Shown here in pieces: positions 1 to 64,000 of a stretch of DNA of 64,000 bases. The stretch spans positions 5,793,356-5,857,355 of the forward strand of contig NZ_CP079946.1 of NCBI RefSeq assembly GCF_019968905.1. The letters are read 5' to 3'. The position numbers were made by a program, and so were the translations under genes. The notes beneath the pieces are model-generated. The model ran no database searches. It was not told the DNA's origin and saw nothing but the letters and a program-made list of their open reading frames with translations. How positions within the stretch are numbered: the stretch's first letter is position 1; the number at the start of each line of letters is the position of its first letter. The DNA is from Corallococcus sp. EGB. Lineage in GTDB: Bacteria; Myxococcota; Myxococcia; Myxococcales; Myxococcaceae.

Positions 1-526
1 GACCGAGGTGCAGGCGCAGCGGGTCGTCCCGGAGACCGCTCCCGAAGCGGCACCGGCGGACGAGAACCGCGAGCGGGTGCTGCTGTGCCGCGCCGGCGCG
101 GAGGGTCGCGTGGCCATCCCGCTGTCGCGCGTCACGCGGCTGGAGGAGCTGCCCGCGTCGGACGTGGAGCGGCTGAGCGGAGGCATGGAGATGGCGCGCT
201 ACCACGGGCAGTTGCTGCCGCTGGTGCGCGTGGCCTCCGTGCTGGAGGCGAGGCCTGGGGCGACGGAACAGCTCGCGCGGAACGTGAAGCTCGCGCTGGA
301 CGACTCGCTCTCCGTCGTCGTCACCACGCACGCGGAGACGCGCGTGGGACTGGTGGTGGACGCCATCCTCGACGTCGCGGAGGTGGAGCTCGCGCTCCAG
401 CGGGAGACCCGCCGTCCGGGCGTGCTGGGGTCCATGGTGGTGCAGTCCCGCGCCACCGAGTTCCTGGACGTCGAGGGCACCGTTCGCGCCGTGCACCCGG
501 AGCTGCTGATGGGCGGTGCGCCATGA
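1..526 (+). CDS. cheA: Chemotaxis histidine kinase CheA, C-terminal fragment (CheW-like regulatory domain); 5' end lies outside window
   Basis: ORF 8..526 reads through the window start; CheW-like domain sequence ([25 protein letters not shown]...); TGA overlaps cheW ATG (ATGA); followed by cheW-mcp-cheB-cheR. Confidence 0.7.
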
Positions 527-1011
527 AGGGCTTCCACCAGCTGTGCTCGTTCCAGGTGGGCGACCAACTGTTCGGCCTGGACATCGAACGCGTGCAGGAG
601 ATCCTGATGCCGCCTCCGCTGACGCGCGTGCCCGGCGCGCCTCCGGAGGTCGCGGGGCTGCTCAACCTGCGTGGGCAGATCGTCCCCGCCATCGACCTGC
701 GGCGCCGGCTGGGCCTGCCCGAGGGCACGTCCCCCGCGGACGCGCCCCACGTCGTCCTGCGCGGCGACGAGGGCGCGGTGAGCTTCCGCGTGGATGCCAT
801 CGGCGACATCCTCCCCTTCGAGCCGTCGGCCCTGGCTCCGCTGCCGGACAACCTGCGCGGGCCCCTGCGCTCGTTGCTGTTGGGCGTCCATGCGCTGCCG
901 GACCGGCTGCTGCTCGTGTTGTCCGCGGACGCGGTGGTGGACGGGCTCTCGCCCGCATCCAGCGCCTCCGCCGCCCCTTCCTTCCCCTTGCGTTCCCAGG
1001 AGTCCCGCTGA
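523..1011 (+). CDS. cheW: Chemotaxis coupling protein CheW
   Basis: [28 protein letters not shown]... typical CheW domain; ATG at 523 in frame of ORF 85..1011; start overlaps upstream stop and stop overlaps downstream ATG (translational coupling). Confidence 0.85.
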
Positions 1012-3074
1012 TGGCACGCTCGACCGCGCCCGCCGTGAAAACCACCCCCTTCCAACGCCTGGGCGGCAAGGCCCCACTGACCGCCGCCGTGCAGAAGCTC
1101 TACGCGCGGGTGCTGGCGGATGCGCTGCTCAAGCCCCTCTTCCGCCGCGCGGACCTCGTCCAGGTGCAGCGCCGGATGGTCGCGTTCCTCACCCAGCTCC
1201 TGGGCGGTCCGGCCCTCTATCGCGGCCGGTCCCCGCGCGATGTGCACGCCGGCATGGAGCTCAAGCCCCATCACTTCGAGCGCGTCGCCGAGCACCTGGC
1301 CGCCGTGCTGGATGAGCTGGACGTGCCCGGCCCTGTCGCTCGAGAGGTGCTCGCGGCCCTGGGCACGATTCAAGGCGACGCCGTGAGCAAGCGCGCCCCG
1401 GCACGTGCCTCGCGGACGCAGGGGCGCCGCGTGGCCGCGACCCCAGTGCCCGCGGCCCGGTCCTCGCGCCGCCGGACGTCCACGCTGCTCGAGGGGGCGC
1501 TGAGCGAGGCGGTGCTGAACGCGGCGAGCGTCAACCTGTTCGTGCTGGACGAAGACCTGGCCATCCTCTTCTCGAACACGGCCTCCTCGGACGCCATCGA
1601 GCGCATCCATCAGGCGTCTGGTTTCAGCGGCGGCGTCGGGGATGCGGGCAGCGATTTCCTCGCCCACTTCGAGCACCAGCTGAGCCTGGAGGACGAGCGG
1701 CTGCGCGACCCCGAGGCGCTTCCGCACGAAGCCCACTTCGCCGTGGGCCCCACCCTGATCAAGGCGCGCATCGACGGCATCAAGGGCCGCGGCGGAGCGC
1801 TCACCGGATACGTGGCGACGTGGACGGACGTCACGGATCAGCAGCGCGCGGACACGGAGATGGCACGCCTCAGGGCCATGCTGGAGAACGCGCCCACCTG
1901 CGTGATGGTGGCCGACCTGGACCTGAAGATCGTCTACCTGAACCCGGCCTCTCGCCGGCTGTTGCAGCGCGTGGAGAAGCACCTGCCCGTCACCGCGGAC
2001 CGGGTGCTGGGCTCCCACATCGACGTCTTCCACCGCGACTCGACGTACCAGCGGAAGCTCCTGTCCAACGACAAGAACCTGCCGGTGCGCGCCAACATCC
2101 CCATCGGCCCGGAGACCGCGGACCTGTTGGTGACGGCGGTGTACGACGGCCAGGGGCGCTACCTGGGCCCCATGGTGACGTGGGAGCTGATCACCGAGAA
2201 GCTCGCCGTGCAGCAGCGCGAGAAGGACCTGGACTCCACCCTGCGCGGCATCTTCCAGGAGGTGACGCAGCACTCGCAGACGCTCGCGGCGGCGTCCCAG
2301 GAGCTGTCCAGCGTCAGCCAGCAGCTGGTGAGCAACGCGCAGGAGACCGCCGCGCAGGCAACCCAGGTGTCCGCCGGCGCGGAGCAGGTCAGCCGCAACG
2401 TGCAGAGCGTCGCGTCCGGCATGGAGGAGGTCAACGCGAACATCCGCGAGGTGGCACGCAACGCGAGCACCGCCGCCAAGGTCGCGGCCTCCGCGGTCAA
2501 GCTGGCGGACTCCACGTCCGCCGTCGTCGGCAAGCTGGGGGCGAGCAGCCAGGACATCGGCAAGGTCATCAAGGTCATCACCTCCATCGCGCAGCAGACC
2601 AACCTGCTCGCGCTCAACGCGACCATCGAGGCAGCCCGCGCGGGCGAGGCGGGCCGGGGCTTCGCGGTGGTGGCCAACGAGGTGAAGGAGCTGGCGCGCG
2701 AGACGGCCCGCGCCACCGAGGACATCGGCCAGAAGATCGGCAGCATCCAGGGCGACACCGAGGAGGTGGTCAACGCCATCCTCGAAATTGGCGCCACCAT
2801 CAGCCGCATCGACGAGCTGCAGACGTCCATCGCCTCCTCCGTGGAGGAGCAGACGGCCACGGCGGGAGAGATCCTCCGCAACGTGGGCGAGGCCGCCAAG
2901 GGCAGCCAGCAGATCTCCGAGAACATGGCCGCCGTGGCGGAGGCCGCGCGGAGCACCACCGAGGGCGCGGGCAGCACGCAGCGCTCCGCGGTGGAGCTGG
3001 CCCACATGGCGCAGTCGCTTCAGCGGCTGGTCGTGCAGGTGGACACGACAGACAAACAGGGACGGACGAAGTAG
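1011..3074 (+). CDS. Soluble methyl-accepting chemotaxis protein: N-terminal truncated (2/2) haemoglobin domain + two PAS domains + MCP signalling domain
   Basis: N-term [33 protein letters not shown]...[38 protein letters not shown] matches trHb signature (F..LGG, FL..GGP..Y.G, H..HF); no TM segments; C-term highly conserved MCP core [35 protein letters not shown]; ATG 1011 overlaps cheW TGA. Confidence 0.85.
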
Positions 3075-3111
3075 CGCGGGCGGAATCAGGGTCCAGGAGC
3101 CACGGCACGTG

Positions 3112-4638
3112 CGAACCGGATTGAAGCGGTGGTGGGAACTGGGCCAGGTGGCCCGCGCCTCCACGCGCCTGCGGCGGGAAGCCCTGCCCCAGGACGCGGA
3201 GCATGTGAGGCGTGAGCTGACCCGGAGGCTGTTGGGCTTGCGCGGCCTGCCGCAGAAGGTGGGGCAGGTGCTCACGCTCGCGGAGCTGGGCGAGGAGGCG
3301 CCGGGGTTCGGCTCGCTCGCGGAGGCGCCCTCCCCGCTCGCGCCGGAGGCCGCGCTGGCGGAGGTGTCCCGCCGGCTGGGCCGTCCGTGGCGGGAGGTCT
3401 TCGCCTCGCTGGACGGCCTGGGCATCGCCGCGTCGTTGGGGCAGGTGCACCGGGGCGTGCTGCACGACGGGCGCGCCGTGGCGGTGAAGCTGCGGCACCC
3501 GGGCATCGCGGAGGCCGTGCGGGATGATCTGCGCGCGCTGGGGCTGCTCGCCGCGCCGCTGGGTGGCTGGCGCGGGAAGTTGGACCTGTCCGCGTACCGC
3601 CACGAAGTCGCCCGGATGCTCCAGGGCGAGCTGGACTACCGCCTCGAGGCCCAGGCCCTGCGGGATGCGGGCACGCGCATGGCGGACGTGCCGGGCGTCG
3701 TCGTCCCCGCGCCCGTGGACGCGCTCACGCGGGAAGACCTGCTGGTGATGACCTGGGTGGACGGTGTGCCGCTCGCGGAGGGCTGGCGCTGGAGCGAGGC
3801 GGACCGCCGCGCGCTGTCCACGACACTGGTGCGCCTGCTCCTCCACGGCTGCTTCACCTGGGGCGCGCTCCATGCGGATCCGCATCCAGGCAACTACCGC
3901 GTGTCCCGGGGACCGGAGGGCCACGTCGTGCTGGGGGTGCTCGACTTCGGCTGCGTGAAGCCATTGCCGCCAGAGGTGGCCGCGGGCCTGGGGCGGTTGA
4001 TCGCGCTCCTCCGTTGCCCTGATTCCCCACCGCGTCCGGAACAGCTGTTGTCCGCGTGGGTGATGCTGGGGTTCACGCCGGAACTGCTGGAGCCCATGGC
4101 GGAGGCGCTGCCCGCCGTCAGCCGCGTGCTGCTGGAGCCATTCCTCCAGGACCGCCCCTTCCACGCGCGAGGCTGGCGGCTGGGAGCGCGGCTCACCGAG
4201 GCGCTGGGGCCGCACCGCTGGAACTTCCGCGCGGCGGGGCCGGCGTCGCTCCTGTACGTCCTGCGCGCGTTCCACGGGCTGGTGCGCCACCTGGACGTGC
4301 TGGACACGCCCATCGCCTGGGGGCCGCTGCTGGACGAGGCCCGCGCGCCGTCACTGCCACCGCCGCCGTCGCACTCCGAGGCGCGGGTGGAGGGCTCCGC
4401 GCGCTACCTGAAGGTCCGCGTGACGGAGGCCGGCAACACCCGCGTCGCGCTGACCTTCCGCGCGGACGTGACGGCGCACCTGGAGGACCTCCTGCCGGAG
4501 GACTTGCCCTCCCGGCTCGCGGCGCGAGGGCTCGATCCGGCAGGCATTGGCGCGGCGGCGGTCGCGGCGGGGCTGCGGCCGTCGGAGTTGTTCCACCTGG
4601 ACGAGGGCGACCGGCATGTCCGGGTCTGGCTCGAGTGA
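3112..4638 (+). CDS. ABC1/UbiB/ADCK-family atypical protein kinase
   Basis: AVKLRHPGIAEAVRDDLRALGL..., LVMTWVDGVPL, HADPHPGNYRV motifs typical of ABC1 atypical kinase domain; start codon uncertain (GTG 3112 / TTG 3124 / GTG 3151). Confidence 0.7.
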   Translation, partial: RTGLKRWWELGQVARASTRLRREALPQDAEHVRRELTRRLLGLRGLPQKVGQVLTLAELGEEAPGFGSLAEAPSPLAPEAALAEVSRRLGRPWREVFASLDGLGIAASLGQVHRGVLHDGRAVAVKLRHPGIAEAVRDDLRALGLLAAPLGGWRGKLDLSAYRHEVARMLQGELDYRLEAQALRDAGTRMADVPGVVVPAPVDALTREDLLVMTWVDGVPLAEGWRWSEADRRALSTTLVRLLLHGCFTWGALHADPHPGNYRVSRGPEGHVVLGVLDFGCVKPLPPEVAAGLGRLIALLRCPDSPPRPEQLLSAWVMLGFTPELLEPMAEALPAVSRVLLEPFLQDRPFHARGWRLGARLTEALGPHRWNFRAAGPASLLYVLRAFHGLVRHLDVLDTPIAWGPLLDEARAPSLPPPPSHSEARVEGSARYLKVRVTEAGNTRVALTFRADVTAHLEDLLPEDLPSRLAARGLDPAGIGAAAVAAGLRPSELFHLDEGDRHVRVWLE

Positions 4639-4660
4639 CACACGGAGAAGGAAGCTACGG

Positions 4661-4996
4661 ATGGTCACCATCGGCATGAACTATGAGGTGCGTGAGGGCA
4701 AGGCGGACGCCTTCGAGCGGAAGTTCGCGCTCGTGCAGGAGGCGATGCGCAAGCTGCCCGAGCACGCGCACACGGAGCTGTTCCGGAGCGTGGGAGCGCC
4801 AGGGCGCTACCTCATCGTCTCGGAATGGCAAAGCCGCGAGGGCTTCGACGCCTTCATCGCGTCCGAGCCCTTCCACCGCGTGACGGACTGGGGGGCGAGC
4901 GCCATCCTCGCGAGCCGGCCGCGCCACGAGGTGTATGGCGAGTCAGCCGCCAGCGCCCCCACGGGCCGCTGTCCGGTCGCGCACGCGGCGCGGTGA
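4661..4996 (+). CDS. Antibiotic-biosynthesis-monooxygenase (ABM) domain protein
   Basis: MVTIGMNYEVREGKADAFERKF...LIVSEWQSREGFDAFIASEPF - ABM/Dabb ferredoxin-like fold signature; ~111 aa. Confidence 0.7.
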   Translation: MVTIGMNYEVREGKADAFERKFALVQEAMRKLPEHAHTELFRSVGAPGRYLIVSEWQSREGFDAFIASEPFHRVTDWGASAILASRPRHEVYGESAASAPTGRCPVAHAAR

Positions 4997-5007
4997 AGCG
5001 GGTGCGC

Positions 5008-6078
5008 ATGAACGCCATCCGGGTCCTGGTGGTGGACGACGCGGCCGTGGTGCGGCGTCAGGTGTCGCTGCTGCTGGGCACGGACCCGGGCCTGGAGGTC
5101 GTCGCCACCGCGCCCAACGGGCGCATCGCGTTGGCGAAGGTGGAGCAGTTCCAGCCGGACGTGGTGCTGCTGGACCTGGAGATGCCGGAGCTGGACGGGC
5201 TGGAGACGCTCAAGCTCCTGCGCCAGCGCGCCCCGGAGCTGCCGGTGGTGATGTTCAGCGCGCTCACTGAACGCGCGGGCGTGCTGACCCTGGAGGCGCT
5301 CGCGCTGGGCGCACGCGACTACGTGACGAAGCCCACGTCCGCGGGCGGGATGAACGTCACCGTGGAGGCCGTGCGGGACGAGCTGGTGCGCAAGCTCAAG
5401 GCGCTCCACGTCCGCACGCCGCCCTGCGCGCCCATCGTCGCTCCAGTGCCTCGCGAATCCCTGCTCCGGCCACGGGCGCCCGCGCGGGTGGAGGTCATCG
5501 TCATCGGGGCTTCGACCGGAGGCCCGGGCGCGCTGGTGCGCGTGGTGTCCGCGCTGCCCGCGGGCCTGCCGGTGCCAGTGCTCATCGTGCAGCACATGCC
5601 GCCCCTCTTCACGCGGCTGCTCGCGGAGCGGTTGCAGGGCGTCACCCCGCTCACCGTGCGCGAGGCGGTGAGCGGCGCGTCCGTGCGGGCGGGCGAGGTG
5701 TGGGTCGCGCCCGGGGACTTCCACTTGGCCGTCTGCCGGGACGCGACGGGCGTGCGGCTCTTCACGCATCAGGGGCCGGCGGAGAACGCGTGCCGTCCGG
5801 CGGTGGACCTGCTCTTCCGCTCCGCGGCGGAGGTGTACGGCGCGGGAGTGCTCGCGGTGGTGCTCACGGGCATGGGCCAGGACGGGCTGCGCGGCTGCCG
5901 GCGGGTGAACGAGGCGGGCGGTCAGGTGGTGGTGCAGGACCAGGCCAGCTGCGTCATCGGCAGCATGCCGGGCGCGGTGGAGCAGGCGGGGCTCGCGGAC
6001 GCGGTGGTGTCGCTGGACGCGCTGGCCCCGGAGCTGGCGCGGCGCGTGGACGCGCGCGGACGGAGGACCGGAGCATGA
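5008..6078 (+). CDS. cheB: Chemotaxis response regulator protein-glutamate methylesterase CheB
   Basis: N-terminal receiver domain (IRVLVVDDAAVVRR...LLDLEMPELDGLETLK) + methylesterase domain (VIVIGASTGGPGAL, GMGQDG); stop overlaps cheR ATG. Confidence 0.9.
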   Translation: MNAIRVLVVDDAAVVRRQVSLLLGTDPGLEVVATAPNGRIALAKVEQFQPDVVLLDLEMPELDGLETLKLLRQRAPELPVVMFSALTERAGVLTLEALALGARDYVTKPTSAGGMNVTVEAVRDELVRKLKALHVRTPPCAPIVAPVPRESLLRPRAPARVEVIVIGASTGGPGALVRVVSALPAGLPVPVLIVQHMPPLFTRLLAERLQGVTPLTVREAVSGASVRAGEVWVAPGDFHLAVCRDATGVRLFTHQGPAENACRPAVDLLFRSAAEVYGAGVLAVVLTGMGQDGLRGCRRVNEAGGQVVVQDQASCVIGSMPGAVEQAGLADAVVSLDALAPELARRVDARGRRTGA

Positions 6079-6971
6079 CGCTTCATCCCGACGACTTCGC
6101 GTACCTGCGGCAGCGCGTGTTGCGCCGCTCCGGGCTCGTGCTGGAGCCCGACACGCACGCCCTGGTGGAGGCGCGCCTCACGCCCCTCCTGCGCGAGGAG
6201 CGGCTGCCGGACCTGCCCGCCCTCGTGTCGCGTTTGCGCTCGCAGCCCGAGGGCAGCCCGCTCCATCAACGCGTGGCGGAGGCGTTGGCCAACCACGAGA
6301 CGGCCTTCTTCCGAGACACCCCTGTCTTCGAGGCCCTGCGCACCACCGCGCTGCCCGCCCTGCTGGCGAAGCGCGTCCGCACGCGGACCCTGCGCATCTG
6401 GTGCGCGGCGTGCGCCTACGGCCAGGAGCCCTACAGCGTGGCCATGACGCTGGCCGAGGCCGGGCTGCTCATCACCGGCTGGACCGTGCGCATCCTCGCC
6501 ACCGACTTCTCCACCCGCGCGCTCGTGCGTGCCTGCGAGGCCCGCTACGACGCGAAGGAGATCCACCGGGGCCTGCCCTCCGAGCTGCGTCAGCGCTACT
6601 TCCGCCCGGAGCGCGACGGGTGGCGGCTGAACGACCAGGTTCGCAAGCCGGTGGAGTTCCGGCCGCTCAACCTGCTGGACGACTTCTCCATGGAAGCGCC
6701 CATGGACCTCATCTTCCTGCGCAACGTGATGATCTACTGGGACGTGCCCACCCGGCGCGCGGTGCTCGCCCGCGTGCGGCGGATGCTCCACCAGGACGGC
6801 TTCCTGGTGCTGGGCGCCGCGGAGGCCTCGCCCCTGGTGGAGGACGGCTTCACGCGGCACCTGCTGGGACAGACGAGCTGGTACCGCCCCGCGCCCGTCC
6901 CGCCCCATGCCGGCGCGGGCGCCCCCGTGAAGGAAGCGCCGCGCCCTCCGCGCTCCGGCGCTACACCTTGA
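6075..6971 (+). CDS. cheR: Chemotaxis protein methyltransferase CheR
   Basis: ETAFFRDTPVFEAL, RIWCAACAYGQEPYSVAM, DLIFLRNVMIYWD - CheR SAM-dependent MTase motifs. Confidence 0.9.
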   Translation: MTLHPDDFAYLRQRVLRRSGLVLEPDTHALVEARLTPLLREERLPDLPALVSRLRSQPEGSPLHQRVAEALANHETAFFRDTPVFEALRTTALPALLAKRVRTRTLRIWCAACAYGQEPYSVAMTLAEAGLLITGWTVRILATDFSTRALVRACEARYDAKEIHRGLPSELRQRYFRPERDGWRLNDQVRKPVEFRPLNLLDDFSMEAPMDLIFLRNVMIYWDVPTRRAVLARVRRMLHQDGFLVLGAAEASPLVEDGFTRHLLGQTSWYRPAPVPPHAGAGAPVKEAPRPPRSGATP

Positions 6972-7881
6972 GGCGGATGGCGCCGGGGAGCAGCGTCATG
7001 CGGCAGGGCAGCCTGCCCGGCGTCTCACCGTCCACGTCCAGGAACACGTCACCCGTCAAGGGCTCCGCATGGAGCGTGCGGCAGCGCAGCCGCCGCGTGC
7101 CCTTCCAGGTGACGTGGTCGCCGTTGTAGACGCCCTTCGACTTGAGGACGAAGTCGGACAGGCCGTAGTTGGACCAGATGGTGACGTCGAAGAGGCCGTC
7201 GTGCGTCACCGCCTCGGGCGCCACGAACATGCCGCTTCCGAAGTAGCGGCCGTTGGCCACGGCGATCGCGGTGACGCTCACCGTCTCCGGCTCGCCGCCG
7301 TCCACCGTGATGCGCACCTGCTGCTCCTGGTACTTCAAGAGGCCCTTCACGGTGCCCCACATGAAGCTCAGGTTGCCGCCGAGCGCCTTGCTGCCCTGGT
7401 TCACCTCGCGGGCCACCACCGCGCTCACGCCGAACGAGGCGATGTTCGCGAAGAAGCGGGTGGCCGGCTTGCCGTCGTTGTCGGTGAACTCCAGCCGCCC
7501 CACGTCGAAGGGCTCGGTCGTCTCCGAGCGCAGGCGCTCCAGCGCGGACGTCAGCTCCAGGTCCCACCCGAAGGTGCGCCGGAAGTCGCCGCCCGTGCCC
7601 CGGGGCAACAGCCCCAGCGTGGCCTGGGGGTTGATGACCTGGCCGTCGCGGAAGAAGCCGTTGGTGACTTCATTGAGGGTGCCGTCTCCGCCCACCGCGA
7701 CGATGCACTCATAGCCATCGTCGATGGCCTGCCGCGCCAGACGCGCCGCATCCATGCCGCCGCTGGTGAAGCCGTACCCGAAGTCGCCGAGCACCTTGCC
7801 CACCTGCGCGGAGATCTCCACCCATCGCTTCCCCGTCTGCCCGTTGGCGCTGCGCGGGTTGACCACGAGGAACGTCTTCAT
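6961..7881 (-). CDS. Diacylglycerol/lipid kinase catalytic-domain protein (YegS/BmrU family)
   Basis: MKTFLVVNPRSANGQTG...CIVAVGGDGTLNEVTNGF...GLLPRGTGGDF - DAGK_cat signature; 3' end overlaps cheR 3' end convergently by 11 bp. Confidence 0.8.
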   Translation of the reverse strand: MKTFLVVNPRSANGQTGKRWVEISAQVGKVLGDFGYGFTSGGMDAARLARQAIDDGYECIVAVGGDGTLNEVTNGFFRDGQVINPQATLGLLPRGTGGDFRRTFGWDLELTSALERLRSETTEPFDVGRLEFTDNDGKPATRFFANIASFGVSAVVAREVNQGSKALGGNLSFMWGTVKGLLKYQEQQVRITVDGGEPETVSVTAIAVANGRYFGSGMFVAPEAVTHDGLFDVTIWSNYGLSDFVLKSKGVYNGDHVTWKGTRRLRCRTLHAEPLTGDVFLDVDGETPGRLPCRMTLLPGAIRLKV

Positions 7882-7957
7882 TCAGTACCTTCTCCCTGCT
7901 GCGAGAACGGCCTGTTTACGCAATTGTTTGCCGGGGCTCCACTCCAGGACCCACAAG

Positions 7958-8716
7958 ATGACCCGTTTGACCGGGGTGTTTGTCACCCAAACCGGTCCAT
8001 GGTGGGCTTCCCAACCCTCTCCGCGCCCTGGACCCCGAGTGAAAGGCCCGCCCCCCACCGAGCAGCTCGCGCCCCACCGCGAGGCCACCCGCGCCCTGGA
8101 CTGGGCACTGCCCGCGCTCCGGTGGGACCTGGAGGCCGCGGCGCGGCAGGCCTTCCGGGAGACGGGCGCCCAGGAGGACTTCCTGCTCCGCCATGACGCA
8201 CCGGCCCATGAAGCCCAGGGGCCGGCGCGGACGGAGCGCTTCGAGCGGGCCCTCGCCCGGGTCCGGCGCCTCGCGGACGCCGGTGAGCCGCTGACCTTCA
8301 CCGGGATGGTGGAGGTCCAGTCGATGCTGCTGGGCGGTCCCACGGGCTTCCGCACTGGCGACGCCTTCGCGAGGAGTGGCGCGCACCGGTACGCGCACAC
8401 GCCCGGCCTGGAGGCGGCGTTCCGCGAGAAGGTGGAGTCGGAAGCGCGGGAGCAGCGCCATCCGGTGGCGCACGCCACGCGGTTGTACCTGGACCTGTGT
8501 TTCTTCCACCCCTTCCCGGACGGAAACGCCCGAGCGGCGCGGCTGTGGCTGGAATACATGCTGCGGCGGGGCCGCCTGCCCACCCCGCCCCTGGTCCCGG
8601 TGGTCCTGTGGCGCAAGAACCCGGGAGACGCGGTGAACTACACGCGGCTGGCCCGGCTGCTGGCCCGGAGCATCGCGGGGCCTGACGCGCCGTGCCGCAA
8701 CGAGGTGCCGGGATGA
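7958..8716 (+). CDS. Fic/Doc-family protein (putative AMPylating enzyme)
   Basis: Fic core motif FHPFPDGNARAARL (HxFx(D/E)GNxR); start assigned to ATG 7958 (alternatives downstream). Confidence 0.7.
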   Translation: MTRLTGVFVTQTGPWWASQPSPRPGPRVKGPPPTEQLAPHREATRALDWALPALRWDLEAAARQAFRETGAQEDFLLRHDAPAHEAQGPARTERFERALARVRRLADAGEPLTFTGMVEVQSMLLGGPTGFRTGDAFARSGAHRYAHTPGLEAAFREKVESEAREQRHPVAHATRLYLDLCFFHPFPDGNARAARLWLEYMLRRGRLPTPPLVPVVLWRKNPGDAVNYTRLARLLARSIAGPDAPCRNEVPG

Positions 8717-8729
8717 ACGAGGTGACCGC

Positions 8730-9425
8730 ATGAGCAAGGCATCCCTGGGGACCTGGGACCGCATCCGCGACAGCCTGGACGCGTACGACCCGGAGAAGGT
8801 CATCCGCATGCTGCGCGAATATCTGGCGCCGCGTGTGCCGCCGGAGGCGCGCAAGCTCACGGACGAGCAGCACGACGCGATGGCGAAGCACGTCCAGGGG
8901 CTGCTCCGGCAGAACCTGGGGCCCTGGTACACGGACACGAATCTGTCTCTGGGCAATGAGAGCTTCGGAGGCTACTGCTGGTGTCACAGCTTCTTCCGGC
9001 ACAAGCCCCTGCCGGACATGAGCGTGGAACACAACATCCAGCTCATCATCAACGCGCTGGAGCGGTCGCGCGAATGGCTGTTCAAGCTGGATGCCCATTT
9101 CCAGGCGCTGAAACAGGGCCTGCCCTCGGCGCCCGAGGACACGGACATCCGGCTGCTCGCGCTGGCGGATGGCATTGTCACCACGGTGAACCTCACCATG
9201 GACGCCACCGGCTGCGAGGAGGCCTGGTACACCTTCGCGGACGAGGCGATGGCGTGGATGTTCGACGCCATCGGACTGCGCCCGGGCTATCAGGCCGGGA
9301 AGCTGATGCGGAAGCTGTTCGCCTTCGAGTCCTGGCACTCGCCGCTCGAGGGGGAGCTGCGCGACTCGGCGGAGAAGGTGGCGGCCGCCGTCGTGGAGGA
9401 CGAGGGCCGCCGGCACGCGCACTGA
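8730..9425 (+). CDS. Hypothetical protein, co-transcribed 14 bp downstream of fic gene
   Basis: 231-aa ORF with good codon bias and no recognisable motif (GGYCWCHSFFRHKP); tight spacing with Fic gene. Confidence 0.55.
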   Translation: MSKASLGTWDRIRDSLDAYDPEKVIRMLREYLAPRVPPEARKLTDEQHDAMAKHVQGLLRQNLGPWYTDTNLSLGNESFGGYCWCHSFFRHKPLPDMSVEHNIQLIINALERSREWLFKLDAHFQALKQGLPSAPEDTDIRLLALADGIVTTVNLTMDATGCEEAWYTFADEAMAWMFDAIGLRPGYQAGKLMRKLFAFESWHSPLEGELRDSAEKVAAAVVEDEGRRHAH

Positions 9426-9442
9426 GTCCTTGCCCCGTCCTT

Positions 9443-10126
9443 TCAGTGGACGGGCTTGCCGCGCGTCAGCTTGCGGGCTTCGTCGCGCGAGCCACCCTTC
9501 ACCGCGATGCGCTTGCCCTGGGGTTCGGCCTCCGGGAGCTTCAGCGAGATTTCCAGCACGCCGTTCTCGAAGTTCGCCTCGACCGACTCCGTGTCGATGC
9601 CTTCCGGGAGCGGGATGGCGCGGCGGAACGTGCCGGTGCCGCGCTCCAGACTCCAGACGCCCTCGGCCTCCTGTTCCTCCTCCACTTCGAAGGAGCGCTC
9701 GCCTTCAATCACGAGCTGATCGTTCTGCAGCTCGACGTGGATGTCGTCCTGCTTCATGCCGGGCAGGTCGGCCTTGACGATGAGCTGCCCGTTCTTCTCC
9801 AGCACGTCCACCTGGGGTGACCAGAGGCCCTCGTCCAGCACGCTGCTCCGGGGGATGAATCCCCGGCCTCCGAAGCCGATGAAGAGCTGATCCATGTCCT
9901 CCATCATCTGGCGCATGAGCCCGAATGGGGTCAGGGGCATGGCCTCCCGCACGGTGGTGGGTACCTGGGATTCACGGCGGGAGATGCCTGAGCCTGTCCG
10001 GGGCTCCTGGCCTTGTGAGCTTGCGCCCTGCTGTACGTCGGACTGGGCGTTCTTCATCGCGGGCGGAGAGGAGGGCTTCCCCTCCGTCCCCGGGTTCCTG
10101 TTGTCGGCAGCCATGATGTCCTCCAA
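9443..10126 (-). CDS. Hsp20/alpha-crystallin family small heat-shock protein with extended N-terminus
   Basis: ACD motifs: PQVDVLEKNGQLIVKADLPGMKQDDIHVELQNDQLVIEGER...GTFRRAIPLPEGIDTESVEANFENGVLEISLK. Confidence 0.8.
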   Translation of the reverse strand: MEDIMAADNRNPGTEGKPSSPPAMKNAQSDVQQGASSQGQEPRTGSGISRRESQVPTTVREAMPLTPFGLMRQMMEDMDQLFIGFGGRGFIPRSSVLDEGLWSPQVDVLEKNGQLIVKADLPGMKQDDIHVELQNDQLVIEGERSFEVEEEQEAEGVWSLERGTGTFRRAIPLPEGIDTESVEANFENGVLEISLKLPEAEPQGKRIAVKGGSRDEARKLTRGKPVH

Positions 10127-10229
10127 GCGGGGATGGAATCATCCCAATCCCAAACCTGGAGGCGCGAGGGAGGGCCATCAAGGGTCCGGGGCCGCCGGCC
10201 CGCCGTGTCTGTCATTGGCGGGAGCCCCG

Positions 10230-11117
10230 CTACGCGAGCAGCGTGGCGTCCATCACGGTGAGCGCCACCCCGCCGACGCGGGCGCGCTCGACGTGGCCCG
10301 GCTGGCCGGTGACCTGGATGTCGATGCGGCCCGGCTTGCCGAGCGTGTCGCCCTGCTCGATGCGACCGGACACCGTGCCGCCGTGCGCGGGAAGGCGGAG
10401 GATGCCGTGTTCAGCGAGGTAGGCGGCGAGCGGTCCCGCGGCGGAGCCCGTGACGGGGTCCTCCAGGATGCCGAAGCCCGGGACGAAGTAGCGCGCCTGG
10501 GCCACGCTCCCCTGCTCCTTCGCTTCGCGGGCGAAGAGGTAGACGCCGCGCAAGCCGTGCGGCATCAGCAGGGCGTTCATCGCCGCGCCTCGCGGCGTCA
10601 GGGCCTCCAGGTCAGCGAGCCGCCGCAGGGGCACCACCAGCCGGTGGCCCTGGCGGATCACCGGCAGTGACGTGTCCACCTGCGACGCTGTCCCGCCCAG
10701 CGTGGCCATCAGCGCCTCCAACGCCACGGGGTTGGGCAGAGCGGGCGGCGGGGGCGTGGCAATCCACACCCGCGTTTCATGCGCGCTCCGAGGCTCCAAC
10801 TCGATGTCGAAGGTGCCACCGGGGCACTCCAGCTTGAACGTCCCGGGGCTTCGCAGGAGCCCCTTCTCCGCGAGCAGATGGAAGGTGGCGACGGTGGCAT
10901 GGCCGCAGAAGGGAATCTCATCCACGGGCGTGAAGTAGCGCAGGCGCACGGTGGCATCACCGGGCCGGGACAGGAGGAAGGCGGTCTCGGACGCACTGAC
11001 GGCCGCGGCGGCCCGTTGCATCGTGGGGACCTCCAGCGCGGACGCGTCGAGCACCACGCCCGCACGGTTTCCTGCACCGGCGGTGCGGGTGAAGGCATCG
11101 ATGATGTGAACCTGCAT
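10230..11117 (-). CDS. PhzF-family phenazine-biosynthesis-like isomerase
   Basis: MQVHIIDAFTRTAGAGNRAGVV...ETAFLL...FTPVDEIPFCGHATV - PhzF/DAP-epimerase-like fold signature. Confidence 0.85.
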   Translation of the reverse strand: MQVHIIDAFTRTAGAGNRAGVVLDASALEVPTMQRAAAAVSASETAFLLSRPGDATVRLRYFTPVDEIPFCGHATVATFHLLAEKGLLRSPGTFKLECPGGTFDIELEPRSAHETRVWIATPPPPALPNPVALEALMATLGGTASQVDTSLPVIRQGHRLVVPLRRLADLEALTPRGAAMNALLMPHGLRGVYLFAREAKEQGSVAQARYFVPGFGILEDPVTGSAAGPLAAYLAEHGILRLPAHGGTVSGRIEQGDTLGKPGRIDIQVTGQPGHVERARVGGVALTVMDATLLA

Positions 11118-11262
11118 GGGCGGACTCCGAGCGTGAGAAGGGCCTGCGAATCAGGTCCAGGCATGCTCCGCTCTCCCCATCGGGTCAAGCGCCGGGCCGG
11201 CATGCCGGGGGGCCTCACAACAGGGTTGAACAGGAGCGCGCGAGCAGGCACAGCAGAGGGAC

Positions 11263-12039
11263 ATGAGTCTCCTGAAGTCGGTTGGATGGGGGGTGCTGGG
11301 GGCGTTGCTCCACGCGAGCGGCGCGGCGGCACAGATCGTCAACGTGCAGGCGCTCTTCGACGAGAAGGCGGAGCTGGGACCGGCCGCGGCCATCGAGTTG
11401 GGGGGAGACTGGCGCACGGGCAGCACGGAGCTGTTCTCCGTGCGGGGCTCGCTGGTAGGCCAGCTGCGCTCCGAGCGGAACGTCTGGCTGGGCGTCATCC
11501 GGGGCGAGTACTCGTTCGCCAGTGGAGAACGGATCGTCAGCCAGGTGATGGAGCACGTGCGCTACCGGCGCAGGCTCACCGAGCGTGTATCAGCCGAGGC
11601 CTTCGCCCAGCACGAATACAACGAGTTCCGCCGGCTCCAGTTCCGGGCCCTGCTGGGCGCGGGCCCGCGCGTCGTCCTGCTCAACGAGGAGAAAACAGGG
11701 CTCACCCTCGGCGTGGCGCTGATGTTGGAGCACGAGCGGTTGCGCAAGGACGGCGAGGTGGACGCGGGAGACCGCTACACGGATCCCCGAGTCTCCAGCT
11801 ACCTGCTGGGCCGCTTGAAGCTGATGGAGAACATCCACCTCGTGGAGACGGTCTACCTCCAGCCGCGAGTCACCCGCCCCGCCGACCTGCGAATCCTCAA
11901 CGAGACGCTGTTCGCGGTGACTCCCAATCCCCGGGTCACGGTGGGCATCGGCTTCAACCTCACCTACGACAGCGCGCCGCCGGCGACGGTGCCGCCCCTG
12001 GACACGCAGCTGCGGACCACGGTGGGCGTGAAGCTCTGA
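11263..12039 (+). CDS. DUF481-like outer-membrane beta-barrel protein with signal peptide
   Basis: N-terminal signal peptide (LLKSVGWGVLGALLHASGAAAQ); alternating amphipathic beta strands, C-terminal aromatic/hydrophobic end (TTVGVKL). Confidence 0.6.
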   Translation: MSLLKSVGWGVLGALLHASGAAAQIVNVQALFDEKAELGPAAAIELGGDWRTGSTELFSVRGSLVGQLRSERNVWLGVIRGEYSFASGERIVSQVMEHVRYRRRLTERVSAEAFAQHEYNEFRRLQFRALLGAGPRVVLLNEEKTGLTLGVALMLEHERLRKDGEVDAGDRYTDPRVSSYLLGRLKLMENIHLVETVYLQPRVTRPADLRILNETLFAVTPNPRVTVGIGFNLTYDSAPPATVPPLDTQLRTTVGVKL

Positions 12040-13279
12040 TCAACAACACGAGAGCGCGCCCACCACAGGAGCGCCAGAGGCGCGCAGCCCACCGGCCCAG
12101 ACATCCCAAGCTGCCGTCAATCCGCTCGTTGTCGTTGCACGCAGCCCCCACGGTGCCCCCCGGCACATCCAACACGGAGCATTCCGCACCAGGCTTGGCG
12201 TCGGACATTTCCGGGACCGGAGGGAACAGCTGCGCCCTGTTCTCTGGCTGCCCAGCAAAGGACTCCGCGAGAGGGCACGGTGCACCCTCTCGCACCGAGA
12301 TGTTCTCCGCAGGTGACGCAAGGTAGCCGCCCCCCTGATTCTCGGCAGCAGGGCGCTCCACCAGCGCGTCGTCCCGCGCGGGAGCTGATGCAATAAAATC
12401 AGGGCCCCGCGATTCCACATAGGGGTGGGCCTCCAGACCTCCGTCCTGAGGAGCGGTGAAGGTGGGAGCAGTAATGAGCCCCTCCTGAGCACGCAGGATG
12501 TCAGGAGAGGCCGACTCCGGCCGGACGGGAGCGAAGGCATCCAGCAAACGCTCATCGCAAGCCCTCATCAGCGCCGGAAGCTCCTGCTGAAGTGCCCGTG
12601 TGTCGCGCTCCGACAGAGCATTCATGGCGCGAATGGCCCACTCGCGCAGCGCATCACCGCCCATGAAGGGCAGCAATCGGGCCGCGGCTCCCAGAAAGGC
12701 CCGTTGCAGGGACTGCACAAGGAGCACATGTCCGGGCCGCTCCGCCACCCGCGCCGCCAGCCGCAGCAACTCAAACTCCACCTGGGCGCACCGCTCTCCC
12801 GACTCCCACTTCCCCGCGTCCCAAAGCCCGAAGCAGACCTGCGACAACTGGTTCAAATCCCCCAGCGAGGCCTTCGCGCAGCAGTCGACCAGGAGCTCCA
12901 CCATCACCTGCCGCCGCAGGCTGAAGTAGCCCTCCAGGAGCCACCGGGCCTCCGGCGAGCGCGCGTCATGCAGCGCCAGCCCCAGGTTCTCCAGTGTCAG
13001 CGACTCATCCAGGGCCACCGCGCGCGTCTTGCGTCCTGGGTGCTGTAACACCAGGCCCCGCGCCGCCAGCCGCCGCAGCGCCTCACGAATGGTGCCCCGA
13101 CACACGTTATGGCGACGCGCCAGCGTCGCTTCCGAGCCGAACTGCCCGCAGGGCGGCAGCCGCCCCAGCGCGATATCGCGCTCCAACTCCGCTTCCACAT
13201 ACGCCACGAGCCCACCACGTCCCATCCCCGTCTCCCTTCCTCGCCCCAGCATCGCCATCCAACCACAGGGGTCTGACAT
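11960..13279 (-). CDS. GntR-family transcriptional regulator (FCD-type) with long low-complexity C-terminal extension
   Basis: N-terminal wHTH: GRLPPCGQFGSEATLARRHNVCRGTIREALRRLAARGLV; start codon uncertain; overlaps 3' end of the upstream + strand gene. Confidence 0.6.
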   Translation of the reverse strand: MSDPCGWMAMLGRGRETGMGRGGLVAYVEAELERDIALGRLPPCGQFGSEATLARRHNVCRGTIREALRRLAARGLVLQHPGRKTRAVALDESLTLENLGLALHDARSPEARWLLEGYFSLRRQVMVELLVDCCAKASLGDLNQLSQVCFGLWDAGKWESGERCAQVEFELLRLAARVAERPGHVLLVQSLQRAFLGAAARLLPFMGGDALREWAIRAMNALSERDTRALQQELPALMRACDERLLDAFAPVRPESASPDILRAQEGLITAPTFTAPQDGGLEAHPYVESRGPDFIASAPARDDALVERPAAENQGGGYLASPAENISVREGAPCPLAESFAGQPENRAQLFPPVPEMSDAKPGAECSVLDVPGGTVGAACNDNERIDGSLGCLGRWAARLWRSCGGRALVLLIRASRPPWSAAACPGAAPSPAARCRR

Positions 13280-13479
13280 GGATGCGCGGGCGCATCATCC
13301 GGGTCGGATGTCGGGAGGGACCGCCCCTGGGGCGCATGAGCTGAAAACCTGTCCGACAGTCGGACAGGTTCGAGGTTCGCAGGCTCGGCCATCGTGTGGC
13401 ACAAACGTGTTCGACAAGCAGAGACGTTCGAGGGCTTCGAGCCTCACAGCGGTGATCAGTCGCACGGAGCCGAGTGCCG

Positions 13480-14395
13480 CAATGGATGAACCGCCCTCCA
13501 CGTCGCGCTGTGTGACTGCTTCGTCGGCCTCCTGGACGGCCACCTCGAGTGTGCTGCCGGGGCGGGCCGCCAACTTCGAGAGCAGAGCCTTGACCTTGCT
13601 CCAGCACAGCTTGATGGGATTGAGGTCGGGACAGCAGGAACAGGACGTCTACCCCAACCGAGCGAAGCCTCCTTGACGCAGGTCGCGTGGTGCGCTCCCA
13701 GGTTGTCCATCACCAGGTCGCCCTGGCGTAGGTTGGGGATCAGGTAGTCGTTGCCGGACAGCAGAGGAACACGGCGCCCGACGTGCCGCCTTCAACTGTC
13801 ATCAGGGCCTCGACTCCGTCCTGGGTGAGAGCACCAATCATGGTGAGAACCGTGTCTCGGTTTCTGGGGACGTGGCCCACCACGCGCTTCGACAGGGCGC
13901 AGGCATACTCACGCTCCATGCCGATATGGCTGCCGGACTCGTCGATGAAGACGGGTCGGTCCCCCCAACGGCTTCGGTGGCCGTGAGGAACTCGGCGCGC
14001 TTCTGATGGACGCTCGGACGCTGACGTCCGCTTGCGACCAGCCCCTTCTTCGTTCGAGAGTCACCGAAGTCGCACGATCATCCGGCCCAAGGTGGGGCGG
14101 CTCAGCGAGCGGCCAAGCTTCCTGATCACCAGGACGACCGGCACGGCAACCGTCGCGTCTGGATTCGCGTCCACCAGCGCCTTCACCCGAGGTAACTCCT
14201 CGTCAGACACGCGCTTGAGCACGCCCGCCAGGAGGCCGCGGCTGCACATCGCCTGTCTCGCGCTTCAGCCGGAGGACCCGGTTCACCGTGGCCCGGCCTA
14301 CGCGGGACTGCTCCGCCAATTCCTCGTACGCCCTGTGCCGCGCTCCTCGCGAATGCGTCGACGCAAGTCCTCGGAGATCGGCCGGATCATCGCCT
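13480..14395 (-). pseudogene. IS630-family transposase, frameshifted/truncated
   Basis: Minus-strand translation gives MIRPISEDLRRRIREERG... (HTH), ...LVMDNLGAHHATCVKEA..., ...DLNPIKLCWSKVKALLSKLAARPG... in at least three different frames. Confidence 0.6.
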
Positions 14396-14447
14396 GAGCA
14401 GCTAATGCCAACCGGCTCGGCTCAAGAGAGCCCCGCTGTCAGGCGGT

Positions 14448-14830
14448 GCAAACCAGTCCGACACTCCTTCAAGTTCGCGTTCTTGGGTCTCAGCCTGCAA
14501 TGACCAGTCCGACAGTCAGACACGTTCATGCCCCGGGCCCTGGCCGCGCAAACCTGTCCGACTGTCCTACACGTTCGCGGGCTTGGGTCTCAGCCCGCGA
14601 CGACCTGTCCGGCAGTCGGACACGTTCATGCCCCGGGTCCTGGCCGCGCAAACCTGTCTGACTGTCCTACAAATTCGCCGGCTTGGGGTTCAGGCTGCGA
14701 TGACCTGTCCGACTGTCGGACACGTTCCTGGCCTCGGGCCCTTGGCCGCCCAAACCTGTCCGACTGTCCTACAAGTTCGCGGGCCTGGGAGACTCGCGAC
14801 AGGGACTTGTCCGACTGTCGGACAGGTTTC
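14448..14830. repeat. ~100-bp tandem direct repeat (~3.8 copies), each copy carrying GTCCGACWGTC half-palindromes
   Basis: Units ...aaaccWgtccgacWgtcctacaMRttcgcgggcYtggg...gacctgtccgRcagtcRgacacgttcMtgSCc... repeated head-to-tail; last unit ends in the full palindrome. Confidence 0.75.
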
Positions 14831-15115
14831 TGAAGAACGCGCCCGGCGGGCGGCCCTGACCGCCATCCCCCGCGTCCCGCGCAATCATGCCGCTTGGGCC
14901 CACTGCGTCTTGCTTCGGGACGTACGGTTCCACGGAGGCCTTGGAACAGTGCGCCTCGTGAGCGCATCTGTCGCGATCTCATCCTGACGCCCCGCTCATG
15001 CTCTCCATCACCATTCGCTGCTGCGCTCAGCGCGGCTTGCATCCTTGCGAAGAGCGCAACGTCCTGGACTCCGTTGGTGGGCTCCTGGCGGCGTGCTTGA
15101 GGGTAGGATTCTGGC

Positions 15116-15967
15116 ATGGCGCCCCATTCCATCTCCGCACCGCTCGTCCTCCTGGGAGGCGGCAAGATCGCCGAAGCGCTCATCCAGGGACTGCTGCGCT
15201 CCGGCCATGCGCAGCCTTCGGAGCTTCGCGTCACCGTGCGCCGGCCTGAGCGCGGAGAGGAATTGCGCTCCCGGCATGGCGTGGACGTCCTCATGGACAA
15301 CGCTCAGGCAGTACGAGGCGCGGGGGTGATCCTACTGGCGGTGCGCCAGGCACAACTGCGCGACCTGATGGCTGTCATCGCCCCGGCCCTGGAACCGGGA
15401 CAGACCGTGGTGTCGCTTTCCGCGGATGTGAGACTCGCGCAGTTGGAGGCGGCCTTGCCCTCCTGCGTCTCCATCCTTCGCGCCCTGCCTCATACACCCG
15501 TGCGCGTGGGAGCGGGCGTGACGCCCCTGACCGCTGGGACCCGGGCGACGGAGCCCGCGAGACAGGCGGCTGAGTCTGTCTTCGCGGCGACGGGACGGCC
15601 ACTGTGGATGACCGAGGAAGCGCTCACGATCTGCACGGGCGTGTGCGGCACGGGCCCCGCGTATGTCTTTCGCTCCGTGGAGACCCTGGCCCAGGCCGCG
15701 ATGGCGCACGGGATGGACTCAGCGGAAGCGGCGGCGCTCGCCAGGGAAACGCTCATCGGCGCGGCGAAACTGTTGGCCGAGCCCGGCGCCACCACCGCTC
15801 GCCTCATCACGGAAATCGCGACCCCTGGAGGCATCACCGAGGCGGGACTGAAGGCCCTGGAGGCCCAGGGGCTTCCCCGTGTCGTGGACGAAGCCGTCAC
15901 CGTCGCCATCCAGCGCACGCGGGAGCGCGCGGACGCGAACGCCATGGCCTACAGCACGGCGAAGTGA
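15116..15967 (+). CDS. proC: Pyrroline-5-carboxylate reductase
   Basis: Rossmann N-term LVLLGGGKIAEALIQGLLRSG; P5CR C-terminal dimerisation region (CGTGPAYVF...GGITEAGL). Confidence 0.85.
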   Translation: MAPHSISAPLVLLGGGKIAEALIQGLLRSGHAQPSELRVTVRRPERGEELRSRHGVDVLMDNAQAVRGAGVILLAVRQAQLRDLMAVIAPALEPGQTVVSLSADVRLAQLEAALPSCVSILRALPHTPVRVGAGVTPLTAGTRATEPARQAAESVFAATGRPLWMTEEALTICTGVCGTGPAYVFRSVETLAQAAMAHGMDSAEAAALARETLIGAAKLLAEPGATTARLITEIATPGGITEAGLKALEAQGLPRVVDEAVTVAIQRTRERADANAMAYSTAK

Positions 15968-16632
15968 CGCTTCAGCCCCCGCTGGCCTCCCAACGTGACG
16001 ATGAGGCCCCGGGACCCGGGCTGACGTTCCACCCACCCCAGCGCGAGCACACGTGAGGCAAGCGCCGCGCCCAGCGCGCCCGCGAGGTGGTCTCGCCGCT
16101 CGCTCCAGTCCAGACAACGGTGCGCGAAGTGCCGACGCTGCTTGCGCACGCTCGCCAGATCGATGCCGAAGTCCTGGAACCAGGCCTCGCCGCTCGGGGT
16201 GAGCGCGAACGCTCGGCGGCGGAGGGAGAGATGTCCGGCCCGGAGGAGCGCGTCGGTGATGCCCATGCCCAACCGGCCCGCAAGATGGTCGTAGCAGTAG
16301 CGCGCGGCGCGCAGCGGCTCCGGCGTCGCTGACGCACGGGGCCCCCGGACTGCCACGGACATCAGCGCCTCCACCATCCGCGCCACGGTGGGCGTGGCGA
16401 GTCGGAACACCTTGTTGCGCCCCTGCCGGGTGGAGCGGATCAGCCGGGCCTGCTCCAACCGATGCAGGTGCGCTGTCGCTGTCGCTGGGCTGACGCCCGT
16501 GCCGAACGCGAGCTCCTTGGCGACAAGCGCACGCCCCTCCATGAGCAACTCCAGCATCCGAATCCGCGTGGCGTCCCCCACGGCCGCGGCCAGCGTCGTG
16601 AGGTCCGGCCCTGCATCCATCGTTCGCTCCAT
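15949..16632 (-). CDS. ArsR/SmtB-family transcriptional regulator
   Basis: LAAAVGDATRIRMLELLMEGRALVAKELAFGTGVSPATATAHLHRLEQARLIRSTRQGRNKVFRL - ArsR HTH; divergent from P450 operon. Confidence 0.75.
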   Translation of the reverse strand: MERTMDAGPDLTTLAAAVGDATRIRMLELLMEGRALVAKELAFGTGVSPATATAHLHRLEQARLIRSTRQGRNKVFRLATPTVARMVEALMSVAVRGPRASATPEPLRAARYCYDHLAGRLGMGITDALLRAGHLSLRRRAFALTPSGEAWFQDFGIDLASVRKQRRHFAHRCLDWSERRDHLAGALGAALASRVLALGWVERQPGSRGLIVTLGGQRGLKRHFAVL

Positions 16633-16695
16633 GACGAACCAATTTCTAACACATGGCCGCGACAACGGGAGGAGAGTGCCCGGGACCGAGGACCA

Positions 16696-17817
16696 ATGAC
16701 ACCGCCCAGCGACCCGTATCTGGCCGTCACCCACCCTGACCCTTACCCCTATTACGCGGAGCTTCGCGCCCGGGGTGGACTGCACCGCGTCCCCGGCTTC
16801 AGCCCGTGGATCGCGGCGGACGCGGCGACCGTCCGCGCGGTGCTCACGAGCGAGCACTGCCGGGTCCGTCCACATGCCGAGCCGGTGCCAGCGCATCTGG
16901 TGGGGACCGCCGCCGGCGCACTCTTTGGACGCCTGGTGCGGATGAACGACGGAGGCCCCTACCCCGCCGTGAAGCAGACCCTGTCGCGCGCGCTGCCGGA
17001 GGCGCTGCGCGAAGTGGAGTCGGAGAGCCGTCGCCAGGCGGAACGGCTTTTCACGATGTCTTCGCTGGCCCGGTTGCCGGGCGCGGCCCTCCGATTTCCC
17101 GTGTTCGTGCTGGGTTCGCTGCTCGGACTTCCGGAAGACTCACTGGAGGCGACCGTGGAAGACGTGGAGGCCTATGTCCGCTCGGTCGCCGGGCCCCCGG
17201 CGGGCGGCGAGGCCGCTGCGAAGTTGCACGAGCGAGTGTCGACCTGTTTCCAGTCCACGGCGAGAACCGCGTTCACGGCCCGGCTCGTGGATGGGCCGGG
17301 CGCGGAAGACCTGCGCGTTCCCAACGCCGTGGGCCTGCTTACCCAGGCGTATGAAGCGACGGCAGGGCTCCTGGGAGCGACGCTGCGGGCCTTCGCTCAC
17401 TGGCCCTCACTGCGGGAACAGGTCTCGCGGGGCCAGTGCACGCTCTACGACGTGGTCCAGGAAGCGGCCCGCCATGGCTCCCCCGTCCAGAACACGCGGC
17501 GCTTCACCCATGCGGCCGCGACTGTCGCGGGTCAGGAACTGGAAGCCGGTGTGACCGTGGTCGTCGTGCTCGCCGCCGCGAACCGGGATCCGCTGGAGAA
17601 TCCCCAGCCTGATGCCTTCCTGCCCCGGCGCGAAGGCCGCCAATGCTTCACCTTCGGCCTGGGCACGCACGCCTGTCCCGGGCCGCTCCTGGCGAAGGCC
17701 ATGGCCACCGCGGCGGCGGAGCAGGTGCTGGCGAGCGACCTGGACCTGATGCCCCTGGCGGGCCCCGTCACCTGGCGTGCTTCCACCAACACCCGCGTCC
17801 TGGGAGGACTGACATGA
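16696..17817 (+). CDS. Cytochrome P450
   Basis: Haem-binding loop FTFGLGTHACPG (FxxGxHxCxG); stop overlaps next ATG. Confidence 0.85.
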   Translation: MTPPSDPYLAVTHPDPYPYYAELRARGGLHRVPGFSPWIAADAATVRAVLTSEHCRVRPHAEPVPAHLVGTAAGALFGRLVRMNDGGPYPAVKQTLSRALPEALREVESESRRQAERLFTMSSLARLPGAALRFPVFVLGSLLGLPEDSLEATVEDVEAYVRSVAGPPAGGEAAAKLHERVSTCFQSTARTAFTARLVDGPGAEDLRVPNAVGLLTQAYEATAGLLGATLRAFAHWPSLREQVSRGQCTLYDVVQEAARHGSPVQNTRRFTHAAATVAGQELEAGVTVVVVLAAANRDPLENPQPDAFLPRREGRQCFTFGLGTHACPGPLLAKAMATAAAEQVLASDLDLMPLAGPVTWRASTNTRVLGGLT

Positions 17818-18158
17818 TTGCTGTCATCTTCGAGGTCTCGACACACGACGAGCACCGGCAGCGGTACCTGGACCTCGCGGCGCAGCTGCGGCCCCTGCTG
17901 TCGGGCATCGACGGCTTCATCTCCATCGAGCGGTTCCAGAGCCTCAGTACACCGGGGAAATTGCTGTCGCTGTCCTTCTGGCGCGACGAGGCCGCGGTGG
18001 CGGAATGGCGGCGCCAGGAGGCCCACCGTGAAGCGCAACGCGAAGGCCGCGACGGCGTGTTCAACGACTACCGCCTGCGCGTGGCGCATGTCGTACGGGA
18101 CTACGGCTTGAAGGACCGGGCGGCCGTGCCCGCTGACAGCCGCACTGTGCACGGCTGA
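17814..18158 (+). CDS. ABM-domain monooxygenase, translationally coupled to P450
   Basis: MIAVIFEVSTHDEHRQRYLDLA...LSLSFWRDEAAVAEWRRQEAH - ABM fold; ATGA overlap with P450 stop. Confidence 0.7.
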   Translation: MIAVIFEVSTHDEHRQRYLDLAAQLRPLLSGIDGFISIERFQSLSTPGKLLSLSFWRDEAAVAEWRRQEAHREAQREGRDGVFNDYRLRVAHVVRDYGLKDRAAVPADSRTVHG

Positions 18159-18242
18159 AGCGGCCGGCGCACGGCGGCCGTCCTCCCGCCCGTCCCTCCC
18201 CTGCGGGCCATGCCTCCCCTACCTTCCGCGGAGGGGTGCACG

Positions 18243-18641
18243 ATGAAGCGAGGCCATTGGAGACGATGCTGGGGGCTGGCCGCCGGGCTGCTCGGCCTTC
18301 CAGCCGTGGGGCAGTTGGAAGCGCCACCCCCGGGCGCGCCACAGTACTCGTGCTTCCAGGTGGCGCGCGAGGGCAGCGGGGTGAGCGAGACCATCGCTGC
18401 CCAGCTCTGCCAGGGTGCCAGCTCCGACACTCCGGCGCAGTGCTTCCTCCGGGCCAAGGAGAGCGCGTTCCTCGAGGACCCGGAGGCGCTCCAGCTGTGT
18501 CAGTACGCCACCCCCTCGGATGATCCCGCGTCCTGTTTCCTCAAGGCGCGGAAGTCTTCGTTCCTGGACGAGACACAGCTCCTGCAACTCTGCCGGCCCC
18601 CCATCGCGGAGATGCTGAAGCTGTGTCCCTACGGCCCCTGA
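18243..18641 (+). CDS. Secreted cysteine-repeat protein (hypothetical)
   Basis: Signal peptide MKRGHWRRCWGLAAGLLGLPAVGQ; three-fold internal repeat (AQCFLRAKESAFLEDPEALQLCQ / ASCFLKARKSSFLDETQLLQLCR). Confidence 0.55.
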   Translation: MKRGHWRRCWGLAAGLLGLPAVGQLEAPPPGAPQYSCFQVAREGSGVSETIAAQLCQGASSDTPAQCFLRAKESAFLEDPEALQLCQYATPSDDPASCFLKARKSSFLDETQLLQLCRPPIAEMLKLCPYGP

Positions 18642-18659
18642 GCCTTCAGTCCCGGGGAG

Positions 18660-21344
18660 TCACCGGGCGCGAAGGAATGCCTTCACGCTCGGGGACTGGA
18701 CCTTCTGGGACTCGATGCACAGCCGGATGGATTCCAGGGCCCGGGCCAGCGCGCGCGGTCCTCCCTCGATGTTGCCCACGCGGGGCGTGAGGAAGGTCTC
18801 CACCTGCGCCAGCCCGCTGTCGTCGCAGAGGTTCCCTGTCTCGCCAATCAACCGGCCCAGGTCATCCGAGCGCAGCCGCTGGGTCAGCGCGTCGAAGTGC
18901 GTCTGGTAGAAGTTCCACGCCTGCGCCTGCAACTCCGGTGACATCAGCGCCAGCCTGAGGATGATCAGCGTGTCCCGCACATCGAAGTCCGGGGACACCA
19001 CCAGCCCCAGCGCCCGGCTCATCTGGTCCGGGTTCCGGAAGTACGCCAGGGAGGTCAGAAGCCGGGTACGCTCGGTACGGTCCTGATCCTTCTTCGCCGC
19101 CTCCAGCAGCGCGTCGAAGAGCGCCGCATCACCATGCGTCGCCGCCCGGGTCAGCGCGCTGCTGAACGCCTCCGGATCCACCGACTTCCGGTCCGCCAGC
19201 CACGCACGCACCAGGGGCAGCGCTTCCTTCGCCACCCGCGGATCATCCCCCAGGCCGCCGGCCAGCCGGAGGAGCAGCGAGCGCAACTCCTTCACTGAGT
19301 CGTCCTCGCCCGGCGTCGGCACCCAGCCCATGGCCCGTGCGCGCGCGGAGTAGAGCGACGCCACCCACGCACGGAAGCGCTGCCGCTCCTCCGCCGTGAG
19401 CTGATCCACGCGCACCCGCATGAGCAGCAAGGCACCACTTTGCACCACCAGGCGGTTCGTCGACTTCGCGGAGGCAGGCACCGCCTTCAGCGCCTCGCCC
19501 AGCGGCAGGTCGCCTCGCGTCACCGCCGCGTCCACGTCGCCCCAGAGCGCCACCTGCTCCGCGGGGGTGAAGGCGGCGGCCGGAGTCGCGAGCAGCTTCG
19601 TCAACTGCTCACGGGTGTAGCCGCCCCGGTAGTACCCCGTGCCGCCCGCGTTGAGCAGCACCCACGCAGGGCACTGCTTCACGGGCAGAGCCACCTCCGC
19701 GGAAGGCCCCTGCAACATCGAGCACACCTTCGACGACTGCGTGCCCGTCCCCACGCGCAGGCACACCGGCACCTGCCATTCCTGCCGCGCGTCCGCCTTC
19801 GAGCCCACGGGCAGGTAGCGCTCCTGCGACAGCTTCACCGACGGGGCAGCGCCCGCCGGGCACGACAGCTTTGCGGTGATCCGCGGCGCTCCACTGTGCT
19901 CGATGAACCCGCCAAACGACTTCGCCACCTCCGGCCCCGCCGCCTGGGCCAGGTCCGTGAGGAAGTCCTCCATTGTCGCGACCTGCCATGCGTGCTTGCG
20001 GACATAGCCCCGGAGGAAGTCGCGGAAGCGCTCCGGCCCCAGCCACGCCTCGTACATGGCGATGACGGACGAGCCCTTGTCATACGTCGTCCCGTTGTCG
20101 AACGAGCCGACGATGTCGTCGTTGCTCGCCACCGGCTTGCGCACGGGCAGCGCCGCCGCCAGCTCATCCGAGGCCAGCGCGGAACGGATCGCGGACATCG
20201 CGCGCTCCTGCTGGAAGTCCCAGGACGGCTCCAGCCGGTCCACCGTCTGACGGTCCAGCCAAGCGGTGAAGGATTCATTCAGCCAGATGTCGTTCCACCA
20301 CGAACAGGTGACGACGTCGCCGAACCAGTAGTGCCCCAGCTCATGGTTGGCGATGACCGTGTAGGAGCGGCGGCGGGCCAGCGTCTCCTCGCCCGGCGGA
20401 ATGAGCGTGAGCGGCTGCCCGAGTGCGACGATGCCCGGGTGCTCCATGGTGCCCCAGTACCGGGGGACCACCGCCACGTCGAGCTTCTCGTAGGGGTACG
20501 CCTGGTCGAAGAAGTCCTCCAATCCCTTGATGATGCGCGGCGTGACGCTCGCGGCGTAGCGCGTCTCGGCGCCCCGCCCCTTGGGCACGATGAAGTGCAG
20601 CGGCACGTTCGTGCGTCCCACGGCGCCCGCGTCCACCACGTCGAACGGCCCCACCATGAAGGCCACGAGGTAGCTGGGCATCGGCTGGCTCTCCGCGAAG
20701 GTGACGCGCTCCAGGCCGTCCGCCAGCGGCTCGCGCGACACGACGGGGTGGTTGGCCAGCGCCACATGCCCCGCCTTCACGGTGAAGCGCAGGCGCCACG
20801 GCACCTTGAAGGACGGCTCGTCGAAGCACGGGAAGGCACGGCGCGCGTCGATGGGCTCGAAGAATGTGTAGAGGTAGGACTCACCGCCCTCCTCCACCCC
20901 GTAGATGCCCTGGCTACGCTCGCGGTCCACCTTGCCGGTGAAGTCCAGCAACAGCCGGGCCTTCCCCACGGGCAGTTCCTCTGGCAACAGCAAGCCCAGA
21001 CGCCCCTCCGTCGCGGTGACAGGCTTCGCGTCGAAGGTGCGGTCCCCCACCGCGACGCGCGCTCGCGTCACCTCCAGGTCCTGCCCGTGCAGCCACACCT
21101 GGCGCACCGGCTCGCGGACCTCCACGTCGATGGTGACGCTGCCCGGGTACGTGGCCTCCGTAGGCACGAGCTTCAGGTCCAGCGCGTAGTGCACCGGCCG
21201 CACGGTGTCCGGAAGCCGCAGCGCGGGAGGCAGTGCGTCTGGCCAGGCGACCGCGGGAGGCGCGGAGGCAGGTGGCGCGGCCTCCGGCGCGTGGGCACAG
21301 CGGACGGTCAACACCACCAGGACGAGGAGTGGGAGCAGTCGCAT
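18660..21344 (-). CDS. M1-family aminopeptidase (aminopeptidase N-like), secreted
   Basis: Signal peptide; GTMEHPG exopeptidase motif and HELGHYWFG...(E) zinc-binding HEXXH-18-E motif. Confidence 0.9.
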   Translation of the reverse strand: MRLLPLLVLVVLTVRCAHAPEAAPPASAPPAVAWPDALPPALRLPDTVRPVHYALDLKLVPTEATYPGSVTIDVEVREPVRQVWLHGQDLEVTRARVAVGDRTFDAKPVTATEGRLGLLLPEELPVGKARLLLDFTGKVDRERSQGIYGVEEGGESYLYTFFEPIDARRAFPCFDEPSFKVPWRLRFTVKAGHVALANHPVVSREPLADGLERVTFAESQPMPSYLVAFMVGPFDVVDAGAVGRTNVPLHFIVPKGRGAETRYAASVTPRIIKGLEDFFDQAYPYEKLDVAVVPRYWGTMEHPGIVALGQPLTLIPPGEETLARRRSYTVIANHELGHYWFGDVVTCSWWNDIWLNESFTAWLDRQTVDRLEPSWDFQQERAMSAIRSALASDELAAALPVRKPVASNDDIVGSFDNGTTYDKGSSVIAMYEAWLGPERFRDFLRGYVRKHAWQVATMEDFLTDLAQAAGPEVAKSFGGFIEHSGAPRITAKLSCPAGAAPSVKLSQERYLPVGSKADARQEWQVPVCLRVGTGTQSSKVCSMLQGPSAEVALPVKQCPAWVLLNAGGTGYYRGGYTREQLTKLLATPAAAFTPAEQVALWGDVDAAVTRGDLPLGEALKAVPASAKSTNRLVVQSGALLLMRVRVDQLTAEERQRFRAWVASLYSARARAMGWVPTPGEDDSVKELRSLLLRLAGGLGDDPRVAKEALPLVRAWLADRKSVDPEAFSSALTRAATHGDAALFDALLEAAKKDQDRTERTRLLTSLAYFRNPDQMSRALGLVVSPDFDVRDTLIILRLALMSPELQAQAWNFYQTHFDALTQRLRSDDLGRLIGETGNLCDDSGLAQVETFLTPRVGNIEGGPRALARALESIRLCIESQKVQSPSVKAFLRAR

Positions 21345-21497
21345 GGGACCGCACCCTAGATCAGCATCCCCCTCCGGTCTTCACACGCGGGGTGCCCCCC
21401 TGCGGACACCCGCGCCACGGCAGTCCGGACGATGCGTGAGTTCCAGGGAGCCGCTACGGTCGTGTTTCCCCCGCTTCAACAAGAACCAAGGAAAAGC

Positions 21498-21851
21498 ATG
21501 TCTCATCGCAGCAGCGGACTCCCCACCCTCTTCGTGTCCCTGCTCCTTGCCGTGGGCTTCGCGTCGTCCGCCAGCGCGGACACCTACCAGACCTATGTGA
21601 CGCCCATGGTCAATGGCTATCAGGTTGGCACCATCCGCCCCAATCAGCCCACGGGGACCTTCAGCGGCGCCGCCGACACCGCCCGCCGCTTCTGTCAGGA
21701 CCGGGGCCACAGCGGCGCGCAAAGCTACACGACCGCCATCCGAGGGTCCGCGTATACATACATCGTGGGAACGAATGGCGTCGGTGCGTGGAACACCACC
21801 GGCAACGCCAACGTGACGATGCTGGAGACGCTTACCTGCATCACGCAGTAA
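21498..21851 (+). CDS. Small secreted hypothetical protein
   Basis: Signal peptide MSHRSSGLPTLFVSLLLAVGFASSASA; 117 aa; no known motif. Confidence 0.5.
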   Translation: MSHRSSGLPTLFVSLLLAVGFASSASADTYQTYVTPMVNGYQVGTIRPNQPTGTFSGAADTARRFCQDRGHSGAQSYTTAIRGSAYTYIVGTNGVGAWNTTGNANVTMLETLTCITQ

Positions 21852-21941
21852 CCGACAGTCCGGGCCGGGGCCCTCGCGGCCCCAGGCGCCCCCGCTGTCT
21901 TCCAGATGCACGCGGCGAGGGACTGGGCCAGGATGCGGCCC

Positions 21942-22763
21942 ATGTCCAACCTCCAAGGCAAGACCCTCTTCATCACCGGCGCCAGCCGTGGCATCGGCAA
22001 GGCCATCGCGCTGCGCGCGGCCCGCGACGGCGCCAACATCGTCATCGCCGCCAAGACGACGGACCCGCACCCCAAGCTGCCCGGGACCATCTACACGGCG
22101 GCGAAGGAGATTGAAGAGGCCGGCGGCAAGGCCCTCCCCTGCATGGTGGACATCCGCGACGAGGCGCAGATCCACGCCGCCGTCGCCAAGGCCGTGGAGA
22201 CCTTCGGCGGCATCGACATCCTGGTGAACAACGCCAGCGCCATCAGCCTCACCGGCACCCTGGACACGCCGCTCAAGCGCTTCGACCTGATGCACGGCAT
22301 CAACACGCGCGGCACCTTCGCGTGCTCGCAGGCGTGCATCCCATACCTCAAGAAGTCGTCCAACCCGCACATCCTCAACAACTCGCCGCCGCTCAACATG
22401 GAGCCGCGCTGGTTCGGTCCGCACGTGGCCTACACCATCGCGAAGTACGGCATGAGCCTGTGCGCGCTGGGCATGGCGGAGGAGCTCAAGGATGACGGCA
22501 TCGCCGTCAACACGCTGTGGCCCCGGACCGTCATCGCCACCGCCGCCGTGCAGAACCTGCTGGGCGGCGACGACACCATCAAGGGCAGCCGCAAGCCGGA
22601 GATCATGGCGGACGCCGCCTACGCCATCCTCACGAAGCCCAGCCGCTCCTTCACCGGGAACTTCTGCATCGACGAGGAAGTGCTGCGCGCCGCGGGCGTC
22701 ACGAACTTCGATGCGTACCAGTCCGTCCCCGGCGCGGAGCTGTTGCCCGACTTCTTCCTCTAG
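21942..22763 (+). CDS. SDR-family oxidoreductase (HSDL2-like)
   Basis: TGASRGIGKAIA (TGxxxGIG), NNAS, YTIAKYG (YxxxK). Confidence 0.85.
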   Translation: MSNLQGKTLFITGASRGIGKAIALRAARDGANIVIAAKTTDPHPKLPGTIYTAAKEIEEAGGKALPCMVDIRDEAQIHAAVAKAVETFGGIDILVNNASAISLTGTLDTPLKRFDLMHGINTRGTFACSQACIPYLKKSSNPHILNNSPPLNMEPRWFGPHVAYTIAKYGMSLCALGMAEELKDDGIAVNTLWPRTVIATAAVQNLLGGDDTIKGSRKPEIMADAAYAILTKPSRSFTGNFCIDEEVLRAAGVTNFDAYQSVPGAELLPDFFL

Positions 22764-22778
22764 CGCGCCCCAGGCCCC

Positions 22779-23699
22779 ATGCCCCCGCGCAAGCTCCAGC
22801 GACACCTGGTCTGGCTCGAGTCCTTCACCGCCGCCGTGGAGGCCGGCAGCATCGAGGCCGCCGCCGACCATCTGGGCGTCGCCCGCTCCGTAGTGAGCGA
22901 GCACATCCGCGCCCTGGAGGAAGCGCTCGCGGATGGCGCCGCCCTGCTGGAGCGCGGGCCGGGCCGGCGCCTGCAATTGTCCGCGCGCGGGGAGCGCCTC
23001 TACGCGGGCACCCAGACGCCGCTGCACCAGCTGGACATGAAGCGGCTGATGGACCTGGCCCGCGTGGAGCCCACGCTGCGCCTGGGCCTCAACCCCACGC
23101 TCTCCATGTCGCTGCTGGGCGGCATCGCTCAGGATGCCGCCGCCACCGACCTCAAGCTGGTGGTGGGCTTCGGCGGCTCGCATGAGCTCATGCGGCAGGT
23201 GCAGACCCGGCAGCAGGACCTGGTGCTCGACTTCACGCCCCTGCCCCCGCACGAGGGCGTGGACACCGAGTCCCTCTTGCGCATGCCGTTCGTGGTGCTC
23301 GCGGGCCCGGACTCCGCGCTCGCCCGCAAGCACCCGTCCCGCCGCGCCCTGGACGTGAAGGACCTCCAGGGACAGCGCTTCGTGGACTGGCTGCGCGACG
23401 ACCCCTACGGCGGCGCCAACAGCGCGCGCTTCGCCGCGCACGGCGTGTCCGTCACCGAGGTCGGCCGCGTGGAGAGCTTCCTCCACCTCTTCGAGCTGCT
23501 GCGCGCCTACCGGGCCTGCGCCATCGCCCCGGACGTGCGCCCCACCCAGCCGTTCCCCTCGGACCTGCACGTCTGGCCCCTCCGCGAGCAAGAGCCCCAG
23601 GTCGTGGAGGTCGTGGCCCTCTGGCCCTCCGGCGGTCTCAGCCCCGCGGTCCAATCCATCCTCGACGGGGTGCGTCGTCGACTGGCCAAACGGCGATAA
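22779..23699 (+). CDS. LysR-family transcriptional regulator
   Basis: N-terminal HTH (LESFTAAVEAGSIEAAADHLGVARSVVSEHIRALE) + LysR substrate-binding domain. Confidence 0.85.
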   Translation: MPPRKLQRHLVWLESFTAAVEAGSIEAAADHLGVARSVVSEHIRALEEALADGAALLERGPGRRLQLSARGERLYAGTQTPLHQLDMKRLMDLARVEPTLRLGLNPTLSMSLLGGIAQDAAATDLKLVVGFGGSHELMRQVQTRQQDLVLDFTPLPPHEGVDTESLLRMPFVVLAGPDSALARKHPSRRALDVKDLQGQRFVDWLRDDPYGGANSARFAAHGVSVTEVGRVESFLHLFELLRAYRACAIAPDVRPTQPFPSDLHVWPLREQEPQVVEVVALWPSGGLSPAVQSILDGVRRRLAKRR

Positions 23700-23792
23700 T
23701 CCGACGAAGACGTCGAATTCTGCCGGATTTCCGTCTTGCAGTGCCATGCGTATTCTTCAGGGGTCCTGTTTCTTCTCAAGGAGCCGCCTGCG

Positions 23793-25388
23793 ATGACGCC
23801 CACGGAAAGGACCCTTGCCCGCCTCCCGGCCCACCTGCGCCGCTACGTGGTGACCCAGGACTACGCGGCGTACACGCCTCGGGATCAGGCGGTCTGGCGT
23901 CACATCCTGGGCCAGCTGCGCGAGCACCTGCGCGACAAGGCGCACCCCGTCTACCTGGAGGGCCTGGAGGCCACGGGCATTGGCGCGGAGGCCATCCCCA
24001 GCCTGGACGAGATGAACGAGAAGCTGTCCAAGCTGGGCTGGGCCTGCGTGGCGGTGCGCGGCTTCATCCCGCCCGCCGTCTTCACGGAGTTGCAGGCGCT
24101 GGGCGTGCTGGCCATCGCGGCGGACATCCGCACGCACGAGCACATCCAGTACACGCCCGCGCCGGACATCGTCCATGAGAGCGCGGGCCACGCGCCCATC
24201 ATCGCGAACGCGCGCTACGCGCAGTACCTCAAGGCCGTGGGGCTGGTGGGGTTCAAGGCCATCGCCAGCGTGGAGGACCAGGCCGTCTTCGAGGCCATCC
24301 GCAACCTCTCCGTGGTGAAGGAGGACCCCACCGCCACGGAAGAAGAGATCGCCCACGCCCAGGCCCGCCTGGAGGCCGCCAACGCCAGCCACCGCTACGT
24401 CAGCGAGAGCACCCGCGCGAGCCGCCTGTACTGGTGGACCGCGGAGTACGGCCTGATTGGGGACCTGCGCCACCCGCGCATCTACGGCGCCGGCCTGCTG
24501 TCCAGCATCGGCGAGGCGAAGCACTGCCTGACGTCCGCCGTGCACAAGCTGCCCCTGGGCGTGGCGTGCGCGGACACGGACTATGACATCACCCGCATGC
24601 AGCCGCAGCTCTTCGTGGCGCGCGACTTTGAGCACCTCTTCGAGGTGCTCGCGGAGTTCGAGGCCACGCTCGCGTGGAAGCGCGGCGGGGACCATGGCCT
24701 GAACGAGGCGCTGCGCGCGCACACGGTGAACCACCTGGTGCTCGCGGACGGCCGCGAGGTGACGGGCAAGGTGGTGGAGCTGCTGCCGGCCGGCAAGGAC
24801 GTGTCCCCGGGCCTGTCCACCGCGCTGGCCCGGCTGGAGGGCCCCATCCTCACGTCGCTGAAGGGGCAGGCCGTGGACAAGCCGTTCAGCGGCGCGGCGC
24901 TGGTCGCCTTTGGCCAGGGCCGCCTGCCGGAGCGCGGGGCCTTCAAGCTCGCGCTCGACAGCGGGCTGGTGCTGGAGGGCTTCGCGGTGGGCGGCGGCGA
25001 GGTGATTGCCCTCTCCGGCACGCTGGCCGGCCGCGAGCTCACCCTGCCGTCCATGGCGCGCCTGTACCTGACGGACCGGCTGCCGTCCGTGGCGGGCGGG
25101 CCCGCCGACCCGGGCACGTGGGACGAGTGGTTTGGCGAGATGGACGCCTTCACCGCGGGCGACGGCGAGGCCCAGGCCCGCGAGCGCAAGGCGCAGGCCC
25201 TGCCCCCGTCGCTGGCCGCCCTCTACACGGAGGTGCGCCGCATCCGCGAGACGGGGCAGCTGGCCCCCGAGCGGCTGGAGCAGATCGCCCAGGCGACCTC
25301 GGCGTTCCCCTCCGACTGGCTGCTGCGCGCGGAGGTCGCGGAGCTGCGCGGCGAGGTGCCCGCCCGGCGCGACGCGGCGAGCGCGTAG
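23793..25388 (+). CDS. Biopterin-dependent aromatic amino-acid hydroxylase-like protein (PAH-like) with ~250-aa C-terminal extension
   Basis: Iron-binding region resembling PAH: PDIVHESAGHAPIIANARYAQYLKAVG ... AEYGLIG; protein is 531 aa whereas bacterial PAH is ~270-300 aa. Confidence 0.7.
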   Translation: MTPTERTLARLPAHLRRYVVTQDYAAYTPRDQAVWRHILGQLREHLRDKAHPVYLEGLEATGIGAEAIPSLDEMNEKLSKLGWACVAVRGFIPPAVFTELQALGVLAIAADIRTHEHIQYTPAPDIVHESAGHAPIIANARYAQYLKAVGLVGFKAIASVEDQAVFEAIRNLSVVKEDPTATEEEIAHAQARLEAANASHRYVSESTRASRLYWWTAEYGLIGDLRHPRIYGAGLLSSIGEAKHCLTSAVHKLPLGVACADTDYDITRMQPQLFVARDFEHLFEVLAEFEATLAWKRGGDHGLNEALRAHTVNHLVLADGREVTGKVVELLPAGKDVSPGLSTALARLEGPILTSLKGQAVDKPFSGAALVAFGQGRLPERGAFKLALDSGLVLEGFAVGGGEVIALSGTLAGRELTLPSMARLYLTDRLPSVAGGPADPGTWDEWFGEMDAFTAGDGEAQARERKAQALPPSLAALYTEVRRIRETGQLAPERLEQIAQATSAFPSDWLLRAEVAELRGEVPARRDAASA

Positions 25389-25479
25389 AAAAGACAGACA
25401 GCGGACGTGACACGGCCCGGTCGACCTTTTCACGAGGCCACCGGGCCGAATCACTTGCAGGGGCTCTCTCCGCCAGGGG

Positions 25480-27024
25480 CTACTTGTTGATGCGCACCAT
25501 GGCCACGTCGTAGTGGCGGTCCGTCACGTAGCCGTTCGCGGCCTTGCCGGGGCGGTACATGTTCCCGGTCTTGTCATCCACGTAGAAGCGGTTGTTCGGG
25601 TTCGTGTCCTTGCCCTTGCTGGCGTTGGTCGTGCCCGGGTCGTGGAACGTGTAGTAGGTGCGGCCCTTCCCGTCGACGCCGCGGCCCGTGATGGTCACGA
25701 AGTGGTCCGTGAGGCCATCCACGTTGTAGTTCGAGTCCTTGTGGCTGACGCCCACGACCACGGGCTTGCCGGCCTCCAGCTGCTGGTCGATGTACTTGCG
25801 GCCCTCGGCGGCCTTCTTCGAATCCACCTTCAGCGCGCCGATGCTGTTCTCGCTCTTGCCCACCTGGATGCGGCGGTCCGGGCCCAGCACCGTCGCGCCC
25901 GAGTCACGCGCCATGGCCGTCGCGGCCTTGAAGCACGCGGTGTCGCTCGCGGTGTAGCCGTGGCCGTTCTCGAACTGGCTGTAGTACGGCACCTTCACGT
26001 GCACCGCCGGACGGTCCTTGGCACCGGCCACCTGCTGCGTGTCCGTGCGGTCCGCCTCGGTGGTGGGCCTGCCGCTGTGCGTGCCCTCCGCGCGGCCCGG
26101 CTTCGAGTCGCCGCTCACCGACGGAGGAACCACGCCCGTGTTGGCGTTGGCCGGCCTCGCCGGGGTGCCCGACTGCTCCTTCTTGAGCATGGCGAGCGCG
26201 TCCTTCACCTCCGACCTGAAGCGGTTCGCCACGCCCTTCTGCACGTCCTTGGAGCTGCCGGAGAAGTGCACCAAGGTGCCGCTGGCGTTGGTGCGGCCGC
26301 GCTCGGCGTAGATGTCCTTGATGAGCTGCTCGTCGCTCACCTTCGAGGGATCGCGGCCGGCCAGCGCCTTCTTGAAGATGTCGTCCGCCTTGCCCGGGCC
26401 GTGCTGCACGGAGGTGGACCAGGCCACGTCCCGCAGCGCCGCGGAGCGCTGGTCCAGGTCGATGCCCGTCGCCTTCTTGATGTTGGCGGCGCCCACGTCG
26501 TAGTGCGTGGCCTTGATGTAGTCGTGCTGCGCCTTGTCGAAGCCCTTCGGGTCCTTCGCCGCCAGCTGCTTCCACCGGGCGGAGAACTCCGCGGTGCCCG
26601 GCTTGCTGCCCGACAGCGCCTTGTAAGAGTCCGGGTTCGTCTTCTTCAGCGAGTTGACGAAGGACTGCGCGGATCCGTTCGCGGAAGCGAACTGGTAGGA
26701 GCCATAGGACACGCCGCCCTTGTCGCCCTTGCCCGTGGACACCGTGCCCGGGCCGCGCGCCTCGTACTTGCGGCTCAGGCCGCCCAGCTCGCCGTGGGCC
26801 GCGCTGGTGGAGGACGTGCTCGAGGCCTGCTTCGTCTGCTGCGCACCCTGCGTGTCGAAACCGTCACGAACCTTGAGGGACTGGCCCGCCTGGATCCTGT
26901 TCGGATCCTTGATGTGGTTCGCCTTGGCCAGCGAGTCGACGGAGGTGTGGTAGCGCTTCGCGAGACCCGAGAGCGTGTCGCCCGAACGGACGCGGATGTT
27001 GGTGTCAGTCATGGAGGATTCCAC
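25480..27024 (-). CDS. LysM-domain protein with central unknown domain and C-terminal C39-like/papain-like cysteine peptidase domain; no signal peptide
   Basis: LysM: [43 protein letters not shown]; C-term [28 protein letters not shown] resembles Peptidase_C39-like (YSQ...C). Confidence 0.65.
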
Positions 27025-27205
27025 TCATGTCAGGCCGCGAACACAGCCGCCGCGGACGTGCTTGGATTGCCCGCATTATCGAAAGGCAATGCGACGGGTT
27101 TCGCATTCTCAGTCACAAGCATGTGAAACCGGCGATTCCAGCCGATTCAGCTTCAGCGAACTGATCCGCCGAGACTGAATAGCGAACTCAAGGGAGTCCA
27201 ATCAG

Positions 27206-28237
27206 ATGTCCATGGTCAATCTGAACTTCAAAGGCATGACGTTGCTGTTTGCCATTTGTGTCACGGCTGCGGTCCCGGACGCCTCGGCCCAGGGGAGCGA
27301 GGGCCTCACGGGGGTCTATTCGAACAAGAGCGGGCGGCTGGCCATCGTCGAGGGAAGCAACGAGACGCTCGTGCACTACTCCGGGTCGTTCCCGCAGGGC
27401 AGCAGCGCGGGCACCTGTGATTGCGCCCTGGTCGTGCAGAAGAAGACAGCCACGAATTGGTCACTTCACCAGGCGGGCGAGGAAGACCGCTGGACGCTAC
27501 GCGTCAATCCCAGGCAACTGACATTGGAGACGGGTTCACCCACTTGTTGCGAAGCGGGCTATTCCGGCCGGGATACCTTCGCGCGCAGCACCGTCAAGCC
27601 GCTGGGCATCTGCAAGGTGAAGGTGTCCAGGGCGGGGTTCCACGCGTCGGACGCGGCCAACACGCCGCGCAAGGCGTTCGTGGTGTCCGGCGATGCGGTG
27701 GAGGCCTATGTCGACCCGGTGGAGCCGGACTTCCTGGCCGCCCGCTTCCAGGGGCCCCAGAAGGCGACGGCGGGGCTGATCAAGCGCGAGGACCTGGACT
27801 GCCCCACGGAAGGAGCCCCCGCGGCTGCCCCGGCCCCGGTGCCCGCGGCCAGGCTCCAGCCCTTCGCGGGGACGTGGGTGGAGCTGACGCGGCAGGGCAA
27901 GGGCTTCGTGGTGCTCAAGCCCTGTTCCGCCGAGACGCGCAGCTTCACCATCAAGCCCGCGACGGGTGAAATGGACGTGCAGTTGGGCCAGGAGGCCACG
28001 ACGTTGAAGGTGACGTCCGTGGAGCCCGGCAAGGGCGCCGGGGCCTGGGTGCTGGGGCTCACGGCCGCGGACGGCAAGCCGGAGGCGCTCCAGTGGAAGA
28101 CGGCCGACGCCGCGAAGGGCACCGTGACCGTGAACAGCCCGGACCTCTTCTCCCAGAGCCACGACTACGTGCGCCAGGAGAAGAAGTCCGCCTTCCCGTC
28201 CAAGCAGGAGACAGGCTGCGACGAATACGAGCGCTAG
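27206..28237 (+). CDS. Secreted hypothetical protein
   Basis: Signal peptide MSMVNLNFKGMTLLFAICVTAAVPDASAQ; paired cysteines; atypically low-GC 5' end. Confidence 0.6.
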   Translation: MSMVNLNFKGMTLLFAICVTAAVPDASAQGSEGLTGVYSNKSGRLAIVEGSNETLVHYSGSFPQGSSAGTCDCALVVQKKTATNWSLHQAGEEDRWTLRVNPRQLTLETGSPTCCEAGYSGRDTFARSTVKPLGICKVKVSRAGFHASDAANTPRKAFVVSGDAVEAYVDPVEPDFLAARFQGPQKATAGLIKREDLDCPTEGAPAAAPAPVPAARLQPFAGTWVELTRQGKGFVVLKPCSAETRSFTIKPATGEMDVQLGQEATTLKVTSVEPGKGAGAWVLGLTAADGKPEALQWKTADAAKGTVTVNSPDLFSQSHDYVRQEKKSAFPSKQETGCDEYER

Positions 28238-36898: not shown

Positions 36899-38425
36899 AT
36901 GACACTCCCAGGCACGCGACATACGGTGGCCGCCGCCATGCGCCGCGCACTCCTGCCCGCCAGCGTCGTTGCCCTCTTCCTGTCCGCCTGCACCCACACA
37001 CCCGCCATCAAGGAGGGCTCCCCGCGCGACACCCTGTCCGGCGTCACCAGGGCCCTGCTGGAGACCCTGGAGGCGGACGGCGCGCTCGCGGGCGTGTCCG
37101 TGGTGGACGCCCGCACCGGCGAGCCCCTCTTCACCCACCGCGAGAACGTACGCCTTCTGCCCGCGTCCACGATGAAGGTGGTGTCCACCTCCGCCGCGCT
37201 GTCCGCGCTGGGAGCGGACTTCCGCTTCGTGACGCCGGTCTTCCTGGAGGGCTCGCAGACGGGGGGCCTGTTCCTGGGCGACGTGGTGGCGCAGGCGTCC
37301 GGGGACCCGTCGCTGGGCTCGTGGCGCTTCCCGGAGACGGCGCTCGCGTGCGACCGGATCGCGGAGGCCTTCCAGGCGCGCGGCATCCACCAGTGGCGAG
37401 GCAGCGTGCGCATCTCCGGCACGGACGGAGTGGACAGCGGGCTGGGGCCGGGCTGGGCCTGGGATGACGCGGCGTATGCGTACAGCGCCGCGCCCACCCC
37501 CTTCGTCTTTCGCGAGAACGTGGTGGACCTGGCGCTGACGCGCGCCCCCGGCGCCACCTGCGCGGACGCGCCTTCCGTCCAGTGGAACCCCACCTTCGCC
37601 ACGCTGTCCGCAGTGGTCAACGTGGACGCGAACGCGGAGCGCGCGAACCTGGCCTGCGTGCGAGGAGGCGGCGGCGTGCGCTGCACGTGGCGCTCGCCTT
37701 CGGGCGGGCCGTGCCCCCAGTCCGCCGCGGTGAAGCTGTCCATCGATGCGCCGGAGGCCCTCTTCGCCGCGTGCGTGGATGACGCGCTGGCGCGGCACGG
37801 AATCACGCGGCTGCCCCTGTCCCTGGAGGCCCCCACGACGCCCCTGCCGCCCATGCCGTCACCCCTGGTGGAGCTGATCAGCCCGCCCCTGTCGGAGCTG
37901 GTGCGCGCGACGAACAAGGAGAGCCTCAACCTGTACGCGGAGCGGCTGGGCATGCGATTCGCCCGCGAGCGCACCGGCCAGGAGGGCTACGTCGCGCTGC
38001 GCACCGCCCTGGCCACGGAGCTGGCGCGCCGGGGCGTGCCCGCCAAGGACCTGCGTCCCGTGGATGGCAGCGGCCTGTCCCGTTACAACCTGGCCACGCC
38101 CCGGGGCATGGCGCGCGTGCTGCTCACCAGCCTCCAGGAGCCCTACGGCGCCGCGCTGGTGGACAGCCTGCCGGTGCTGGGCCTGGACGGAACGCTGGCG
38201 GGCCGCAAGACGAAGCAGACCACCGCGGGCCGCATCCGCGCGAAGACGGGCACGCTCACGGGCCAGAAGTGCTTCGTGGGCGTGGCGGAGCGGCCGAACG
38301 ACCCCGAGCACCCGCGCGTCGTCTTCGCGCTGATGCTCGGCAACATGGACGAGGGCACGAAGCCCACCGCCAACGAGACCTTCGACACCTTCTCCACCGC
38401 CCTGGTGGAGCTGCCCCTGCGATGA
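36899..38425 (+). CDS. dacB: D-alanyl-D-alanine carboxypeptidase/endopeptidase (PBP4, S13 family) lipoprotein
   Basis: Lipobox LFLSAC; STMKVVSTSAAL (SxxK), SGS/KTG (KTGTLTG) motifs. Confidence 0.85.
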   Translation: MTLPGTRHTVAAAMRRALLPASVVALFLSACTHTPAIKEGSPRDTLSGVTRALLETLEADGALAGVSVVDARTGEPLFTHRENVRLLPASTMKVVSTSAALSALGADFRFVTPVFLEGSQTGGLFLGDVVAQASGDPSLGSWRFPETALACDRIAEAFQARGIHQWRGSVRISGTDGVDSGLGPGWAWDDAAYAYSAAPTPFVFRENVVDLALTRAPGATCADAPSVQWNPTFATLSAVVNVDANAERANLACVRGGGGVRCTWRSPSGGPCPQSAAVKLSIDAPEALFAACVDDALARHGITRLPLSLEAPTTPLPPMPSPLVELISPPLSELVRATNKESLNLYAERLGMRFARERTGQEGYVALRTALATELARRGVPAKDLRPVDGSGLSRYNLATPRGMARVLLTSLQEPYGAALVDSLPVLGLDGTLAGRKTKQTTAGRIRAKTGTLTGQKCFVGVAERPNDPEHPRVVFALMLGNMDEGTKPTANETFDTFSTALVELPLR

Positions 38426-38462
38426 GCGTCCCGCGGGGGAACACCCGCATGCGAGGTGAAAC

Positions 38463-40643
38463 ATGAAGTCCAGACTCACAGTGACGACCGCCGCGCTGCT
38501 CCTGCCGCTCGTGTCCGGGGCCGCGGGCAAGGCGCCCGCGAAGCCCGCCGCCGCGGAGAAGCAGCCCGTGGAGACGACCTATCACGGCACCACCGTGGTG
38601 GACCCGTACCAGTGGATGGAGTCCGCCTCCGACCCCAAGGTGAAGCAGTGGACGGACGCGCAGAACGCATACACGCGCACGTACCTGGACAAGCTCCCGG
38701 GCCGCGAGCCGCTGCGCCAGCGCATCACGGAGCTGCTGTCCTGGAAGTCGCCCTCCTACGGCGGCCTGGATGAACAGGGCGGCACGCTCCTGGGGCTGAA
38801 GTTCCAGCCACCCAAGCAGCAGCCCTCGCTCATCGTGGTGGGCTCGCTGGACGATACGTCGAAGGAGCGCGTGCTGGTGGACCCCACGCAGGTGGACACC
38901 TCCGGCAAGACGACCATCGACTGGTTCCAGCTGTCGCACGACGGCAAGAAGGTCGCCGTGTCCATGTCCAAGGGTGGCACGGAGAGCGGTGACGTCACGG
39001 TGTGGGACGTGGCGTCCGCGAAGGCGATGCCCAACGAGCTGGTCCCGCGCGTCAACGGCGGCACGGCGGGCGGCAGCCTCGCCTGGAACGCACAGGGCAC
39101 GGGCTTCTTCTACACGCGCTATCCGCGCGGCGAGGAGCGCCCGCCCGTGGACCGCGAGGTGTACCAGCAGGTGTACTTCCACGCGCTGGGCACGCCCACG
39201 GACAAGGACACGTACGCGCTGGGCAAGGACTTCCCGCGCATCGCGATGACGGAGCTGGAGTCCAGCGACGACGGCCAGTTCACCTTCGCGCGCGTGGCCA
39301 ATGGTGACGGCGGTGAGTACGACCTGTACCTGTACGGCCCGTCCGGCAAGTGGACGCAGGTGGCGAAGTACGCGGACAAGGTGGTGGCGGCGCGCTTCGG
39401 CAGCGACGGCGCGGCGTACCTGCTCAGCCGCAAGGACGCCTCGCGCGGCAAGGTGCTGCGCCTGCCGCTGGCCACGCCCACGCTGGACAAGGCGACGGTG
39501 GTCGTCCCCGAGGGCCAGGCGACGGTGCAGGCCGTGGTGCCCACGAAGGGCCGCCTGTACCTGCTGGAGCAGCTGGGCGGTCCGTCGCAGCTGCGCATGG
39601 TGGACCTGACCGGCAAGGCGCTGGGCCTGGTGCCCACGCTGCCGGTGTCGTCGGTGGGCGGCGTGGTGCGCCAGGGCGCGGACGACGTGCTCTTCGTCAA
39701 CGGCAGCTTCACGCAGCCGGCCGCGTGGTTCCGCTACTCGTCCGCGGACAACAAGGTGACGAAGACGGCGCTCGCGCGCACGGCGCCCATCGACATGAGC
39801 GACGTGGAGGTGGTGCGCACGGAGGCCACGTCGAAGGACGGCACCAAGGTGCCGCTCACCATCCTGAAGAAGAAGGGCACGAAGCTGAACGGGAACAATC
39901 CCACGTGGCTCACCGGCTACGGCGGCTTCAACATCTCCATCTCCCCGGGCTACAGCCCGCTGACGGGCATGTGGCTGGAGCAGGGCGGCGTGTTCGCGGT
40001 GGCGAACCTGCGCGGCGGCTCGGAGTTCGGCGAGGAGTGGCACAAGGCCGGCTCGCTCACGAACAAGCAGAACGTGTTCGATGACTTCTACGCCTGCGCG
40101 AAGCTGCTGGTGGACCAGAAGTACACGCAGCCCAAGAAGCTGGCCATCCAGGGCGGCAGCAACGGCGGCCTGCTGATGGGCGCGGCCGTGACGCAGCACC
40201 CGGAGGAGTACGGCGCGGTGGTGGCGCGCGTGGGCATCTACGACATGCTGCGCACGGAGCTCACGCCCAACGGCCAGTTCAACATCACCGAGTACGGCTC
40301 GGTGAAGGACCCCGAGCAGTTCAAGGCGCTGTATGGCTATTCGCCGGTGCACCACGTGAAGGACGGGACGAAGTACCCGTCGGTGCTGTTCACCTCCGGG
40401 GCCAATGACCCGCGCGTGGATCCGTTCCACTCGCGCAAGATGGTGGCCCGGATGCAGGCGGCGACGGCGTCCCCCAAGCCCATCCTGCTGCGCGCCAACG
40501 CGGAGACGGGCCACGGCATGGGCACGCCGCTGTCCGCGCGCATCGAGGAGGAGGTGGACGTCTACTCCTTCGTCTTCAACGAGCTGGGCATGACGTACAA
40601 GCCCAACGCGACGAAGAAGGTCGCCGCGCCCTCGCCGCAGTAG
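38463..40643 (+). CDS. Prolyl oligopeptidase (S9A) family serine peptidase, secreted
   Basis: Signal peptide; beta-propeller N-domain; catalytic GGSNGG serine motif and C-terminal Asp/His (GANDPRV, ETGHG). Confidence 0.9.
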   Translation: MKSRLTVTTAALLLPLVSGAAGKAPAKPAAAEKQPVETTYHGTTVVDPYQWMESASDPKVKQWTDAQNAYTRTYLDKLPGREPLRQRITELLSWKSPSYGGLDEQGGTLLGLKFQPPKQQPSLIVVGSLDDTSKERVLVDPTQVDTSGKTTIDWFQLSHDGKKVAVSMSKGGTESGDVTVWDVASAKAMPNELVPRVNGGTAGGSLAWNAQGTGFFYTRYPRGEERPPVDREVYQQVYFHALGTPTDKDTYALGKDFPRIAMTELESSDDGQFTFARVANGDGGEYDLYLYGPSGKWTQVAKYADKVVAARFGSDGAAYLLSRKDASRGKVLRLPLATPTLDKATVVVPEGQATVQAVVPTKGRLYLLEQLGGPSQLRMVDLTGKALGLVPTLPVSSVGGVVRQGADDVLFVNGSFTQPAAWFRYSSADNKVTKTALARTAPIDMSDVEVVRTEATSKDGTKVPLTILKKKGTKLNGNNPTWLTGYGGFNISISPGYSPLTGMWLEQGGVFAVANLRGGSEFGEEWHKAGSLTNKQNVFDDFYACAKLLVDQKYTQPKKLAIQGGSNGGLLMGAAVTQHPEEYGAVVARVGIYDMLRTELTPNGQFNITEYGSVKDPEQFKALYGYSPVHHVKDGTKYPSVLFTSGANDPRVDPFHSRKMVARMQAATASPKPILLRANAETGHGMGTPLSARIEEEVDVYSFVFNELGMTYKPNATKKVAAPSPQ

Positions 40644-40655
40644 CCGTGCTTCTCG

Positions 40656-40703
40656 CGCGCCCGTCCCGCGAGCCCGAGTGCTCGGGGACGGGCGTTTCTT
40701 CTT
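40656..40703 (+). terminator. Putative intrinsic terminator after prolyl oligopeptidase gene
   Basis: GC-rich hairpin cgcccgtcccgcgagc/gctcggggacgggcg followed by TTTCTTCTT. Confidence 0.5.
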
Positions 40704-40730
40704 CCGCGTTTCGTGGCAGCCTGCCGCCCC

Positions 40731-41186
40731 ATGAGCCCGCTCATCCCCTACTTCGTCCTTTCGCCCATCGTCGCGGGCGGACTGGTCTGGTGGTCACTCA
40801 CCCGCCTTGGCAAGAAACGCAACGAGCGCGCGAAGGGCTCGCTGGACGCGGTGGTGACGCGGCTGAGGGGGCAGAAGGCCACCGGCACGGCGGACCTCTT
40901 CGTCCAGGACGTGTCCTGGTCCGGGGAGACGGAGCTGTCGCCGCAGAACTGCCGCGTGCGCGTGGTGATGGGCGGCCGGGACGCCGTCGGAATCCCCCCG
41001 CGCTTCGAGGTGGAGAGCGCTCCGGGAGCCCCCCGCCCGCCCGCGGACGTGCTCGCGGCGCTGCGCGTGCTGGATGAGCAGGCCACGGAGGCCCTGAAGT
41101 CCGGCGGCTGGAGCTGGCAGCGGCCCACGATTTCATTCGAGCCGGCCGAGACATCGGCTGGAGCGACTTCCGGCGTCACGCCTTGA
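40731..41186 (+). CDS. Hypothetical membrane protein
   Basis: N-terminal TM (LIPYFVLSPIVAGGLVWWSL); start uncertain (ORF begins 40713). Confidence 0.5.
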   Translation: MSPLIPYFVLSPIVAGGLVWWSLTRLGKKRNERAKGSLDAVVTRLRGQKATGTADLFVQDVSWSGETELSPQNCRVRVVMGGRDAVGIPPRFEVESAPGAPRPPADVLAALRVLDEQATEALKSGGWSWQRPTISFEPAETSAGATSGVTP

Positions 41187-41234
41187 GCAGTTGCTCGCTC
41201 AGCGCCCCAGAGCCGCTGAGCGGATATCGGTAGG

Positions 41235-41882
41235 ATGAGCGGCACATTGAAAGCCCCCAAGAAGGATGCGCCGTCTCGCGGTGGTGTGGAGCGGCCGGTG
41301 CGCGCGGACGCTCGCCGGAACGTGGATGCGCTGCTGGAGGCGGCGATGGCGGTCTTCGCGACGTCGGGAGTGGACGCGCCCGTGCGGGAGATCGCGGACA
41401 AGGCCGGGGTCGGTGTCGGCACGCTCTATCGCCATTTTCCGCAGCGCTCGGACCTGATCGTCGCGGTCGTCCGTAACGAGGTGGATGCCTGCGCGGACGC
41501 GGCGTCGGACATCGCGGCGAGATACGAGCCCGGGGAGGCGCTCGAGCGTTGGGTGCAGCGCTACGTCGACTTGCTCGCCACCAAGCGTGGGCTCGCGGCG
41601 GCGCTCCACTCGGGCGACCCCGCCTTCAAGTCCCTGCCTGATTACTTCCTCGAGCGGATGCGGCCCGTGTTTCAGGGCCTGCTCGATGCCGCGGCCCGCT
41701 CGGGCGACATCCGTCCGGACGTGGATGCGACGGAGCTCCTGCTCGCGATCGCCAGGCTCTGCGTCCCGGACCACCACGGCGGAGGCGCGGAGCAGGCACG
41801 GCGCATGGTGACCCTGCTCGTGGACGGGCTGCGCCATGGCGCCCCGGCGGCGCCTCCCCGACCGTCCAGAGGTCGTCGTTAG
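41235..41882 (+). CDS. TetR-family transcriptional regulator
   Basis: HTH VREIADKAGVGVGTLYRHFPQRSDL. Confidence 0.85.
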   Translation: MSGTLKAPKKDAPSRGGVERPVRADARRNVDALLEAAMAVFATSGVDAPVREIADKAGVGVGTLYRHFPQRSDLIVAVVRNEVDACADAASDIAARYEPGEALERWVQRYVDLLATKRGLAAALHSGDPAFKSLPDYFLERMRPVFQGLLDAAARSGDIRPDVDATELLLAIARLCVPDHHGGGAEQARRMVTLLVDGLRHGAPAAPPRPSRGRR

Positions 41883-41940
41883 TTCCCCGCGGGCGGTACG
41901 GCGCGGCGGACTTCAGGAGCGGGGCTGTTAGAAGGCCCGC

Positions 41941-43026
41941 ATGTCCTCGACCTTCCTCGACACCCTCGACACGCCCGCGCCCCTCGTGGACCTGGACCGC
42001 GTGGAGCGGAACCTCCAGCGCGTCGCCACCTACGCCCGTGAGCACGGCCTGCGCTGGCGTCCCCACACGAAGACGCACAAGACGGCGGAGCTGGGCGCGA
42101 TGCAGGTCGCGGCGGGAGCCTCCGGCGTCACGGTGGCCACCGTGCTGGAAGCCGAGGTCATGGCGTCCGTATCTGACGACGTGCTGCTCGCGTACCCGCC
42201 CGTGGGAGCGCGCAAGCTGGCGCGGCTGATGGCCCTGCCCTCTCGCGTGCGACTCACCGTGGCGCTGGACTCCCGGGAGGTGCTCGATGCGTTGGCGCGC
42301 GCGGCCCGGGACGCGGGGCGCACCGTGGGCGTGCTCGTGGAGGCGGACCTGGGCATGCGCCGCGTGGGGGTGCGCACGCCCGACGACGCCGTGGCCCTGG
42401 CGCGTGCCGCGGCGTCCACGCCCGGCGCGGAGTTCCGTGGACTGACGTTCTACGCGGGCCACATCCGCGTCCCGCAGACCGAGCTGCCCGCCGCGATGAG
42501 CGCCCAGTCGGAAGTGCTGGCGACGTTCGTGGATGCATTGCGGAGCGCGGGACTTCCGCCGGAGGTCGTCAGCGGTGGCTCCACCCCCACCCTCTGGCAA
42601 TCCCATACCGTGAAGGGGCTCACGGAGATCCGCCCCGGCCTCAACGCGCTCAATGACCGCAACGCCGCCGTCGTCGGTGCGTGTGATTGGAGCGAGTGTG
42701 CCTATTCCGTGCTGGCCACCGTGGTGAGCACCGCCGTGCCCGGACAGGTGGTCATCGACGCGGGAGCCAAGGCCCTGGTGAAGGAAGACGGCCCCGCTCC
42801 GGGCTATGGCGTCCTGCTCGACCGGCCAGAGGTCGTGGTGAAGAACCTGTCGGAAGAGCACGGCCTGCTGGACGTGTCCACGACGACGTGGCGCCCGCGC
42901 ATCGGCGACCGGGTGCGCGTGGTGCCCAACCATGTCTGTGTTTCGGTCCCCCAGCATCCGCGGCTGCACGTCCTGCGCGGGGACGTCAGCGTGGCGACAT
43001 GGGAGATCGCCGCGCGCGGCTGGTGA
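41941..43026 (+). CDS. PLP-dependent D-serine dehydratase-like/alanine-racemase-N-domain protein (DSD1 family)
   Basis: PLDLVDLDRVERNLQRV...LRPHTKTHK (PLP lysine), C-terminal D-serine dehydratase-like domain. Confidence 0.8.
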   Translation: MSSTFLDTLDTPAPLVDLDRVERNLQRVATYAREHGLRWRPHTKTHKTAELGAMQVAAGASGVTVATVLEAEVMASVSDDVLLAYPPVGARKLARLMALPSRVRLTVALDSREVLDALARAARDAGRTVGVLVEADLGMRRVGVRTPDDAVALARAAASTPGAEFRGLTFYAGHIRVPQTELPAAMSAQSEVLATFVDALRSAGLPPEVVSGGSTPTLWQSHTVKGLTEIRPGLNALNDRNAAVVGACDWSECAYSVLATVVSTAVPGQVVIDAGAKALVKEDGPAPGYGVLLDRPEVVVKNLSEEHGLLDVSTTTWRPRIGDRVRVVPNHVCVSVPQHPRLHVLRGDVSVATWEIAARGW

Positions 43027-43036
43027 ACCCCGGTCT

Positions 43037-44032
43037 TCACAGGATGCGCTTCAGCTCCTGGGTCAGCAGTTCCTCCAGGTGCCGGATGTTCCGGTAGACG
43101 AGACACCGGTAGCTGGACACGTCGAAGCGCAGCTCCTTCACGTCGCGCACCAGCATCAGCGTGGGCTTGCCGCGTCCCCAGGCATAGCCCACCTCCAGAT
43201 AGACATTGGGGTTCGCCAGGGACAGGTCCGCGATGACGACCTTCGCGGTGTCGATGCGGTCCCGGATGCGCTGGATGATGGGGCCGTCGAAGGTGGCCTG
43301 GTCCACGCGCTCGCACAGGAGCCCGGCCGCCTTCACGGGGTTCAGGATGCCGTAGTGGAAGGTGTCCTCCAGCTCCGGCGCGAAGGGCATGGCCACGAAG
43401 GCGTGCGGCTTCTCGTGGGCGTTCGCGCCCGCGGAGGCCATGGGCGGCGCCTGGACGAAACGCGACGTCCGCCTCACCCGGAAGCCCGTGGCCCCCATCA
43501 GCGGCTCCACACCCGGCGTGAGCCCCAGCCCCAGCGCGAGCGCCTTGCGCAGCCGCTCCACGCGCTTGGGGTTCAGCTCCACCACCGTGACGCGCTCCAG
43601 GTCGCGCGGGCCACTGCCGCGCTGGAACGCATCCACGAAGCCGCCCACCAGGGCCAGCACGGCCTCGTCCTCGTCCAGACCATAGTTGGGGCCGTGCACC
43701 GTGCACGCGAGGTGGCGCACGTCACTCCGCGGCTCCAGCAGTTGGAGCGCGCGCACGGAGAACTGGCGGATCTCGTGGTAGCCGAACTGCCGCAGGCGCA
43801 CCGTGCCCAGGAAGAGCACCACCGGCGCCCCCAGGCTCCGGCGCGTGTCGATGAAGCGGTGGTCCCCGGGGAGCAGGTCGAAGGCGCCCATGTCGACCCC
43901 GGCCCCCTCCAGCCGGCGAGCCACCGCGCCGTCCGCCCCGTGGAAGCCCTGCGCGTACTTCAGCAGCACGGCATCCGCGGCCGTCTCTCCCACATCCCCC
44001 AGGTCCACCACGACATCCAGCGTGTCTCCCAT
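43037..44032 (-). CDS. Two-domain protein with C-terminal nucleoside 2-deoxyribosyltransferase-like (NDT/LOG-like) domain
   Basis: C-term FVAMPF...VVIADLSLANPNVYLEVGYAWGRGKP matches NDT-like E.GYA.G.GKP motif; N-terminal ~180 aa unknown; start uncertain. Confidence 0.55.
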   Translation of the reverse strand: MGDTLDVVVDLGDVGETAADAVLLKYAQGFHGADGAVARRLEGAGVDMGAFDLLPGDHRFIDTRRSLGAPVVLFLGTVRLRQFGYHEIRQFSVRALQLLEPRSDVRHLACTVHGPNYGLDEDEAVLALVGGFVDAFQRGSGPRDLERVTVVELNPKRVERLRKALALGLGLTPGVEPLMGATGFRVRRTSRFVQAPPMASAGANAHEKPHAFVAMPFAPELEDTFHYGILNPVKAAGLLCERVDQATFDGPIIQRIRDRIDTAKVVIADLSLANPNVYLEVGYAWGRGKPTLMLVRDVKELRFDVSSYRCLVYRNIRHLEELLTQELKRIL

Positions 44033-44246
44033 GGGACCGTGACTGTAGGGTGTCCCGGCCCGCCCACGCCATCCCCGGCGCCCGGTCTCCCGCGACAACA
44101 GGGTGAAAAACAGACGCGGGGGACGTCGGCCAATCCCTGCTCAAGGCTGCCTTCCGCATGCCTGGCTGTCTTTCAGCCCCCCTCCGTGGCTGTCTGTGAA
44201 GCACTTCACAGTTTCTGCCCGGGCGGGCCGGTAGCATTTGGGCACC

Positions 44247-45137
44247 ATGTCCCTGTTCGCGCGCCTGCAGGCCCTGCTGTCCGCCCACCCGTCCGCCCTG
44301 GACGCAGCCCCCGCTCAGACGCACGCGACCGCCACCGCCCCCACGGCGGCGGCCGCACCGGCGGACGTGGACAGCGCCGCTGCGCCTCCCGTCTGCACGC
44401 GCTACCTGCCCGCAGGCCAGGTGGTGGTGCGCGAGGGCGACCCGGGACACTCGATGTTCGTCGTGCTGGAGGGCCGCGTCGCGGTGCTTCGCGGCGGCGA
44501 TAACGGCGCCAACACGGAGGTCGGCCGCCTGGGGGCCGGTGACTTCTTCGGAGAGCTGGCGCTGCTTACAGGCACGCAGCGCACCGCCACCATCGTGACG
44601 GTGGAGGATGCCGTGCTGCTGGAGCTGACCCAGGCGGGTGTCCGTGAGCTGGGCAAGGACTACGGCGTGAAGGGGGAGCAGATGCAGGTCGCCGCCCGGG
44701 AGCGCCTGCTCGCGGACGCGCTGCGCAGCAACCCGCTCATCGCGGCGTTGCCCCCGGACGTGCAGCATGACCTGGGAGATGCCTTCATCCCCTGCACCGT
44801 GCCCGCCGGCGAGACCCTGCTCACCCGGGGCCAGCCGGGCGACGCGCTCTACGTCCTCATCCGGGGCCAGTGCGAGGTCTTCCATACGCACGGCGACGGC
44901 CGCCAGTCCGCCTATCCCAGGCTGGAGGAAGGCGCCTTGTTCGGGGAGATCTCCCTGCTGCGCAGCCGCCTGGCCACCGCCACCGTGCGCACCGTGACGC
45001 CCTGCACGCTCCTCAAGCTGGAGCGCGACGTGTTCAAGAAGGCCTTCCTGGGCCAGCCCGACCTGCGCGGCGCGCTGGTGCGCCTGGGCCTGGAGCGGCT
45101 CAAGCACACGATGGAGGTCATGGGCGAGCCGAAGTAG
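44247..45137 (+). CDS. Tandem cyclic-nucleotide-binding (cNMP/CAP) domain protein without effector domain
   Basis: Two cNMP-binding domains: GDFFGELALLTGTQRTATIVT and GALFGEISLLRSRLATATVRT (FGE...R.A.A). Confidence 0.8.
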   Translation: MSLFARLQALLSAHPSALDAAPAQTHATATAPTAAAAPADVDSAAAPPVCTRYLPAGQVVVREGDPGHSMFVVLEGRVAVLRGGDNGANTEVGRLGAGDFFGELALLTGTQRTATIVTVEDAVLLELTQAGVRELGKDYGVKGEQMQVAARERLLADALRSNPLIAALPPDVQHDLGDAFIPCTVPAGETLLTRGQPGDALYVLIRGQCEVFHTHGDGRQSAYPRLEEGALFGEISLLRSRLATATVRTVTPCTLLKLERDVFKKAFLGQPDLRGALVRLGLERLKHTMEVMGEPK

Positions 45138-45543
45138 TCCGCCGTCCCTCGCCATCCGGCAGCCTTCCCGTGCGAGCGTCTGTCTTTACCGCAATGCCTC
45201 TCGCGCAACGGTGGACCGCAGCGACCAGGCCATCCGCATGGGCTGGAAGAGCAACCGGACCAGTCGCTTGAGGTCCGTATCCAGGCCGAGCGTGGAGATG
45301 CGCTTGTCATCGTCCATGGGCACCCGGTCAGGCAGCGCGCCTGAAGGGGCGCTCGCGTGAACGTGAGGCGGCCCGTGCCTGCGCCGACCATGAACGAGCC
45401 CAACAGCCCGCGCCCCATGTCCTGCAAAGATGTGGTCCTGACCTCTTGCAACACGGTTCACCCCCGCTCCTGTCGTGCCACCATCACCGGAAGGTGGGGC
45501 GGAGCGCCGGAGGGCACAGAACAGCGCTGAGCCTGCCTTCACG

Positions 45544-46044
45544 CTAGGGAGCCGAGCGTGAGGACACGAGCCCCCGCCGCCGCGCCGCGTCCTCCAGATA
45601 GGCACGCACCACGGGCATGAGCGGCAAACGCAGCGCGGTCTCCACGTCGATCCACCGAGCCCACACCACCTCGCGCTGATCGAGCACGAGACGCGGCTCG
45701 GTATCGAGCTCCAGCTCGACGAAGTGACACCGGTCCCGCTTGAATTCGTCCGTGTGGTGCAGCTCGCTTACGGCGCGCAGCCGTGAGGCCGGCACATGCA
45801 GGCCCACCTCCTCGCGCAGCTCCCGCGCGCCCGTCTCTTCCGGGGACTCGCCGCGGTGCCGGCCGCCGCCCGGCAGCGAGAACGCGTGCTTGTAGGAGTT
45901 CTGCAACAGCAGCACCTCACGCCCTCGCCACACCCCCACGAGCGTTCCCTCCGTGCGCGGACGGCGCACGAACCACCACGCGAGCGCCAGGCGATAGGCG
46001 CCACGGTAGGCCACGCGCATGAGGGGATCGATCGGGGTGCTCAT
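45544..46044 (-). CDS. NUDIX hydrolase
   Basis: Nudix box GGGRHRGESPEETGARELREEVGL (GX5EX7REUXEEXGU). Confidence 0.75.
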   Translation of the reverse strand: MSTPIDPLMRVAYRGAYRLALAWWFVRRPRTEGTLVGVWRGREVLLLQNSYKHAFSLPGGGRHRGESPEETGARELREEVGLHVPASRLRAVSELHHTDEFKRDRCHFVELELDTEPRLVLDQREVVWARWIDVETALRLPLMPVVRAYLEDAARRRGLVSSRSAP

Positions 46045-46177
46045 GGGGGCGATGGTACCCGGACGCGGCGGCCCTGGGCATGGACGGCATGGGCCCATCA
46101 CCGATGATGCCCGCCCTGATCCAGAAGATGCATCCGCGAGCCCCGCGCGAGCCTCCAGGCGGGCGTCGCGACCCACA

Positions 46178-46762
46178 TCAGCCGCGGAGCTGCTCCCCGG
46201 CCTCGAGCATCGCGACGAACTGCGCCAGCCGGCGCGCGCGAGTCTCCGGCTTCTTCGCGTCATGGAGACGGAAGAGGATGGCGTAACGGCTGGCGCCCTT
46301 GAGCGTGGCGAAGAACGCCTTCGCCTTCGGGTTCTTCTCCAGCGCGAGCGTCAGGTCCTCCGGCACCTCGATGGTCTTCGCTCCCGCGTACGCCGCCTCC
46401 CAGCGGCCATCCGCGCGCGCAGCCTCCACCTCGCGCAGGCCCGCGGGCTTCATGCGTCCGGCGGCGATCAGGGCCTCCACCTTGGCGCAGTTGATCTTCG
46501 ACCACTTGCTGCGCGGCTTGCGCGGCGTGAAGCGCTGGAGCCAATACTCGTCGTCGAACGCGCCCTTCTGTCCGTCGATCCACCCGTAGCAGAGCGCCAC
46601 CTCCAGCGCCTGCGCGTACGTCACGGATGGGATGCCGGACTCGAGCTTCGCGAGCTTCACCCAGACACCCGGCGAGTCCGCGTGGTTCTTCTCCAGCCAC
46701 TTCTCCCAGGCCTTCTCGGACGCGAAGGGTACGGTGGGAAGCTCTTCCTTCTTCGCCTTCAT
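46178..46762 (-). CDS. YdeI/OmpD-associated (DUF1801-like) family protein
   Basis: WEKWLEKNHADSPGVWVKLAKL...ALCYGWIDGQKG...YWLQRFTPRKPRSKWSKIN characteristic of YdeI/bacteriocin-protection family. Confidence 0.7.
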   Translation of the reverse strand: MKAKKEELPTVPFASEKAWEKWLEKNHADSPGVWVKLAKLESGIPSVTYAQALEVALCYGWIDGQKGAFDDEYWLQRFTPRKPRSKWSKINCAKVEALIAAGRMKPAGLREVEAARADGRWEAAYAGAKTIEVPEDLTLALEKNPKAKAFFATLKGASRYAILFRLHDAKKPETRARRLAQFVAMLEAGEQLRG

Positions 46763-46853
46763 GCGGTGCAACGCCTTTCCCTGCCCCGCGCCTCGCGCCG
46801 GGTGCATGACACTCCCACTCTAGCGGTGGAAGGCGGGCCGCGCGGAAGCGGTT

Positions 46854-47609
46854 ATGAAACACGCCATGGCTGATTCCGCCGCCCGTCCGCCCGATGCCCT
46901 GCCGCCCTCGCTCGCCCGCGTGGCCTTCCACGCCGTGGCGGCAGGGCTCACCCCGCTCATCCCCGTGCCCTTCCTGGACGACTACGCCCTGCGCCGGGTG
47001 CGAGAGCAGTCCGTGCGCGACCAGCTCAAGGAGAAGGGGCTGAAGGCTCCGGACAAGGCCGTGGCGGTGCTCGCCGGCTCGTATGACCCGCGCAGCCTGG
47101 GCGGCCAGCTGATGTCCTACCTCAAGGGCGTGGCCCTCTTCCCCGTACGCAAGGTGTTCCGCAAGCTCTTCTTCGTCCTCTGGGTGAAGGACTGCGTGGA
47201 CCTGACGAGCGTGTGCCTGCACCACGGCTACCTGCTGCACCATGCGTTGGAGCGAGGGGACCTGGACGCGGCCTCGCTCCAGGAGGACGCGCCTCGCAAG
47301 GTGCAGGCGGCCATCGTCGCCGCCTGCTCGGAGATGGACGCCCGGCCCGTCAACCAGGCCCTGCGCCGCCTCTTCCGCAGCAGCCGCGTGCTGATGGCCG
47401 AGGCCACGCGCATCTTCCTGGACCCGAAGGGAGGCCCCCGCGTGCCCGACCCGGCGACCGAGAACGCGGAGGTGCGGTCCCTCACCGACCGGATCCTCCA
47501 GGAGCTCTGGGAGGACCGCGGCTACTTCGCCGCGCTCCAGGCGCACTACGACAAGCACCTGCGCGGCGGCGTCACGCCGCCGGCGTCCCAGGCCGCGACG
47601 GGCACCTGA
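46854..47609 (+). CDS. Hypothetical protein
   Basis: ORF with consistent GC3 bias; no recognisable motif. Confidence 0.5.
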   Translation: MKHAMADSAARPPDALPPSLARVAFHAVAAGLTPLIPVPFLDDYALRRVREQSVRDQLKEKGLKAPDKAVAVLAGSYDPRSLGGQLMSYLKGVALFPVRKVFRKLFFVLWVKDCVDLTSVCLHHGYLLHHALERGDLDAASLQEDAPRKVQAAIVAACSEMDARPVNQALRRLFRSSRVLMAEATRIFLDPKGGPRVPDPATENAEVRSLTDRILQELWEDRGYFAALQAHYDKHLRGGVTPPASQAATGT

Positions 47610-47618
47610 AGAGCCCCG

Positions 47619-48626
47619 TCACGGGGCCGGCGCCGCGGCCGTCTCCAGCGGCGCGCGGATGCGGGCGGAGAAGTTGTCCCGCCCCTGCGCGGCCAGGGCG
47701 CGCGCATTGATGTGGTAGCGCTGGCGGACCTGCTCCAGCGGCGCGTCCGTGTCGATGATGCCCAGCTCGTACGCGAGCGCATCCGAGAACGCCGGCATCA
47801 GCGTGCGGTGGTCGTATGGCACGTCCTTCGCGGCCACCTTCTCGAAGTGGCGCACCAGGTTGGTGGTGCAGTTGCTGGTGAGCGTGTCGTAGAACTCCGG
47901 CTGCGTGTGCAGGCCGTTCATCCGCTGCACCATGTCCAGGAAGAAGGCGGTGATGCGCTCCTTCGAGGCCTTCACCGGATACACATACACGTCGTCATGG
48001 CGGAAGTTGGAGCGCAGCTGCACCAGGTCCCGCTCGTCGCCCACGACGTAGGTGATTTCAAAACGTCGGAAGAGGCCTCCCAGCGCGGAGAACGTCTCGC
48101 CCTTTTCGCGCCGCACCTCCACGGAGAACACCACGTGGCGGCCGTCCTGGAAGCCGAAGCTCACCATGGTGTGCGCGGCGCCGTAGAAGCCGGAGAACGG
48201 CTCCACGATGAACGACGCATCCGTGAGCGCGTCCGTGTCGTAGGTGGCCGTGTACCAGGCCGGCTCCCAATCCGTGGTGCTGCGGTAGCGGAAGTCGCGC
48301 ACGTCATGCAGCGTCACCCGCGTCCCGGCCACCTCCGCCCACGGCGCGCGCGCCAGGTCCGGCGCCCAGTCGCGCGCGTTGGAGGGCTGGAACGTGCGCA
48401 CCCAGCCAAGGACGGACAAGCAGCCCAGCACCATCACCGCCACGCCCCAGCGCCGCGAGCGCCACCGCCAGGCCGCCACCGCCAGCCCCACCACCCCCCC
48501 CGCGACGAGCGCCCGCGCCACGTGTGGCCCCTCCGGCCCCGTCCCCGTCAGGGCCAGGGCCATCGCGGCCCAGGCGCCGCCCACGAGGAGCACGAGCCCC
48601 GCCACCGCGTTCTTCCAGATGCGCAT
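47619..48626 (-). CDS. DUF4105-like membrane protein
   Basis: Three N-terminal TM helices; [29 protein letters not shown] region typical of DUF4105. Confidence 0.6.
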
Positions 48627-48814
48627 GCGGCCGAGTATCCGCGCCCCGCTCCGCGCGTGTCACGAACGCGCCTTCCGGGAGCACCCCGGCCGGGCGGCCG
48701 GGCGTGGATCCGCCCTCCCAGGAAGGGCGGGGATTTGTCGCATCCGCCTACCTTGACCGCTTTTCCCCGGGTGTGCGACGAAAGGGGGGTCCCCTGCTTT
48801 CAGGAGCCATCCCC

Positions 48815-49042
48815 ATGAGCGACGAGCGCGAAGACACGACCATCTACAAGGTCGTCGTCAATCACGAAGAGCAGTACTCCATCTGGCCCGCCGACCGAGA
48901 GAACGCGCTGGGCTGGAAGGACGCCGGCAAGCAGGGCCTGAAGGCCGAGTGCCTGGAGTACATCAAGGAGGTCTGGACGGACATGCGCCCCCTGAGCCTC
49001 CGCAAGAAGATGGAAGAGGACGCGGCCCGCAACAAGAACTGA
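48815..49042 (+). CDS. MbtH-like protein (orphan)
   Basis: [47 protein letters not shown] - canonical MbtH signature (N.E.QYS.WP...GW...G....ECL.YI...WTD.RP). Confidence 0.8.
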
Positions 49043-49066
49043 AGGCCGCGTCCGCTTCCCACCGCG

Positions 49067-49090
49067 CCCTCCCCGCCTCAGCGGGGAGGG
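49067..49090. terminator. Bidirectional GC hairpin between convergent mbtH-like and response regulator genes
   Basis: ccctccccgc-ctca-gcggggaggg perfect 10-bp stem. Confidence 0.45.
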
Positions 49091-49103
49091 TGGGCCGTCC
49101 CCA

Positions 49104-49790
49104 CTAGAGGTCCGGCGGAGGCCTGACGCCCAGGTGGCAGGCGCGCAAGGCGAGTTGGGTACGGTTCTCCGCGCCCAGCTTGCGGTAGAGCTGCGTGACG
49201 TGTGACTTCACCGTCCGCTCCGCGATTTGCAGGTGCGCGGCGATCTTCAGGTTGTCCGCCCCGCCCGCCACGTATTGCAGCACCTCGCGCTCGCGTTGCG
49301 TGAGCAGGAGCAGCACGCTCGCCGTGGGCGACGTCACCGGCGGATGCTCGAAGTCGTTGCGCAAGAGCTGCACCGGGAAGAGGCGCTCGCCCCGCACCAG
49401 CGACTGCACCGCGGAGGACACCGCGTTCACGCCCAGCCCCGCGCGGAAGAGGTACCCGGAGGCCCCCTCGTCGAAGCACTGGGAGATGACCTCCGGCGTG
49501 CTCACCGCGGACAAGAGCAGCATGCGCACCTCCAGCCGGCGCTTGCGGGCCTCGCGCAGCAGGTTGAGCCCCTCCGTCACGGAGCACCCGATGGCGGCTT
49601 CGCCGTCGCTCTCCACGTCCAGGATGGCCACCTGCGGTGGATCCGTGCCCAGGCCGTCCAGGAAGCCGCGCACGTCGCGCGTCACCGAAGTGGAATGACC
49701 CTCACCCCGAAGGCCCTCGGACAAGCCCTGCCAGGCCGCCCACGGTCCTTCGAGAATCGAAATACGAACTGCCGATTGATTCGCTGCCAT
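49104..49790 (-). CDS. LuxR/NarL/FixJ-family response regulator (atypical receiver + LuxR HTH)
   Basis: C-term LTQREREVLQYVAGGADNLKIAAHLQIAERTVKSHVTQLYRKLG (LuxR HTH); N-terminal receiver-like domain. Confidence 0.8.
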   Translation of the reverse strand: MAANQSAVRISILEGPWAAWQGLSEGLRGEGHSTSVTRDVRGFLDGLGTDPPQVAILDVESDGEAAIGCSVTEGLNLLREARKRRLEVRMLLLSAVSTPEVISQCFDEGASGYLFRAGLGVNAVSSAVQSLVRGERLFPVQLLRNDFEHPPVTSPTASVLLLLTQREREVLQYVAGGADNLKIAAHLQIAERTVKSHVTQLYRKLGAENRTQLALRACHLGVRPPPDL

Positions 49791-50287
49791 GCGATGGCCC
49801 CCCAGCCGTCGTGGCGAATTGCTTTCAATGCTACCTGTCGACTTCAACCTGCCCCGGAGTCAGTGGAACCGCGGCGGAACTTCCGCCTGTGATGAGCGTG
49901 CGAGAACCGCGCTTCAACTCCATCCGGGGGTCCTGTCAGTGCTGCCCTGCGGACTGCGCTTGCGACTGCCGAACTGGCCCGTTCGGGCCGTTCCTCCTTT
50001 TTCGCTTCAAAGCAAATCCAGCCAACCGAGACCCTAACATCATCCAAGCCCTCTTTGCGAACGGACCCTGGCGGGACTGTCAATTGCGCACGGATCCCAT
50101 CGAAATCCAGGGCCTCGTCCGTCAGGTCGTGATCGCTGTCTGGCTCGGGACATACGTCCCGCGTTCATATTTGGATGTTTTACCTGGTGTTTCGGGCGAT
50201 ATCCGTGCGCGGGCGGTGGAGCGTGCGCGGGTGCACGTGTTGCACGCTTCCTGAACGCGAAGGGCGTATGCTGTGCGCCTAGCGCGC

Positions 50288-51073
50288 ATGACTCCCTCCG
50301 CCCCCGCACCCCATGTCGACGTCGCCACGCCCGAGCGGGTGGCCCTCTCCCTGCCCGTGGCCGGCATCGGCTACCGCTGTCTTGCCTGGCTGGTGGACGC
50401 GAGCCTGCTGTTCTTCTTCTGGGTGGCGCTCTACTTCGTCATCACCCTGCTGGTGTCCGACGTGCTGGGAGCCTTCCAGGGGCTGTCGGGGCTCACGCAG
50501 ACATTGCTGGCGGTGGGCCTCTTCGCCACGCAATGGCTGTACTGGACGCTGGCGGAGGTCTTCTTCCATGGACAGACACCGGGCAAGCGCGCGCTGCGCA
50601 TCCGGGTGGTGCGCGACGATGGCGCGCCGGTGGGCTTCTATGAAAGCGCGGTGAGGAACCTGTGTCGTGCGGTCGACTTCCTGCCGGTGCTCTACGCAAC
50701 GGGATGCATCACCATGCTGCTGGACTCGCGGCACCGCCGGCTGGGGGACCTGCTCGCCGGCACGGTGCTGGTGCGCGAGGAGGCCATCGACCTGGACAAG
50801 TACACGCAAGGCCCCACGACGGACGCGGCGCCCGCGGTGACGCCGGCGACGGGCGCCGCCGTGCAGCGGCCCTTGAACACGGAGGACGTGGAGCTGGTGC
50901 TGGCGTTCCTCGCGCGCGCGCCCGGCCTGGAGCCGGAGGTGCGGCGGCGGCTGGGCACCCGGCTGGTGGACCGCGTGGGCGCGGCCCTGACGGACGAGGA
51001 GCGCGCGCGGGTGCTCCAGTCCCCTGAGGCCACGGAGTCCTTCCTGCGCACGCGCGCGAAGGCGGTCCACTGA
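50288..51073 (+). CDS. RDD-family membrane protein
   Basis: GYRCLAWLVDASLLFF...GQTPGKRALRIRVV...RRLGDLLAGTVLVRE - RDD signature. Confidence 0.75.
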   Translation: MTPSAPAPHVDVATPERVALSLPVAGIGYRCLAWLVDASLLFFFWVALYFVITLLVSDVLGAFQGLSGLTQTLLAVGLFATQWLYWTLAEVFFHGQTPGKRALRIRVVRDDGAPVGFYESAVRNLCRAVDFLPVLYATGCITMLLDSRHRRLGDLLAGTVLVREEAIDLDKYTQGPTTDAAPAVTPATGAAVQRPLNTEDVELVLAFLARAPGLEPEVRRRLGTRLVDRVGAALTDEERARVLQSPEATESFLRTRAKAVH

Positions 51074-51074
51074 C

Positions 51075-52082
51075 ATGGCCGTGCCGCTTCCCACCTTCGT
51101 CACGCGGCGCCGCCCGGACTGGGACGCGCTCCAGGCGCTCCTGACGCGCCAGCGCGCGGGCCGGCTGGGCCTCGCGGACCTGCGCACGCTGGACACGCTC
51201 TACCGGCGCGCGGCCGCGGACCTGGCGCAGGCGCAGACGTTCTACCCGGGCACGGACGCGCACCGCTTCCTCAACCAGCTGTGCGCGCAGGCGTATGGCG
51301 CCATCTACCAGCCGCCGCGCGAGCGCTGGGCCTCCACGCGCGACTTCTTCCGCAGGGATTTCCCCGCCACCCTGCGCCGCGAGGCGCGCTTCGTGGGCGT
51401 GAGCGCGGGCCTGCTGGTGCTGGGCCTGCTGCTGGGCGCGCTGGTGGTGACGCTGGAGCCGCGCGGCGCGGAGCTGCTGGTGCCGGAGGGCGTGCGCCGC
51501 TACGTGGCGCAGGGGCGCATGTGGACGGATGATCTGCTGTCCGTGGCGCCGCCCAACGCCGTGGCGTCCGGCATCGCGACCAACAACCTCACGGTCACGC
51601 TGTTCGCGTTCGCGTCCGGCATCCTCCTGGGCGTGGGGCCCATCTTCACGCTCGTGAACAACGGCGTGCTCATTGGCGCGGTGGGCGCGCTGTGCTTCCG
51701 CGAGGGCATGACGGCGGGCTTCCTGGACTTCATCGCCGCGCACGGGCCGGTGGAGCTGTCCATCATCGTCATCGCGGGGGGCGCGGGGCTGATGGTGGGC
51801 CAGGCGCTCATCGACCCCGGAGAATTGCCGCGCGCGCAGGCGCTTCAGGCGCGCGGGCGTGAAGCCGTGAAGCTGGTGGTGGGCTGCGCGCCCTTCCTCG
51901 CATGCATCGGCGGGGTGGAGGGCTTCATCTCCCCGGGCCACCTGTTCCCCACCTGGGCCAAGGTGGGGCTGGGCCTGTCGCTGGGAGTGCTCTTCTGGCT
52001 CTACCTGCTGCGCGCGGGCAGGACGGAGGCGGTGGCGCGCGCGGGCGCGCCGGACGCCATGGCCTCCAGCCGCTTGCGCTGA
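51075..52082 (+). CDS. SpoIIM/DUF95-family integral membrane protein
   Basis: Multi-pass TM; GPVELSIIVIAGGAGL region typical of stage II sporulation M-like proteins. Confidence 0.6.
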   Translation: MAVPLPTFVTRRRPDWDALQALLTRQRAGRLGLADLRTLDTLYRRAAADLAQAQTFYPGTDAHRFLNQLCAQAYGAIYQPPRERWASTRDFFRRDFPATLRREARFVGVSAGLLVLGLLLGALVVTLEPRGAELLVPEGVRRYVAQGRMWTDDLLSVAPPNAVASGIATNNLTVTLFAFASGILLGVGPIFTLVNNGVLIGAVGALCFREGMTAGFLDFIAAHGPVELSIIVIAGGAGLMVGQALIDPGELPRAQALQARGREAVKLVVGCAPFLACIGGVEGFISPGHLFPTWAKVGLGLSLGVLFWLYLLRAGRTEAVARAGAPDAMASSRLR

Positions 52083-52513
52083 CGGTGCTTGAGGATGCGC
52101 TCGTAGGCGTCGTTGACCTCGCGCATCTGCTCCGCGGAGCCGCCCCGGTCCGGGTGCCGCTCCAGCGCCAGCGCGTGGAAGCGCGCGCGAATCACGTCCG
52201 GCGAATCCAGGGGCGACACGCCCAGGGTCTGGTACGGGCACTGCTCCTGGACGGCGGTGAGCCACTTGTCCAGCCGGTCCTTCACCTCCACGAAGCGCGC
52301 GTCCGCGTCCGCGGTGTCCTTCACCGGGTGCGTGCGCATCTTCGCGTCCGCGCGGAAGACCTCGCTGTAGGTGCTGGACACCCAGCGGTGGCACGAACCG
52401 CACCGGTAGTACTTCACCCGGCTCCCGGGCTGGAGCGTCATCATCACGCCGCAGTGGGTGCACTCCACCGTGACGTTCTCCAGTGTCTGCCAGCTCGCGA
52501 CCGCCGCACCCAT
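52001..52513 (-). CDS. J-domain (DnaJ-like) protein with N-terminal zinc-ribbon
   Basis: CTHCG...CGSC zinc ribbon; J-domain PYQTLGVSPLDSPDVIRARFHALALERHPDRGG (HPD motif). Confidence 0.7.
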   Translation of the reverse strand: MGAAVASWQTLENVTVECTHCGVMMTLQPGSRVKYYRCGSCHRWVSSTYSEVFRADAKMRTHPVKDTADADARFVEVKDRLDKWLTAVQEQCPYQTLGVSPLDSPDVIRARFHALALERHPDRGGSAEQMREVNDAYERILKHRQRKRLEAMASGAPARATASVLPARSR

Positions 52514-52657
52514 GGTGACTCGGACCTCCGTTCGCAACACGCCTGTAGCACCGGCAAACTCCCACAGCGGCGGATCCCGTCAAGAAAATGTCGCGCGCGA
52601 CCCGGGGGTGGCCCCAGCTCGCTGCCGGGCCTCCCGGGTTTCGGGTAGAACGGCGCC

Positions 52658-53227
52658 ATGCGACCGCTCCTCGCCGCCGCCCTGCTGTTGACCGCCGCCG
52701 CGCACGCCCAGGCCCCCGCTTCAGCCCCTCCGGCCTCGGCGCCCAGGACCTCCCTCAAGGCCGACAAGGCCCCCGCGGCCGCGGCCCCCGCCCGGCCCCC
52801 GGCGGACGGCAGCACGCAGGACGTGGCCCTCCTGAGGGGCCTGCTGTGGGCGGCGGAGCCCGCTCCAGAGGAGATTCGCGCGCTCGCGATTGAAGACCTG
52901 GCGCTGCTGGGCGACCCGCGCGCCCTGGACCCGCTGGCCGCGTTCATCTGGGACCCGAACCCGCGCATCCAGCAGGCCGCGCTGCGCGCGGTGACCCTGT
53001 TCCAGCACCGCCGCGCGGAGGAGATATTGGGCAACGTCGTGCGCCACCCGCGCCTGCCGGACGCGCTGAAGATCCAGGCGCTGGGAGGGCTGCTCTACCA
53101 GCGCACCCCCACCGCCCGCCGGGTGGTGCAGGACGTGGCCGCCGACAGCCGCGTGGGGTACGCGGTGCAGAACGCCGCGCGCTCGGTGGCATCGCAGTGG
53201 GAGGCCGCCCCGGCCGCCGCCCCCTGA
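52658..53227 (+). CDS. Secreted HEAT-repeat protein
   Basis: Signal peptide MRPLLAAALLLTAAAHAQA; HEAT-like repeats (LALLGDPRALDPLAAFIWDPNPRIQQAALRAV). Confidence 0.55.
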   Translation: MRPLLAAALLLTAAAHAQAPASAPPASAPRTSLKADKAPAAAAPARPPADGSTQDVALLRGLLWAAEPAPEEIRALAIEDLALLGDPRALDPLAAFIWDPNPRIQQAALRAVTLFQHRRAEEILGNVVRHPRLPDALKIQALGGLLYQRTPTARRVVQDVAADSRVGYAVQNAARSVASQWEAAPAAAP

Positions 53228-53335
53228 AACACGCCTGCCCGCCTGCCCTCCCGCCAGACATGACGGCGCGGCGCCCGGGCCCGGGCCCCGGGCCGATTCC
53301 TGGAGTGCGCGCGTGTATGGGTTAGACTGAGGCGC

Positions 53336-53863
53336 ATGAAGATCACCCCCCTCGACATCCGGCAGAAGCGCTTCGAGACGGTGATGCGCGGCTTCGCGCG
53401 TCCCGAAGTGGGCGCGTACCTGGAGCTCATCGCCGGCGAGTTCGAGGAGGTGGTGAAGGAGAACATCGCGCTCAAGGAGGAGCTGAAGCGCACGCAGGCG
53501 CGGCTCGAGCAGCACCAGGAGCGTGAGCGCACCCTCCAGGAGACGATGGTCACCGCCCAGCGCATCAGCGAGGACCTGAAGGACGCCGCGAAGAAGGAAG
53601 CGGAGATCATCATCGCGGACGCGGAGCACCAGGCGGAGAAGATCGTCCATGGCGCGCACCAGCGGCTGGTGCAGGTGGTGGAGGACATCAACGAGCTCAA
53701 GCGGCAGCGCACCCAGTTCGAGTCGCAGGTGCGCTCGGTGGTGGAGGCCCACCGCAAGCTGCTGGAGACCTTCGCCGCGCCCACCTTCGCGGACCGGGAC
53801 TACGCGCGCGTGGAGGACAACGTCGCGTTCCTGTCGCAGAAGAAGGCCACCTCCAACGACTAG
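53336..53863 (+). CDS. DivIVA-family protein
   Basis: MKITPLDIRQKRFETVMRGFARPEVGAYLELIAGEFEEVVKEN... DivIVA N-terminal domain + coiled coil. Confidence 0.8.
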   Translation: MKITPLDIRQKRFETVMRGFARPEVGAYLELIAGEFEEVVKENIALKEELKRTQARLEQHQERERTLQETMVTAQRISEDLKDAAKKEAEIIIADAEHQAEKIVHGAHQRLVQVVEDINELKRQRTQFESQVRSVVEAHRKLLETFAAPTFADRDYARVEDNVAFLSQKKATSND

Positions 53864-53872
53864 CGCCCGCGC

Positions 53873-54172
53873 ATGCCCGCCCCCTGGCTCAAAGCCGTAC
53901 CCGCCGGGGTGGAGCTGACGGTGCTCGTCCAGCCGCGCGCGTCCCGCACCCAGGTGGTGGGCGAGCATGACGGCCAGCTGAAGATCCAACTCGCCGCGCC
54001 GCCCGTGGATGGGGAGGCGAATGCGGCCCTGGTGGAATTCATCGCCAAAAGGCTGCGTGTGCCCCGTCGCCAGGTGACACTCGTGGCGGGTGACACGTCG
54101 CGCCGTAAGCGATTGAAAGTGGAGGGGGTTGATGCGGCGGCGGTCGAGGCTGTTATCTCTGGTGGACCGTGA
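53873..54172 (+). CDS. DUF167/YggU-family protein
   Basis: GVELTVLVQPRASRTQVVGEHDGQLKIQLAAPPVDGEANAALVEFIAKRLRVPRRQVTLVAGDTSRRKRL. Confidence 0.75.
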   Translation: MPAPWLKAVPAGVELTVLVQPRASRTQVVGEHDGQLKIQLAAPPVDGEANAALVEFIAKRLRVPRRQVTLVAGDTSRRKRLKVEGVDAAAVEAVISGGP

Positions 54173-55452
54173 GGCCACGCATGCTCCGCCTGTTTGCCTT
54201 CCTGCTGCTGCTGCTGGCCTCACCGGGCGTGTTCGCGCAAGAGGAGGGTCCGCGCGGCATCCACGCCACGGAGGCCGTCGTCACCGACAGTGCGCTCGTA
54301 CCGCACGCCCGCCCCTCCCTCATCGCGGGTGAGCTGAAGACGCAGCGCTTCGTCATCCTGCACACCGCGAAGGCGGCGGGCGCGGCCAAGGCGCTGGCCG
54401 GGCAGATCGAGGGCGTGCGTGACGCCTTCGGCGCGATGCTCGGGCGCGACTGGCCGGGCACCACGGAGATCCGCCTGGGCGTGGGCCGCCAGGAGTTCGA
54501 GGCGCTGGCGCTCCCCGGCGGCAAGCCCCCGGGCTGGGCCGTGGCGCTCGCCTACCCCGGGCATCAGATCATCCTGCTGGACGCGCTGAGCCTGAACGAC
54601 GCGGAGGGGCCCACCACGCTGAGGCATGAGCTGGCGCACGTGGCGTTGGGCCAGCTGGCGAATGGCTGGCCACGGTGGTTCCAGGAGGGCGTCGCGCAGA
54701 ACCTCACCGACGAGCGCTTCTCCGTCGCCCACTACAGCGCCCTCTTCCGCGCGGTGACGCAGGAGCGCGTCTTCCACTTCGAGGACCTGTCCGACGACTG
54801 GCCGGACGTGCCCGCGGACGTCGAAATCGCCTACGCGCAGAGCGCCGCCTTCGTGGCCTTCCTCACCGGCAAGCACGGCTCACGCGCCATGGGCCAGCTG
54901 GTGGACGGCGTGCGCGCGGGCGAGCCCTTCGAGCAGGCCTTCGGCAAGGCCTTCCATTCATCGCTGCTGCTGGAGGAGCAGGACTGGCGCGAGGGGCTCG
55001 CGGCCCGTTACGGCTGGCTGCCCCTCACCACCAGCTCCGCGCTCCTGTGGCTCACGGCCTCCGTGCTGTGCGTGGCCGCCTTCGTGCGCCGCATGCGGCA
55101 GAAGGCCGCGCGCATGACGGAGCTGGCCGCGGAGGACGCCGCCGAGGACGCCGCGCTGCGCCTGCTCGCCGCCGCACGCGCGGCGGGCCCCGTCGCCGTG
55201 GACGGCACCGAGCCGCTGTCCCCTGCCCTCCCCTGGCCGGAATGGCCCGGCGCCACCACGCCGGCCCCGCCCACCCCGTCCGCTCCCAGCCAGCCGGAGG
55301 CCCTGGAGGGTGCGCCGGAAGCCCTGGAGTCGGGCGCGGGTCTGCCGGAGGACGCGGAAGCGGAGGACGAGGAGCCGGAGTCCTCCAGCGGCGAATACGA
55401 GCTGGACGGCGAGGCCTCGTCGGGCCGCCCGCCCAAGCCAACGCTCCACTGA
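54169..55452 (+). CDS. Zincin-like (peptidase MA-like, HExxH) membrane-anchored protein with acidic C-terminal tail
   Basis: Signal peptide; TLRHELAHVALG; internal TM (LLWLTASVLCVAAFV); E/D-rich C-terminus. Confidence 0.6.
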   Translation: MRPRMLRLFAFLLLLLASPGVFAQEEGPRGIHATEAVVTDSALVPHARPSLIAGELKTQRFVILHTAKAAGAAKALAGQIEGVRDAFGAMLGRDWPGTTEIRLGVGRQEFEALALPGGKPPGWAVALAYPGHQIILLDALSLNDAEGPTTLRHELAHVALGQLANGWPRWFQEGVAQNLTDERFSVAHYSALFRAVTQERVFHFEDLSDDWPDVPADVEIAYAQSAAFVAFLTGKHGSRAMGQLVDGVRAGEPFEQAFGKAFHSSLLLEEQDWREGLAARYGWLPLTTSSALLWLTASVLCVAAFVRRMRQKAARMTELAAEDAAEDAALRLLAAARAAGPVAVDGTEPLSPALPWPEWPGATTPAPPTPSAPSQPEALEGAPEALESGAGLPEDAEAEDEEPESSSGEYELDGEASSGRPPKPTLH

Positions 55453-55565
55453 GAGGCGCGAGGTTCCCAGGCAGGGAAGGAACTTCCCCTACCCCCAGCC
55501 TTTCAACATCCGCCCCGTAGGATTTACGTCCTCCGCCCTCCCTTCAGGGCTGGCCTCTTGCCCAA

Positions 55566-56177
55566 ATGGGCGGATTCATTGGGCTCCAGTACACGTCTGG
55601 CGTTGGCAAAGCGCTTGCTATGCCTTTGTTCGCGATGCGGACGACAACGGACATGGCGGCGGAGCGCGGACGGAAGAAGGCCGGGGCGGCCCGGGTCTTC
55701 AGCAAGCAGCCGGAGCGCATCGCGGCGCTGTGGCGGCGGATGCGGCTGGCGGCGCACGAGGGCCAGGGCGTTCCCGGACCCAGCCTGCTGGACGGGCTGG
55801 TGGAGCCCTTCGTCCGGGAGCTGGGGCTGACGCTGGAGGGCGTGGAGTCCAGCCCCTGGAGCCGCACCCGCGCGGTGCTGCGCCTGGCGCCGGAGCGTGG
55901 CGCTCGGGCCCTGCACGACGAGTTCGCACTGCTGCGGCGGTGCCTGGTGGACGCCCTGGAGGTGCTGGGCGGTGGGGACGCGGAGCGCCAGCGCATCAAC
56001 CAGGCGCTCGACGAGGCCGTGGACAGCGCGGTGGCGCTGCTCCAGCGGATGGCGGACTCGAAGGCGGATGGTCCCCGGGTGCCCTTTGGCGGCCTGGTGG
56101 TGGAGTACTTCGAGCGGCCTTCTCACGCGCGCCGGCCCCCCATGGGCCGCCGCGACGAGCGGTCCGCCATGCATTGA
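55566..56177 (+). CDS. Hypothetical protein
   Basis: ORF with GC3 bias; start uncertain (alternatives at ~55620, 55653). Confidence 0.4.
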   Translation: MGGFIGLQYTSGVGKALAMPLFAMRTTTDMAAERGRKKAGAARVFSKQPERIAALWRRMRLAAHEGQGVPGPSLLDGLVEPFVRELGLTLEGVESSPWSRTRAVLRLAPERGARALHDEFALLRRCLVDALEVLGGGDAERQRINQALDEAVDSAVALLQRMADSKADGPRVPFGGLVVEYFERPSHARRPPMGRRDERSAMH

Positions 56178-56514
56178 GTTTGAATCCCACGCACTGGGAT
56201 TGCGGCGCGCAGGAGGCGCCAGGGTTTGGCTGCAAGGGTTTGCCGATCCGTCCGGCTTGACACTCCTCACTGAGGAAGGGTCCGGGGGCTGGCGGGAGGG
56301 AGCGCTGTCGCGGATGGGGGTCCGTGATGCGCCTTGAGGGTGCGTGTTCCTGCTCGGGGGAGCGGTGAGCCGCACACAGTCGAACGCCGGAACGCGTGGA
56401 TGGGGGTCCGCGCGCTCCGCCGGTCGGACGGATCGGCATGTTTTGTCGGGGGGAATGGGGATGGGGCAGCGGGAGGGCGCCTACGGGGGTGGGCGCTCTC
56501 CCGCATTTTTTTGC

Positions 56515-59220
56515 TCAGTGCGCGTCCGCCCAGCTCTTCCCCGCGCCCACTTCCACCTTGAGCGGCACCTTCAGCTCGGCGACGGAGGCCATGCTCTTCA
56601 CGGCCAGGGCCTTCACGGCCTCCACCTCCGCGTCCGGCGCCTCGAAGAGCAGCTCGTCGTGCACCTGGAGGAGCACGCGCGTCTTCAGCTTCTGCGCCCG
56701 GAGCGCGGCGTCCACGGCCAGCATGGCCTTCTTCATCAGGTCCGCGGCGGTGCCCTGGATGGGCATGTTGATGGCGGCGCGCTCGGCGGCCTGGGCCACG
56801 CCGCGGTTCTTGGAGAGCAGATCCCCCATCAGGCGGCGGCGCCCGTAGAGCGTCTCCACGTAGCCCACCTTGCGCGCCTTCTCCACGGTGTCCTCCAGGT
56901 ACTGGCGGATGCCCGCGTACCGGGTGAAGTACCGCTCGATGACGTCGCGCGCGTTCTCCTGGGAGATGCCCAGGCGCGTGGACAGGCCGTGCGCGGACAG
57001 GCCGTACGCGATGCCGAAGTTCACCGTCTTCGCCACGCGGCGCTGCTCGCGGTCCACGTCCTTGGGGTCCACGCCGAAGATTTCGGCCGCCGTGCGGCTG
57101 TGGATGTCCTCGTCGTTGCGGAAGGCCTCGATGAGCACCGGGTCCTCCGCGATGTGCGCCAGGAGCCGCAGCTCAATCTGCGAGTAGTCCGCGCTCACCA
57201 GCTGGTGCCCCGCGTCCGCCACGAAGGCGCGGCGGATCTCCCGGCCCAGCTCGGTGCGGATGGGGATGTTCTGCAGGTTCGGGTCGGACGAGGACAGCCG
57301 GCCGGTGGCGGTGGCCGCCTGGTGGTACGTGGTGTGGATGCGACCGTCCTTCGCGACCAGCGTGGGCAGCGTGTCCAGGTAGGTGCTCTTGAGCTTGGAC
57401 AGGCCGCGGTACTCGATGAGCGCGCGCGCGAGCACGCTGTTGTGCTCCTCCGCCAGCTTCTCCAGCACCTCCTGGTCCGTGGACGGGCCCGTCTTGCCGC
57501 GCTTGAGGATGGGCAGCTTCTGCTCCTCGTAGAGCACCTGCGCCAGCTGCGGGTTGGAGCCCAGGTTGAAGGCGTGGCCCGCGGCCTGGTGGCACTCGGC
57601 CTCCTTCGCCTTCACCTCCACGTCCACGCGCTCGGACGTGCGCCCCAGCTCCGCCACGTCCAGCTTCACGCCCTCGCGTTCCATGCGCGCGAGCACGGGC
57701 AACAGCGGCAGCTCCAGCGTGCGCGCCAGCTCCGAAAGCCCGCCCAGCTCCAGCTCCTTCCACAGTTCCGGCGCCAGCCTCCGCGCCGCGTCCGCGCGCA
57801 CCGCGTACGCCGCGGCCACCTCCTCCGGTCCGTGGTCCGCCAGCGCGCGGCCCTTCTTGCCCTCCACCGACGCGGGCAGCGCGGGCAGCTCCGAGCGCAG
57901 CCGCTCGCGCGTCAGGTCCGCCAGCGCATGCTCCCGGCGCGACGGGTTGAGCAGGTAGCTCAGGAGCTCCACGTCGTCGTGCGCGCCCTCCAGCGTCAGC
58001 CCCTCGTTGGCCAGCACCAGCGTGAGCGCCTTGAGGTCGTGGCCGCCCTTCTTCACCGCCGCGTCCGCGAGCACGTCCTTCATGGCCGCCGCGAAGGCCG
58101 CCACCGGCACCTGTGTCGCGCCCAGCTGCTGGTGCCGCAGCGGCACGTAGCGCGTGGAGCCGTCCGGCAGCGCCACGCCCAGGCCCACCAGCGGCGCCGC
58201 GAAGGGCATGCCCTCGTAGGCGGGCACCAGGGTGACGGCCCCGGCGGCCTTCGCCGCGTCCGCCAGCGCCTTCACCTCCGCCTCGGTGGTGACAAGCGTG
58301 GTGGTGACCGCGAGCGGCGCCACGTCCGCACGGGCCGGTGCCTCCTCCGCGGGCAGGTCGCGCAGCAGCGCGAAGAACTCCAGCTCCGTGAACAGGTCCC
58401 GGGCGCGCGTGGCGTCCGGAGCGCGGCGCACCAGGTCGTCCAGCTTCACGCCCAGCGGCAGCCCGGTGTTGAAGGTGACCAGCTGCTTGGCGCGCAGCAG
58501 GCTCTCGCGGTGGGCCTCCAGCGCCGCGCGGATCTTCGGCTTCTTCACCTCTTCGACGCGCGAGAGCAGCGTCTCCACGTCGCCGAACTGGTGGAGCAGC
58601 TCCACCGCCGTCTTGTCGCCCACGCCCGGCACCTTGGCGACGTTGTCCACCGCGTCGCCCACCAGAGCGAGGAAGTCGCGCACCTGCTTGGGCAGGATGC
58701 CCATCTTCTCCTGCACGTCCGCAATGGCGATGCGCTTGTTCTTCGCGGGGTCGAAGAGGGTGATGTCCTCGTCGACGATCTGCATGAAGTCCTTGTCGCT
58801 GGTGATGACCAGGACCTGGTACCCCTCCGCCTTCGCCTGCATCGCCAGCGTGCCGATGACGTCGTCCGCCTCCCAGCCCTCCGCGTCTAGCGAGGGCAGG
58901 TTCAGCACGTCCCCCACCTTGCGGATGAGCGGGAACTGGGGCGTCAGGTCCTCCGGCGGCGCCTTGCGGTTCGCCTTGTACGTGGGGTCTATCTTCTGGC
59001 GCTCCACGCGGCCGGACTTGTCGAACGCGAGCGCCACGTGCGTGGGCTTCAGCTCCTGCAGGGCCTTGAGCACCATGCGGGTGAAGCCCAGCACCGCGTT
59101 GGTGGGCACCCCCTTGCTCGTCGTGAGCGGAGGGATGGCGTGGTAGGCGCGGAAGATGAAACCGGAGGCGTCGAAGAGCGCCAGGCGGCGCTCGGGGCGC
59201 GGGGGGCTGGTGTCGGCCAT
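56515..59220 (-). CDS. polA: DNA polymerase I
   Basis: 5'-3' exonuclease (LFDASGFIFRAYHA), 3'-5' exo and pol domains (DYSQIELRLLAHIAED, RRVAKTVNFGIAYG, LLQVHDELLFE). Confidence 0.95.
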   Translation of the reverse strand: MADTSPPRPERRLALFDASGFIFRAYHAIPPLTTSKGVPTNAVLGFTRMVLKALQELKPTHVALAFDKSGRVERQKIDPTYKANRKAPPEDLTPQFPLIRKVGDVLNLPSLDAEGWEADDVIGTLAMQAKAEGYQVLVITSDKDFMQIVDEDITLFDPAKNKRIAIADVQEKMGILPKQVRDFLALVGDAVDNVAKVPGVGDKTAVELLHQFGDVETLLSRVEEVKKPKIRAALEAHRESLLRAKQLVTFNTGLPLGVKLDDLVRRAPDATRARDLFTELEFFALLRDLPAEEAPARADVAPLAVTTTLVTTEAEVKALADAAKAAGAVTLVPAYEGMPFAAPLVGLGVALPDGSTRYVPLRHQQLGATQVPVAAFAAAMKDVLADAAVKKGGHDLKALTLVLANEGLTLEGAHDDVELLSYLLNPSRREHALADLTRERLRSELPALPASVEGKKGRALADHGPEEVAAAYAVRADAARRLAPELWKELELGGLSELARTLELPLLPVLARMEREGVKLDVAELGRTSERVDVEVKAKEAECHQAAGHAFNLGSNPQLAQVLYEEQKLPILKRGKTGPSTDQEVLEKLAEEHNSVLARALIEYRGLSKLKSTYLDTLPTLVAKDGRIHTTYHQAATATGRLSSSDPNLQNIPIRTELGREIRRAFVADAGHQLVSADYSQIELRLLAHIAEDPVLIEAFRNDEDIHSRTAAEIFGVDPKDVDREQRRVAKTVNFGIAYGLSAHGLSTRLGISQENARDVIERYFTRYAGIRQYLEDTVEKARKVGYVETLYGRRRLMGDLLSKNRGVAQAAERAAINMPIQGTAADLMKKAMLAVDAALRAQKLKTRVLLQVHDELLFEAPDAEVEAVKALAVKSMASVAELKVPLKVEVGAGKSWADAH

Positions 59221-59279
59221 CCCCCGTCCCTAGCGCGCCTCCCGCCCCCTGTCCATGAAGCCCCGCACCGGAGCGCCGC

Positions 59280-61499
59280 TCAGCGGCACTTCAGCTCGGC
59301 CTTCTTCGCGGCCACCTGCTCGGCGATGCCGTCACCTGGCACGGCGTAGTCCTCCACCGCCGCCAGGTCCGGACAGCTGCCCACGTTGTTCAACGCGTTC
59401 TGCGCCTGCGTGGAGCAGAAGGCCACCACGCGGTTCAGGTTCGTGTTGCCCTTGTAGAAGTCGAAGCCCAGCTTCCAGATGCGGCAGCCCCGCCGGCGGT
59501 CCTCGCGGTCGGCGAAGTGCTTGCCGCGCAGGTAGGCCGAGGCCGCCAGGTCCTGGAACATGTTCTTGCGGTAGAAGGACAGGTGCGACTCCGCCAGCTC
59601 CGCCATGATGCGCTTGTCCGTCGCCAGCGCTTCCTTGAACGGGCCGACGGCGCGCTCGGGATCGTCATTGGTGAGCGCGCTCTCGCCCGTCTTGAACAGC
59701 TGGTCCACGTTGGACACGTCACGGAGGAGGTCGTCCGCGAGCTGGTGGTACTGCGCCTGATCTTCCTTCGAGCGCAGCTTCTGCAACGTCGCCATGGCCT
59801 CGCTGCCTCGGCCGTTCCAGTAGTCCACCATCGCCTCCTGGATGAGCTTGGGGGCGTAGCGCTTGGTGAACATGGCGCGCACCTCGGTGGTCTGATCCAC
59901 GCCCAGACCTTCATCCTGCAGGATGTCGCTCACCGGGCACGTCCACGGCCCGGCATTGCGGTCCACCCGCGTGCGGGCCACGAGGAACTTCACGAACATG
60001 GCGTCCTTGGGGCGCCACTCGTTCCTGCGCAGGGGGCCCTCCAGGCGGAGCGACTGGCCAATGGGCGGCTCCAGGTCCTCCTTGCTCTGCTTCTGGCACC
60101 ACACCTCCATGTACTGCTGGCAGCGCTGCACCGCCGGGCCCCACTGCGAGTTGCCCAGATAGCGCTTGCAGTCATCCTTCGCGCGCTCCACGAACCGTTC
60201 GGCCGTCTCCTTGGCCTTGGAGCGCGCGCGGCGGAAGTACTCGCTCTCCTTCGGAATCTTGCGCAGCAGCTCCAGCGCCTGCTGCTCGCGGTTGAGCTCG
60301 ATGGACTTCTTCGCGGCCTCGAAGTTATCGAAGGCCTCCTTCTCCATCTTGATGCGCCGCACGAGGGTGTTCGCCTCGGCGTTGATGGGGTCCATGTCCA
60401 GCGCCTGGTCGCACGCCTTCTCCGCGCGGGCCCAGTCGGGAGCACCCATCTCGTTGGAGGAGTAGGAGCGGCACTCGCTGAGCAGCTCCTGCACCTGCTG
60501 CGCGGGATCCAACGGCGCGGCCGGAGCGGCCTTCTGGGCCTTGTGCGCCGGCCCGATGGACGACTTCACCACCGCCGCCACCGCCAGCAGCGCCACCACG
60601 CCACCCGCGACCACCAGCATCTTGCGCTTGTTGTCCGCCGCGGGCGCGCCCCGGCCCCCACCGCGACGTGGCGGAGGCGCACCCGCCCCGGGACGGCGCG
60701 CGGGCGTTTCCGCGGCCTCGAAGGTCATCTCCACCACGCCGAACTGGAGGACGTCCCCGGCCTGCAGATCCACGAACTCCTCACCCAGGAGCTCCCCGTT
60801 GAGCAGCGTGCCGTTGGCGCTGCCCAGGTCGCGCGCGAGCACGGCGCTGCCCTCGCGCTTCACCTCGGCGTGCTTCCGGCTCACGGAGTCGTCATCCAGG
60901 ATGACCGCCGCCGGAGGCGCCCGGCCCACGAGCAGCGTGCCCTGGATGGGATACGACTTGCCCGCCCACGGCCCCGTCATGCCCTTGAGCACCGGACCCG
61001 AGCCGGCACCCGGGTCCGCCTCCGCGCCACCCGCCCGCTGGGGCCGCGAGGGCGGACGCCTCGCGAGCGCCCCCTCGGGCTTCGCCGCGCCGTTCTGCGT
61101 GGCCTTGGCGCGGATGCTGGGCATGGCCCGCGTGCCCCGCACGGGCGCGTCCGAGAGCGTCGCGGGGTCCGGGGGCGCGGCCGTCGCCGCGCGGCGTCCA
61201 CCGGTGCTCCGGGCGCCGCCCTTGAGCTTGAGCTCGTAGTCTCCCAGGAGCACCTGCGAGGCCGGCGTCAGCGCCGTGGGCCCCTGGATGCGCTCGCCGT
61301 CCACGAAGGTGCCGTTCTGGCTGCCCCCGTCCTCCACGTAGACGGTGCCGCCCTCCACGTAGAGGCGCGCGTGCTGCCGCGACACGCCGCCCTCCGTGAG
61401 GACGAGGTCATTGCCCTGCTGGCGGCCAATCTTCAGCTCGCCCGTGATTTCGTGCTCGTGCTCAGTGCCGTCAGGGTGACGGACGACCAGGGTTGCCAT
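59280..61499 (-). CDS. Double-FHA-domain membrane protein with large Cys-containing C-terminal domain
   Basis: FHA1 ITGELKIGRQQGNDLVLTEGGVSRQHARLYVEGGTVYVEDGGSQNGTFVDG; FHA2 GTLLVGRAPPAAVILDDDSVSRKHAEVKREGSAVLARDLGSANGTLLNG; TM MLVVAGGVVALLAVAAVV. Confidence 0.8.
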   Translation of the reverse strand: MATLVVRHPDGTEHEHEITGELKIGRQQGNDLVLTEGGVSRQHARLYVEGGTVYVEDGGSQNGTFVDGERIQGPTALTPASQVLLGDYELKLKGGARSTGGRRAATAAPPDPATLSDAPVRGTRAMPSIRAKATQNGAAKPEGALARRPPSRPQRAGGAEADPGAGSGPVLKGMTGPWAGKSYPIQGTLLVGRAPPAAVILDDDSVSRKHAEVKREGSAVLARDLGSANGTLLNGELLGEEFVDLQAGDVLQFGVVEMTFEAAETPARRPGAGAPPPRRGGGRGAPAADNKRKMLVVAGGVVALLAVAAVVKSSIGPAHKAQKAAPAAPLDPAQQVQELLSECRSYSSNEMGAPDWARAEKACDQALDMDPINAEANTLVRRIKMEKEAFDNFEAAKKSIELNREQQALELLRKIPKESEYFRRARSKAKETAERFVERAKDDCKRYLGNSQWGPAVQRCQQYMEVWCQKQSKEDLEPPIGQSLRLEGPLRRNEWRPKDAMFVKFLVARTRVDRNAGPWTCPVSDILQDEGLGVDQTTEVRAMFTKRYAPKLIQEAMVDYWNGRGSEAMATLQKLRSKEDQAQYHQLADDLLRDVSNVDQLFKTGESALTNDDPERAVGPFKEALATDKRIMAELAESHLSFYRKNMFQDLAASAYLRGKHFADREDRRRGCRIWKLGFDFYKGNTNLNRVVAFCSTQAQNALNNVGSCPDLAAVEDYAVPGDGIAEQVAAKKAELKCR

Positions 61500-61506
61500 G
61501 GGCGCG

Positions 61507-63267
61507 TCAGTCCTCGCGGAAGATGCTCATGTTCACGGGGATGCCCTTGCGCTGAAGCTCGTCGTAGAACTTCGGCACGAAGCCCGAAGCCACGAAGCGC
61601 CCTCGCACCTTGTGGTCCTCCGTGAAACCGTCCTGCTTGTAATAGAAGATGTCCTGGAGGGTCACGATGTCGACCTCCATGCCGGACACCTCCGTGATGA
61701 AGCAGATCTTGCGCGTCCCGTCGGAGAAGCGCGTCTGCTGCACGATGAGGTGCACGGCGCTGGAGATCTGCTCGCGGATGGCCTTCACCGGCAGCTCCAT
61801 GCCGGACATGAGCACCATCGTCTCCAGCCGGGCGATGGCGTCGCGCGGCGTGTTCGCGTGCAGCGTGGTGAGCGAACCGTCGTGGCCGGTGTTCATGGCC
61901 TGGAGCATGTCCAGCGTCTCGCCGGAGCGGCACTCACCCACCACGATGCGGTCCGGCCGCATGCGCAGGCAGTTCTTCACCAGGTCGCGGATGGTGATGG
62001 CGCCCTTGCCTTCCAGGTTGGGCGGGCGGCTCTCCAGCTGCACCCAGTGCTCCTGAGGCAGCTGCAGCTCCGCGGCGTCCTCCACCGTGACGATGCGCTC
62101 ACCCTCCGGGATGAAGGAGCTGATGATGTTCAGCGTCGTCGTCTTCCCGGAGCCCGTGCCGCCGGAGATGACGATGTTGCGCCGGGCCGTCACGCACATC
62201 TCCAGGAACTCGGCCATCTGCGCGGTGATGGTCTTGTACTTGATGAGGTCCTGGATCTTCAGCGCGTCCTTCTTGAACTTGCGGATGGTGATGCAGGGGC
62301 CCTTGAGCGCCAGCGGCGGGATGATGGCATTCACGCGGCTGCCGTCCTTCAGGCGCGCGTCCACCAGCGGGCTGGACTCGTCGATGCGCCGGCCAATGGG
62401 CGCCACGATGCGCTCGATGACGCCGAGCACCGCCTGGTTGGAGGAGAACGTCTTCTCCGACAGCGTCAGCTTGCCCTTGCGCTCGATGTAGATCTGGTTG
62501 GCGTGGTTCACCATGATCTCGCTGATCTCTTCCGACGCGAGGAACGCCTCCAGGGGCCCCAGGCCCAGCGCCTCGTTGATGACGTCGGTGAGCAGCTCCT
62601 CCCGGTCCACGTCGCCGGGCAGCTCCTGGTCCGCCTCCATCTGGTCGATGATGTCCCGGATGGCCTTCTCGGTGCGGCGCCAGAGCTCCTCGTCCCCGAG
62701 CCGGTCCATGTCCATGCGGCGCAGGTCCAGGTACTCGATGAGCCGGTCGTGGATCTCCTTCTGGAGCCGCGAGTAGCGCTCCAGCCGGGGGTCCACCTTG
62801 CGCTTGTTCTTGGCCATGGCGGCGGCCATGGACGCGGGCATGCGGCTGGGGGCCGCGGGGGCGGGAGCGGGCTCCTCCTCGTAGGCCTCCTCTTCTTCGT
62901 AGGCCTCTTCCTCGTAGGCCTCCTCGCCCTGCTCGTCGTCGTAGCCCTCGTCGACGGGCTCATCCGCGGGCGCGTCCTCCAGCGCCTCCACGTTGAGGAT
63001 GTAGTCGCCGATGGAGACCTGGTCGGTGGGCTTGAGCACCATGGGCCCGGCGATCTTCTTGCCGTTCACGAAGGTGCCGTTCGTGGACTTCATGTCCACG
63101 ATGATGAAGCGACCGTCCTTCTCGACGATGCGGGAGTGCGTCTTGGAGACGTTGCCCTTGGCGAGCACGATGTCGTTGCCAGCGAGCCGGCCGATCGTGA
63201 TCTCGTTCTTGGGAAACTCCCGCTGCTCCGAGCCGCCGCCCTTCTCCGTCAGCGTGATGAGAAACAT
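61507..63267 (-). CDS. CpaF/TadA-family secretion ATPase with N-terminal FHA domain and acidic EEAYEEE linker
   Basis: FHA ITIGRLAGNDIVLAKGNVSKTHSRIVEKDGRFIIVDMKSTNGTFVNG; Walker A ISGGTGSGKTTTLN; CpaF-type VirB11-like core. Confidence 0.9.
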   Translation of the reverse strand: MFLITLTEKGGGSEQREFPKNEITIGRLAGNDIVLAKGNVSKTHSRIVEKDGRFIIVDMKSTNGTFVNGKKIAGPMVLKPTDQVSIGDYILNVEALEDAPADEPVDEGYDDEQGEEAYEEEAYEEEEAYEEEPAPAPAAPSRMPASMAAAMAKNKRKVDPRLERYSRLQKEIHDRLIEYLDLRRMDMDRLGDEELWRRTEKAIRDIIDQMEADQELPGDVDREELLTDVINEALGLGPLEAFLASEEISEIMVNHANQIYIERKGKLTLSEKTFSSNQAVLGVIERIVAPIGRRIDESSPLVDARLKDGSRVNAIIPPLALKGPCITIRKFKKDALKIQDLIKYKTITAQMAEFLEMCVTARRNIVISGGTGSGKTTTLNIISSFIPEGERIVTVEDAAELQLPQEHWVQLESRPPNLEGKGAITIRDLVKNCLRMRPDRIVVGECRSGETLDMLQAMNTGHDGSLTTLHANTPRDAIARLETMVLMSGMELPVKAIREQISSAVHLIVQQTRFSDGTRKICFITEVSGMEVDIVTLQDIFYYKQDGFTEDHKVRGRFVASGFVPKFYDELQRKGIPVNMSIFRED

Positions 63268-63420
63268 GGCTCGGGATGCTACCAAGCCCTCCTACGACCT
63301 CAAAGACTCCTGCGACGCTCGCCCGCCTGCTGCCCGGTAGCGGACGGGCCGGCACCCTCCCCCTCTGAAACAGGGGCGGGGCCGGCCCGGACCGGATCCG
63401 ACGTGATGGCGCGAGGGCCG

Positions 63421-64000
63421 TCAGTCGAAGATGTTGAAGTTCACCTCGGAGCGGGCCTGCTTGTAGCGGGTCTTCACGTCCTCGATGATGCTGCGGACCT
63501 TGTCCGAGTCCGGGTTCACGATGCGCGGGGTGACGAAGATCACCAGCTCGCGCTTGGTGGAGTCGAACGCGCGGTTCTTGAACAGCTCGCCCACGATGGG
63601 GATGTGCCCCAGGCCCGGCAGCTTCGCGACGGCCTTCTGCTCGTCGTGGCTGAACACGCCCGACAGCACGATGGTCTCACCGTGGCGCACGGTGACGTTC
63701 GTCTTGACCTTGCGCGTGCGGAAGCCGGGGATGGCGGACGAACCACCGAAGGACACCGACACGGAGGTGTCGATTTCAGAGGCCTCCGCCTCCACCTCCG
63801 TCTGGATGTTGCCGTTGCGGTCCGCGGTGGGGCGGATGTTCAGGATGACGCCGTAGGGCTTGTACTCCACCGTGAACTGCGTGTTGGTGATGAGGGGGAT
63901 GGGCACCTCGCCGCCGGCGAGGAACTCCGCCTTCTCACCGCTCGCGCACACCAGCTTGGGCTGCGCCAGCAGGCGGCCGTAGCCGTCGTTGGCCTGGAAC
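63421..64000 (-). CDS. CpaC/RcpA-type secretin, C-terminal part (5' end beyond window)
   Basis: Secretin C-domain: VLSGVFSHDEQKAVAKLPGLGHIPIVGELFKNRAFDSTKRELVIFVTPRIV. Confidence 0.8.
   Translation of the reverse strand, partial: FQANDGYGRLLAQPKLVCASGEKAEFLAGGEVPIPLITNTQFTVEYKPYGVILNIRPTADRNGNIQTEVEAEASEIDTSVSVSFGGSSAIPGFRTRKVKTNVTVRHGETIVLSGVFSHDEQKAVAKLPGLGHIPIVGELFKNRAFDSTKRELVIFVTPRIVNPDSDKVRSIIEDVKTRYKQARSEVNFNIFD

Follow-up and report, generated by a model that had tools for sequence, protein, structure and literature searches.

The closest described system is the Cc-5/ECSS4 'energy taxis' cluster of C. coralloides DSM 2259, which was characterised in silico and comprises the proteins WP_014397683-89 (Sharma, Parales & Singer, 2018, BMC Genomics 19:757, PMC6194562). 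Cc-5 was judged to be unique to one myxobacterium. Its ABC1 and ABM proteins were found to be absent from all related clusters and were regarded as late additions, and both were proposed to aid ubiquinone synthesis (PMC6194562). The cluster is still cited as in silico only in a 2026 review of aerotaxis.

The locus analysed in this work lies at the start of a window (the whole stretch of 64,000 nucleotides) from Corallococcus sp. EGB. The locus is the Corallococcus copy of Cc-5/ECSS4 and has already been described. Both come from the same genus, both have a receptor with the Bac_globin + PAS + MCPsignal architecture that lacks a transmembrane segment, and both have no CheY nearby. C. coralloides entries are among the orthologues that share 82-89% identity with the window kinase. 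The two clusters differ in strain, which is C. coralloides DSM 2259 for Cc-5 and Corallococcus sp. EGB here, and the window kinase is 100% identical to the EGB kinase. A preliminary description of the window had presented this gene set as a new combination, which is incorrect because the same cluster was published in 2018 (PMC6194562). What is new is that the kinase family adjoins che genes across several bacterial phyla. The conclusions of 2018 that the cluster is unique, that ABC1 and ABM arrived late and that they help in ubiquinone synthesis are contradicted by the present data and do not hold.

Gene order and transcription unit

Seven genes, all on the + strand, were identified in positions 1-6971 of the window by GC3 frame analysis, inspection of start and stop codons and Pfam. 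The genes are arranged as cheA (3' end)-cheW-mcp-ABC1/UbiB-type kinase-ABM-cheB-cheR, and neighbouring genes overlap or are at most 34 nt apart. The characteristics of these genes are shown in Table 1, where the kinase is denoted K. The cheA gene is cut at the left edge of the window, and its 5' part and the upstream DNA lie outside. The full-length cheA orthologue in locus L087 encodes Hpt, H-kinase_dim, HATPase_c and CheW domains but not a receiver domain.

Table 1. Features of the Corallococcus sp. EGB chemosensory locus and its 3' neighbour (positions in the window).
Feature	Position (nt)	Strand	Evidence
cheA 3' end, P5 / CheW-like domain	2..526	+	Pfam CheW, E 5e-11
cheW, 162 aa	523..1011	+	Pfam CheW, E 1.7e-30
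mcp, soluble, 687 aa	1011..3074	+	Pfam Bac_globin 3e-17, PAS, MCPsignal 3e-32
mcp-kinase spacer, 34 nt, AGGAG ribosome-binding site	3075..3108	+	no promoter or terminator consensus
ABC1 kinase (K), GTG start, 509 aa	3109..4638	+	PF03109, E 2.8e-46
K C-terminal domain, subfamily-specific, aa 433-508	4405..4632	+	
ABM-fold protein, ATG start, 111 aa	4661..4996	+	PF03992, E 1.5e-14
cheB, receiver + methylesterase	4993 (GTG) or 5008 (ATG)..6078	+	Pfam Response_reg + CheB_methylest 3e-60
cheR, 298 aa	6075..6971	+	Pfam CheR 1.5e-51, CheR_N 2e-8
DAGK/YegS-type lipid kinase gene, outside the system	6961..7881	-	Pfam DAGK_cat + YegS_C

The seven co-directional genes look like one operon, as had been proposed in the preliminary description, with gaps of at most 34 nt and no promoter or terminator consensus between the genes. 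That description had also placed ATGA overlaps at three junctions. The overlaps are present at cheA/cheW, where the ATG of cheW overlaps the stop codon of cheA, and at cheB/cheR; the cheW/mcp junction is a 1-nt overlap (TGATG). The 22-nt gap between the kinase and ABM genes carries the ribosome-binding site GGAGAAGGA. The ABM/cheB junction is either a GTGA overlap or an 11-nt gap if the ATG at 5008 is the start, and the orthologous cheB in L087 has its annotated start 11 nt past the ABM stop. Neither a sigma-70-like promoter nor a + strand terminator-like site was found in positions 1-8000. The 3' boundary of the operon is the convergent DAGK/YegS-type gene, which overlaps cheR by 11 nt and is also the neighbour in L087. 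CheY is absent from the Corallococcus cluster and present in the clusters of its nearest relatives. No receiver gene was found in the annotated part of the ~18 kb downstream of the cluster. The host is non-flagellated, and the cluster includes non-che genes.

Receptor, kinase and ABM protein

Three domains were assigned to the receptor, namely a group-I truncated haemoglobin (aa 12-118), an Aer2-type haem-PAS (aa 282-407) and, at aa 484-645, the MCP signalling domain. A second PAS of the Aer2-like type is probably formed by aa ~163-280. The receptor matches the NCBIfam Vibrio Aer2 model with an E value of 5.7e-56. The globin matches PDB trHbN 3aq5 (2e-18) with TyrB10 and HisF8 in place. The PAS matches P. 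aeruginosa Aer2 (3VOL/4HI4, E 4e-15) and keeps the 'IDVFH' motif and the I-beta Trp. In the Aer2 PAS, the E-eta His of this motif ligates haem and the I-beta Trp stabilises O2 (PMC10107281). Two or three haem sites are predicted in the receptor, which is very probably haem-based, as first proposed. No hydrophobic segment of transmembrane strength was detected in a hydropathy scan, and no HAMP repeats were detected by Pfam. A C-terminal pentapeptide tether, x-[HFYW]-x2-[HFYW], has been reported as a fundamental feature (PMC7184735). The C-terminus of the Corallococcus receptor, ...DKQGRTK, does not fit this pattern.

The assignment of the kinase to the ABC1/UbiB family and of the small protein to ABM is borne out by Pfam (158.1 bits for K against PF03109, gathering cutoff 22.9; 54.3 bits for ABM against PF03992, gathering cutoff 23.1). 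The UbiB core of K covers aa 1-411 and is followed by a disordered linker (aa 412-432). The core carries the KxGQ motif (K50-Q53), the AAS loop, K127, the ExD motif (E174/D176), D257/N262 (HxD..N) and DFG (279-281). K50, G52, Q53, A108, S109, K127, E174, D176, D257, N262, D279 and G281 are invariant in all 32 members of the K subfamily compared. The meaning of the UbiB motifs (KxGQ, Ala-rich loop, ExD, catalytic Lys, HxD..N, DFG) follows the COQ8 literature. The AF2 model of K (pLDDT 84.8) matches COQ8A 4ped by Foldseek (E 2.2e-16, TM 0.76 on the target) as well as Rv3197 and MSMEG_1954, with E values ranging from 2e-16 to 1e-13. The profile E values of K to these proteins are 1e-51 to 1e-57 at 21-29% identity. 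The cutoffs for UbiB itself are not reached by K (TIGR01982 equivalog, 119.6 bits vs 487.55; PRK04750, 82.3 bits vs 667). No transmembrane segment or C-terminal membrane anchor was found in K, where the maximum 19-residue hydropathy is 1.21. The C-terminal domain of ~76 aa is predicted as beta-beta-alpha-alpha-alpha-beta-beta and ends in ...VRVWLE. The structure search with this domain gave no known fold and no recognisable receiver-binding fold. These sequence features mark K as a distinct, soluble UbiB/ABC1 atypical-kinase subfamily of ~510 aa with an intact ATP-site signature.

The N-terminus of the ABM protein (MVTIGMNYEV) is conserved, and a Cys-Pro tail, G-R-C104-P-V-A-H108 (nt 4970-4984), lies at its C-terminus. 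The Cys-Pro-x-x-His motif of this tail is present in 45 of 72 ABM homologues and also in che-linked orthologues. The matches of ABM to the C-terminus of the NCBIfam 'heme-binding protein' (2e-10, below cutoff) and to the HmuQ equivalog (E 7.6e-4, 19.7 bits vs cutoff 130) stay under the curated cutoffs. The PDB matches are 9vah (8e-7) and MhuD/HmoB (~3e-4). The catalytic triad of MhuD, which we take to be numbered N7, W66 and H75, is not conserved in the phmmer alignment with MhuD, where F65 stands at W66, E69 at H75 and an Asn one residue off. Close ABM relatives of the same subfamily are also located away from che genes. Most K-containing clusters do not have ABM, thus ABM cannot be essential to the job of K; it is an optional add-on of the branch that includes Corallococcus.

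Distribution of the kinase and its proposed place in the pathway

The orthologues of K, which are 82-89% identical to the window kinase, were identified in at least 10 named Corallococcus species, and kinase clusters at >=88% identity include C. coralloides, C. exiguus and other Corallococcus entries. The complete cluster was found in the one further Corallococcus locus examined. These findings agree with the earlier view that K and ABM are integral to the cluster. Absence from orthologous clusters or a recent insertion had been named as possible objections to that view, and the opposite was found, namely homologous cassettes in other phyla. The preliminary description had also treated the accessory genes as a hallmark of myxobacterial 'alternative function' systems, which is misleading: within myxobacteria, close orthologues of K were found only in Corallococcus. 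The nearest relatives of K are in non-myxobacterial metagenome bins, so the cassette looks acquired.

The metagenomic/MAG cassette has the order CheA-CheW-MCP(trHb+PAS)-ABC1-ABM-CheY-CheB-CheR. It is seen as A-W-M(Bac_globin+PAS)-K-ABM-Y-B-R in L082, W-M-K-ABM-Y-B-R in L151 and K-ABM-Y-B-R in L081, and L093 exhibits the same gene order. The Opitutaceae MAG locus L001 has Y-A-M-W-trHb-x-HemA-K-Y-B-R. Identity to the counterparts in L082 and L151 is 42-60% for the seven proteins of the window cluster, and the divergence matches across the seven. A core che gene lies within 3 kb of K in 40 of the 54 informative K-subfamily loci, with a receiver-domain gene in eight more, in a set of metagenome loci that were collected by kinase motif, many of them short, so that these proportions are rough. 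CheA, CheW, MCP or CheR was nearby in none of the 78 generic UbiB loci. Neither M-K nor REC-K adjacency is universal among the K loci. Among the MCPs seen with K that are complete enough to judge, nearly every one has an Aer2-like PAS, and about half additionally have a trHb domain or a separate trHb gene. In the NJ tree of K, the clades correspond to the che gene-order types, and the window kinase is sister to those of the K-ABM-Y-B-R loci. The named phyla with che-linked K include Acidobacteriota, Nitrospirota, Verrucomicrobiota, Planctomycetota, Gemmatimonadota and Myxococcota. Since the K family adjoins such che genes in several phyla, K is an ancient component of the pathway rather than a late arrival. 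Both K and abm are long-standing genes of the cassette that were inherited together.

The locus is best read as a cytoplasmic O2/redox pathway with a UbiB-type ATPase as a dedicated accessory component. Taken as a whole, the explanation that this is a haem-based che operon with K and abm as old cassette members and K as a dedicated pathway ATPase is on balance probable. The truncated-globin/PAS receptor would bind O2 (or NO/CO, or report the redox state) and set the activity of CheA, and CheB and CheR would supply adaptation. We infer that K is not an enzyme of ubiquinone biosynthesis and probably not a protein kinase; we propose that it may act as a ligand-gated ATPase that serves this pathway alone. 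Its C-terminal domain would most likely dock on a pathway protein, either the CheY/CheB receiver or the receptor array, which is a guess because the domain has no structural relative. From this position, K could bring a second input into the signalling pathway, namely ATP status or a hydrophobic redox cofactor, for example quinone or haem. Alternatively, K could be an effector under the control of CheY~P. ABM would most likely support the receptor by binding haem or a quinol, a proposal that follows from its closest named relatives, which are haem-binding or haem-degrading ABM proteins, and from its Cys-Pro-x-x-His tail.

It is tentatively suggested, at somewhat less than even confidence, that K represents an unrecognised multi-phylum family of chemosensory-pathway ATPases, a physical part of the pathway that co-evolved with Aer2-like haem-PAS systems. 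The proposed family, which comprises several hundred clusters at 50% identity, combines a soluble UbiB fold with a C-terminal domain of its own. Its members would either be effectors under CheY/receiver control or bind to the array and co-sense a hydrophobic redox cofactor.

In the narrower reading of K as an output, CheY~P or the CheB receiver would bind the C-terminal domain of K and switch an ATPase or small-molecule kinase activity. A receiver-domain gene is indeed the commonest immediate neighbour of K (K-Y, K-abm-Y, K-CheB, REC-K) and directly flanks it in 21 of the 36 loci with both flanks available, and in L083 and L002 single-domain response regulators and CheX accompany K, with no adjacent MCP or CheA. 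The Che7 system of M. xanthus is a precedent, where CheY7 acts via the cluster-encoded HEAT protein Cpc7, to which it binds (Darnell 2014, cited in PMC11514114). However, such an effector would be orphaned in Corallococcus, where CheY is missing, and K directly follows the MCP in about 15 loci. The C-terminal domain also has no recognisable receiver-binding fold, and the downstream genes of L082 and L085 include alternative output candidates (guanylate cyclase, EAL, HD/HDOD). This reading is considered somewhat unlikely. It overlaps with the best explanation, in which K may be input or output.

A role of ABM, alone or together with K, in the loading, sensing or degradation of receptor haem, by which haem occupancy would track cellular haem/O2, is considered unlikely. 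The conserved Cys-Pro-x-x-His tail may resemble haem-regulatory motifs, the receptor has several predicted haem sites, and the best named matches of ABM are haem-binding or haem-degrading ABM proteins, although these matches are under the curated cutoffs and the Trp and His of IsdG/MhuD are replaced by Phe65 and Glu69 in the alignment. In the Opitutaceae cluster, cheW and K are separated by genes that include a free trHb and hemA (glutamyl-tRNA reductase). Against this, ABM is absent from most K clusters and the same ABM subfamily is present outside che clusters.

In the proposal of 2018, ABC1 and ABM assist ubiquinone biosynthesis or aerobic respiration as monooxygenase-type helpers, are co-expressed with aerotaxis and have no contact with the signalling proteins. 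ABC1 does belong to the UbiB/COQ8 family, some ABM proteins are quinol monooxygenases (PMC6194562), and co-expression alone would explain the operon membership. However, K is far under the UbiB cutoffs, its C-terminal domain is peculiar to the subfamily, and the neighbourhood contains neither ubi nor menaquinone genes. UbiB proper has C-terminal transmembrane helices, which K lacks, and myxobacteria use the menaquinone MK-8, not ubiquinone. A housekeeping helper is also not expected to co-diversify with che gene order across phyla or to lie beside CheY/CheX genes where MCP is absent. This proposal is therefore regarded as improbable. That K and abm are unrelated in function and lie in the operon by chance or past insertion, as the reported absence of ABC1 and ABM from all related clusters could suggest (PMC6194562), is barely credible and is already refuted by synteny, for K at least, given the shared order and matching divergence in L082, L081, L151 and L093, the che association of K loci against generic UbiB loci and the co-diversification of K with cluster type.

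If K belongs to such a family and works as a physical part of the pathway, it would represent a new type of Che accessory protein. It would also be the first member of the UbiB family to be linked with a defined signalling circuit and could help to clarify what UbiB proteins do biochemically. The locus itself is already published. The value of the present findings lies in the generalisation that a UbiB-family protein is wired into an O2-sensing cassette across phyla, and the multi-phylum distribution of K corrects the published evolutionary story of a unique cluster with late genes. K would provide a soluble bacterial entry point to UbiB/COQ8 biochemistry and to the targets of Aer2-type haem chemosensory systems. 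The CheY-less Corallococcus version is the one available in cultured strains.

Comparison with known systems

The Corallococcus system resembles the Aer2/F7 systems (P. aeruginosa Che2; Aer2 of V. cholerae and V. vulnificus) in its soluble receptor with a haem-b PAS that has the 'IDVFH' His and the I-beta Trp. In both, the receptor gene lies inside a complete cheA/W/B/R cluster. The Corallococcus receptor differs in its additional N-terminal truncated haemoglobin, in having no HAMP repeats by Pfam and in lacking the C-terminal aromatic pentapeptide. The Corallococcus cluster has no cheD and includes the UbiB-type kinase and ABM, neither of which has been described for F7 clusters.

The Che7 cluster of M. 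xanthus, also from a myxobacterium, likewise combines a soluble receptor with non-che genes inside the cluster, and its accessory protein is a signalling partner. The non-che gene des7 encodes a desaturase. The accessories of Che7 are the desaturase and the HEAT protein, whereas those of Corallococcus are the UbiB-type kinase and ABM. Che7 keeps its CheY, and the Corallococcus cassette does not appear to be of myxobacterial origin.

The ABM protein shares its fold and size with IsdG, MhuD and HmuQ, and MhuD (~3e-4) and HmuQ (7.6e-4) are its best named matches. It differs from them in that the catalytic Trp and the axial His are not conserved in the alignment, in scoring below the cutoffs and in having its own conserved Cys-Pro-x-x-His tail.

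K shares with UbiB/COQ8 (ADCK3) and with Rv3197 (MABP-1)/MSMEG_1954 the fold, the KxGQ extension, the Ala-rich loop, the ExD motif, the Lys/Asp/Asn residues and DFG. K is only 21-29% identical to these proteins, lacks the membrane anchor and has an extra C-terminal alpha/beta domain that has no known relative. The context of K is chemosensory, unlike that of its relatives in quinone biosynthesis or drug resistance.

Gene content and surroundings of the che operon

The G+C content of the window is about 72%, so spurious frames crowd the raw ORF lists. The genes were called from third-position GC periodicity, with one plus-strand frame per segment, together with inspection of starts and stops and Pfam matches. 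These calls bear out the seven-gene che cluster with embedded ABC1 and ABM genes that had been proposed from the sequence alone.

Genes of the che operon and their positions in the window (K, ABC1/UbiB-type kinase gene)
Gene	Position	Strand	Product
cheA	..526	+	CheW-like P5 domain only within the window
cheW	523-1011	+	
mcp	1011-3074	+	687 aa; Bac_globin, PAS, MCPsignal
K	3109-4638 (GTG start)	+	509 aa; PF03109, E 2.8e-46
ABM	4661-4996	+	111 aa; PF03992, E 1.5e-14
cheB	4993 or 5008 to 6078	+	
cheR	6075-6971	+	

The preliminary description reported three ATGA overlaps. Those at cheA/cheW and cheB/cheR are present, whereas cheW and mcp share a 1-nt TGATG overlap instead. The spacers that flank K are 34 and 22 nt long and both contain a Shine-Dalgarno-like sequence. 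The promoter/terminator scan detected no sigma-70-like promoter and no plus-strand terminator-like site within the che cluster, and the promoter/terminator, Rfam, and tRNA scans returned nothing that splits the operon. The end of cheR is overlapped by a convergent DAGK/YegS gene (Pfam). Their 3' ends share 11 nt (6961-6971), where no terminator-like structure was detected on either strand.

The orthologous locus L087 of Corallococcus sp. ZKHCc1 1396, which has the identical seven-gene set and the convergent DAGK gene, served to infer the region to the left of the window edge. The CheA of L087 is full-length and has no receiver domain. A gene for a PAS_4/PAS_9 and GerE (LuxR-type HTH) regulator is located just 5' of cheA in the same direction (L087:4202-5092). 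This gene is not mentioned in the 2018 paper on the Corallococcus coralloides che clusters (Sharma, Parales & Singer, 2018; PMC6194562), and its product may regulate the CheY-less system of Corallococcus or be its output.

The genes past the operon (7724-12036) encode a Fic-domain protein, a 231-aa unknown protein, HSP20 (minus strand), a PhzF-like isomerase (minus strand), and a DUF481 protein. The L087 neighbourhood also keeps the Fic gene and two unknown genes, and a DDE transposase fragment comes next. A stretch of about 1.8 kb between GntR-family and P5C-reductase-like genes (13300-15100) has a lower G+C content (0.65-0.66). It has no ORF with a strong GC3 signature, its longest ORFs have no Pfam match, and the Rfam and tRNA scans of it gave no match.

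Association of the kinase with che genes

The K of the window has 100% identity to a protein of Corallococcus sp. EGB. Orthologues of K with 82-89% identity were found in C. exercitus, C. carmarthensis, C. macrosporus, C. caeni, C. exiguus, C. coralloides, C. interemptor, C. aberystwythensis, C. terminator, and several strains. Beyond the Corallococcus orthologues, the best K matches fall to 49% identity or less. The first scan of the genome collection used the full-length K alignment, with patterns that were generic UbiB motifs. It returned 80 loci, none from Corallococcus, and 78 of them are ordinary UbiB genes. The second scan covered metagenome contigs using only the subfamily-specific C-terminal half of K. 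It identified 62 further loci, which were mapped by tblastn with the window proteins.

Genes for CheA, CheW, MCP, CheR, and full-length CheB were counted as core che genes when located up to 3 kb from K, and the count covered loci whose flank is 1.5 kb or longer. Such genes are present at 40 of the 54 K loci, a figure to be read with the rough sampling of short metagenome contigs, and a receiver-domain gene is present at 8 more. None of the 78 generic UbiB loci, which serve as the control, has CheA, CheW, MCP, or CheR nearby. The clades of the K neighbour-joining tree coincide with che gene-order types, namely W-M-R-A-REC-K, A-W-M-K-(ABM)-(Y)-B-R, and A-W-M-Y-B-R-K or K divergent from cheA (single letters, the corresponding Che proteins; M, MCP; REC, receiver-domain gene). 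K and its che cluster have therefore diversified together. The window and L087 form the sister of the K-ABM-Y-B-R loci.

Two related loci have nearly the gene order of the window. The order is CheA-CheW-MCP(Bac_globin+PAS+MCPsignal)-ABC1-ABM-CheY-CheB-CheR at L082 and CheW-MCP(Bac_globin+PAS)-ABC1-ABM-CheY-CheB-CheR-Rieske at L151, and a further locus (L081) has ABC1-ABM-CheY-CheB-CheR. All seven window proteins share 42-60% identity with their L082 and L151 counterparts, as descent en bloc predicts. The cassette is old and co-inherited. The bins named among the homologues are Nitrospiria, Acidobacteriota (Acidiferrales, Vicinamibacterales, and Thermoanaerobaculia), Gemmatimonadota, Phycisphaerae, and Opitutaceae, and the ABM homologues include Krumholzibacteriota and Hydrogenedentes. 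By synteny, K and ABM are neither absent from orthologous clusters nor a recent insertion, which supports the core proposal of the preliminary description that the two genes belong to the che system.

The Opitutaceae MAG locus L001 has the order CheY-CheA-MCP-CheW-trHb-x-HemA-ABC1-CheY-CheB-CheR. Its interval between cheW and K (L001:7499-9996; MAG JANQKI010000237) contains a stand-alone trHb gene (Bac_globin, 1e-24), a 249-aa ORF without Pfam match, and the gene for glutamyl-tRNA reductase HemA (GlutR_N, 3e-41). A haem-biosynthesis gene is thus placed within a chemosensory operon. The Candidatus Acidiferrales locus L085/L086, on a 5.4-Mb contig, has a decayed cassette. It retains CheW, a CheA truncated to HATPase_c and CheW, 102 aa of the MCP C-terminus, and pieces of CheB-REC and CheR. 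The che genes there erode and K remains intact. The genes 3' of cheR encode a 547-aa unknown protein, a receiver-GAF-guanylate cyclase, and an EAL protein at L082 (9718-13852), and HDOD-HD, a response regulator, CheX, and EAL-HDOD at L085 (12420-15707). The cyclic-nucleotide enzymes among them hint that clusters of this type usually have second-messenger turnover as their output.

Receptor, kinase, and ABM protein

The MCP, K, and ABM proteins are predicted to be soluble. No segment of transmembrane strength was found in the MCP. Its residues 12-118 correspond to a group-I truncated haemoglobin, with matches to 3aq5 (E 2e-18) and M. tuberculosis HbN (E 1e-14) in an apparently gapless alignment, the aligned ranges being equal in length. 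In this alignment and the HbN numbering, Tyr31 falls on B10 and His79 on F8. A match to the haem-PAS of P. aeruginosa Aer2 (3VOL, E 4e-15) covers residues 282-407, which keep the 'IDVFH' His and the I-beta Trp; the roles of these two residues in Aer2 have been described (PMC10107281). The best NCBIfam model for residues 163-414 is Vibrio Aer2 (E 5.7e-56). Judged from sequence motifs, a second Aer2-like PAS domain is probable at residues ~163-281 (window 1497-1853), 5' of the one detected by Pfam. This segment ends in a ten-residue stretch with a 'WTDVT' motif, which corresponds to the I-beta Trp and DxT of Aer2-PAS, and it has 'LAHFEH' at the place expected for the haem His. Because of this second PAS domain, the receptor may have three haem sites (trHb, PAS1, and PAS2). 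Among the related loci, nearly every MCP complete enough to judge has an Aer2-like PAS domain, and trHb is present, fused or as a separate gene, in about half of the judged loci.

The nucleotide site of K is intact, and the extension specific to UbiB proteins is present. The KxGQ motif, AAS loop, K127, ExD, D257/N262, and DFG are invariant across its subfamily. The AF2 model of K (pLDDT 84.8) superposes on COQ8A, Rv3197/MABP-1, and MSMEG_1954; profile matches have E-values of 1e-51 to 1e-57. The KxGQ-bearing extension blocks the protein-substrate groove in COQ8. K scores far under the curated UbiB cutoffs and no membrane segment was found in it. Against 1.84 billion cluster representatives, the profile of its C-terminal half gives 824 matches, nearly all about 510 aa long, and 359 of these have E <= 1e-30. 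The K subfamily is small, uniform, and distinct.

One metagenome representative (P0201, 590 aa) has a CheA-like Hpt domain fused to a K-type C-lobe and C-terminal domain, with 40% identity to residues 151-509 of the window K. It is a further link of K to a phosphorelay. It was not relied on as a Rosetta-stone Hpt-K fusion, as the whole kinase N-lobe is absent and there is a single representative; the gene is probably degenerate or chimeric.

The best PDB matches of ABM are the oxygenase 9vah (8e-7) and then MhuD/HmoB (~3e-4). Among NCBIfam models, the C-terminal ABM domain of 'heme-binding protein' (2e-10) and HmuQ (7.6e-4) score best, both far under cutoff. ABM is not a canonical IsdG-type haem oxygenase, since the catalytic Trp66 and His75 of MhuD align to Phe65 and Glu69 and the scores do not reach the cutoff. 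The 72 homologues of the subfamily (P0121-P0192) have a strongly conserved N-terminus (M-[VI]-T-[VI]-G-M-N-Y-E-V) and exist in a tail-less form of ~94-98 aa and a tailed form of ~106-116 aa. The tail, a C-terminal G-x-C-P-x-x-H (window 4970-4984), is present in 45 of them, che-linked ones included, and presumably resembles Cys-Pro haem-regulatory motifs. ABM was detected at only 9 K loci (7 distinct) and has close relatives away from che genes, so it is an optional addition in one branch. It is not essential to K, because most K clusters do not have it. Two loci illustrate other contexts: a tailed ABM outside a che cluster with an alternative oxidase gene ~2.6 kb 3' (L152), and a tail-less ABM adjoining a B12-binding radical SAM gene (L153). 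A haem-related role would be the best lead for ABM function, because of the putative multi-haem receptor, the haem-type matches, the Cys-Pro tail, and the hemA and free trHb genes of L001.

Proposed role of the kinase and comparison with the published cluster

The receptor would signal O2, NO, CO, or redox state to CheA, with adaptation by CheB and CheR. K would be a pathway-dedicated, ligand-gated ATPase, neither a protein kinase nor a ubiquinone-biosynthesis factor, and its private C-terminal domain would likely be a docking module. Two placements fit the sequence data. K could be an output or modulator that is controlled by a receiver domain, which is favoured by the REC gene that directly adjoins K in 21 of the 36 loci with both flanks available, by K accompanying single-domain response regulators and CheX where MCP is not adjacent, and, by analogy, by the myxobacterial precedent CheY7-Cpc7. 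K could equally be an array-bound co-sensor, as MCP is located directly 5' of K in about 15 loci. The narrower reading of K as the output effector of the pathway, and that of ABM, with or without K, as a haem-maintenance factor of the receptor, are possible but less likely. The ubiquinone or respiration helper suggested in the 2018 paper is unlikely: K was rejected as a canonical UbiB or ubiquinone factor on equivalog scores, solubility, and context, and its co-diversification with che genes also argues against such a role. The reading of K as a passenger gene is refuted by its che association (40/54 against 0/78) and by the matching identities of the seven proteins.

Corallococcus, unlike its nearest relatives, has no CheY between abm and cheB. 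The junction of the two is an overlap or a gap of 11 nt and thus has no cheY remnant, and no receiver gene was found in the annotated part of the next ~18 kb of the window. In Corallococcus, the pathway output could be cross-talk to another che system of the host or to the upstream PAS-GerE regulator.

The combination of genes had been proposed as new. It is already known, as a 2018 publication on a congener gives the cluster, its domains, and the O2/quinone speculation. Cc-5 (ECSS4) of Corallococcus coralloides DSM 2259 is exactly this cluster, with a cytoplasmic Bac_globin+PAS+MCPsignal receptor and no CheY nearby (PMC6194562). A 2026 aerotaxis review still cites it as an in silico prediction only, and no literature pairing UbiB/ABC1 with chemosensory terms or Aer2 was found beyond Sharma, Parales & Singer (2018). 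Three points appear to be absent from the searchable literature: a UbiB-type kinase that has its own C-terminal domain and is conserved in several phyla as a partner of Aer2-like haem chemosensory systems, a K-ABM pair older than the transfer into Corallococcus, and Corallococcus as the CheY-less derivative.

Comparing the published account to the findings in this work, three claims are affected (PMC6194562). The claim that one myxobacterium alone has the cluster is outdated, because K and ABM orthologues are present in every Corallococcus species listed here. The claims that no related cluster of any lineage has ABC1 or ABM, and that both were therefore added after horizontal acquisition of the che genes, are contradicted, as judged from the gene context of K homologues at 43-48% identity.

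Follow-up and report, generated by a model that had tools for sequence, protein, structure and literature searches.

What does a soluble chemoreceptor sense when its N-terminus is a truncated haemoglobin, and is the globin the part that speaks to the kinase? What truncated haemoglobins do for bacteria physiologically is still under debate, and one that is hard-wired to a signalling output would give a direct read-out of the globin's role. The question is raised by mcp, an intact 687-residue open reading frame, read directly from the sequence, near the left edge of the stretch of Corallococcus sp. EGB DNA that was analysed here (64 kb, hereafter the window).

The mcp gene and its operon

The mcp gene is embedded in a cluster of chemosensory genes (Table 1). 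Its ATG (1011-1013) shares one base with the TGA of the upstream cheW, to which it is translationally coupled, and the start of the protein (MAR..AP.VK) is kept in all Corallococcus orthologues. The cheA gene of the syntenic Corallococcus locus L007 encodes a 722-residue protein with Hpt, dimerisation, HATPase and CheW domains and no receiver. The kinase encoded directly 3' of mcp scored 120 bits against the NCBIfam UbiB model, far under the cutoff of 487, and is described here only as a member of the ABC1/UbiB family. The small ABM-domain protein gave weak matches to the haem-degrading MhuD, HmoB and HmuQ, and for this reason we do not claim it as an IsdG/MhuD-type haem oxygenase; in an unverified manual alignment with MhuD the second catalytic Trp was replaced by Phe and the His was out of register. 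The mcp cluster contains no CheY gene, and Rfam and tRNA scans of the 64-kb window returned no match.

Table 1 Features of the mcp locus, in window coordinates
Feature	Coordinates	Strand	Evidence
3' end of cheA (P5, CheW-like domain)	2..526	+	Pfam CheW PF01584, E=5e-11; gene exits the window's left edge
cheW, 162 aa	523..1011	+	Pfam CheW, E=1.7e-30; ATG overlaps cheA stop
AGGAG ribosome-binding site	998..1002	+	8 nt 5' of mcp ATG; direct sequence reading
mcp, predicted soluble trHbN-PAS1-PAS2-MCP chemoreceptor, 687 aa	1011..3074	+	Pfam, NCBIfam, homologue search, AF2
Predicted group I truncated haemoglobin domain, aa 10-125	1038..1385	+	Pfam, PDB sequence search, alignments, AF2, Foldseek
Disordered Arg-rich linker, ~40 aa	1386..1496	+	AF2 pLDDT <50 over aa 121-162
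PAS1, aa 163-277, predicted Aer2-like fold	1497..1841	+	NCBIfam Vibrio Aer2 model, alignments, AF2
PAS2, aa 285-398, predicted Aer2-type PAS-haem domain	1863..2204	+	PDB matches to PaAer2 PAS; conserved residues
Kinase-control (MCP signalling) hairpin, aa 412-686	2244..3068	+	Pfam MCPsignal, AF2, PDB MCP matches
ABC1/UbiB-family atypical kinase gene, 509 aa	3109..4638	+	Pfam ABC1, E=2.8e-46
ABM-domain protein gene, 111 aa	4661..4996	+	Pfam ABM, E=1.5e-14
cheB, receiver + methylesterase	5008..6078	+	Pfam
cheR, methyltransferase	6075..6971	+	Pfam

Synteny links the window to Corallococcus loci L007-L016, and operon order and translational coupling are conserved. In 2018, Sharma, Parales and Singer reported this protein and operon in silico from C. 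coralloides DSM 2259, where the receptor is Cc_4972 (WP_014397685.1) of the Cc-5 chemosensory cluster, a cytosolic MCP encoded in the order CheA-CheW-MCP(Bac_globin+PAS+MCPsignal)-ABC1-ABM-CheB-CheR, again with no CheY (PMC6194562). The cluster in the window matches Cc-5 in gene order and domains. Overall identity between the window protein and full-length Corallococcus orthologues is 78-87%; over its first 400 residues it is 81% to C. coralloides KYC2213 and 81-84% to the best species-representative matches.

Domain architecture of the receptor

The preliminary description, made from the letters of the sequence, had proposed a truncated (2/2) haemoglobin at the N-terminus followed by two PAS domains and a canonical MCP signalling domain, with no transmembrane segment, and this layout was recovered by profile searches and structure prediction alike. 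Pfam placed residues 14-118 in the Bac_globin family (PF01152, E=3.4e-17, 63 bits against a cutoff of 21), and the top matches of the globin in a PDB sequence search were group I truncated haemoglobins, including Tetrahymena 3aq5 (E=8.5e-20, ungapped across residues 12-118) and M. tuberculosis HbN (E about 4e-16). These values are far past chance level, and they separate the groups: characterised chains of group I (Tetrahymena, M. tuberculosis HbN, Chlamydomonas and the cyanoglobins) scored between 1e-20 and 1e-13, against 1e-10 or weaker for group II. The AlphaFold2 (AF2) model of residues 1-130 (pLDDT 84.9), searched with Foldseek against the PDB, gave TM-scores of 0.83-0.86 and an rmsd of 1.1-1.2 Å with HbN and a TMt of 0.91 with Tetrahymena 3aq5, and its ranking agreed with the sequence search in placing group I ahead of group II. 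Sequence and model thus both point to a 2-on-2 group I truncated haemoglobin with a proximal histidine.

The key positions of the predicted haem pocket are Tyr31 (B10, nt 1101-1103), Phe44 (CD1), Val52 (E7), Met56 (E11) and His79 (F8, nt 1245-1247). Tyr31, Phe44 and His79, the latter being the first residue of an 11-residue stretch, are invariant in all 60 fused globins compared, and the two Gly-Gly motifs (Gly18-Gly19 within FQRLGG and Gly65-Gly66 within a 14-residue stretch) are kept in 58-59 of the 60; the hallmark motifs singled out in the preliminary description are therefore real. The distal side departs from the family pattern: most fused relatives carry Leu/Gln at E7/E11, as does HbN, whereas the window globin has no polar (Gln) residue at either position. 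Val at E7 is nearly unique to this protein, while Met at E11 is typical of Corallococcus. In addition, Pro75 stands where 58 of the 60 fused globins have Met. Because of these three substitutions, ligand stabilisation and even haem affinity could differ from those of the relatives.

A disordered segment joins the globin to the rest of the protein. Counted over residues 121-162, it contains nine arginines and has a net charge of +8; this basic character is confined to Corallococcus, and in relatives the length of the linker ranges from 23 to 98 residues.

The full-length monomer model (pTM 0.33, and uninformative on inter-domain contacts) contains two PAS folds, at residues 163-273 and 297-393. 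Pfam matched a PAS domain at residues 285-390, and the best NCBIfam model was that of Vibrio Aer2, spanning residues 163-414. Judged by the residues that define the Aer2 haem-PAS (PMC10107281), both domains are predicted to be of the Aer2 type. PAS2 matched the PAS domain of P. aeruginosa Aer2 (PaAer2) in the PDB sequence search (3vol, E=7.8e-15; 4hi4, E=8.8e-14; 6ceq, E=3.4e-12), and its IDVFHRD segment, with His341 (nt 2031-2033), aligns to IDVFHKN of PaAer2. All 41 family members share His341, Leu372, Trp391 and Thr395; at the DxT position of Aer2, PAS2 reads L393-I-T395, with the Thr kept and the Asp replaced. PAS1 has the invariant Trp271 and an intact DxT motif (D273-V-T275), and Glu221 (nt 1671-1673) occupies its haem-ligand position. 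At this position His is found in 24 of 24 relatives outside Corallococcus, and Glu in 17 of 17 Corallococcus sequences plus the window protein, which indicates a PAS1 devoid of the haem His throughout the genus. Since PAS2 has every residue of the haem/O2 signature, it is more likely than the globin to be the signalling sensor.

From the exit helix of PAS2 (residues 395-406) the model passes through a short low-confidence stretch (residues 402-412) into the kinase-control module, a single continuous helical hairpin. Pfam recognised MCPsignal (PF00015) at residues 484-645 with E=3e-32, residues 32-279 of the query matched residues 267-511 of E. coli Tsr in the PDB search over spans of similar length, and a 23-residue sequence at the hairpin tip is conserved among the MCPs in the PDB. 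Using the E. coli consensus, we infer two candidate methylation motifs, SQQLVS (about residues 437-442) and VEEQTAT (Glu612/Glu613). Pfam found no HAMP domain in the protein. No transmembrane segment was detected either, the maximum Kyte-Doolittle mean over 19 residues being 1.37.

Proposed mechanism and alternatives

We lean, with slightly better than even confidence, towards a cytoplasmic chemoreceptor in which PAS2 is an in-line haem sensor, PAS1 a relay and the truncated haemoglobin a tethered accessory, so that two chemically different haem sites share one polypeptide; as to function, the sequence suggests a dual-haem receptor for O2 and NO. PAS2, sitting directly on the kinase-control hairpin, would bind haem b via His341, with the Leu plugging the pocket and the Trp hydrogen-bonding O2. 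Binding of gas at PAS2 would generate a conformational signal that sets the activity of CheA through CheW, and CheR and CheB would provide adaptation. The Corallococcus PAS1, its haem ligand lost, would have a structural or relay function. The globin would bind haem via His79, with an HbN-type Tyr-B10 distal pocket, and would tune the report of PAS2 rather than transmit in line. It could do so in two ways: by HbN-like O2/NO chemistry beside the sensor, as an NO dioxygenase or ligand filter, which we slightly favour, or by ligand- or redox-dependent docking onto the PAS module. The recurrent ABC1 kinase may belong to the output of the pathway.

Its flexible linker and its fate in relatives make the globin resemble a tethered accessory. 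The fusion of truncated haemoglobin, PAS and MCP occurs in at least 61 species-level genomes from many phyla of soil and water, among them Acidobacteriota, Planctomycetota, Nitrospirota, Myxococcota and Verrucomicrobiota. Among the 120 closest homologues, 57 consist of the same PAS-MCP core minus the globin, and so do at least 18 of the 80 genomic relatives; elsewhere the globin is present twice, sits at the C-terminus (P0075) or gives way to a hemerythrin (P0103). Proteins with three or four globins were found in the representative library, where the matches of a fused-globin profile were mostly tandem multi-globin proteins. Within Corallococcus, dN/dS rises from 0.16 in the MCP module and 0.24 in PAS2 to 0.41 in the globin and 0.63 in PAS1, the last exceeding even that of the disordered linker. 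Finally, three Corallococcus assemblies lack cheA, cheW, the globin and PAS1 and retain an intact 404-residue PAS2-MCP protein of 96% identity. The relaxed constraint and the deletion variants also bear on the idea of decay, which they fit just as well.

The alternative that survives best concerns the output: the cluster may be a Che-like pathway unconnected to aerotaxis or motility that acts, for instance, on quinone or lipid metabolism via the ABC1 kinase with a gas or redox input. We consider this a serious possibility, although short of an even chance. Besides a CheA without a receiver domain and a cluster without CheY, it can point to the ABC1 gene itself, which is a recurrent neighbour of genes for these globin-MCP fusions, other phyla included: it lies directly 3' of mcp in Corallococcus, has this immediate downstream position in 13 other lineages as well and is found near 16 of 52 fusion loci outside the genus. 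Corallococcus is, moreover, a non-flagellated glider, and flagellar motility is not under the direct control of those Aer2-containing systems that have been characterised (PMC10107281). On the other hand, about two thirds of the fusion loci have no link to ABC1, the clusters of several relatives encode CheY together with CheX, and the proposal touches only the output, which leaves it compatible with the sensing mechanism set out above.

The preliminary description had cast the truncated haemoglobin as the sensor and the PAS domains as connectors. The domain order stands, but the PAS domains appear to be of the Aer2 type, and PAS2 has a full haem/O2 signature of its own. Classical globin-coupled-sensor logic, with the globin as primary O2 sensor and the PAS domains as mere relays, is in our judgement unlikely. 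The N-terminal position of the globin, as in HemAT, speaks for it, as do the invariance of the haem-pocket residues across 60 fusions and the breadth of genomes in which the fusion is kept. However, since a disordered linker of about 40 residues joins the globin, a sensor role in the classical sense is unsupported; the variable length of this linker in relatives, the existence of close relatives that are globin-less or carry the globin at the C-terminus, and the standing of PAS2 as the most conserved sensor domain all weigh against it. HbN-type pockets, such as that of M. tuberculosis HbN, as a rule bind O2 very tightly, a property ill suited to reversible sensing.

We regard it as similarly improbable that the module is vestigial, that is, that the globin and PAS1 of Corallococcus, or the entire cluster, are decaying with no signalling role left; a vestigial role is among the hypotheses raised in the 2018 study (PMC6194562). 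The lost haem His of PAS1, the dN/dS values of PAS1 and the globin, the Pro at a conserved Met, the deletions in three assemblies and the missing CheY (PMC6194562) are what such decay would look like. Nevertheless, not only the window but also 10 other Corallococcus or Myxococcaceae genomes have an intact reading frame, the residues at B10, CD1 and F8 do not vary, dN/dS stays well under 1, and translational coupling and operon order are conserved. Last, the proposal of PAS domains acting as Aer-like FAD redox sensors for energy taxis, drawn in 2018 by analogy with E. coli Aer (PMC6194562) and compatible with generic Pfam PAS matches, is very improbable and was rejected on the Vibrio Aer2 NCBIfam model and the PaAer2 structure matches: the best solved relatives of PAS2 are haem-binding (E=8e-15), and PAS2 has both the Trp and the haem-ligand motif FH(K/R)(N/D)xxxQR.

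Comparison with known systems

The architecture is thus already known, and what is added here is the Aer2 type of the PAS domains and, probably, the presence of two kinds of haem gas sensor in one protein. Both the window protein and Cc_4972 are cytosolic Bac_globin+PAS+MCPsignal proteins from the genus Corallococcus, and the former is an orthologue from a different strain or species with a non-identical sequence. The 2018 paper (PMC6194562) did not class the globin of Cc_4972 as a group I truncated haemoglobin, the class predicted here, nor did it recognise an Aer2-type haem PAS, the words 'truncated' and 'Aer2' being absent from its text. It counted one PAS domain where we find two, reported the architecture in only seven genomes against the at least 61 found here, and described clusters other than Cc-5 as devoid of ABC1 and ABM genes, whereas the loci examined here show otherwise. 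The chimeric truncated globins of bacteria that a 2020 review catalogues all belong to groups II and III (PMC7475203), and a 2026 review still treats the protein as an in silico prediction. Full-text literature searches returned no description of a truncated-globin chemoreceptor fusion other than the 2018 paper. Calling the architecture 'rarely characterised or uncharacterised', as the preliminary description did, is nonetheless fair, because no experimental work on a trHb-PAS-MCP protein was found in the literature searched; what has to be given up is novelty, since architecture and operon had been published in silico (PMC6194562).

If the proposed mechanism is true, this would be the first receptor to pair a globin haem with a PAS haem, and it could so reveal how sites that differ in affinity or reactivity are integrated. 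Given its occurrence in many phyla of soil and water, the fusion may be a common route of O2 or NO sensing. More speculatively, and in our estimation with little likelihood, it could define a widespread, so far unrecognised class of 'truncated-globin-coupled' receptors in which a tethered HbN-like filter or enzyme (an NO dioxygenase or O2 buffer), instead of giving allosteric input, conditions an adjacent Aer2-type sensor whose output goes to an ABC1/UbiB-type kinase and not to a motility CheY. On this view the Arg-rich linker of Corallococcus might, in addition, tie the receptor array to the nucleoid, by analogy with the basic tail of FrzCD.

Among characterised receptors, those of the Aer2 type (P. 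aeruginosa, V. cholerae and V. vulnificus) are soluble, as is the window protein, have PAS domains of one subfamily with it, including the haem-ligand His, the pocket Leu and the O2-bonding Trp, and likewise belong to a dedicated Che cluster. They contain one to three tandem PAS domains, of which the C-terminal-most is the transmitter and those upstream are modulators; in the characterised gammaproteobacterial receptors the kinase-control module has 36 heptads and the Che cluster is of class F7. The window protein differs in that no HAMP separates PAS2 from the hairpin, where characterised Aer2 receptors have a di-HAMP unit, in LIT for DxT in PAS2, in a PAS1 without the haem His and in the added N-terminal truncated haemoglobin; with 190 bits against a cutoff of 1200, it falls outside the NCBIfam Aer2 equivalog NF041847. 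HemAT and other globin-coupled sensors resemble it in joining a globin of the haem-binding kind to an MCP output, in solubility and in a presumed role in gas sensing, but there a 3-on-3 sensor globin or protoglobin is joined through a continuous helix, whereas here a disordered linker, PAS1 and PAS2 come between the output and a predicted 2-on-2 globin of PF01152. With HbN and Tetrahymena trHbN, the globin shares the fold (TM 0.83-0.91), the F8 His, the B10 Tyr, the CD1 Phe and both Gly-Gly motifs; it departs from them in its Val at E7, its Met at E11 and the replacement of the pre-F Met75 by Pro, and in being fused to a signalling protein.

Reading frame and domain layout

The preliminary description had read window positions 1011-3074 as a soluble chemoreceptor in which a truncated haemoglobin (trHb) and two PAS domains precede an MCP signalling domain, without a transmembrane segment. 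These coordinates are correct, since the mcp ATG overlaps the cheW TGA by one base (TGATG), an AGGAG lies 8 nt 5' of the ATG, and all Corallococcus orthologues share the same N-terminal start. The observation and its interpretation are likewise upheld: Pfam detects globin, PAS and MCPsignal domains, the globin matches group I, the AF2 model contains two PAS domains, and hydropathy reveals no hydrophobic segment along the protein, which also has no Pfam match to HAMP. The nearest relatives of the gene belong exclusively to Corallococcus (Myxococcota). The window has a G+C content of ~70%, and holds no tRNA gene and no Rfam match at the gathering threshold across positions 1-64000.

The full-length AF2 model has a pLDDT of 76. 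The signalling domain matches residues 267-511 of E. coli Tsr, and the matching stretches of the two proteins are similar in length. In every Corallococcus orthologue the linker between globin and PAS1 is rich in Arg and strongly basic, with a net charge of +7 to +12; in other lineages most linkers are neutral or acidic, the net charge ranging from -5 to +5 and exceeding zero in three only. M. xanthus FrzCD binds the nucleoid through a basic N-terminal tail (PMC5716589), and a putative FrzCD-like anchoring role is possible for the Corallococcus linker.

Features of the receptor and neighbouring genes, with globin key positions assigned by alignment to 3aq5
Feature	Residue(s)	Window (nt)	Basis
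mcp ORF	687 aa	1011..3074 (+)	
Globin	13-124		full-length AF2 model
Bac_globin PF01152	14-118		Pfam E=3.4e-17
Pro13	13	1047-1049	
B10	Tyr31		3aq5 alignment
CD1	Phe44		3aq5 alignment
E7	Val52	1164-1166	3aq5 alignment
E11	Met56		3aq5 alignment
Pro75	75	1233-1235	
F8 (proximal His)	His79		3aq5 alignment
Globin-PAS1 linker, pLDDT below 50	121-162	1371-1496	full-length AF2 model
PAS1	163-273		full-length AF2 model
Connecting helix	275-292		full-length AF2 model
PAS	285-390		Pfam
PAS2	297-393		full-length AF2 model
Long helical hairpin	412-686		full-length AF2 model
MCPsignal	484-645		Pfam E=3e-32
ABC1/UbiB-family kinase gene		3109-4638	
ABM protein		4661-4996	
YegS/DAGK-type lipid kinase gene		6961-7881 (-)	
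ORF with Fic-like motif		7724-8716 (+)	

Predicted haem-binding modules

An ungapped alignment of the N-terminal domain with the group I truncated haemoglobin of Tetrahymena (3aq5) gives E=8.5e-20; the domain also matches M. tuberculosis HbN (E about 4e-16), whereas group II truncated haemoglobins score far more weakly. For aa 1-130, an AF2 model that draws on an alignment of 34 fused globins reached a pLDDT of 84.9 and superposes on HbN with a TM of 0.83-0.86 and an rmsd of 1.1-1.2 A. Tyr31, Phe44 and His79 are invariant (60/60) among the globin domains of related fusions, where the Gly-Gly motifs are kept in 58-59/60. Position E7 is Leu in 51/60, and E11 is mostly Gln, with Met in the Corallococcus clade, so that most fused globins have the Tyr B10, Leu E7, Gln E11 pocket of group I HbN; M. 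tuberculosis HbN, which has this pocket, binds O2 very tightly and acts as an NO dioxygenase. The globin encoded in the window departs from otherwise conserved residues at three sites: Pro75, four positions N-terminal of the proximal His, where 58/60 fused globins have Met; Val52 at E7; and Pro13, where 51/60 have Leu.

Of the NCBIfam models, that of the Vibrio Aer2 aerotaxis transducer fits the whole protein best; it spans aa 163-414, with a score far under the equivalog cutoff. Residues 281-405 have PDB matches in the haem-binding P. aeruginosa Aer2 PAS (3vol, E=7.8e-15; 4hi4, E=8.8e-14) and in 6ceq, a PAS chain annotated as a methyl-accepting chemotaxis protein (E=3.4e-12), presumably V. 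cholerae Aer2. Hallmarks of the Aer2 PAS are an E-eta His as haem ligand, an I-beta Trp that hydrogen-bonds O2, and a C-terminal DxT motif (PMC10107281). PAS2 contains His341 (within IDVFHRD), Leu372, Trp391 and Thr395, each present in 41/41 aligned family members, and reads L-I-T at the DxT position. PAS1 has Trp271 and D273-V-T275; its haem-ligand position is occupied by Glu221, which is Glu in 17/17 Corallococcus orthologues and His in 24/24 relatives from other lineages. The adjacent His219 and His222 are not invariant. On these grounds Corallococcus PAS1 has probably lost its haem. FAD-type PAS domains were rejected as a candidate, PAS2 matching the haem-binding Aer2 PAS and carrying the Aer2 His and Trp.

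Relatives, deletion variants and gene neighbourhood

A globin is present in 63 of the 120 closest protein clusters. The architectures among the 120 include globin-PAS-PAS-MCP (45), globin-PAS-PAS-PAS-MCP (12) and PAS-PAS-MCP or PAS-PAS-PAS-MCP without globin (51), with one cluster each for two globins (P0018), a C-terminal globin (P0075) and a hemerythrin (PF01814) without globin (P0103); PAS domains number as many as seven per protein. Two to four tandem trHb units precede PAS-MCP in relatives such as P0018, P0163 and P0252. The representative library also contains proteins built of many tandem trHb units, as many as 14 in P0122 (1,882 aa), and with the fused-globin profile as query these outrank all single-globin proteins.

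A distribution survey that took one genome for each species yielded 469 related loci, and 61 of the best 80 carry a globin fused ahead of PAS-MCP: 9 in Corallococcus/Myxococcaceae and 52 elsewhere (Acidobacteriota, Planctomycetota, Nitrospirales, Bdellovibrionota, other Myxococcota, Verrucomicrobiota, Elusimicrobia, Thermodesulfobacteriota, Rhodothermaeota and Spirochaetaceae). The contig CALQBJ020000127.1 (L068), filed under a Bifidobacterium breve MAG, carries a CheW, trHb-PAS-MCP, CheB, CheR cluster and is probably mis-binned.

Three Corallococcus assemblies (L001-L003) are homologous to the window only from nt 1841 onwards, where PAS1 gives way to PAS2. They lack cheA, cheW, globin and PAS1, carry a PAS-GerE regulator gene upstream instead, and retain an intact 404-aa PAS2-MCP (P0025, 96% identical) with ABC1, ABM, cheB and cheR. 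Median dN/dS within Corallococcus is 0.16 for the MCP, 0.24 for PAS2, 0.41 for the globin, 0.46 for the linker and 0.63 for PAS1. A less likely rival takes the globin for a vestigial module; the globin and PAS1 values agree with it, and the invariant Tyr31, Phe44 and His79 speak against it.

The gene order of the window is syntenic with Corallococcus genomes. The cluster contains no CheY gene and its CheA no receiver domain; a rival that concerns output only is a Che-like pathway serving a function other than motility. Of the 52 non-Corallococcus fusion loci, 16 have an ABC1 gene no more than 6 kb away and 13 have it directly downstream, and an uncultured deltaproteobacterial genome (L017) has the entire CheW-MCP-ABC1-ABM-CheB order. 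In the window the ABC1/UbiB-family kinase gene lies 3' of mcp, and loci with ABC1 beside trHb-PAS-MCP include L005, L017, L018, L023, L028, L035, L040, L043 and others. The ABM protein is weakly similar to MhuD/HmoB (E about 3e-4), HmuQ (E=8e-4) and PRK09565, an NCBIfam model named 'heme-binding protein' (E=2e-10), with scores that fall well short of the respective cutoffs; its position near a haem receptor is suggestive of a putative link to haem degradation or binding. The lipid kinase gene and the ORF with Fic-like motif HPFPDGNARAAR lie 3' of cheR and are common to all Corallococcus loci examined; Pfam annotates a Fic gene in the syntenic locus L007.

Published precedent and proposed signalling role

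Cc_4972 of C. coralloides DSM 2259, whose cluster has the same gene order as the window, was described in silico as a cytosolic Bac_globin, PAS and MCPsignal protein, an architecture found in 7/8,075 genomes (Sharma, Parales and Singer, BMC Genomics 2018, PMC6194562). That paper reported neither ABC1 nor ABM genes from related clusters, discussed the PAS as an analogue of FAD-binding Aer, and never used the words 'truncated' and 'Aer2' in its text. A 2026 aerotaxis review still calls the receptor 'predicted through in silico analyses', and the literature searched yielded no study of trHb-MCP biochemistry. The trHb-PAS-MCP architecture is therefore real, but it had been predicted in silico before and is no discovery. 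The present analysis adds the assignment of the globin to group I, the identification of the PAS domains as Aer2-type haem PAS with PAS1 degenerate, the wide phyletic spread of the fusion, and the recurrent ABC1 neighbour.

The domain architecture and operon are observed directly. We infer that the truncated haemoglobin is probably a tethered accessory haem module, because its linker is disordered and variable in length, close relatives have no globin, several or a relocated one, its selective constraint is weaker, and a natural deletion removes it (L001-L003). The rival is a globin acting as primary, in-line sensor. Since the two ends of the MCP hairpin come together at the PAS module, a C-terminal globin (P0075) would still lie beside it, and proximity seems to count for more than in-line coupling. 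For the accessory globin, the HbN-type pocket of most fused globins leads us to lean slightly, and speculatively, towards local chemistry on O2 or NO, or sensing of NO or redox state, rather than a globin that senses O2 reversibly. PAS1 in Corallococcus would serve as a relay without haem. PAS2, seated directly on the hairpin, would be the transmitting haem sensor, as in Aer2 receptors, where the C-proximal PAS transmits.

Follow-up and report, generated by a model that had tools for sequence, protein, structure and literature searches.

Organization of the divergent gene pair

We analyzed a 64-kb stretch of Corallococcus sp. EGB DNA (the window; 64,000 nucleotides) in which two divergently transcribed genes flank a short intergenic region; both ORFs of the initial annotation are genuine and lie where it had placed them. 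The gene encoding the putative effector (25480..27012, minus strand) specifies 510 aa from an ATG at 27012 that is kept across nine Corallococcus species in a DNA alignment, while the mechanical ORF (25480-27024, minus strand) begins at a GTG at 27024 and specifies 514 aa. Residue numbers given here follow the 514-aa ORF, and subtracting 4 gives the numbering of the 510-aa protein WP_223633735.1 of Corallococcus sp. EGB, to which the effector is 100% identical. This protein is publicly annotated only as a 'LysM peptidoglycan-binding domain-containing protein', and a literature search for its accession number and for that of its M. xanthus paralog gave no match. The neighboring gene, a candidate immunity gene (27206..28237, plus strand), encodes 343 aa annotated as a 'hypothetical protein'. 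GC3 is 0.96 for the effector gene and 0.90 for its neighbor.

The shared intergenic region (27013..27205, assigned to neither strand) comprises 193 bp with 56% GC and is 85% identical across the nine Corallococcus species in the DNA alignment. It contains the inverted repeat AATGCGA-N6-TCGCATT at 27088-27107 and others at 27097-27130 and 27145-27180, and it probably holds a control region common to both genes. A promoter and terminator scan of this region returned no match to the σ70 consensus, and scanning the window for Rfam families and tRNAs gave no match either.

Domain architecture of the putative effector

Analysis of the effector sequence revealed three domains, beginning with a LysM domain at residues 11-52 (26869..26994, minus strand; Pfam PF01476, E 1.3e-15). 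This domain starts about 6 residues past the initiator Met, leaving no space for a Sec signal. It is predicted to bind peptidoglycan and may additionally dock the protein onto a secretion spike. N-terminal LysM and PG_binding_1 fusions are found on T6SS toxins, a LysM protein was required for a VgrG-effector interaction, and both LysM, as an N-terminal domain, and PG_binding_1 have been linked in other systems to the loading of toxins onto VgrG (PMC10673891).

The middle domain (residues 80-272; 26209..26787, minus strand), previously described as unknown, proved to be a VgrG3-like C-terminal domain with a lysozyme/chitosanase fold; the GVSYGSYQF motif reported within it is present as described. 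The match to the Pfam model T6SS_VgrG3-like_C (PF21277) reached 181.2 bits against a cut-off of 27 (E 2.6e-53) and spanned model positions 1-182 of 183, and a search of PDB sequences matched the solved C-terminal domain of VgrG3 (4noo_A/4nso_A, E 3e-28). In the alignment with 4noo_A, Glu88 (KYE) and Asp101 (GKGD) correspond to the Glu and Asp of SEKYE...NGD in Vibrio cholerae VgrG3, which we take to be the acidic catalytic pair numbered Glu827/Asp842, and both residues are conserved in all orthologs of the VgrG3C type. The middle domain is thus predicted to be a glycan-strand hydrolase acting through Glu88/Asp101, VgrG3 itself being lysozyme-like and of the chitosanase type (PMC12663445). Pfam detected no VgrG, gp5 or gp27 region in the effector. 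Fusion to a VgrG spike marks VgrG3 itself rather than the Pfam family PF21277.

Combinations of LysM with a VgrG3C domain also occur in other settings. Homologs of 292 aa are encoded beside alanine racemase, in a conserved housekeeping position, on two soil metagenome contigs, and a Caulobacter homolog is encoded some 3 kb away from a T3SS cluster of the injectisome type, indicating that the domain pair is not specific to T6SS.

A low-complexity linker rich in Pro, Thr and Gly (residues 273-340; 26005..26208, minus strand), which differs in length and sequence between aligned orthologs, leads to a C-terminal domain predicted to be a papain-fold cysteine peptidase or amidase (residues 341-514; 25483..26004, minus strand). 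Its VPYYSQ motif starts at residue 345, and the Cys of TASDTACF is Cys364 (codon 25933-25935), the sole cysteine of the effector. With phmmer, residues 341-484 matched 9jdd_A (E 2.5e-20) and the domain also matched 9jg8_C (E 2.4e-19); when an AF2 model of the domain (pLDDT 74.9) was searched with Foldseek, 9jdd_A was again the best match (E 2.7e-11, TM 0.66), followed by papain-like proteases. The Foldseek description gives the title of the 9jdd entry as 'type VI secretion system effector-immunity complex BtaeB CTD-BtaiB'. These sequence and model comparisons identify the domain as a homolog of the C-terminal toxic domain of BtaeB, a T6SS effector of Bacteroides fragilis.

In the alignment, Cys364 and His441 occupy the positions of the 9jdd_A Cys and His, and in the model a helix (29-40) begins at the Cys and a strand (107-116) at the His. 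The Cys/His dyad, on which the initial annotation had made its lytic reading depend, is present and, together with His461-Asp462, invariant in 20/20 relatives, and among 131 representatives of the wider family the Cys is conserved in more than 90% and the His in all. The predicted catalytic triad is Cys364/His441/Asp462. The earlier label 'C39-like' holds at the level of a papain-like fold and clan but not as Pfam membership: no Pfam model scored above threshold on the domain, the sole match being BtrH_N (12.5-14.3 bits, cut-off 29.7), and Peptidase_C39_2 (PF13529) gave no Pfam match on the effector even at E up to 10. Faint precomputed PF13529 matches occur on a few orthologs. A C39 bacteriocin-processing peptidase was considered and rejected, as neither an ABC transporter nor a Pfam C39 match was found. 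Nearly all partner domains found in the 131 family representatives are wall-binding or wall-cleaving, including PG_binding_1 (29/131), LysM (11/131), PG_binding_3, SH3_3, Amidase_2, VanY, Peptidase_M15_4 and Hydrolase_2.

A signal-less layout that joins wall-binding to catalytic domains is typical of endolysins, and PHROG searches matched the VgrG3C-like region to two large phage families (phrog_34863, 2.7e-42; phrog_26249, 7.2e-41) and, weakly, the C-terminal domain to the endolysin family phrog_10051 (~1e-4). The middle domain of the Myxococcus paralogs described below is also seen in a phage-like region. Nevertheless, it is highly improbable that the effector is an endolysin of phage or tailocin origin, or a lysin freed by lysis or in outer-membrane vesicles, that escapes through a holin or lysis of the producer. 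LysM excepted, the families matched in PHROG have no known function; genes for phage, holin or tail proteins were not found near the pair, in the window or at related loci; and an endolysin would have no need of a periplasmic immunity partner. No trace of the effector, nor any LysM entry, was found in three supplementary files of the EGB outer-membrane-vesicle paper, which is weak evidence against such a release. A prophage endolysin was rejected for its missing phage context.

Absence of a signal peptide throughout the family

N-termini were compared with a crude hydropathy proxy, which is not a signal-peptide predictor. By this measure a hydrophobic N-terminus was found in 0/20 effector orthologs and paralogs, in 1/115 top homologs (a borderline case lying within a PG_binding_1 domain) and in 2/124 representatives of the C-terminal domain family. 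These counts bear out the previous observation that the effector has no Sec signal and extend this trait to the family, lending support to the non-classical export that had been proposed.

The neighboring gene encodes a candidate periplasmic immunity protein

The neighbor begins with a signal peptide (residues 1-28; 27206-27289, plus strand) ending in ASA/QG, followed by three all-beta domains at about residues 33-127, 131-196 and 212-340. All eight cysteines of the mature protein are invariant, in agreement with its first description as a Cys-containing secreted protein. The best structural match to its model is the immunity protein BtaiB, a fold-level similarity with 13% identity. The neighbor had no match in Pfam, NCBIfam or PHROG, a profile search against PDB sequences yielded nothing beyond a match at chance level, and hhalign detected no relation between domains 1 and 3. 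There was likewise no sequence match to TsiV3, which was also absent among the structural matches listed. The initial annotation went no further than the label 'secreted unknown protein'; the protein is a conserved partner of the effector with a BtaiB-like model. Given this conserved partnership and BtaiB as the best structural match, the neighbor is most likely the periplasmic immunity gene of the effector.

The 5' end of this gene had also been singled out as atypically AT-rich. This feature is real but modest, with 45% GC in the first 60 nt and 57.8% in the first 90 nt, compared to 69.1 ± 5.5% in the first 90 nt of 33 other window genes, and is as expected for a signal-peptide or translation-start region.

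Conservation and genomic context of the pair

The effector and its neighbor are adjacent and divergent in 20 of 21 distinct loci from Corallococcus, Cystobacter, Archangium, Pyxidicoccus and Myxococcus sp., and the gene families flanking the pair vary between loci. The sole VgrG3C-type copy that lacks the neighbor (locus L021) has a lipoprotein ORF beginning 6 bp downstream. Within Corallococcus the pair is chromosomal and syntenic, with no obvious mobile element; in the window it lies among genes for an aromatic amino-acid hydroxylase, a LysR regulator, an SDR, an HmuY-like lipoprotein and an MVP homolog. In Corallococcus sp. RDP092CA, a single 2.4-kb deletion removed the 5' parts of both genes, indicating that the pair is dispensable.

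This synteny, together with the strongly conserved, palindrome-bearing intergenic region, which suggests tight regulation, and the homologs next to alanine racemase, would suit an endogenous function in wall remodeling, with the effector as an autolysin of developmental lysis, sporulation or germination and the neighbor as its periplasmic regulator or inhibitor. We consider such a function quite unlikely, because a housekeeping periplasmic hydrolase should be equipped with a Sec or Tat signal, and essentially the whole family lacks one. The dispensability of the pair in RDP092CA also argues against it, as do the closest characterized relatives of both catalytic domains, which are interbacterial toxins, and the immunity protein that best matches the neighbor model.

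Myxococcus paralogs have LysM and Cys-peptidase ends like those of the effector but a different middle domain, and they lack a neighbor-type gene. When each neighbor domain was compared by hhalign to the 143 ORFs flanking the neighbor-less loci, nothing exceeded 40% probability, and no alternative immunity gene was found for the paralogs among these ORFs. A protein search with the paralog middle domain gave nine matches; two of its contexts, one phage-like and one following a stand-alone LysM gene, have no bearing on the secretion route.

Every three-domain ortholog found comes from Cystobacterineae, the only suborder in which Kil and T3SS* co-occur (PMC12428579). Prey lysis with local degradation of peptidoglycan depends on T3SS*, for which no effector is known (PMC8460266, PMC12075869, PMC12428579). 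This raises the possibility, which we regard as unlikely, that the pair serves predation, with T3SS* exporting the signal-less hydrolase and the Kil (Tad-like) contact site delivering it. In this scheme the effector would open a local hole in prey peptidoglycan before lysis while the neighbor guards the predator wall from leakage. It is equally doubtful that the effector and the Myxococcus paralogs are among the lytic effectors long sought for contact-dependent predation, passing from the needle-less T3SS* to the Kil pilus with the neighbor shielding the predator.

The Caulobacter homolog near a T3SS cluster is in keeping with export of this kind, and the window itself contains kilC/kilF/kilD-like genes at 59280-64000, about 32 kb from the pair. 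However, unrelated genes fill these 32 kb, and the Cystobacter and Archangium pairs have different surroundings, which lack a secretin or ATPase up to a distance of 10 kb. Furthermore, no distinguishing feature is known for substrates of T3SS* or Kil, a LysM domain starting at residue 7-11 leaves almost no room for an unstructured N-terminal export signal, and a dedicated immunity protein suits a kin-directed weapon better than a prey-triggered one. Linkage to kil was rejected as evidence, given the 32-kb distance and its absence for pairs in other genera.

Comparison with known effector/immunity systems

Comparison to VgrG3/TsiV3 of V. cholerae (4NOO, 4NSO, PF21277) showed that the middle domain is a clear sequence homolog in which the Glu and Asp are kept. 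VgrG3 lacks a signal, hydrolyzes peptidoglycan glycan strands in the periplasm of the target cell and is neutralized by a periplasmic immunity protein, an arrangement that the Corallococcus pair appears to share. In contrast to VgrG3, where the domain is fused to a VgrG spike, the Corallococcus domain is free-standing between LysM and a second hydrolase with no vgrG near, and its neighbor has no sequence match to TsiV3.

The C-terminal domain resembles that of BtaeB (PDB 9JDD, 9JG8/9JG9), a 617-aa B. fragilis protein whose long N-terminal part joins a complex of VgrG and the adaptor BtapC (PMC13402684). The Corallococcus effector has LysM and a lysozyme-like domain in place of this N-terminal part. 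BtaiB has 125 aa, whereas the Corallococcus neighbor has 343 aa in three domains, and the genes here are divergent. As in BtaeB/BtaiB, the modeled candidate immunity protein has the BtaiB fold, is exported and is encoded beside the effector.

The closest parallel among myxobacteria is TsxE/TsxI of M. xanthus (MXAN_5572/5571), whose T6SS effector TsxE likewise has a LysM domain, no signal peptide and a predicted cell-wall target, and whose immunity protein TsxI, like the Corallococcus neighbor, belongs to no recognizable family (PMC5801462). Neither pair is strain-specific; each is conserved among related species. Unlike the Corallococcus effector, TsxE carries an amidohydrolase-2 domain, is encoded directly downstream of vgrG2 and has a genetically proven T6SS dependence (PMC5801462); the Corallococcus pair has other catalytic domains and no linked vgrG, and is known here from sequence and models. 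A combination of two peptidoglycan-cleaving activities with different bond specificity in one effector is reported for bifunctional cell-wall T6SS effectors such as Acinetobacter baumannii Tse4 (bioRxiv 10.1101/2021.03.04.433973). The domain families of Tse4 differ from those of the Corallococcus effector.

A proposed orphan effector/immunity module and its possible delivery

On balance, we favor the view that the divergent pair is an orphan antibacterial effector/immunity module in which a bifunctional peptidoglycan hydrolase is delivered without Sec. This view builds on the domain homologies, conserved catalytic residues, missing signal peptides, conserved pairing and BtaiB fold match, which were established directly. 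The pair is a previously uncharacterized yet fairly ordinary bacterial toxin/immunity type, and orphan effectors are known in M. xanthus.

As to enzymatic activity, toxicity, neutralization and delivery, we infer the following course of events. The effector, which has no Sec signal, would be synthesized in the cytoplasm and then be delivered to a neighboring cell, in whose periplasm the VgrG3-type domain would cut glycan strands (Glu88/Asp101) and the BtaeB-type domain would cut peptide stems or the amide link (Cys364/His441/Asp462), so that the sacculus is attacked at two kinds of bond and the cell lyses. The neighbor protein, Sec-exported, disulfide-bonded and periplasmic, would bind and block the effector through its BtaiB-like beta-barrel, and the producer and its kin would thereby be shielded.

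The earlier proposal of a cell-wall-targeting lytic effector gains support from both enzymatic domains, which are homologous to T6SS toxic domains solved with immunity proteins, and these homologies, together with the Cys/His dyad, strengthen its candidacy as an antibacterial or predation effector. A divergent layout, in place of the usual operon of effector followed by immunity gene, counts against the effector/immunity reading, as does the occurrence of the pair as a syntenic unit in Corallococcus that is neither polymorphic nor on a mobile element. The Myxococcus paralogs, with their shared C-terminal domain but no neighbor-type gene, count against it too.

We tentatively place T6SS as the most likely delivery route, in view of the homologies and the published work cited above. 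The pair has several traits of T6SS cargo, namely no Sec signal, toxic domains predicted to act in the periplasm and an adjacent candidate gene for periplasmic immunity. No T6SS genes (vgrG, hcp, PAAR or adaptor) were found among the scanned ORFs of the 64-kb window, and for three related loci, from Cystobacter, Archangium and M. xanthus, precomputed Pfam data showed none up to 10 kb away. T6SS trafficking domains (PAAR, Rhs, MIX, FIX and DUF2345) were also absent, by Pfam, from the effector and the 131 family representatives; of domains linked to VgrG loading, LysM and PG_binding_1 alone occur. If T6SS does deliver the effector, the pair would serve antagonism among kin or siblings, as TsxE/TsxI does in M. 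xanthus.

Possible implications for myxobacterial antagonism

These results turn two generically named genes into a specific toxin/antidote hypothesis for a pair conserved across predatory Cystobacterineae. Delivery by T6SS would make the pair the second wall-targeting entry on a very short list of effector-immunity pairs for myxobacterial kin policing, and would provide an instance of a LysM domain followed by two fused hydrolase domains of T6SS type; delivery by Kil/T3SS* would instead make the effector the first of a machinery whose cargo is unknown. The three-domain immunity protein raises the question of whether one antidote acts against both catalytic domains. Finally, because Corallococcus sp. 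EGB is a biocontrol agent, a bifunctional lysin with its matching inhibitor would be of practical interest.

Genes, starts and domains of the effector

The minus-strand ORF at 25480-27024 encodes a 514-aa protein with 100% identity to WP_223633735.1 of Corallococcus sp. EGB (the effector), and the divergent plus-strand ORF at 27206-28237 encodes a 343-aa protein (the neighbour). GC3 was 0.96 in the effector ORF, the level of a real gene, and 0.90 in the neighbour ORF, in a window with a GC content of ~70%, confirming as real genes the signal-less three-domain ORF and divergent secreted ORF recorded in the initial annotation. When the DNA lying upstream of both genes was aligned across nine Corallococcus species, the conserved effector start proved to be the ATG at 27012, giving a 510-aa protein. 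The neighbour starts at a conserved ATG at 27206, with an AGGAGG-like site in front of it; effector residue numbers used here are those of the 514-aa ORF.

The effector begins with a Pfam LysM domain (residues 11-52) that starts about six residues past the Met. The middle domain, listed as unknown in the initial annotation, is a VgrG3-type lysozyme domain: residues 80-272 score 181 bits along the full length of the PF21277 model ('T6SS spike protein VgrG3-like, C-terminal') and match the solved VgrG3 C-terminal domain (4NOO, 4NSO) with an E value of 3e-28. Glu88 (KYE) and Asp101 (GKGD) align with the Glu and Asp of VgrG3 SEKYE...NGD, a catalytic pair whose usual residue numbers we take to be Glu827 and Asp842. 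VgrG3 reportedly has lysozyme-like chitosanase catalytic residues and cleaves the glycan chains of peptidoglycan (PMC12663445).

A Pro/Thr-rich linker, differing in length and sequence between orthologues, leads to the C-terminal domain (residues 341-514), which matched PDB 9JDD chain A (E 2.5e-20) and had no Pfam match at threshold; BtrH_N, the sole match, scored 12.5-14.3 bits where 29.7 are required. When the domain was modelled with AlphaFold (pLDDT 74.9; residues 1-26 of the model disordered), 9JDD_A was also the sole strong Foldseek match (E 2.7e-11), followed by papain-like proteases (UfSP, cathepsins, staphopain) with scores at chance level. Foldseek describes 9JDD as 'type VI secretion system effector-immunity complex BtaeB CTD-BtaiB' of Bacteroides fragilis. 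BtaeB (Bfe7) and the adaptor BtapC are found in one secretion complex, and T6SS function was abolished when BtaeB was deleted, either singly or together with bfe5 (PMC13402684).

In the model, a helix begins at Cys364, the single cysteine of the whole effector, and a strand begins at His441; both residues, together with His461-Asp462, were invariant in an alignment of 20 relatives. Among 131 representatives of the wider C-terminal domain family, the His was invariant and the Cys was kept in more than 90%. The Cys/His dyad on which the proposed lytic activity depends is therefore present. Conserved catalytic residues in both hydrolase domains of a signal-less protein support, at the level of sequence, the original reading of a wall-targeting lytic effector.

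An inherited lack of a Sec signal and shuffling of hydrolase modules

With the C-terminal domain as query, exhaustive HMMER searching at E <= 0.001 yielded 1,152 cluster representatives. Partner domains in 131 of the best representatives were almost all peptidoglycan-binding or -cleaving, including PG_binding_1 (in 29), LysM (in 11), PG_binding_3, SH3_3, Amidase_2, VanY, Peptidase_M15_4 and Hydrolase_2; PAAR, VgrG, Rhs and MIX domains were found in none of the 131. In a simple hydropathy test for a hydrophobic N-terminus, positives numbered 0 of 20 effector orthologues and paralogues, 2 of 124 family representatives and 1 of 115 top whole-effector homologues (a borderline false positive), compared with 11 of 13 neighbour proteins. 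The absence of a Sec signal, as first noted for the effector, is thus a trait that these wall hydrolases inherit, rather than the result of a misassigned start codon. Five signal-less family members (P0237, P0241, P0250, P0258 and P0266) share an N-terminal module of ~90 aa that has an EF-hand-like loop (AGxDGxIxGxEFxxLF), is not recognised by Pfam and may serve in trafficking or regulation.

A Myxococcus paralogue with ~35% identity to the effector (ABF89521.1/Q1DEU1 in DK1622; M. xanthus locus L002:10001-11623 and loci L024-L029, L032 and L037) has the same LysM and Cys-peptidase C-terminal domains and a different middle domain without a Pfam match. Its surroundings are conserved but other than those of the effector, with Porin_O_P upstream and an ATP-grasp-like gene downstream, and the BtaiB-like neighbour gene is absent from them. 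Outside the paralogue, this middle domain stands by itself beside Peptidase_M23 in a phage-like region (locus L046) and behind a stand-alone LysM gene (locus L045), and in other myxobacterial proteins the VgrG3 C-terminal-type (VgrG3C) domain is joined to CHAP, Peptidase_C39_2, PG_binding_1 or DUF4214. The swapped middle domain and the varied VgrG3C partners indicate that hydrolase modules are shuffled, as in polymorphic toxins and lysins.

A probable immunity protein encoded by the divergent gene

The neighbour had no match in Pfam, NCBIfam or PHROG, and its only 16 relatives are all myxobacterial and annotated 'hypothetical'. In their alignment, the signal peptide ends in ASA/QG, eight cysteines are invariant and an Ala/Pro linker connects two blocks. 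These features point to a disulfide-bonded protein located in the periplasm or outside the cell.

A genome scan gave 37 loci, including 21 distinct loci with a VgrG3C-type orthologue (a duplicate of one Cystobacter locus being counted once). The neighbour lies directly upstream on the opposite strand in 20 of the 21, although the genes on either side belong to different families in Corallococcus, Cystobacter, Archangium and Pyxidicoccus/Myxococcus sp.; the Cystobacter fuscus and EGB neighbours share 53% identity. The exception, a second copy in Myxococcus sp. RHSTA-1-4 (L021), lacks the neighbour and has a lipoprotein ORF beginning 6 bp past the effector stop. Corallococcus sp. RDP092CA (L038:7889-8195) is a natural double knock-out: one deletion of ~2.4 kb, equivalent to window positions 25677-28112 and flanked by sequence with 90-94% identity to the window, removed the intergenic region and the 5' parts of both genes, leaving only their 3' ends. 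The initial description of the neighbour as secreted holds, given its signal peptide, and its function can be refined to that of a probable immunity protein of the effector.

The divergent intergenic region (27013-27205), 85% identical over nine Corallococcus species, contains an inverted repeat AATGCGA-N6-TCGCATT (27088-27107) and two others with 13-nt (27097-27130) and 14-nt (27145-27180) arms. A σ70 consensus was not found in this region, where some regulator probably acts on an operator or promoter common to both genes.

Convergent with the neighbour gene, with a 4 bp overlap, is a minus-strand gene (28234-29862) for a 542-aa protein with a HEFFH metalloprotease-like motif, a Cys/Gly-rich C-terminal tail and no Pfam match, followed by an HmuY-like lipoprotein gene (29787-30776). 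Three genes from the pair, the minus-strand ORF at 30863-33388 encodes an 841-aa bacterial homologue of the eukaryotic major vault protein, with Vault repeats 1-4 and the MVP shoulder domain. Elsewhere in the window are a chemosensory cluster (8-6971) encoding CheW, a globin-coupled PAS methyl-accepting protein (516-3074), an ABC1 kinase, CheB and CheR, and a ~1.8 kb region of lower GC (~0.66; 13280-15115) without an ORF of coding GC3 signature; Rfam and tRNA scans gave no match there or in the rest of the window.

Delivery of the effector

In our analysis, the T6SS is the best-supported delivery route because the closest characterised relatives of both catalytic domains and of the neighbour fold are T6SS effector-immunity complexes, because N-terminal LysM and PG_binding_1 domains recur on vgrG-locus toxins, mainly lysozyme-like, NlpD and NlpC/P60 (PMC10673891), because LysM is present in the M. 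xanthus T6SS effector TsxE (PMC5801462), and because in M. xanthus the loci for effector-immunity pairs lie dispersed, apart from the single T6SS cluster (PMC10433427). One VgrG-effector interaction needed a LysM protein (PMC10673891). Counting against this route, T6SS genes were found neither among the scanned ORFs of the 64-kb window nor within 10 kb of three related loci, the effector has no T6SS trafficking domain, and the gene order is divergent.

Nor is the LysM-VgrG3C module itself T6SS-specific, because it occurs in the vicinity of a Caulobacter T3SS and in synteny with alanine racemase, and because the VgrG3C-like region of the effector also matches large phage proteins. In Caulobacter sp., a signal-less LysM-LysM-VgrG3C protein (L041:9241-10326 and L042:7555-8640) is encoded ~3 kb from an injectisome-type T3SS cluster (FliO, Bac_export_2, SLT, FHIPEP, secretin, Y4YQ_C). 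On two independent soil metagenome contigs, 292-294-aa LysM-VgrG3C proteins without a signal peptide (L043:6344-7228 and L044:5048-5926) share one housekeeping position, between alanine racemase upstream and a dienelactone-hydrolase-like gene downstream, with dnaB, radA and thyA close by. The Caulobacter context suggests that some family members serve a T3SS instead of a T6SS. It is very improbable that the effector is an endolysin, or a lysin freed by lysis or in vesicles, and we consider it unlikely to be a housekeeping or developmental autolysin with the neighbour as periplasmic inhibitor; both readings fit the evidence more poorly.

Delivery by the myxobacterial Kil machine or needle-less T3SS (T3SS*) is a rather unlikely alternative, because the kil-like genes are 32 kb from the pair with unrelated genes between, the pair has other surroundings in other genera, and no known feature marks Kil or T3SS* substrates. 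In its favour, T3SS*, whose cargo is unknown, is required for prey lysis with local peptidoglycan degradation (PMC8460266, PMC12075869, PMC12428579), and Kil and T3SS* co-occur only in Cystobacterineae (PMC12428579), the group with all three-domain effector orthologues. Moreover, the window ends (59280-64000) with minus-strand orthologues of M. xanthus Kil cluster I, a Tad-like prey-killing machine (PMC8460266): a kilD-like double-FHA cytoplasmic protein (59280-61499), a kilF-like FHA-fused T2SSE ATPase (61507-63285) and a kilC-like secretin C-terminus running past the window edge (63421->64000). Directly beside them is polA (56515-59220).

In sum, the effector combines a wall anchor with two hydrolase domains whose catalytic residues are intact, lacks a signal peptide and has an exported BtaiB-like protein as its partner. 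The effector would be delivered to an adjacent cell's periplasm and would cut glycan strands and peptide stems there, and cells without the partner protein would be lysed. The pair appears to be a new architecture of a well-known system, the peptidoglycan-hydrolase effector with periplasmic immunity; if the effector were a cargo of Kil or T3SS*, its interest would rise sharply.
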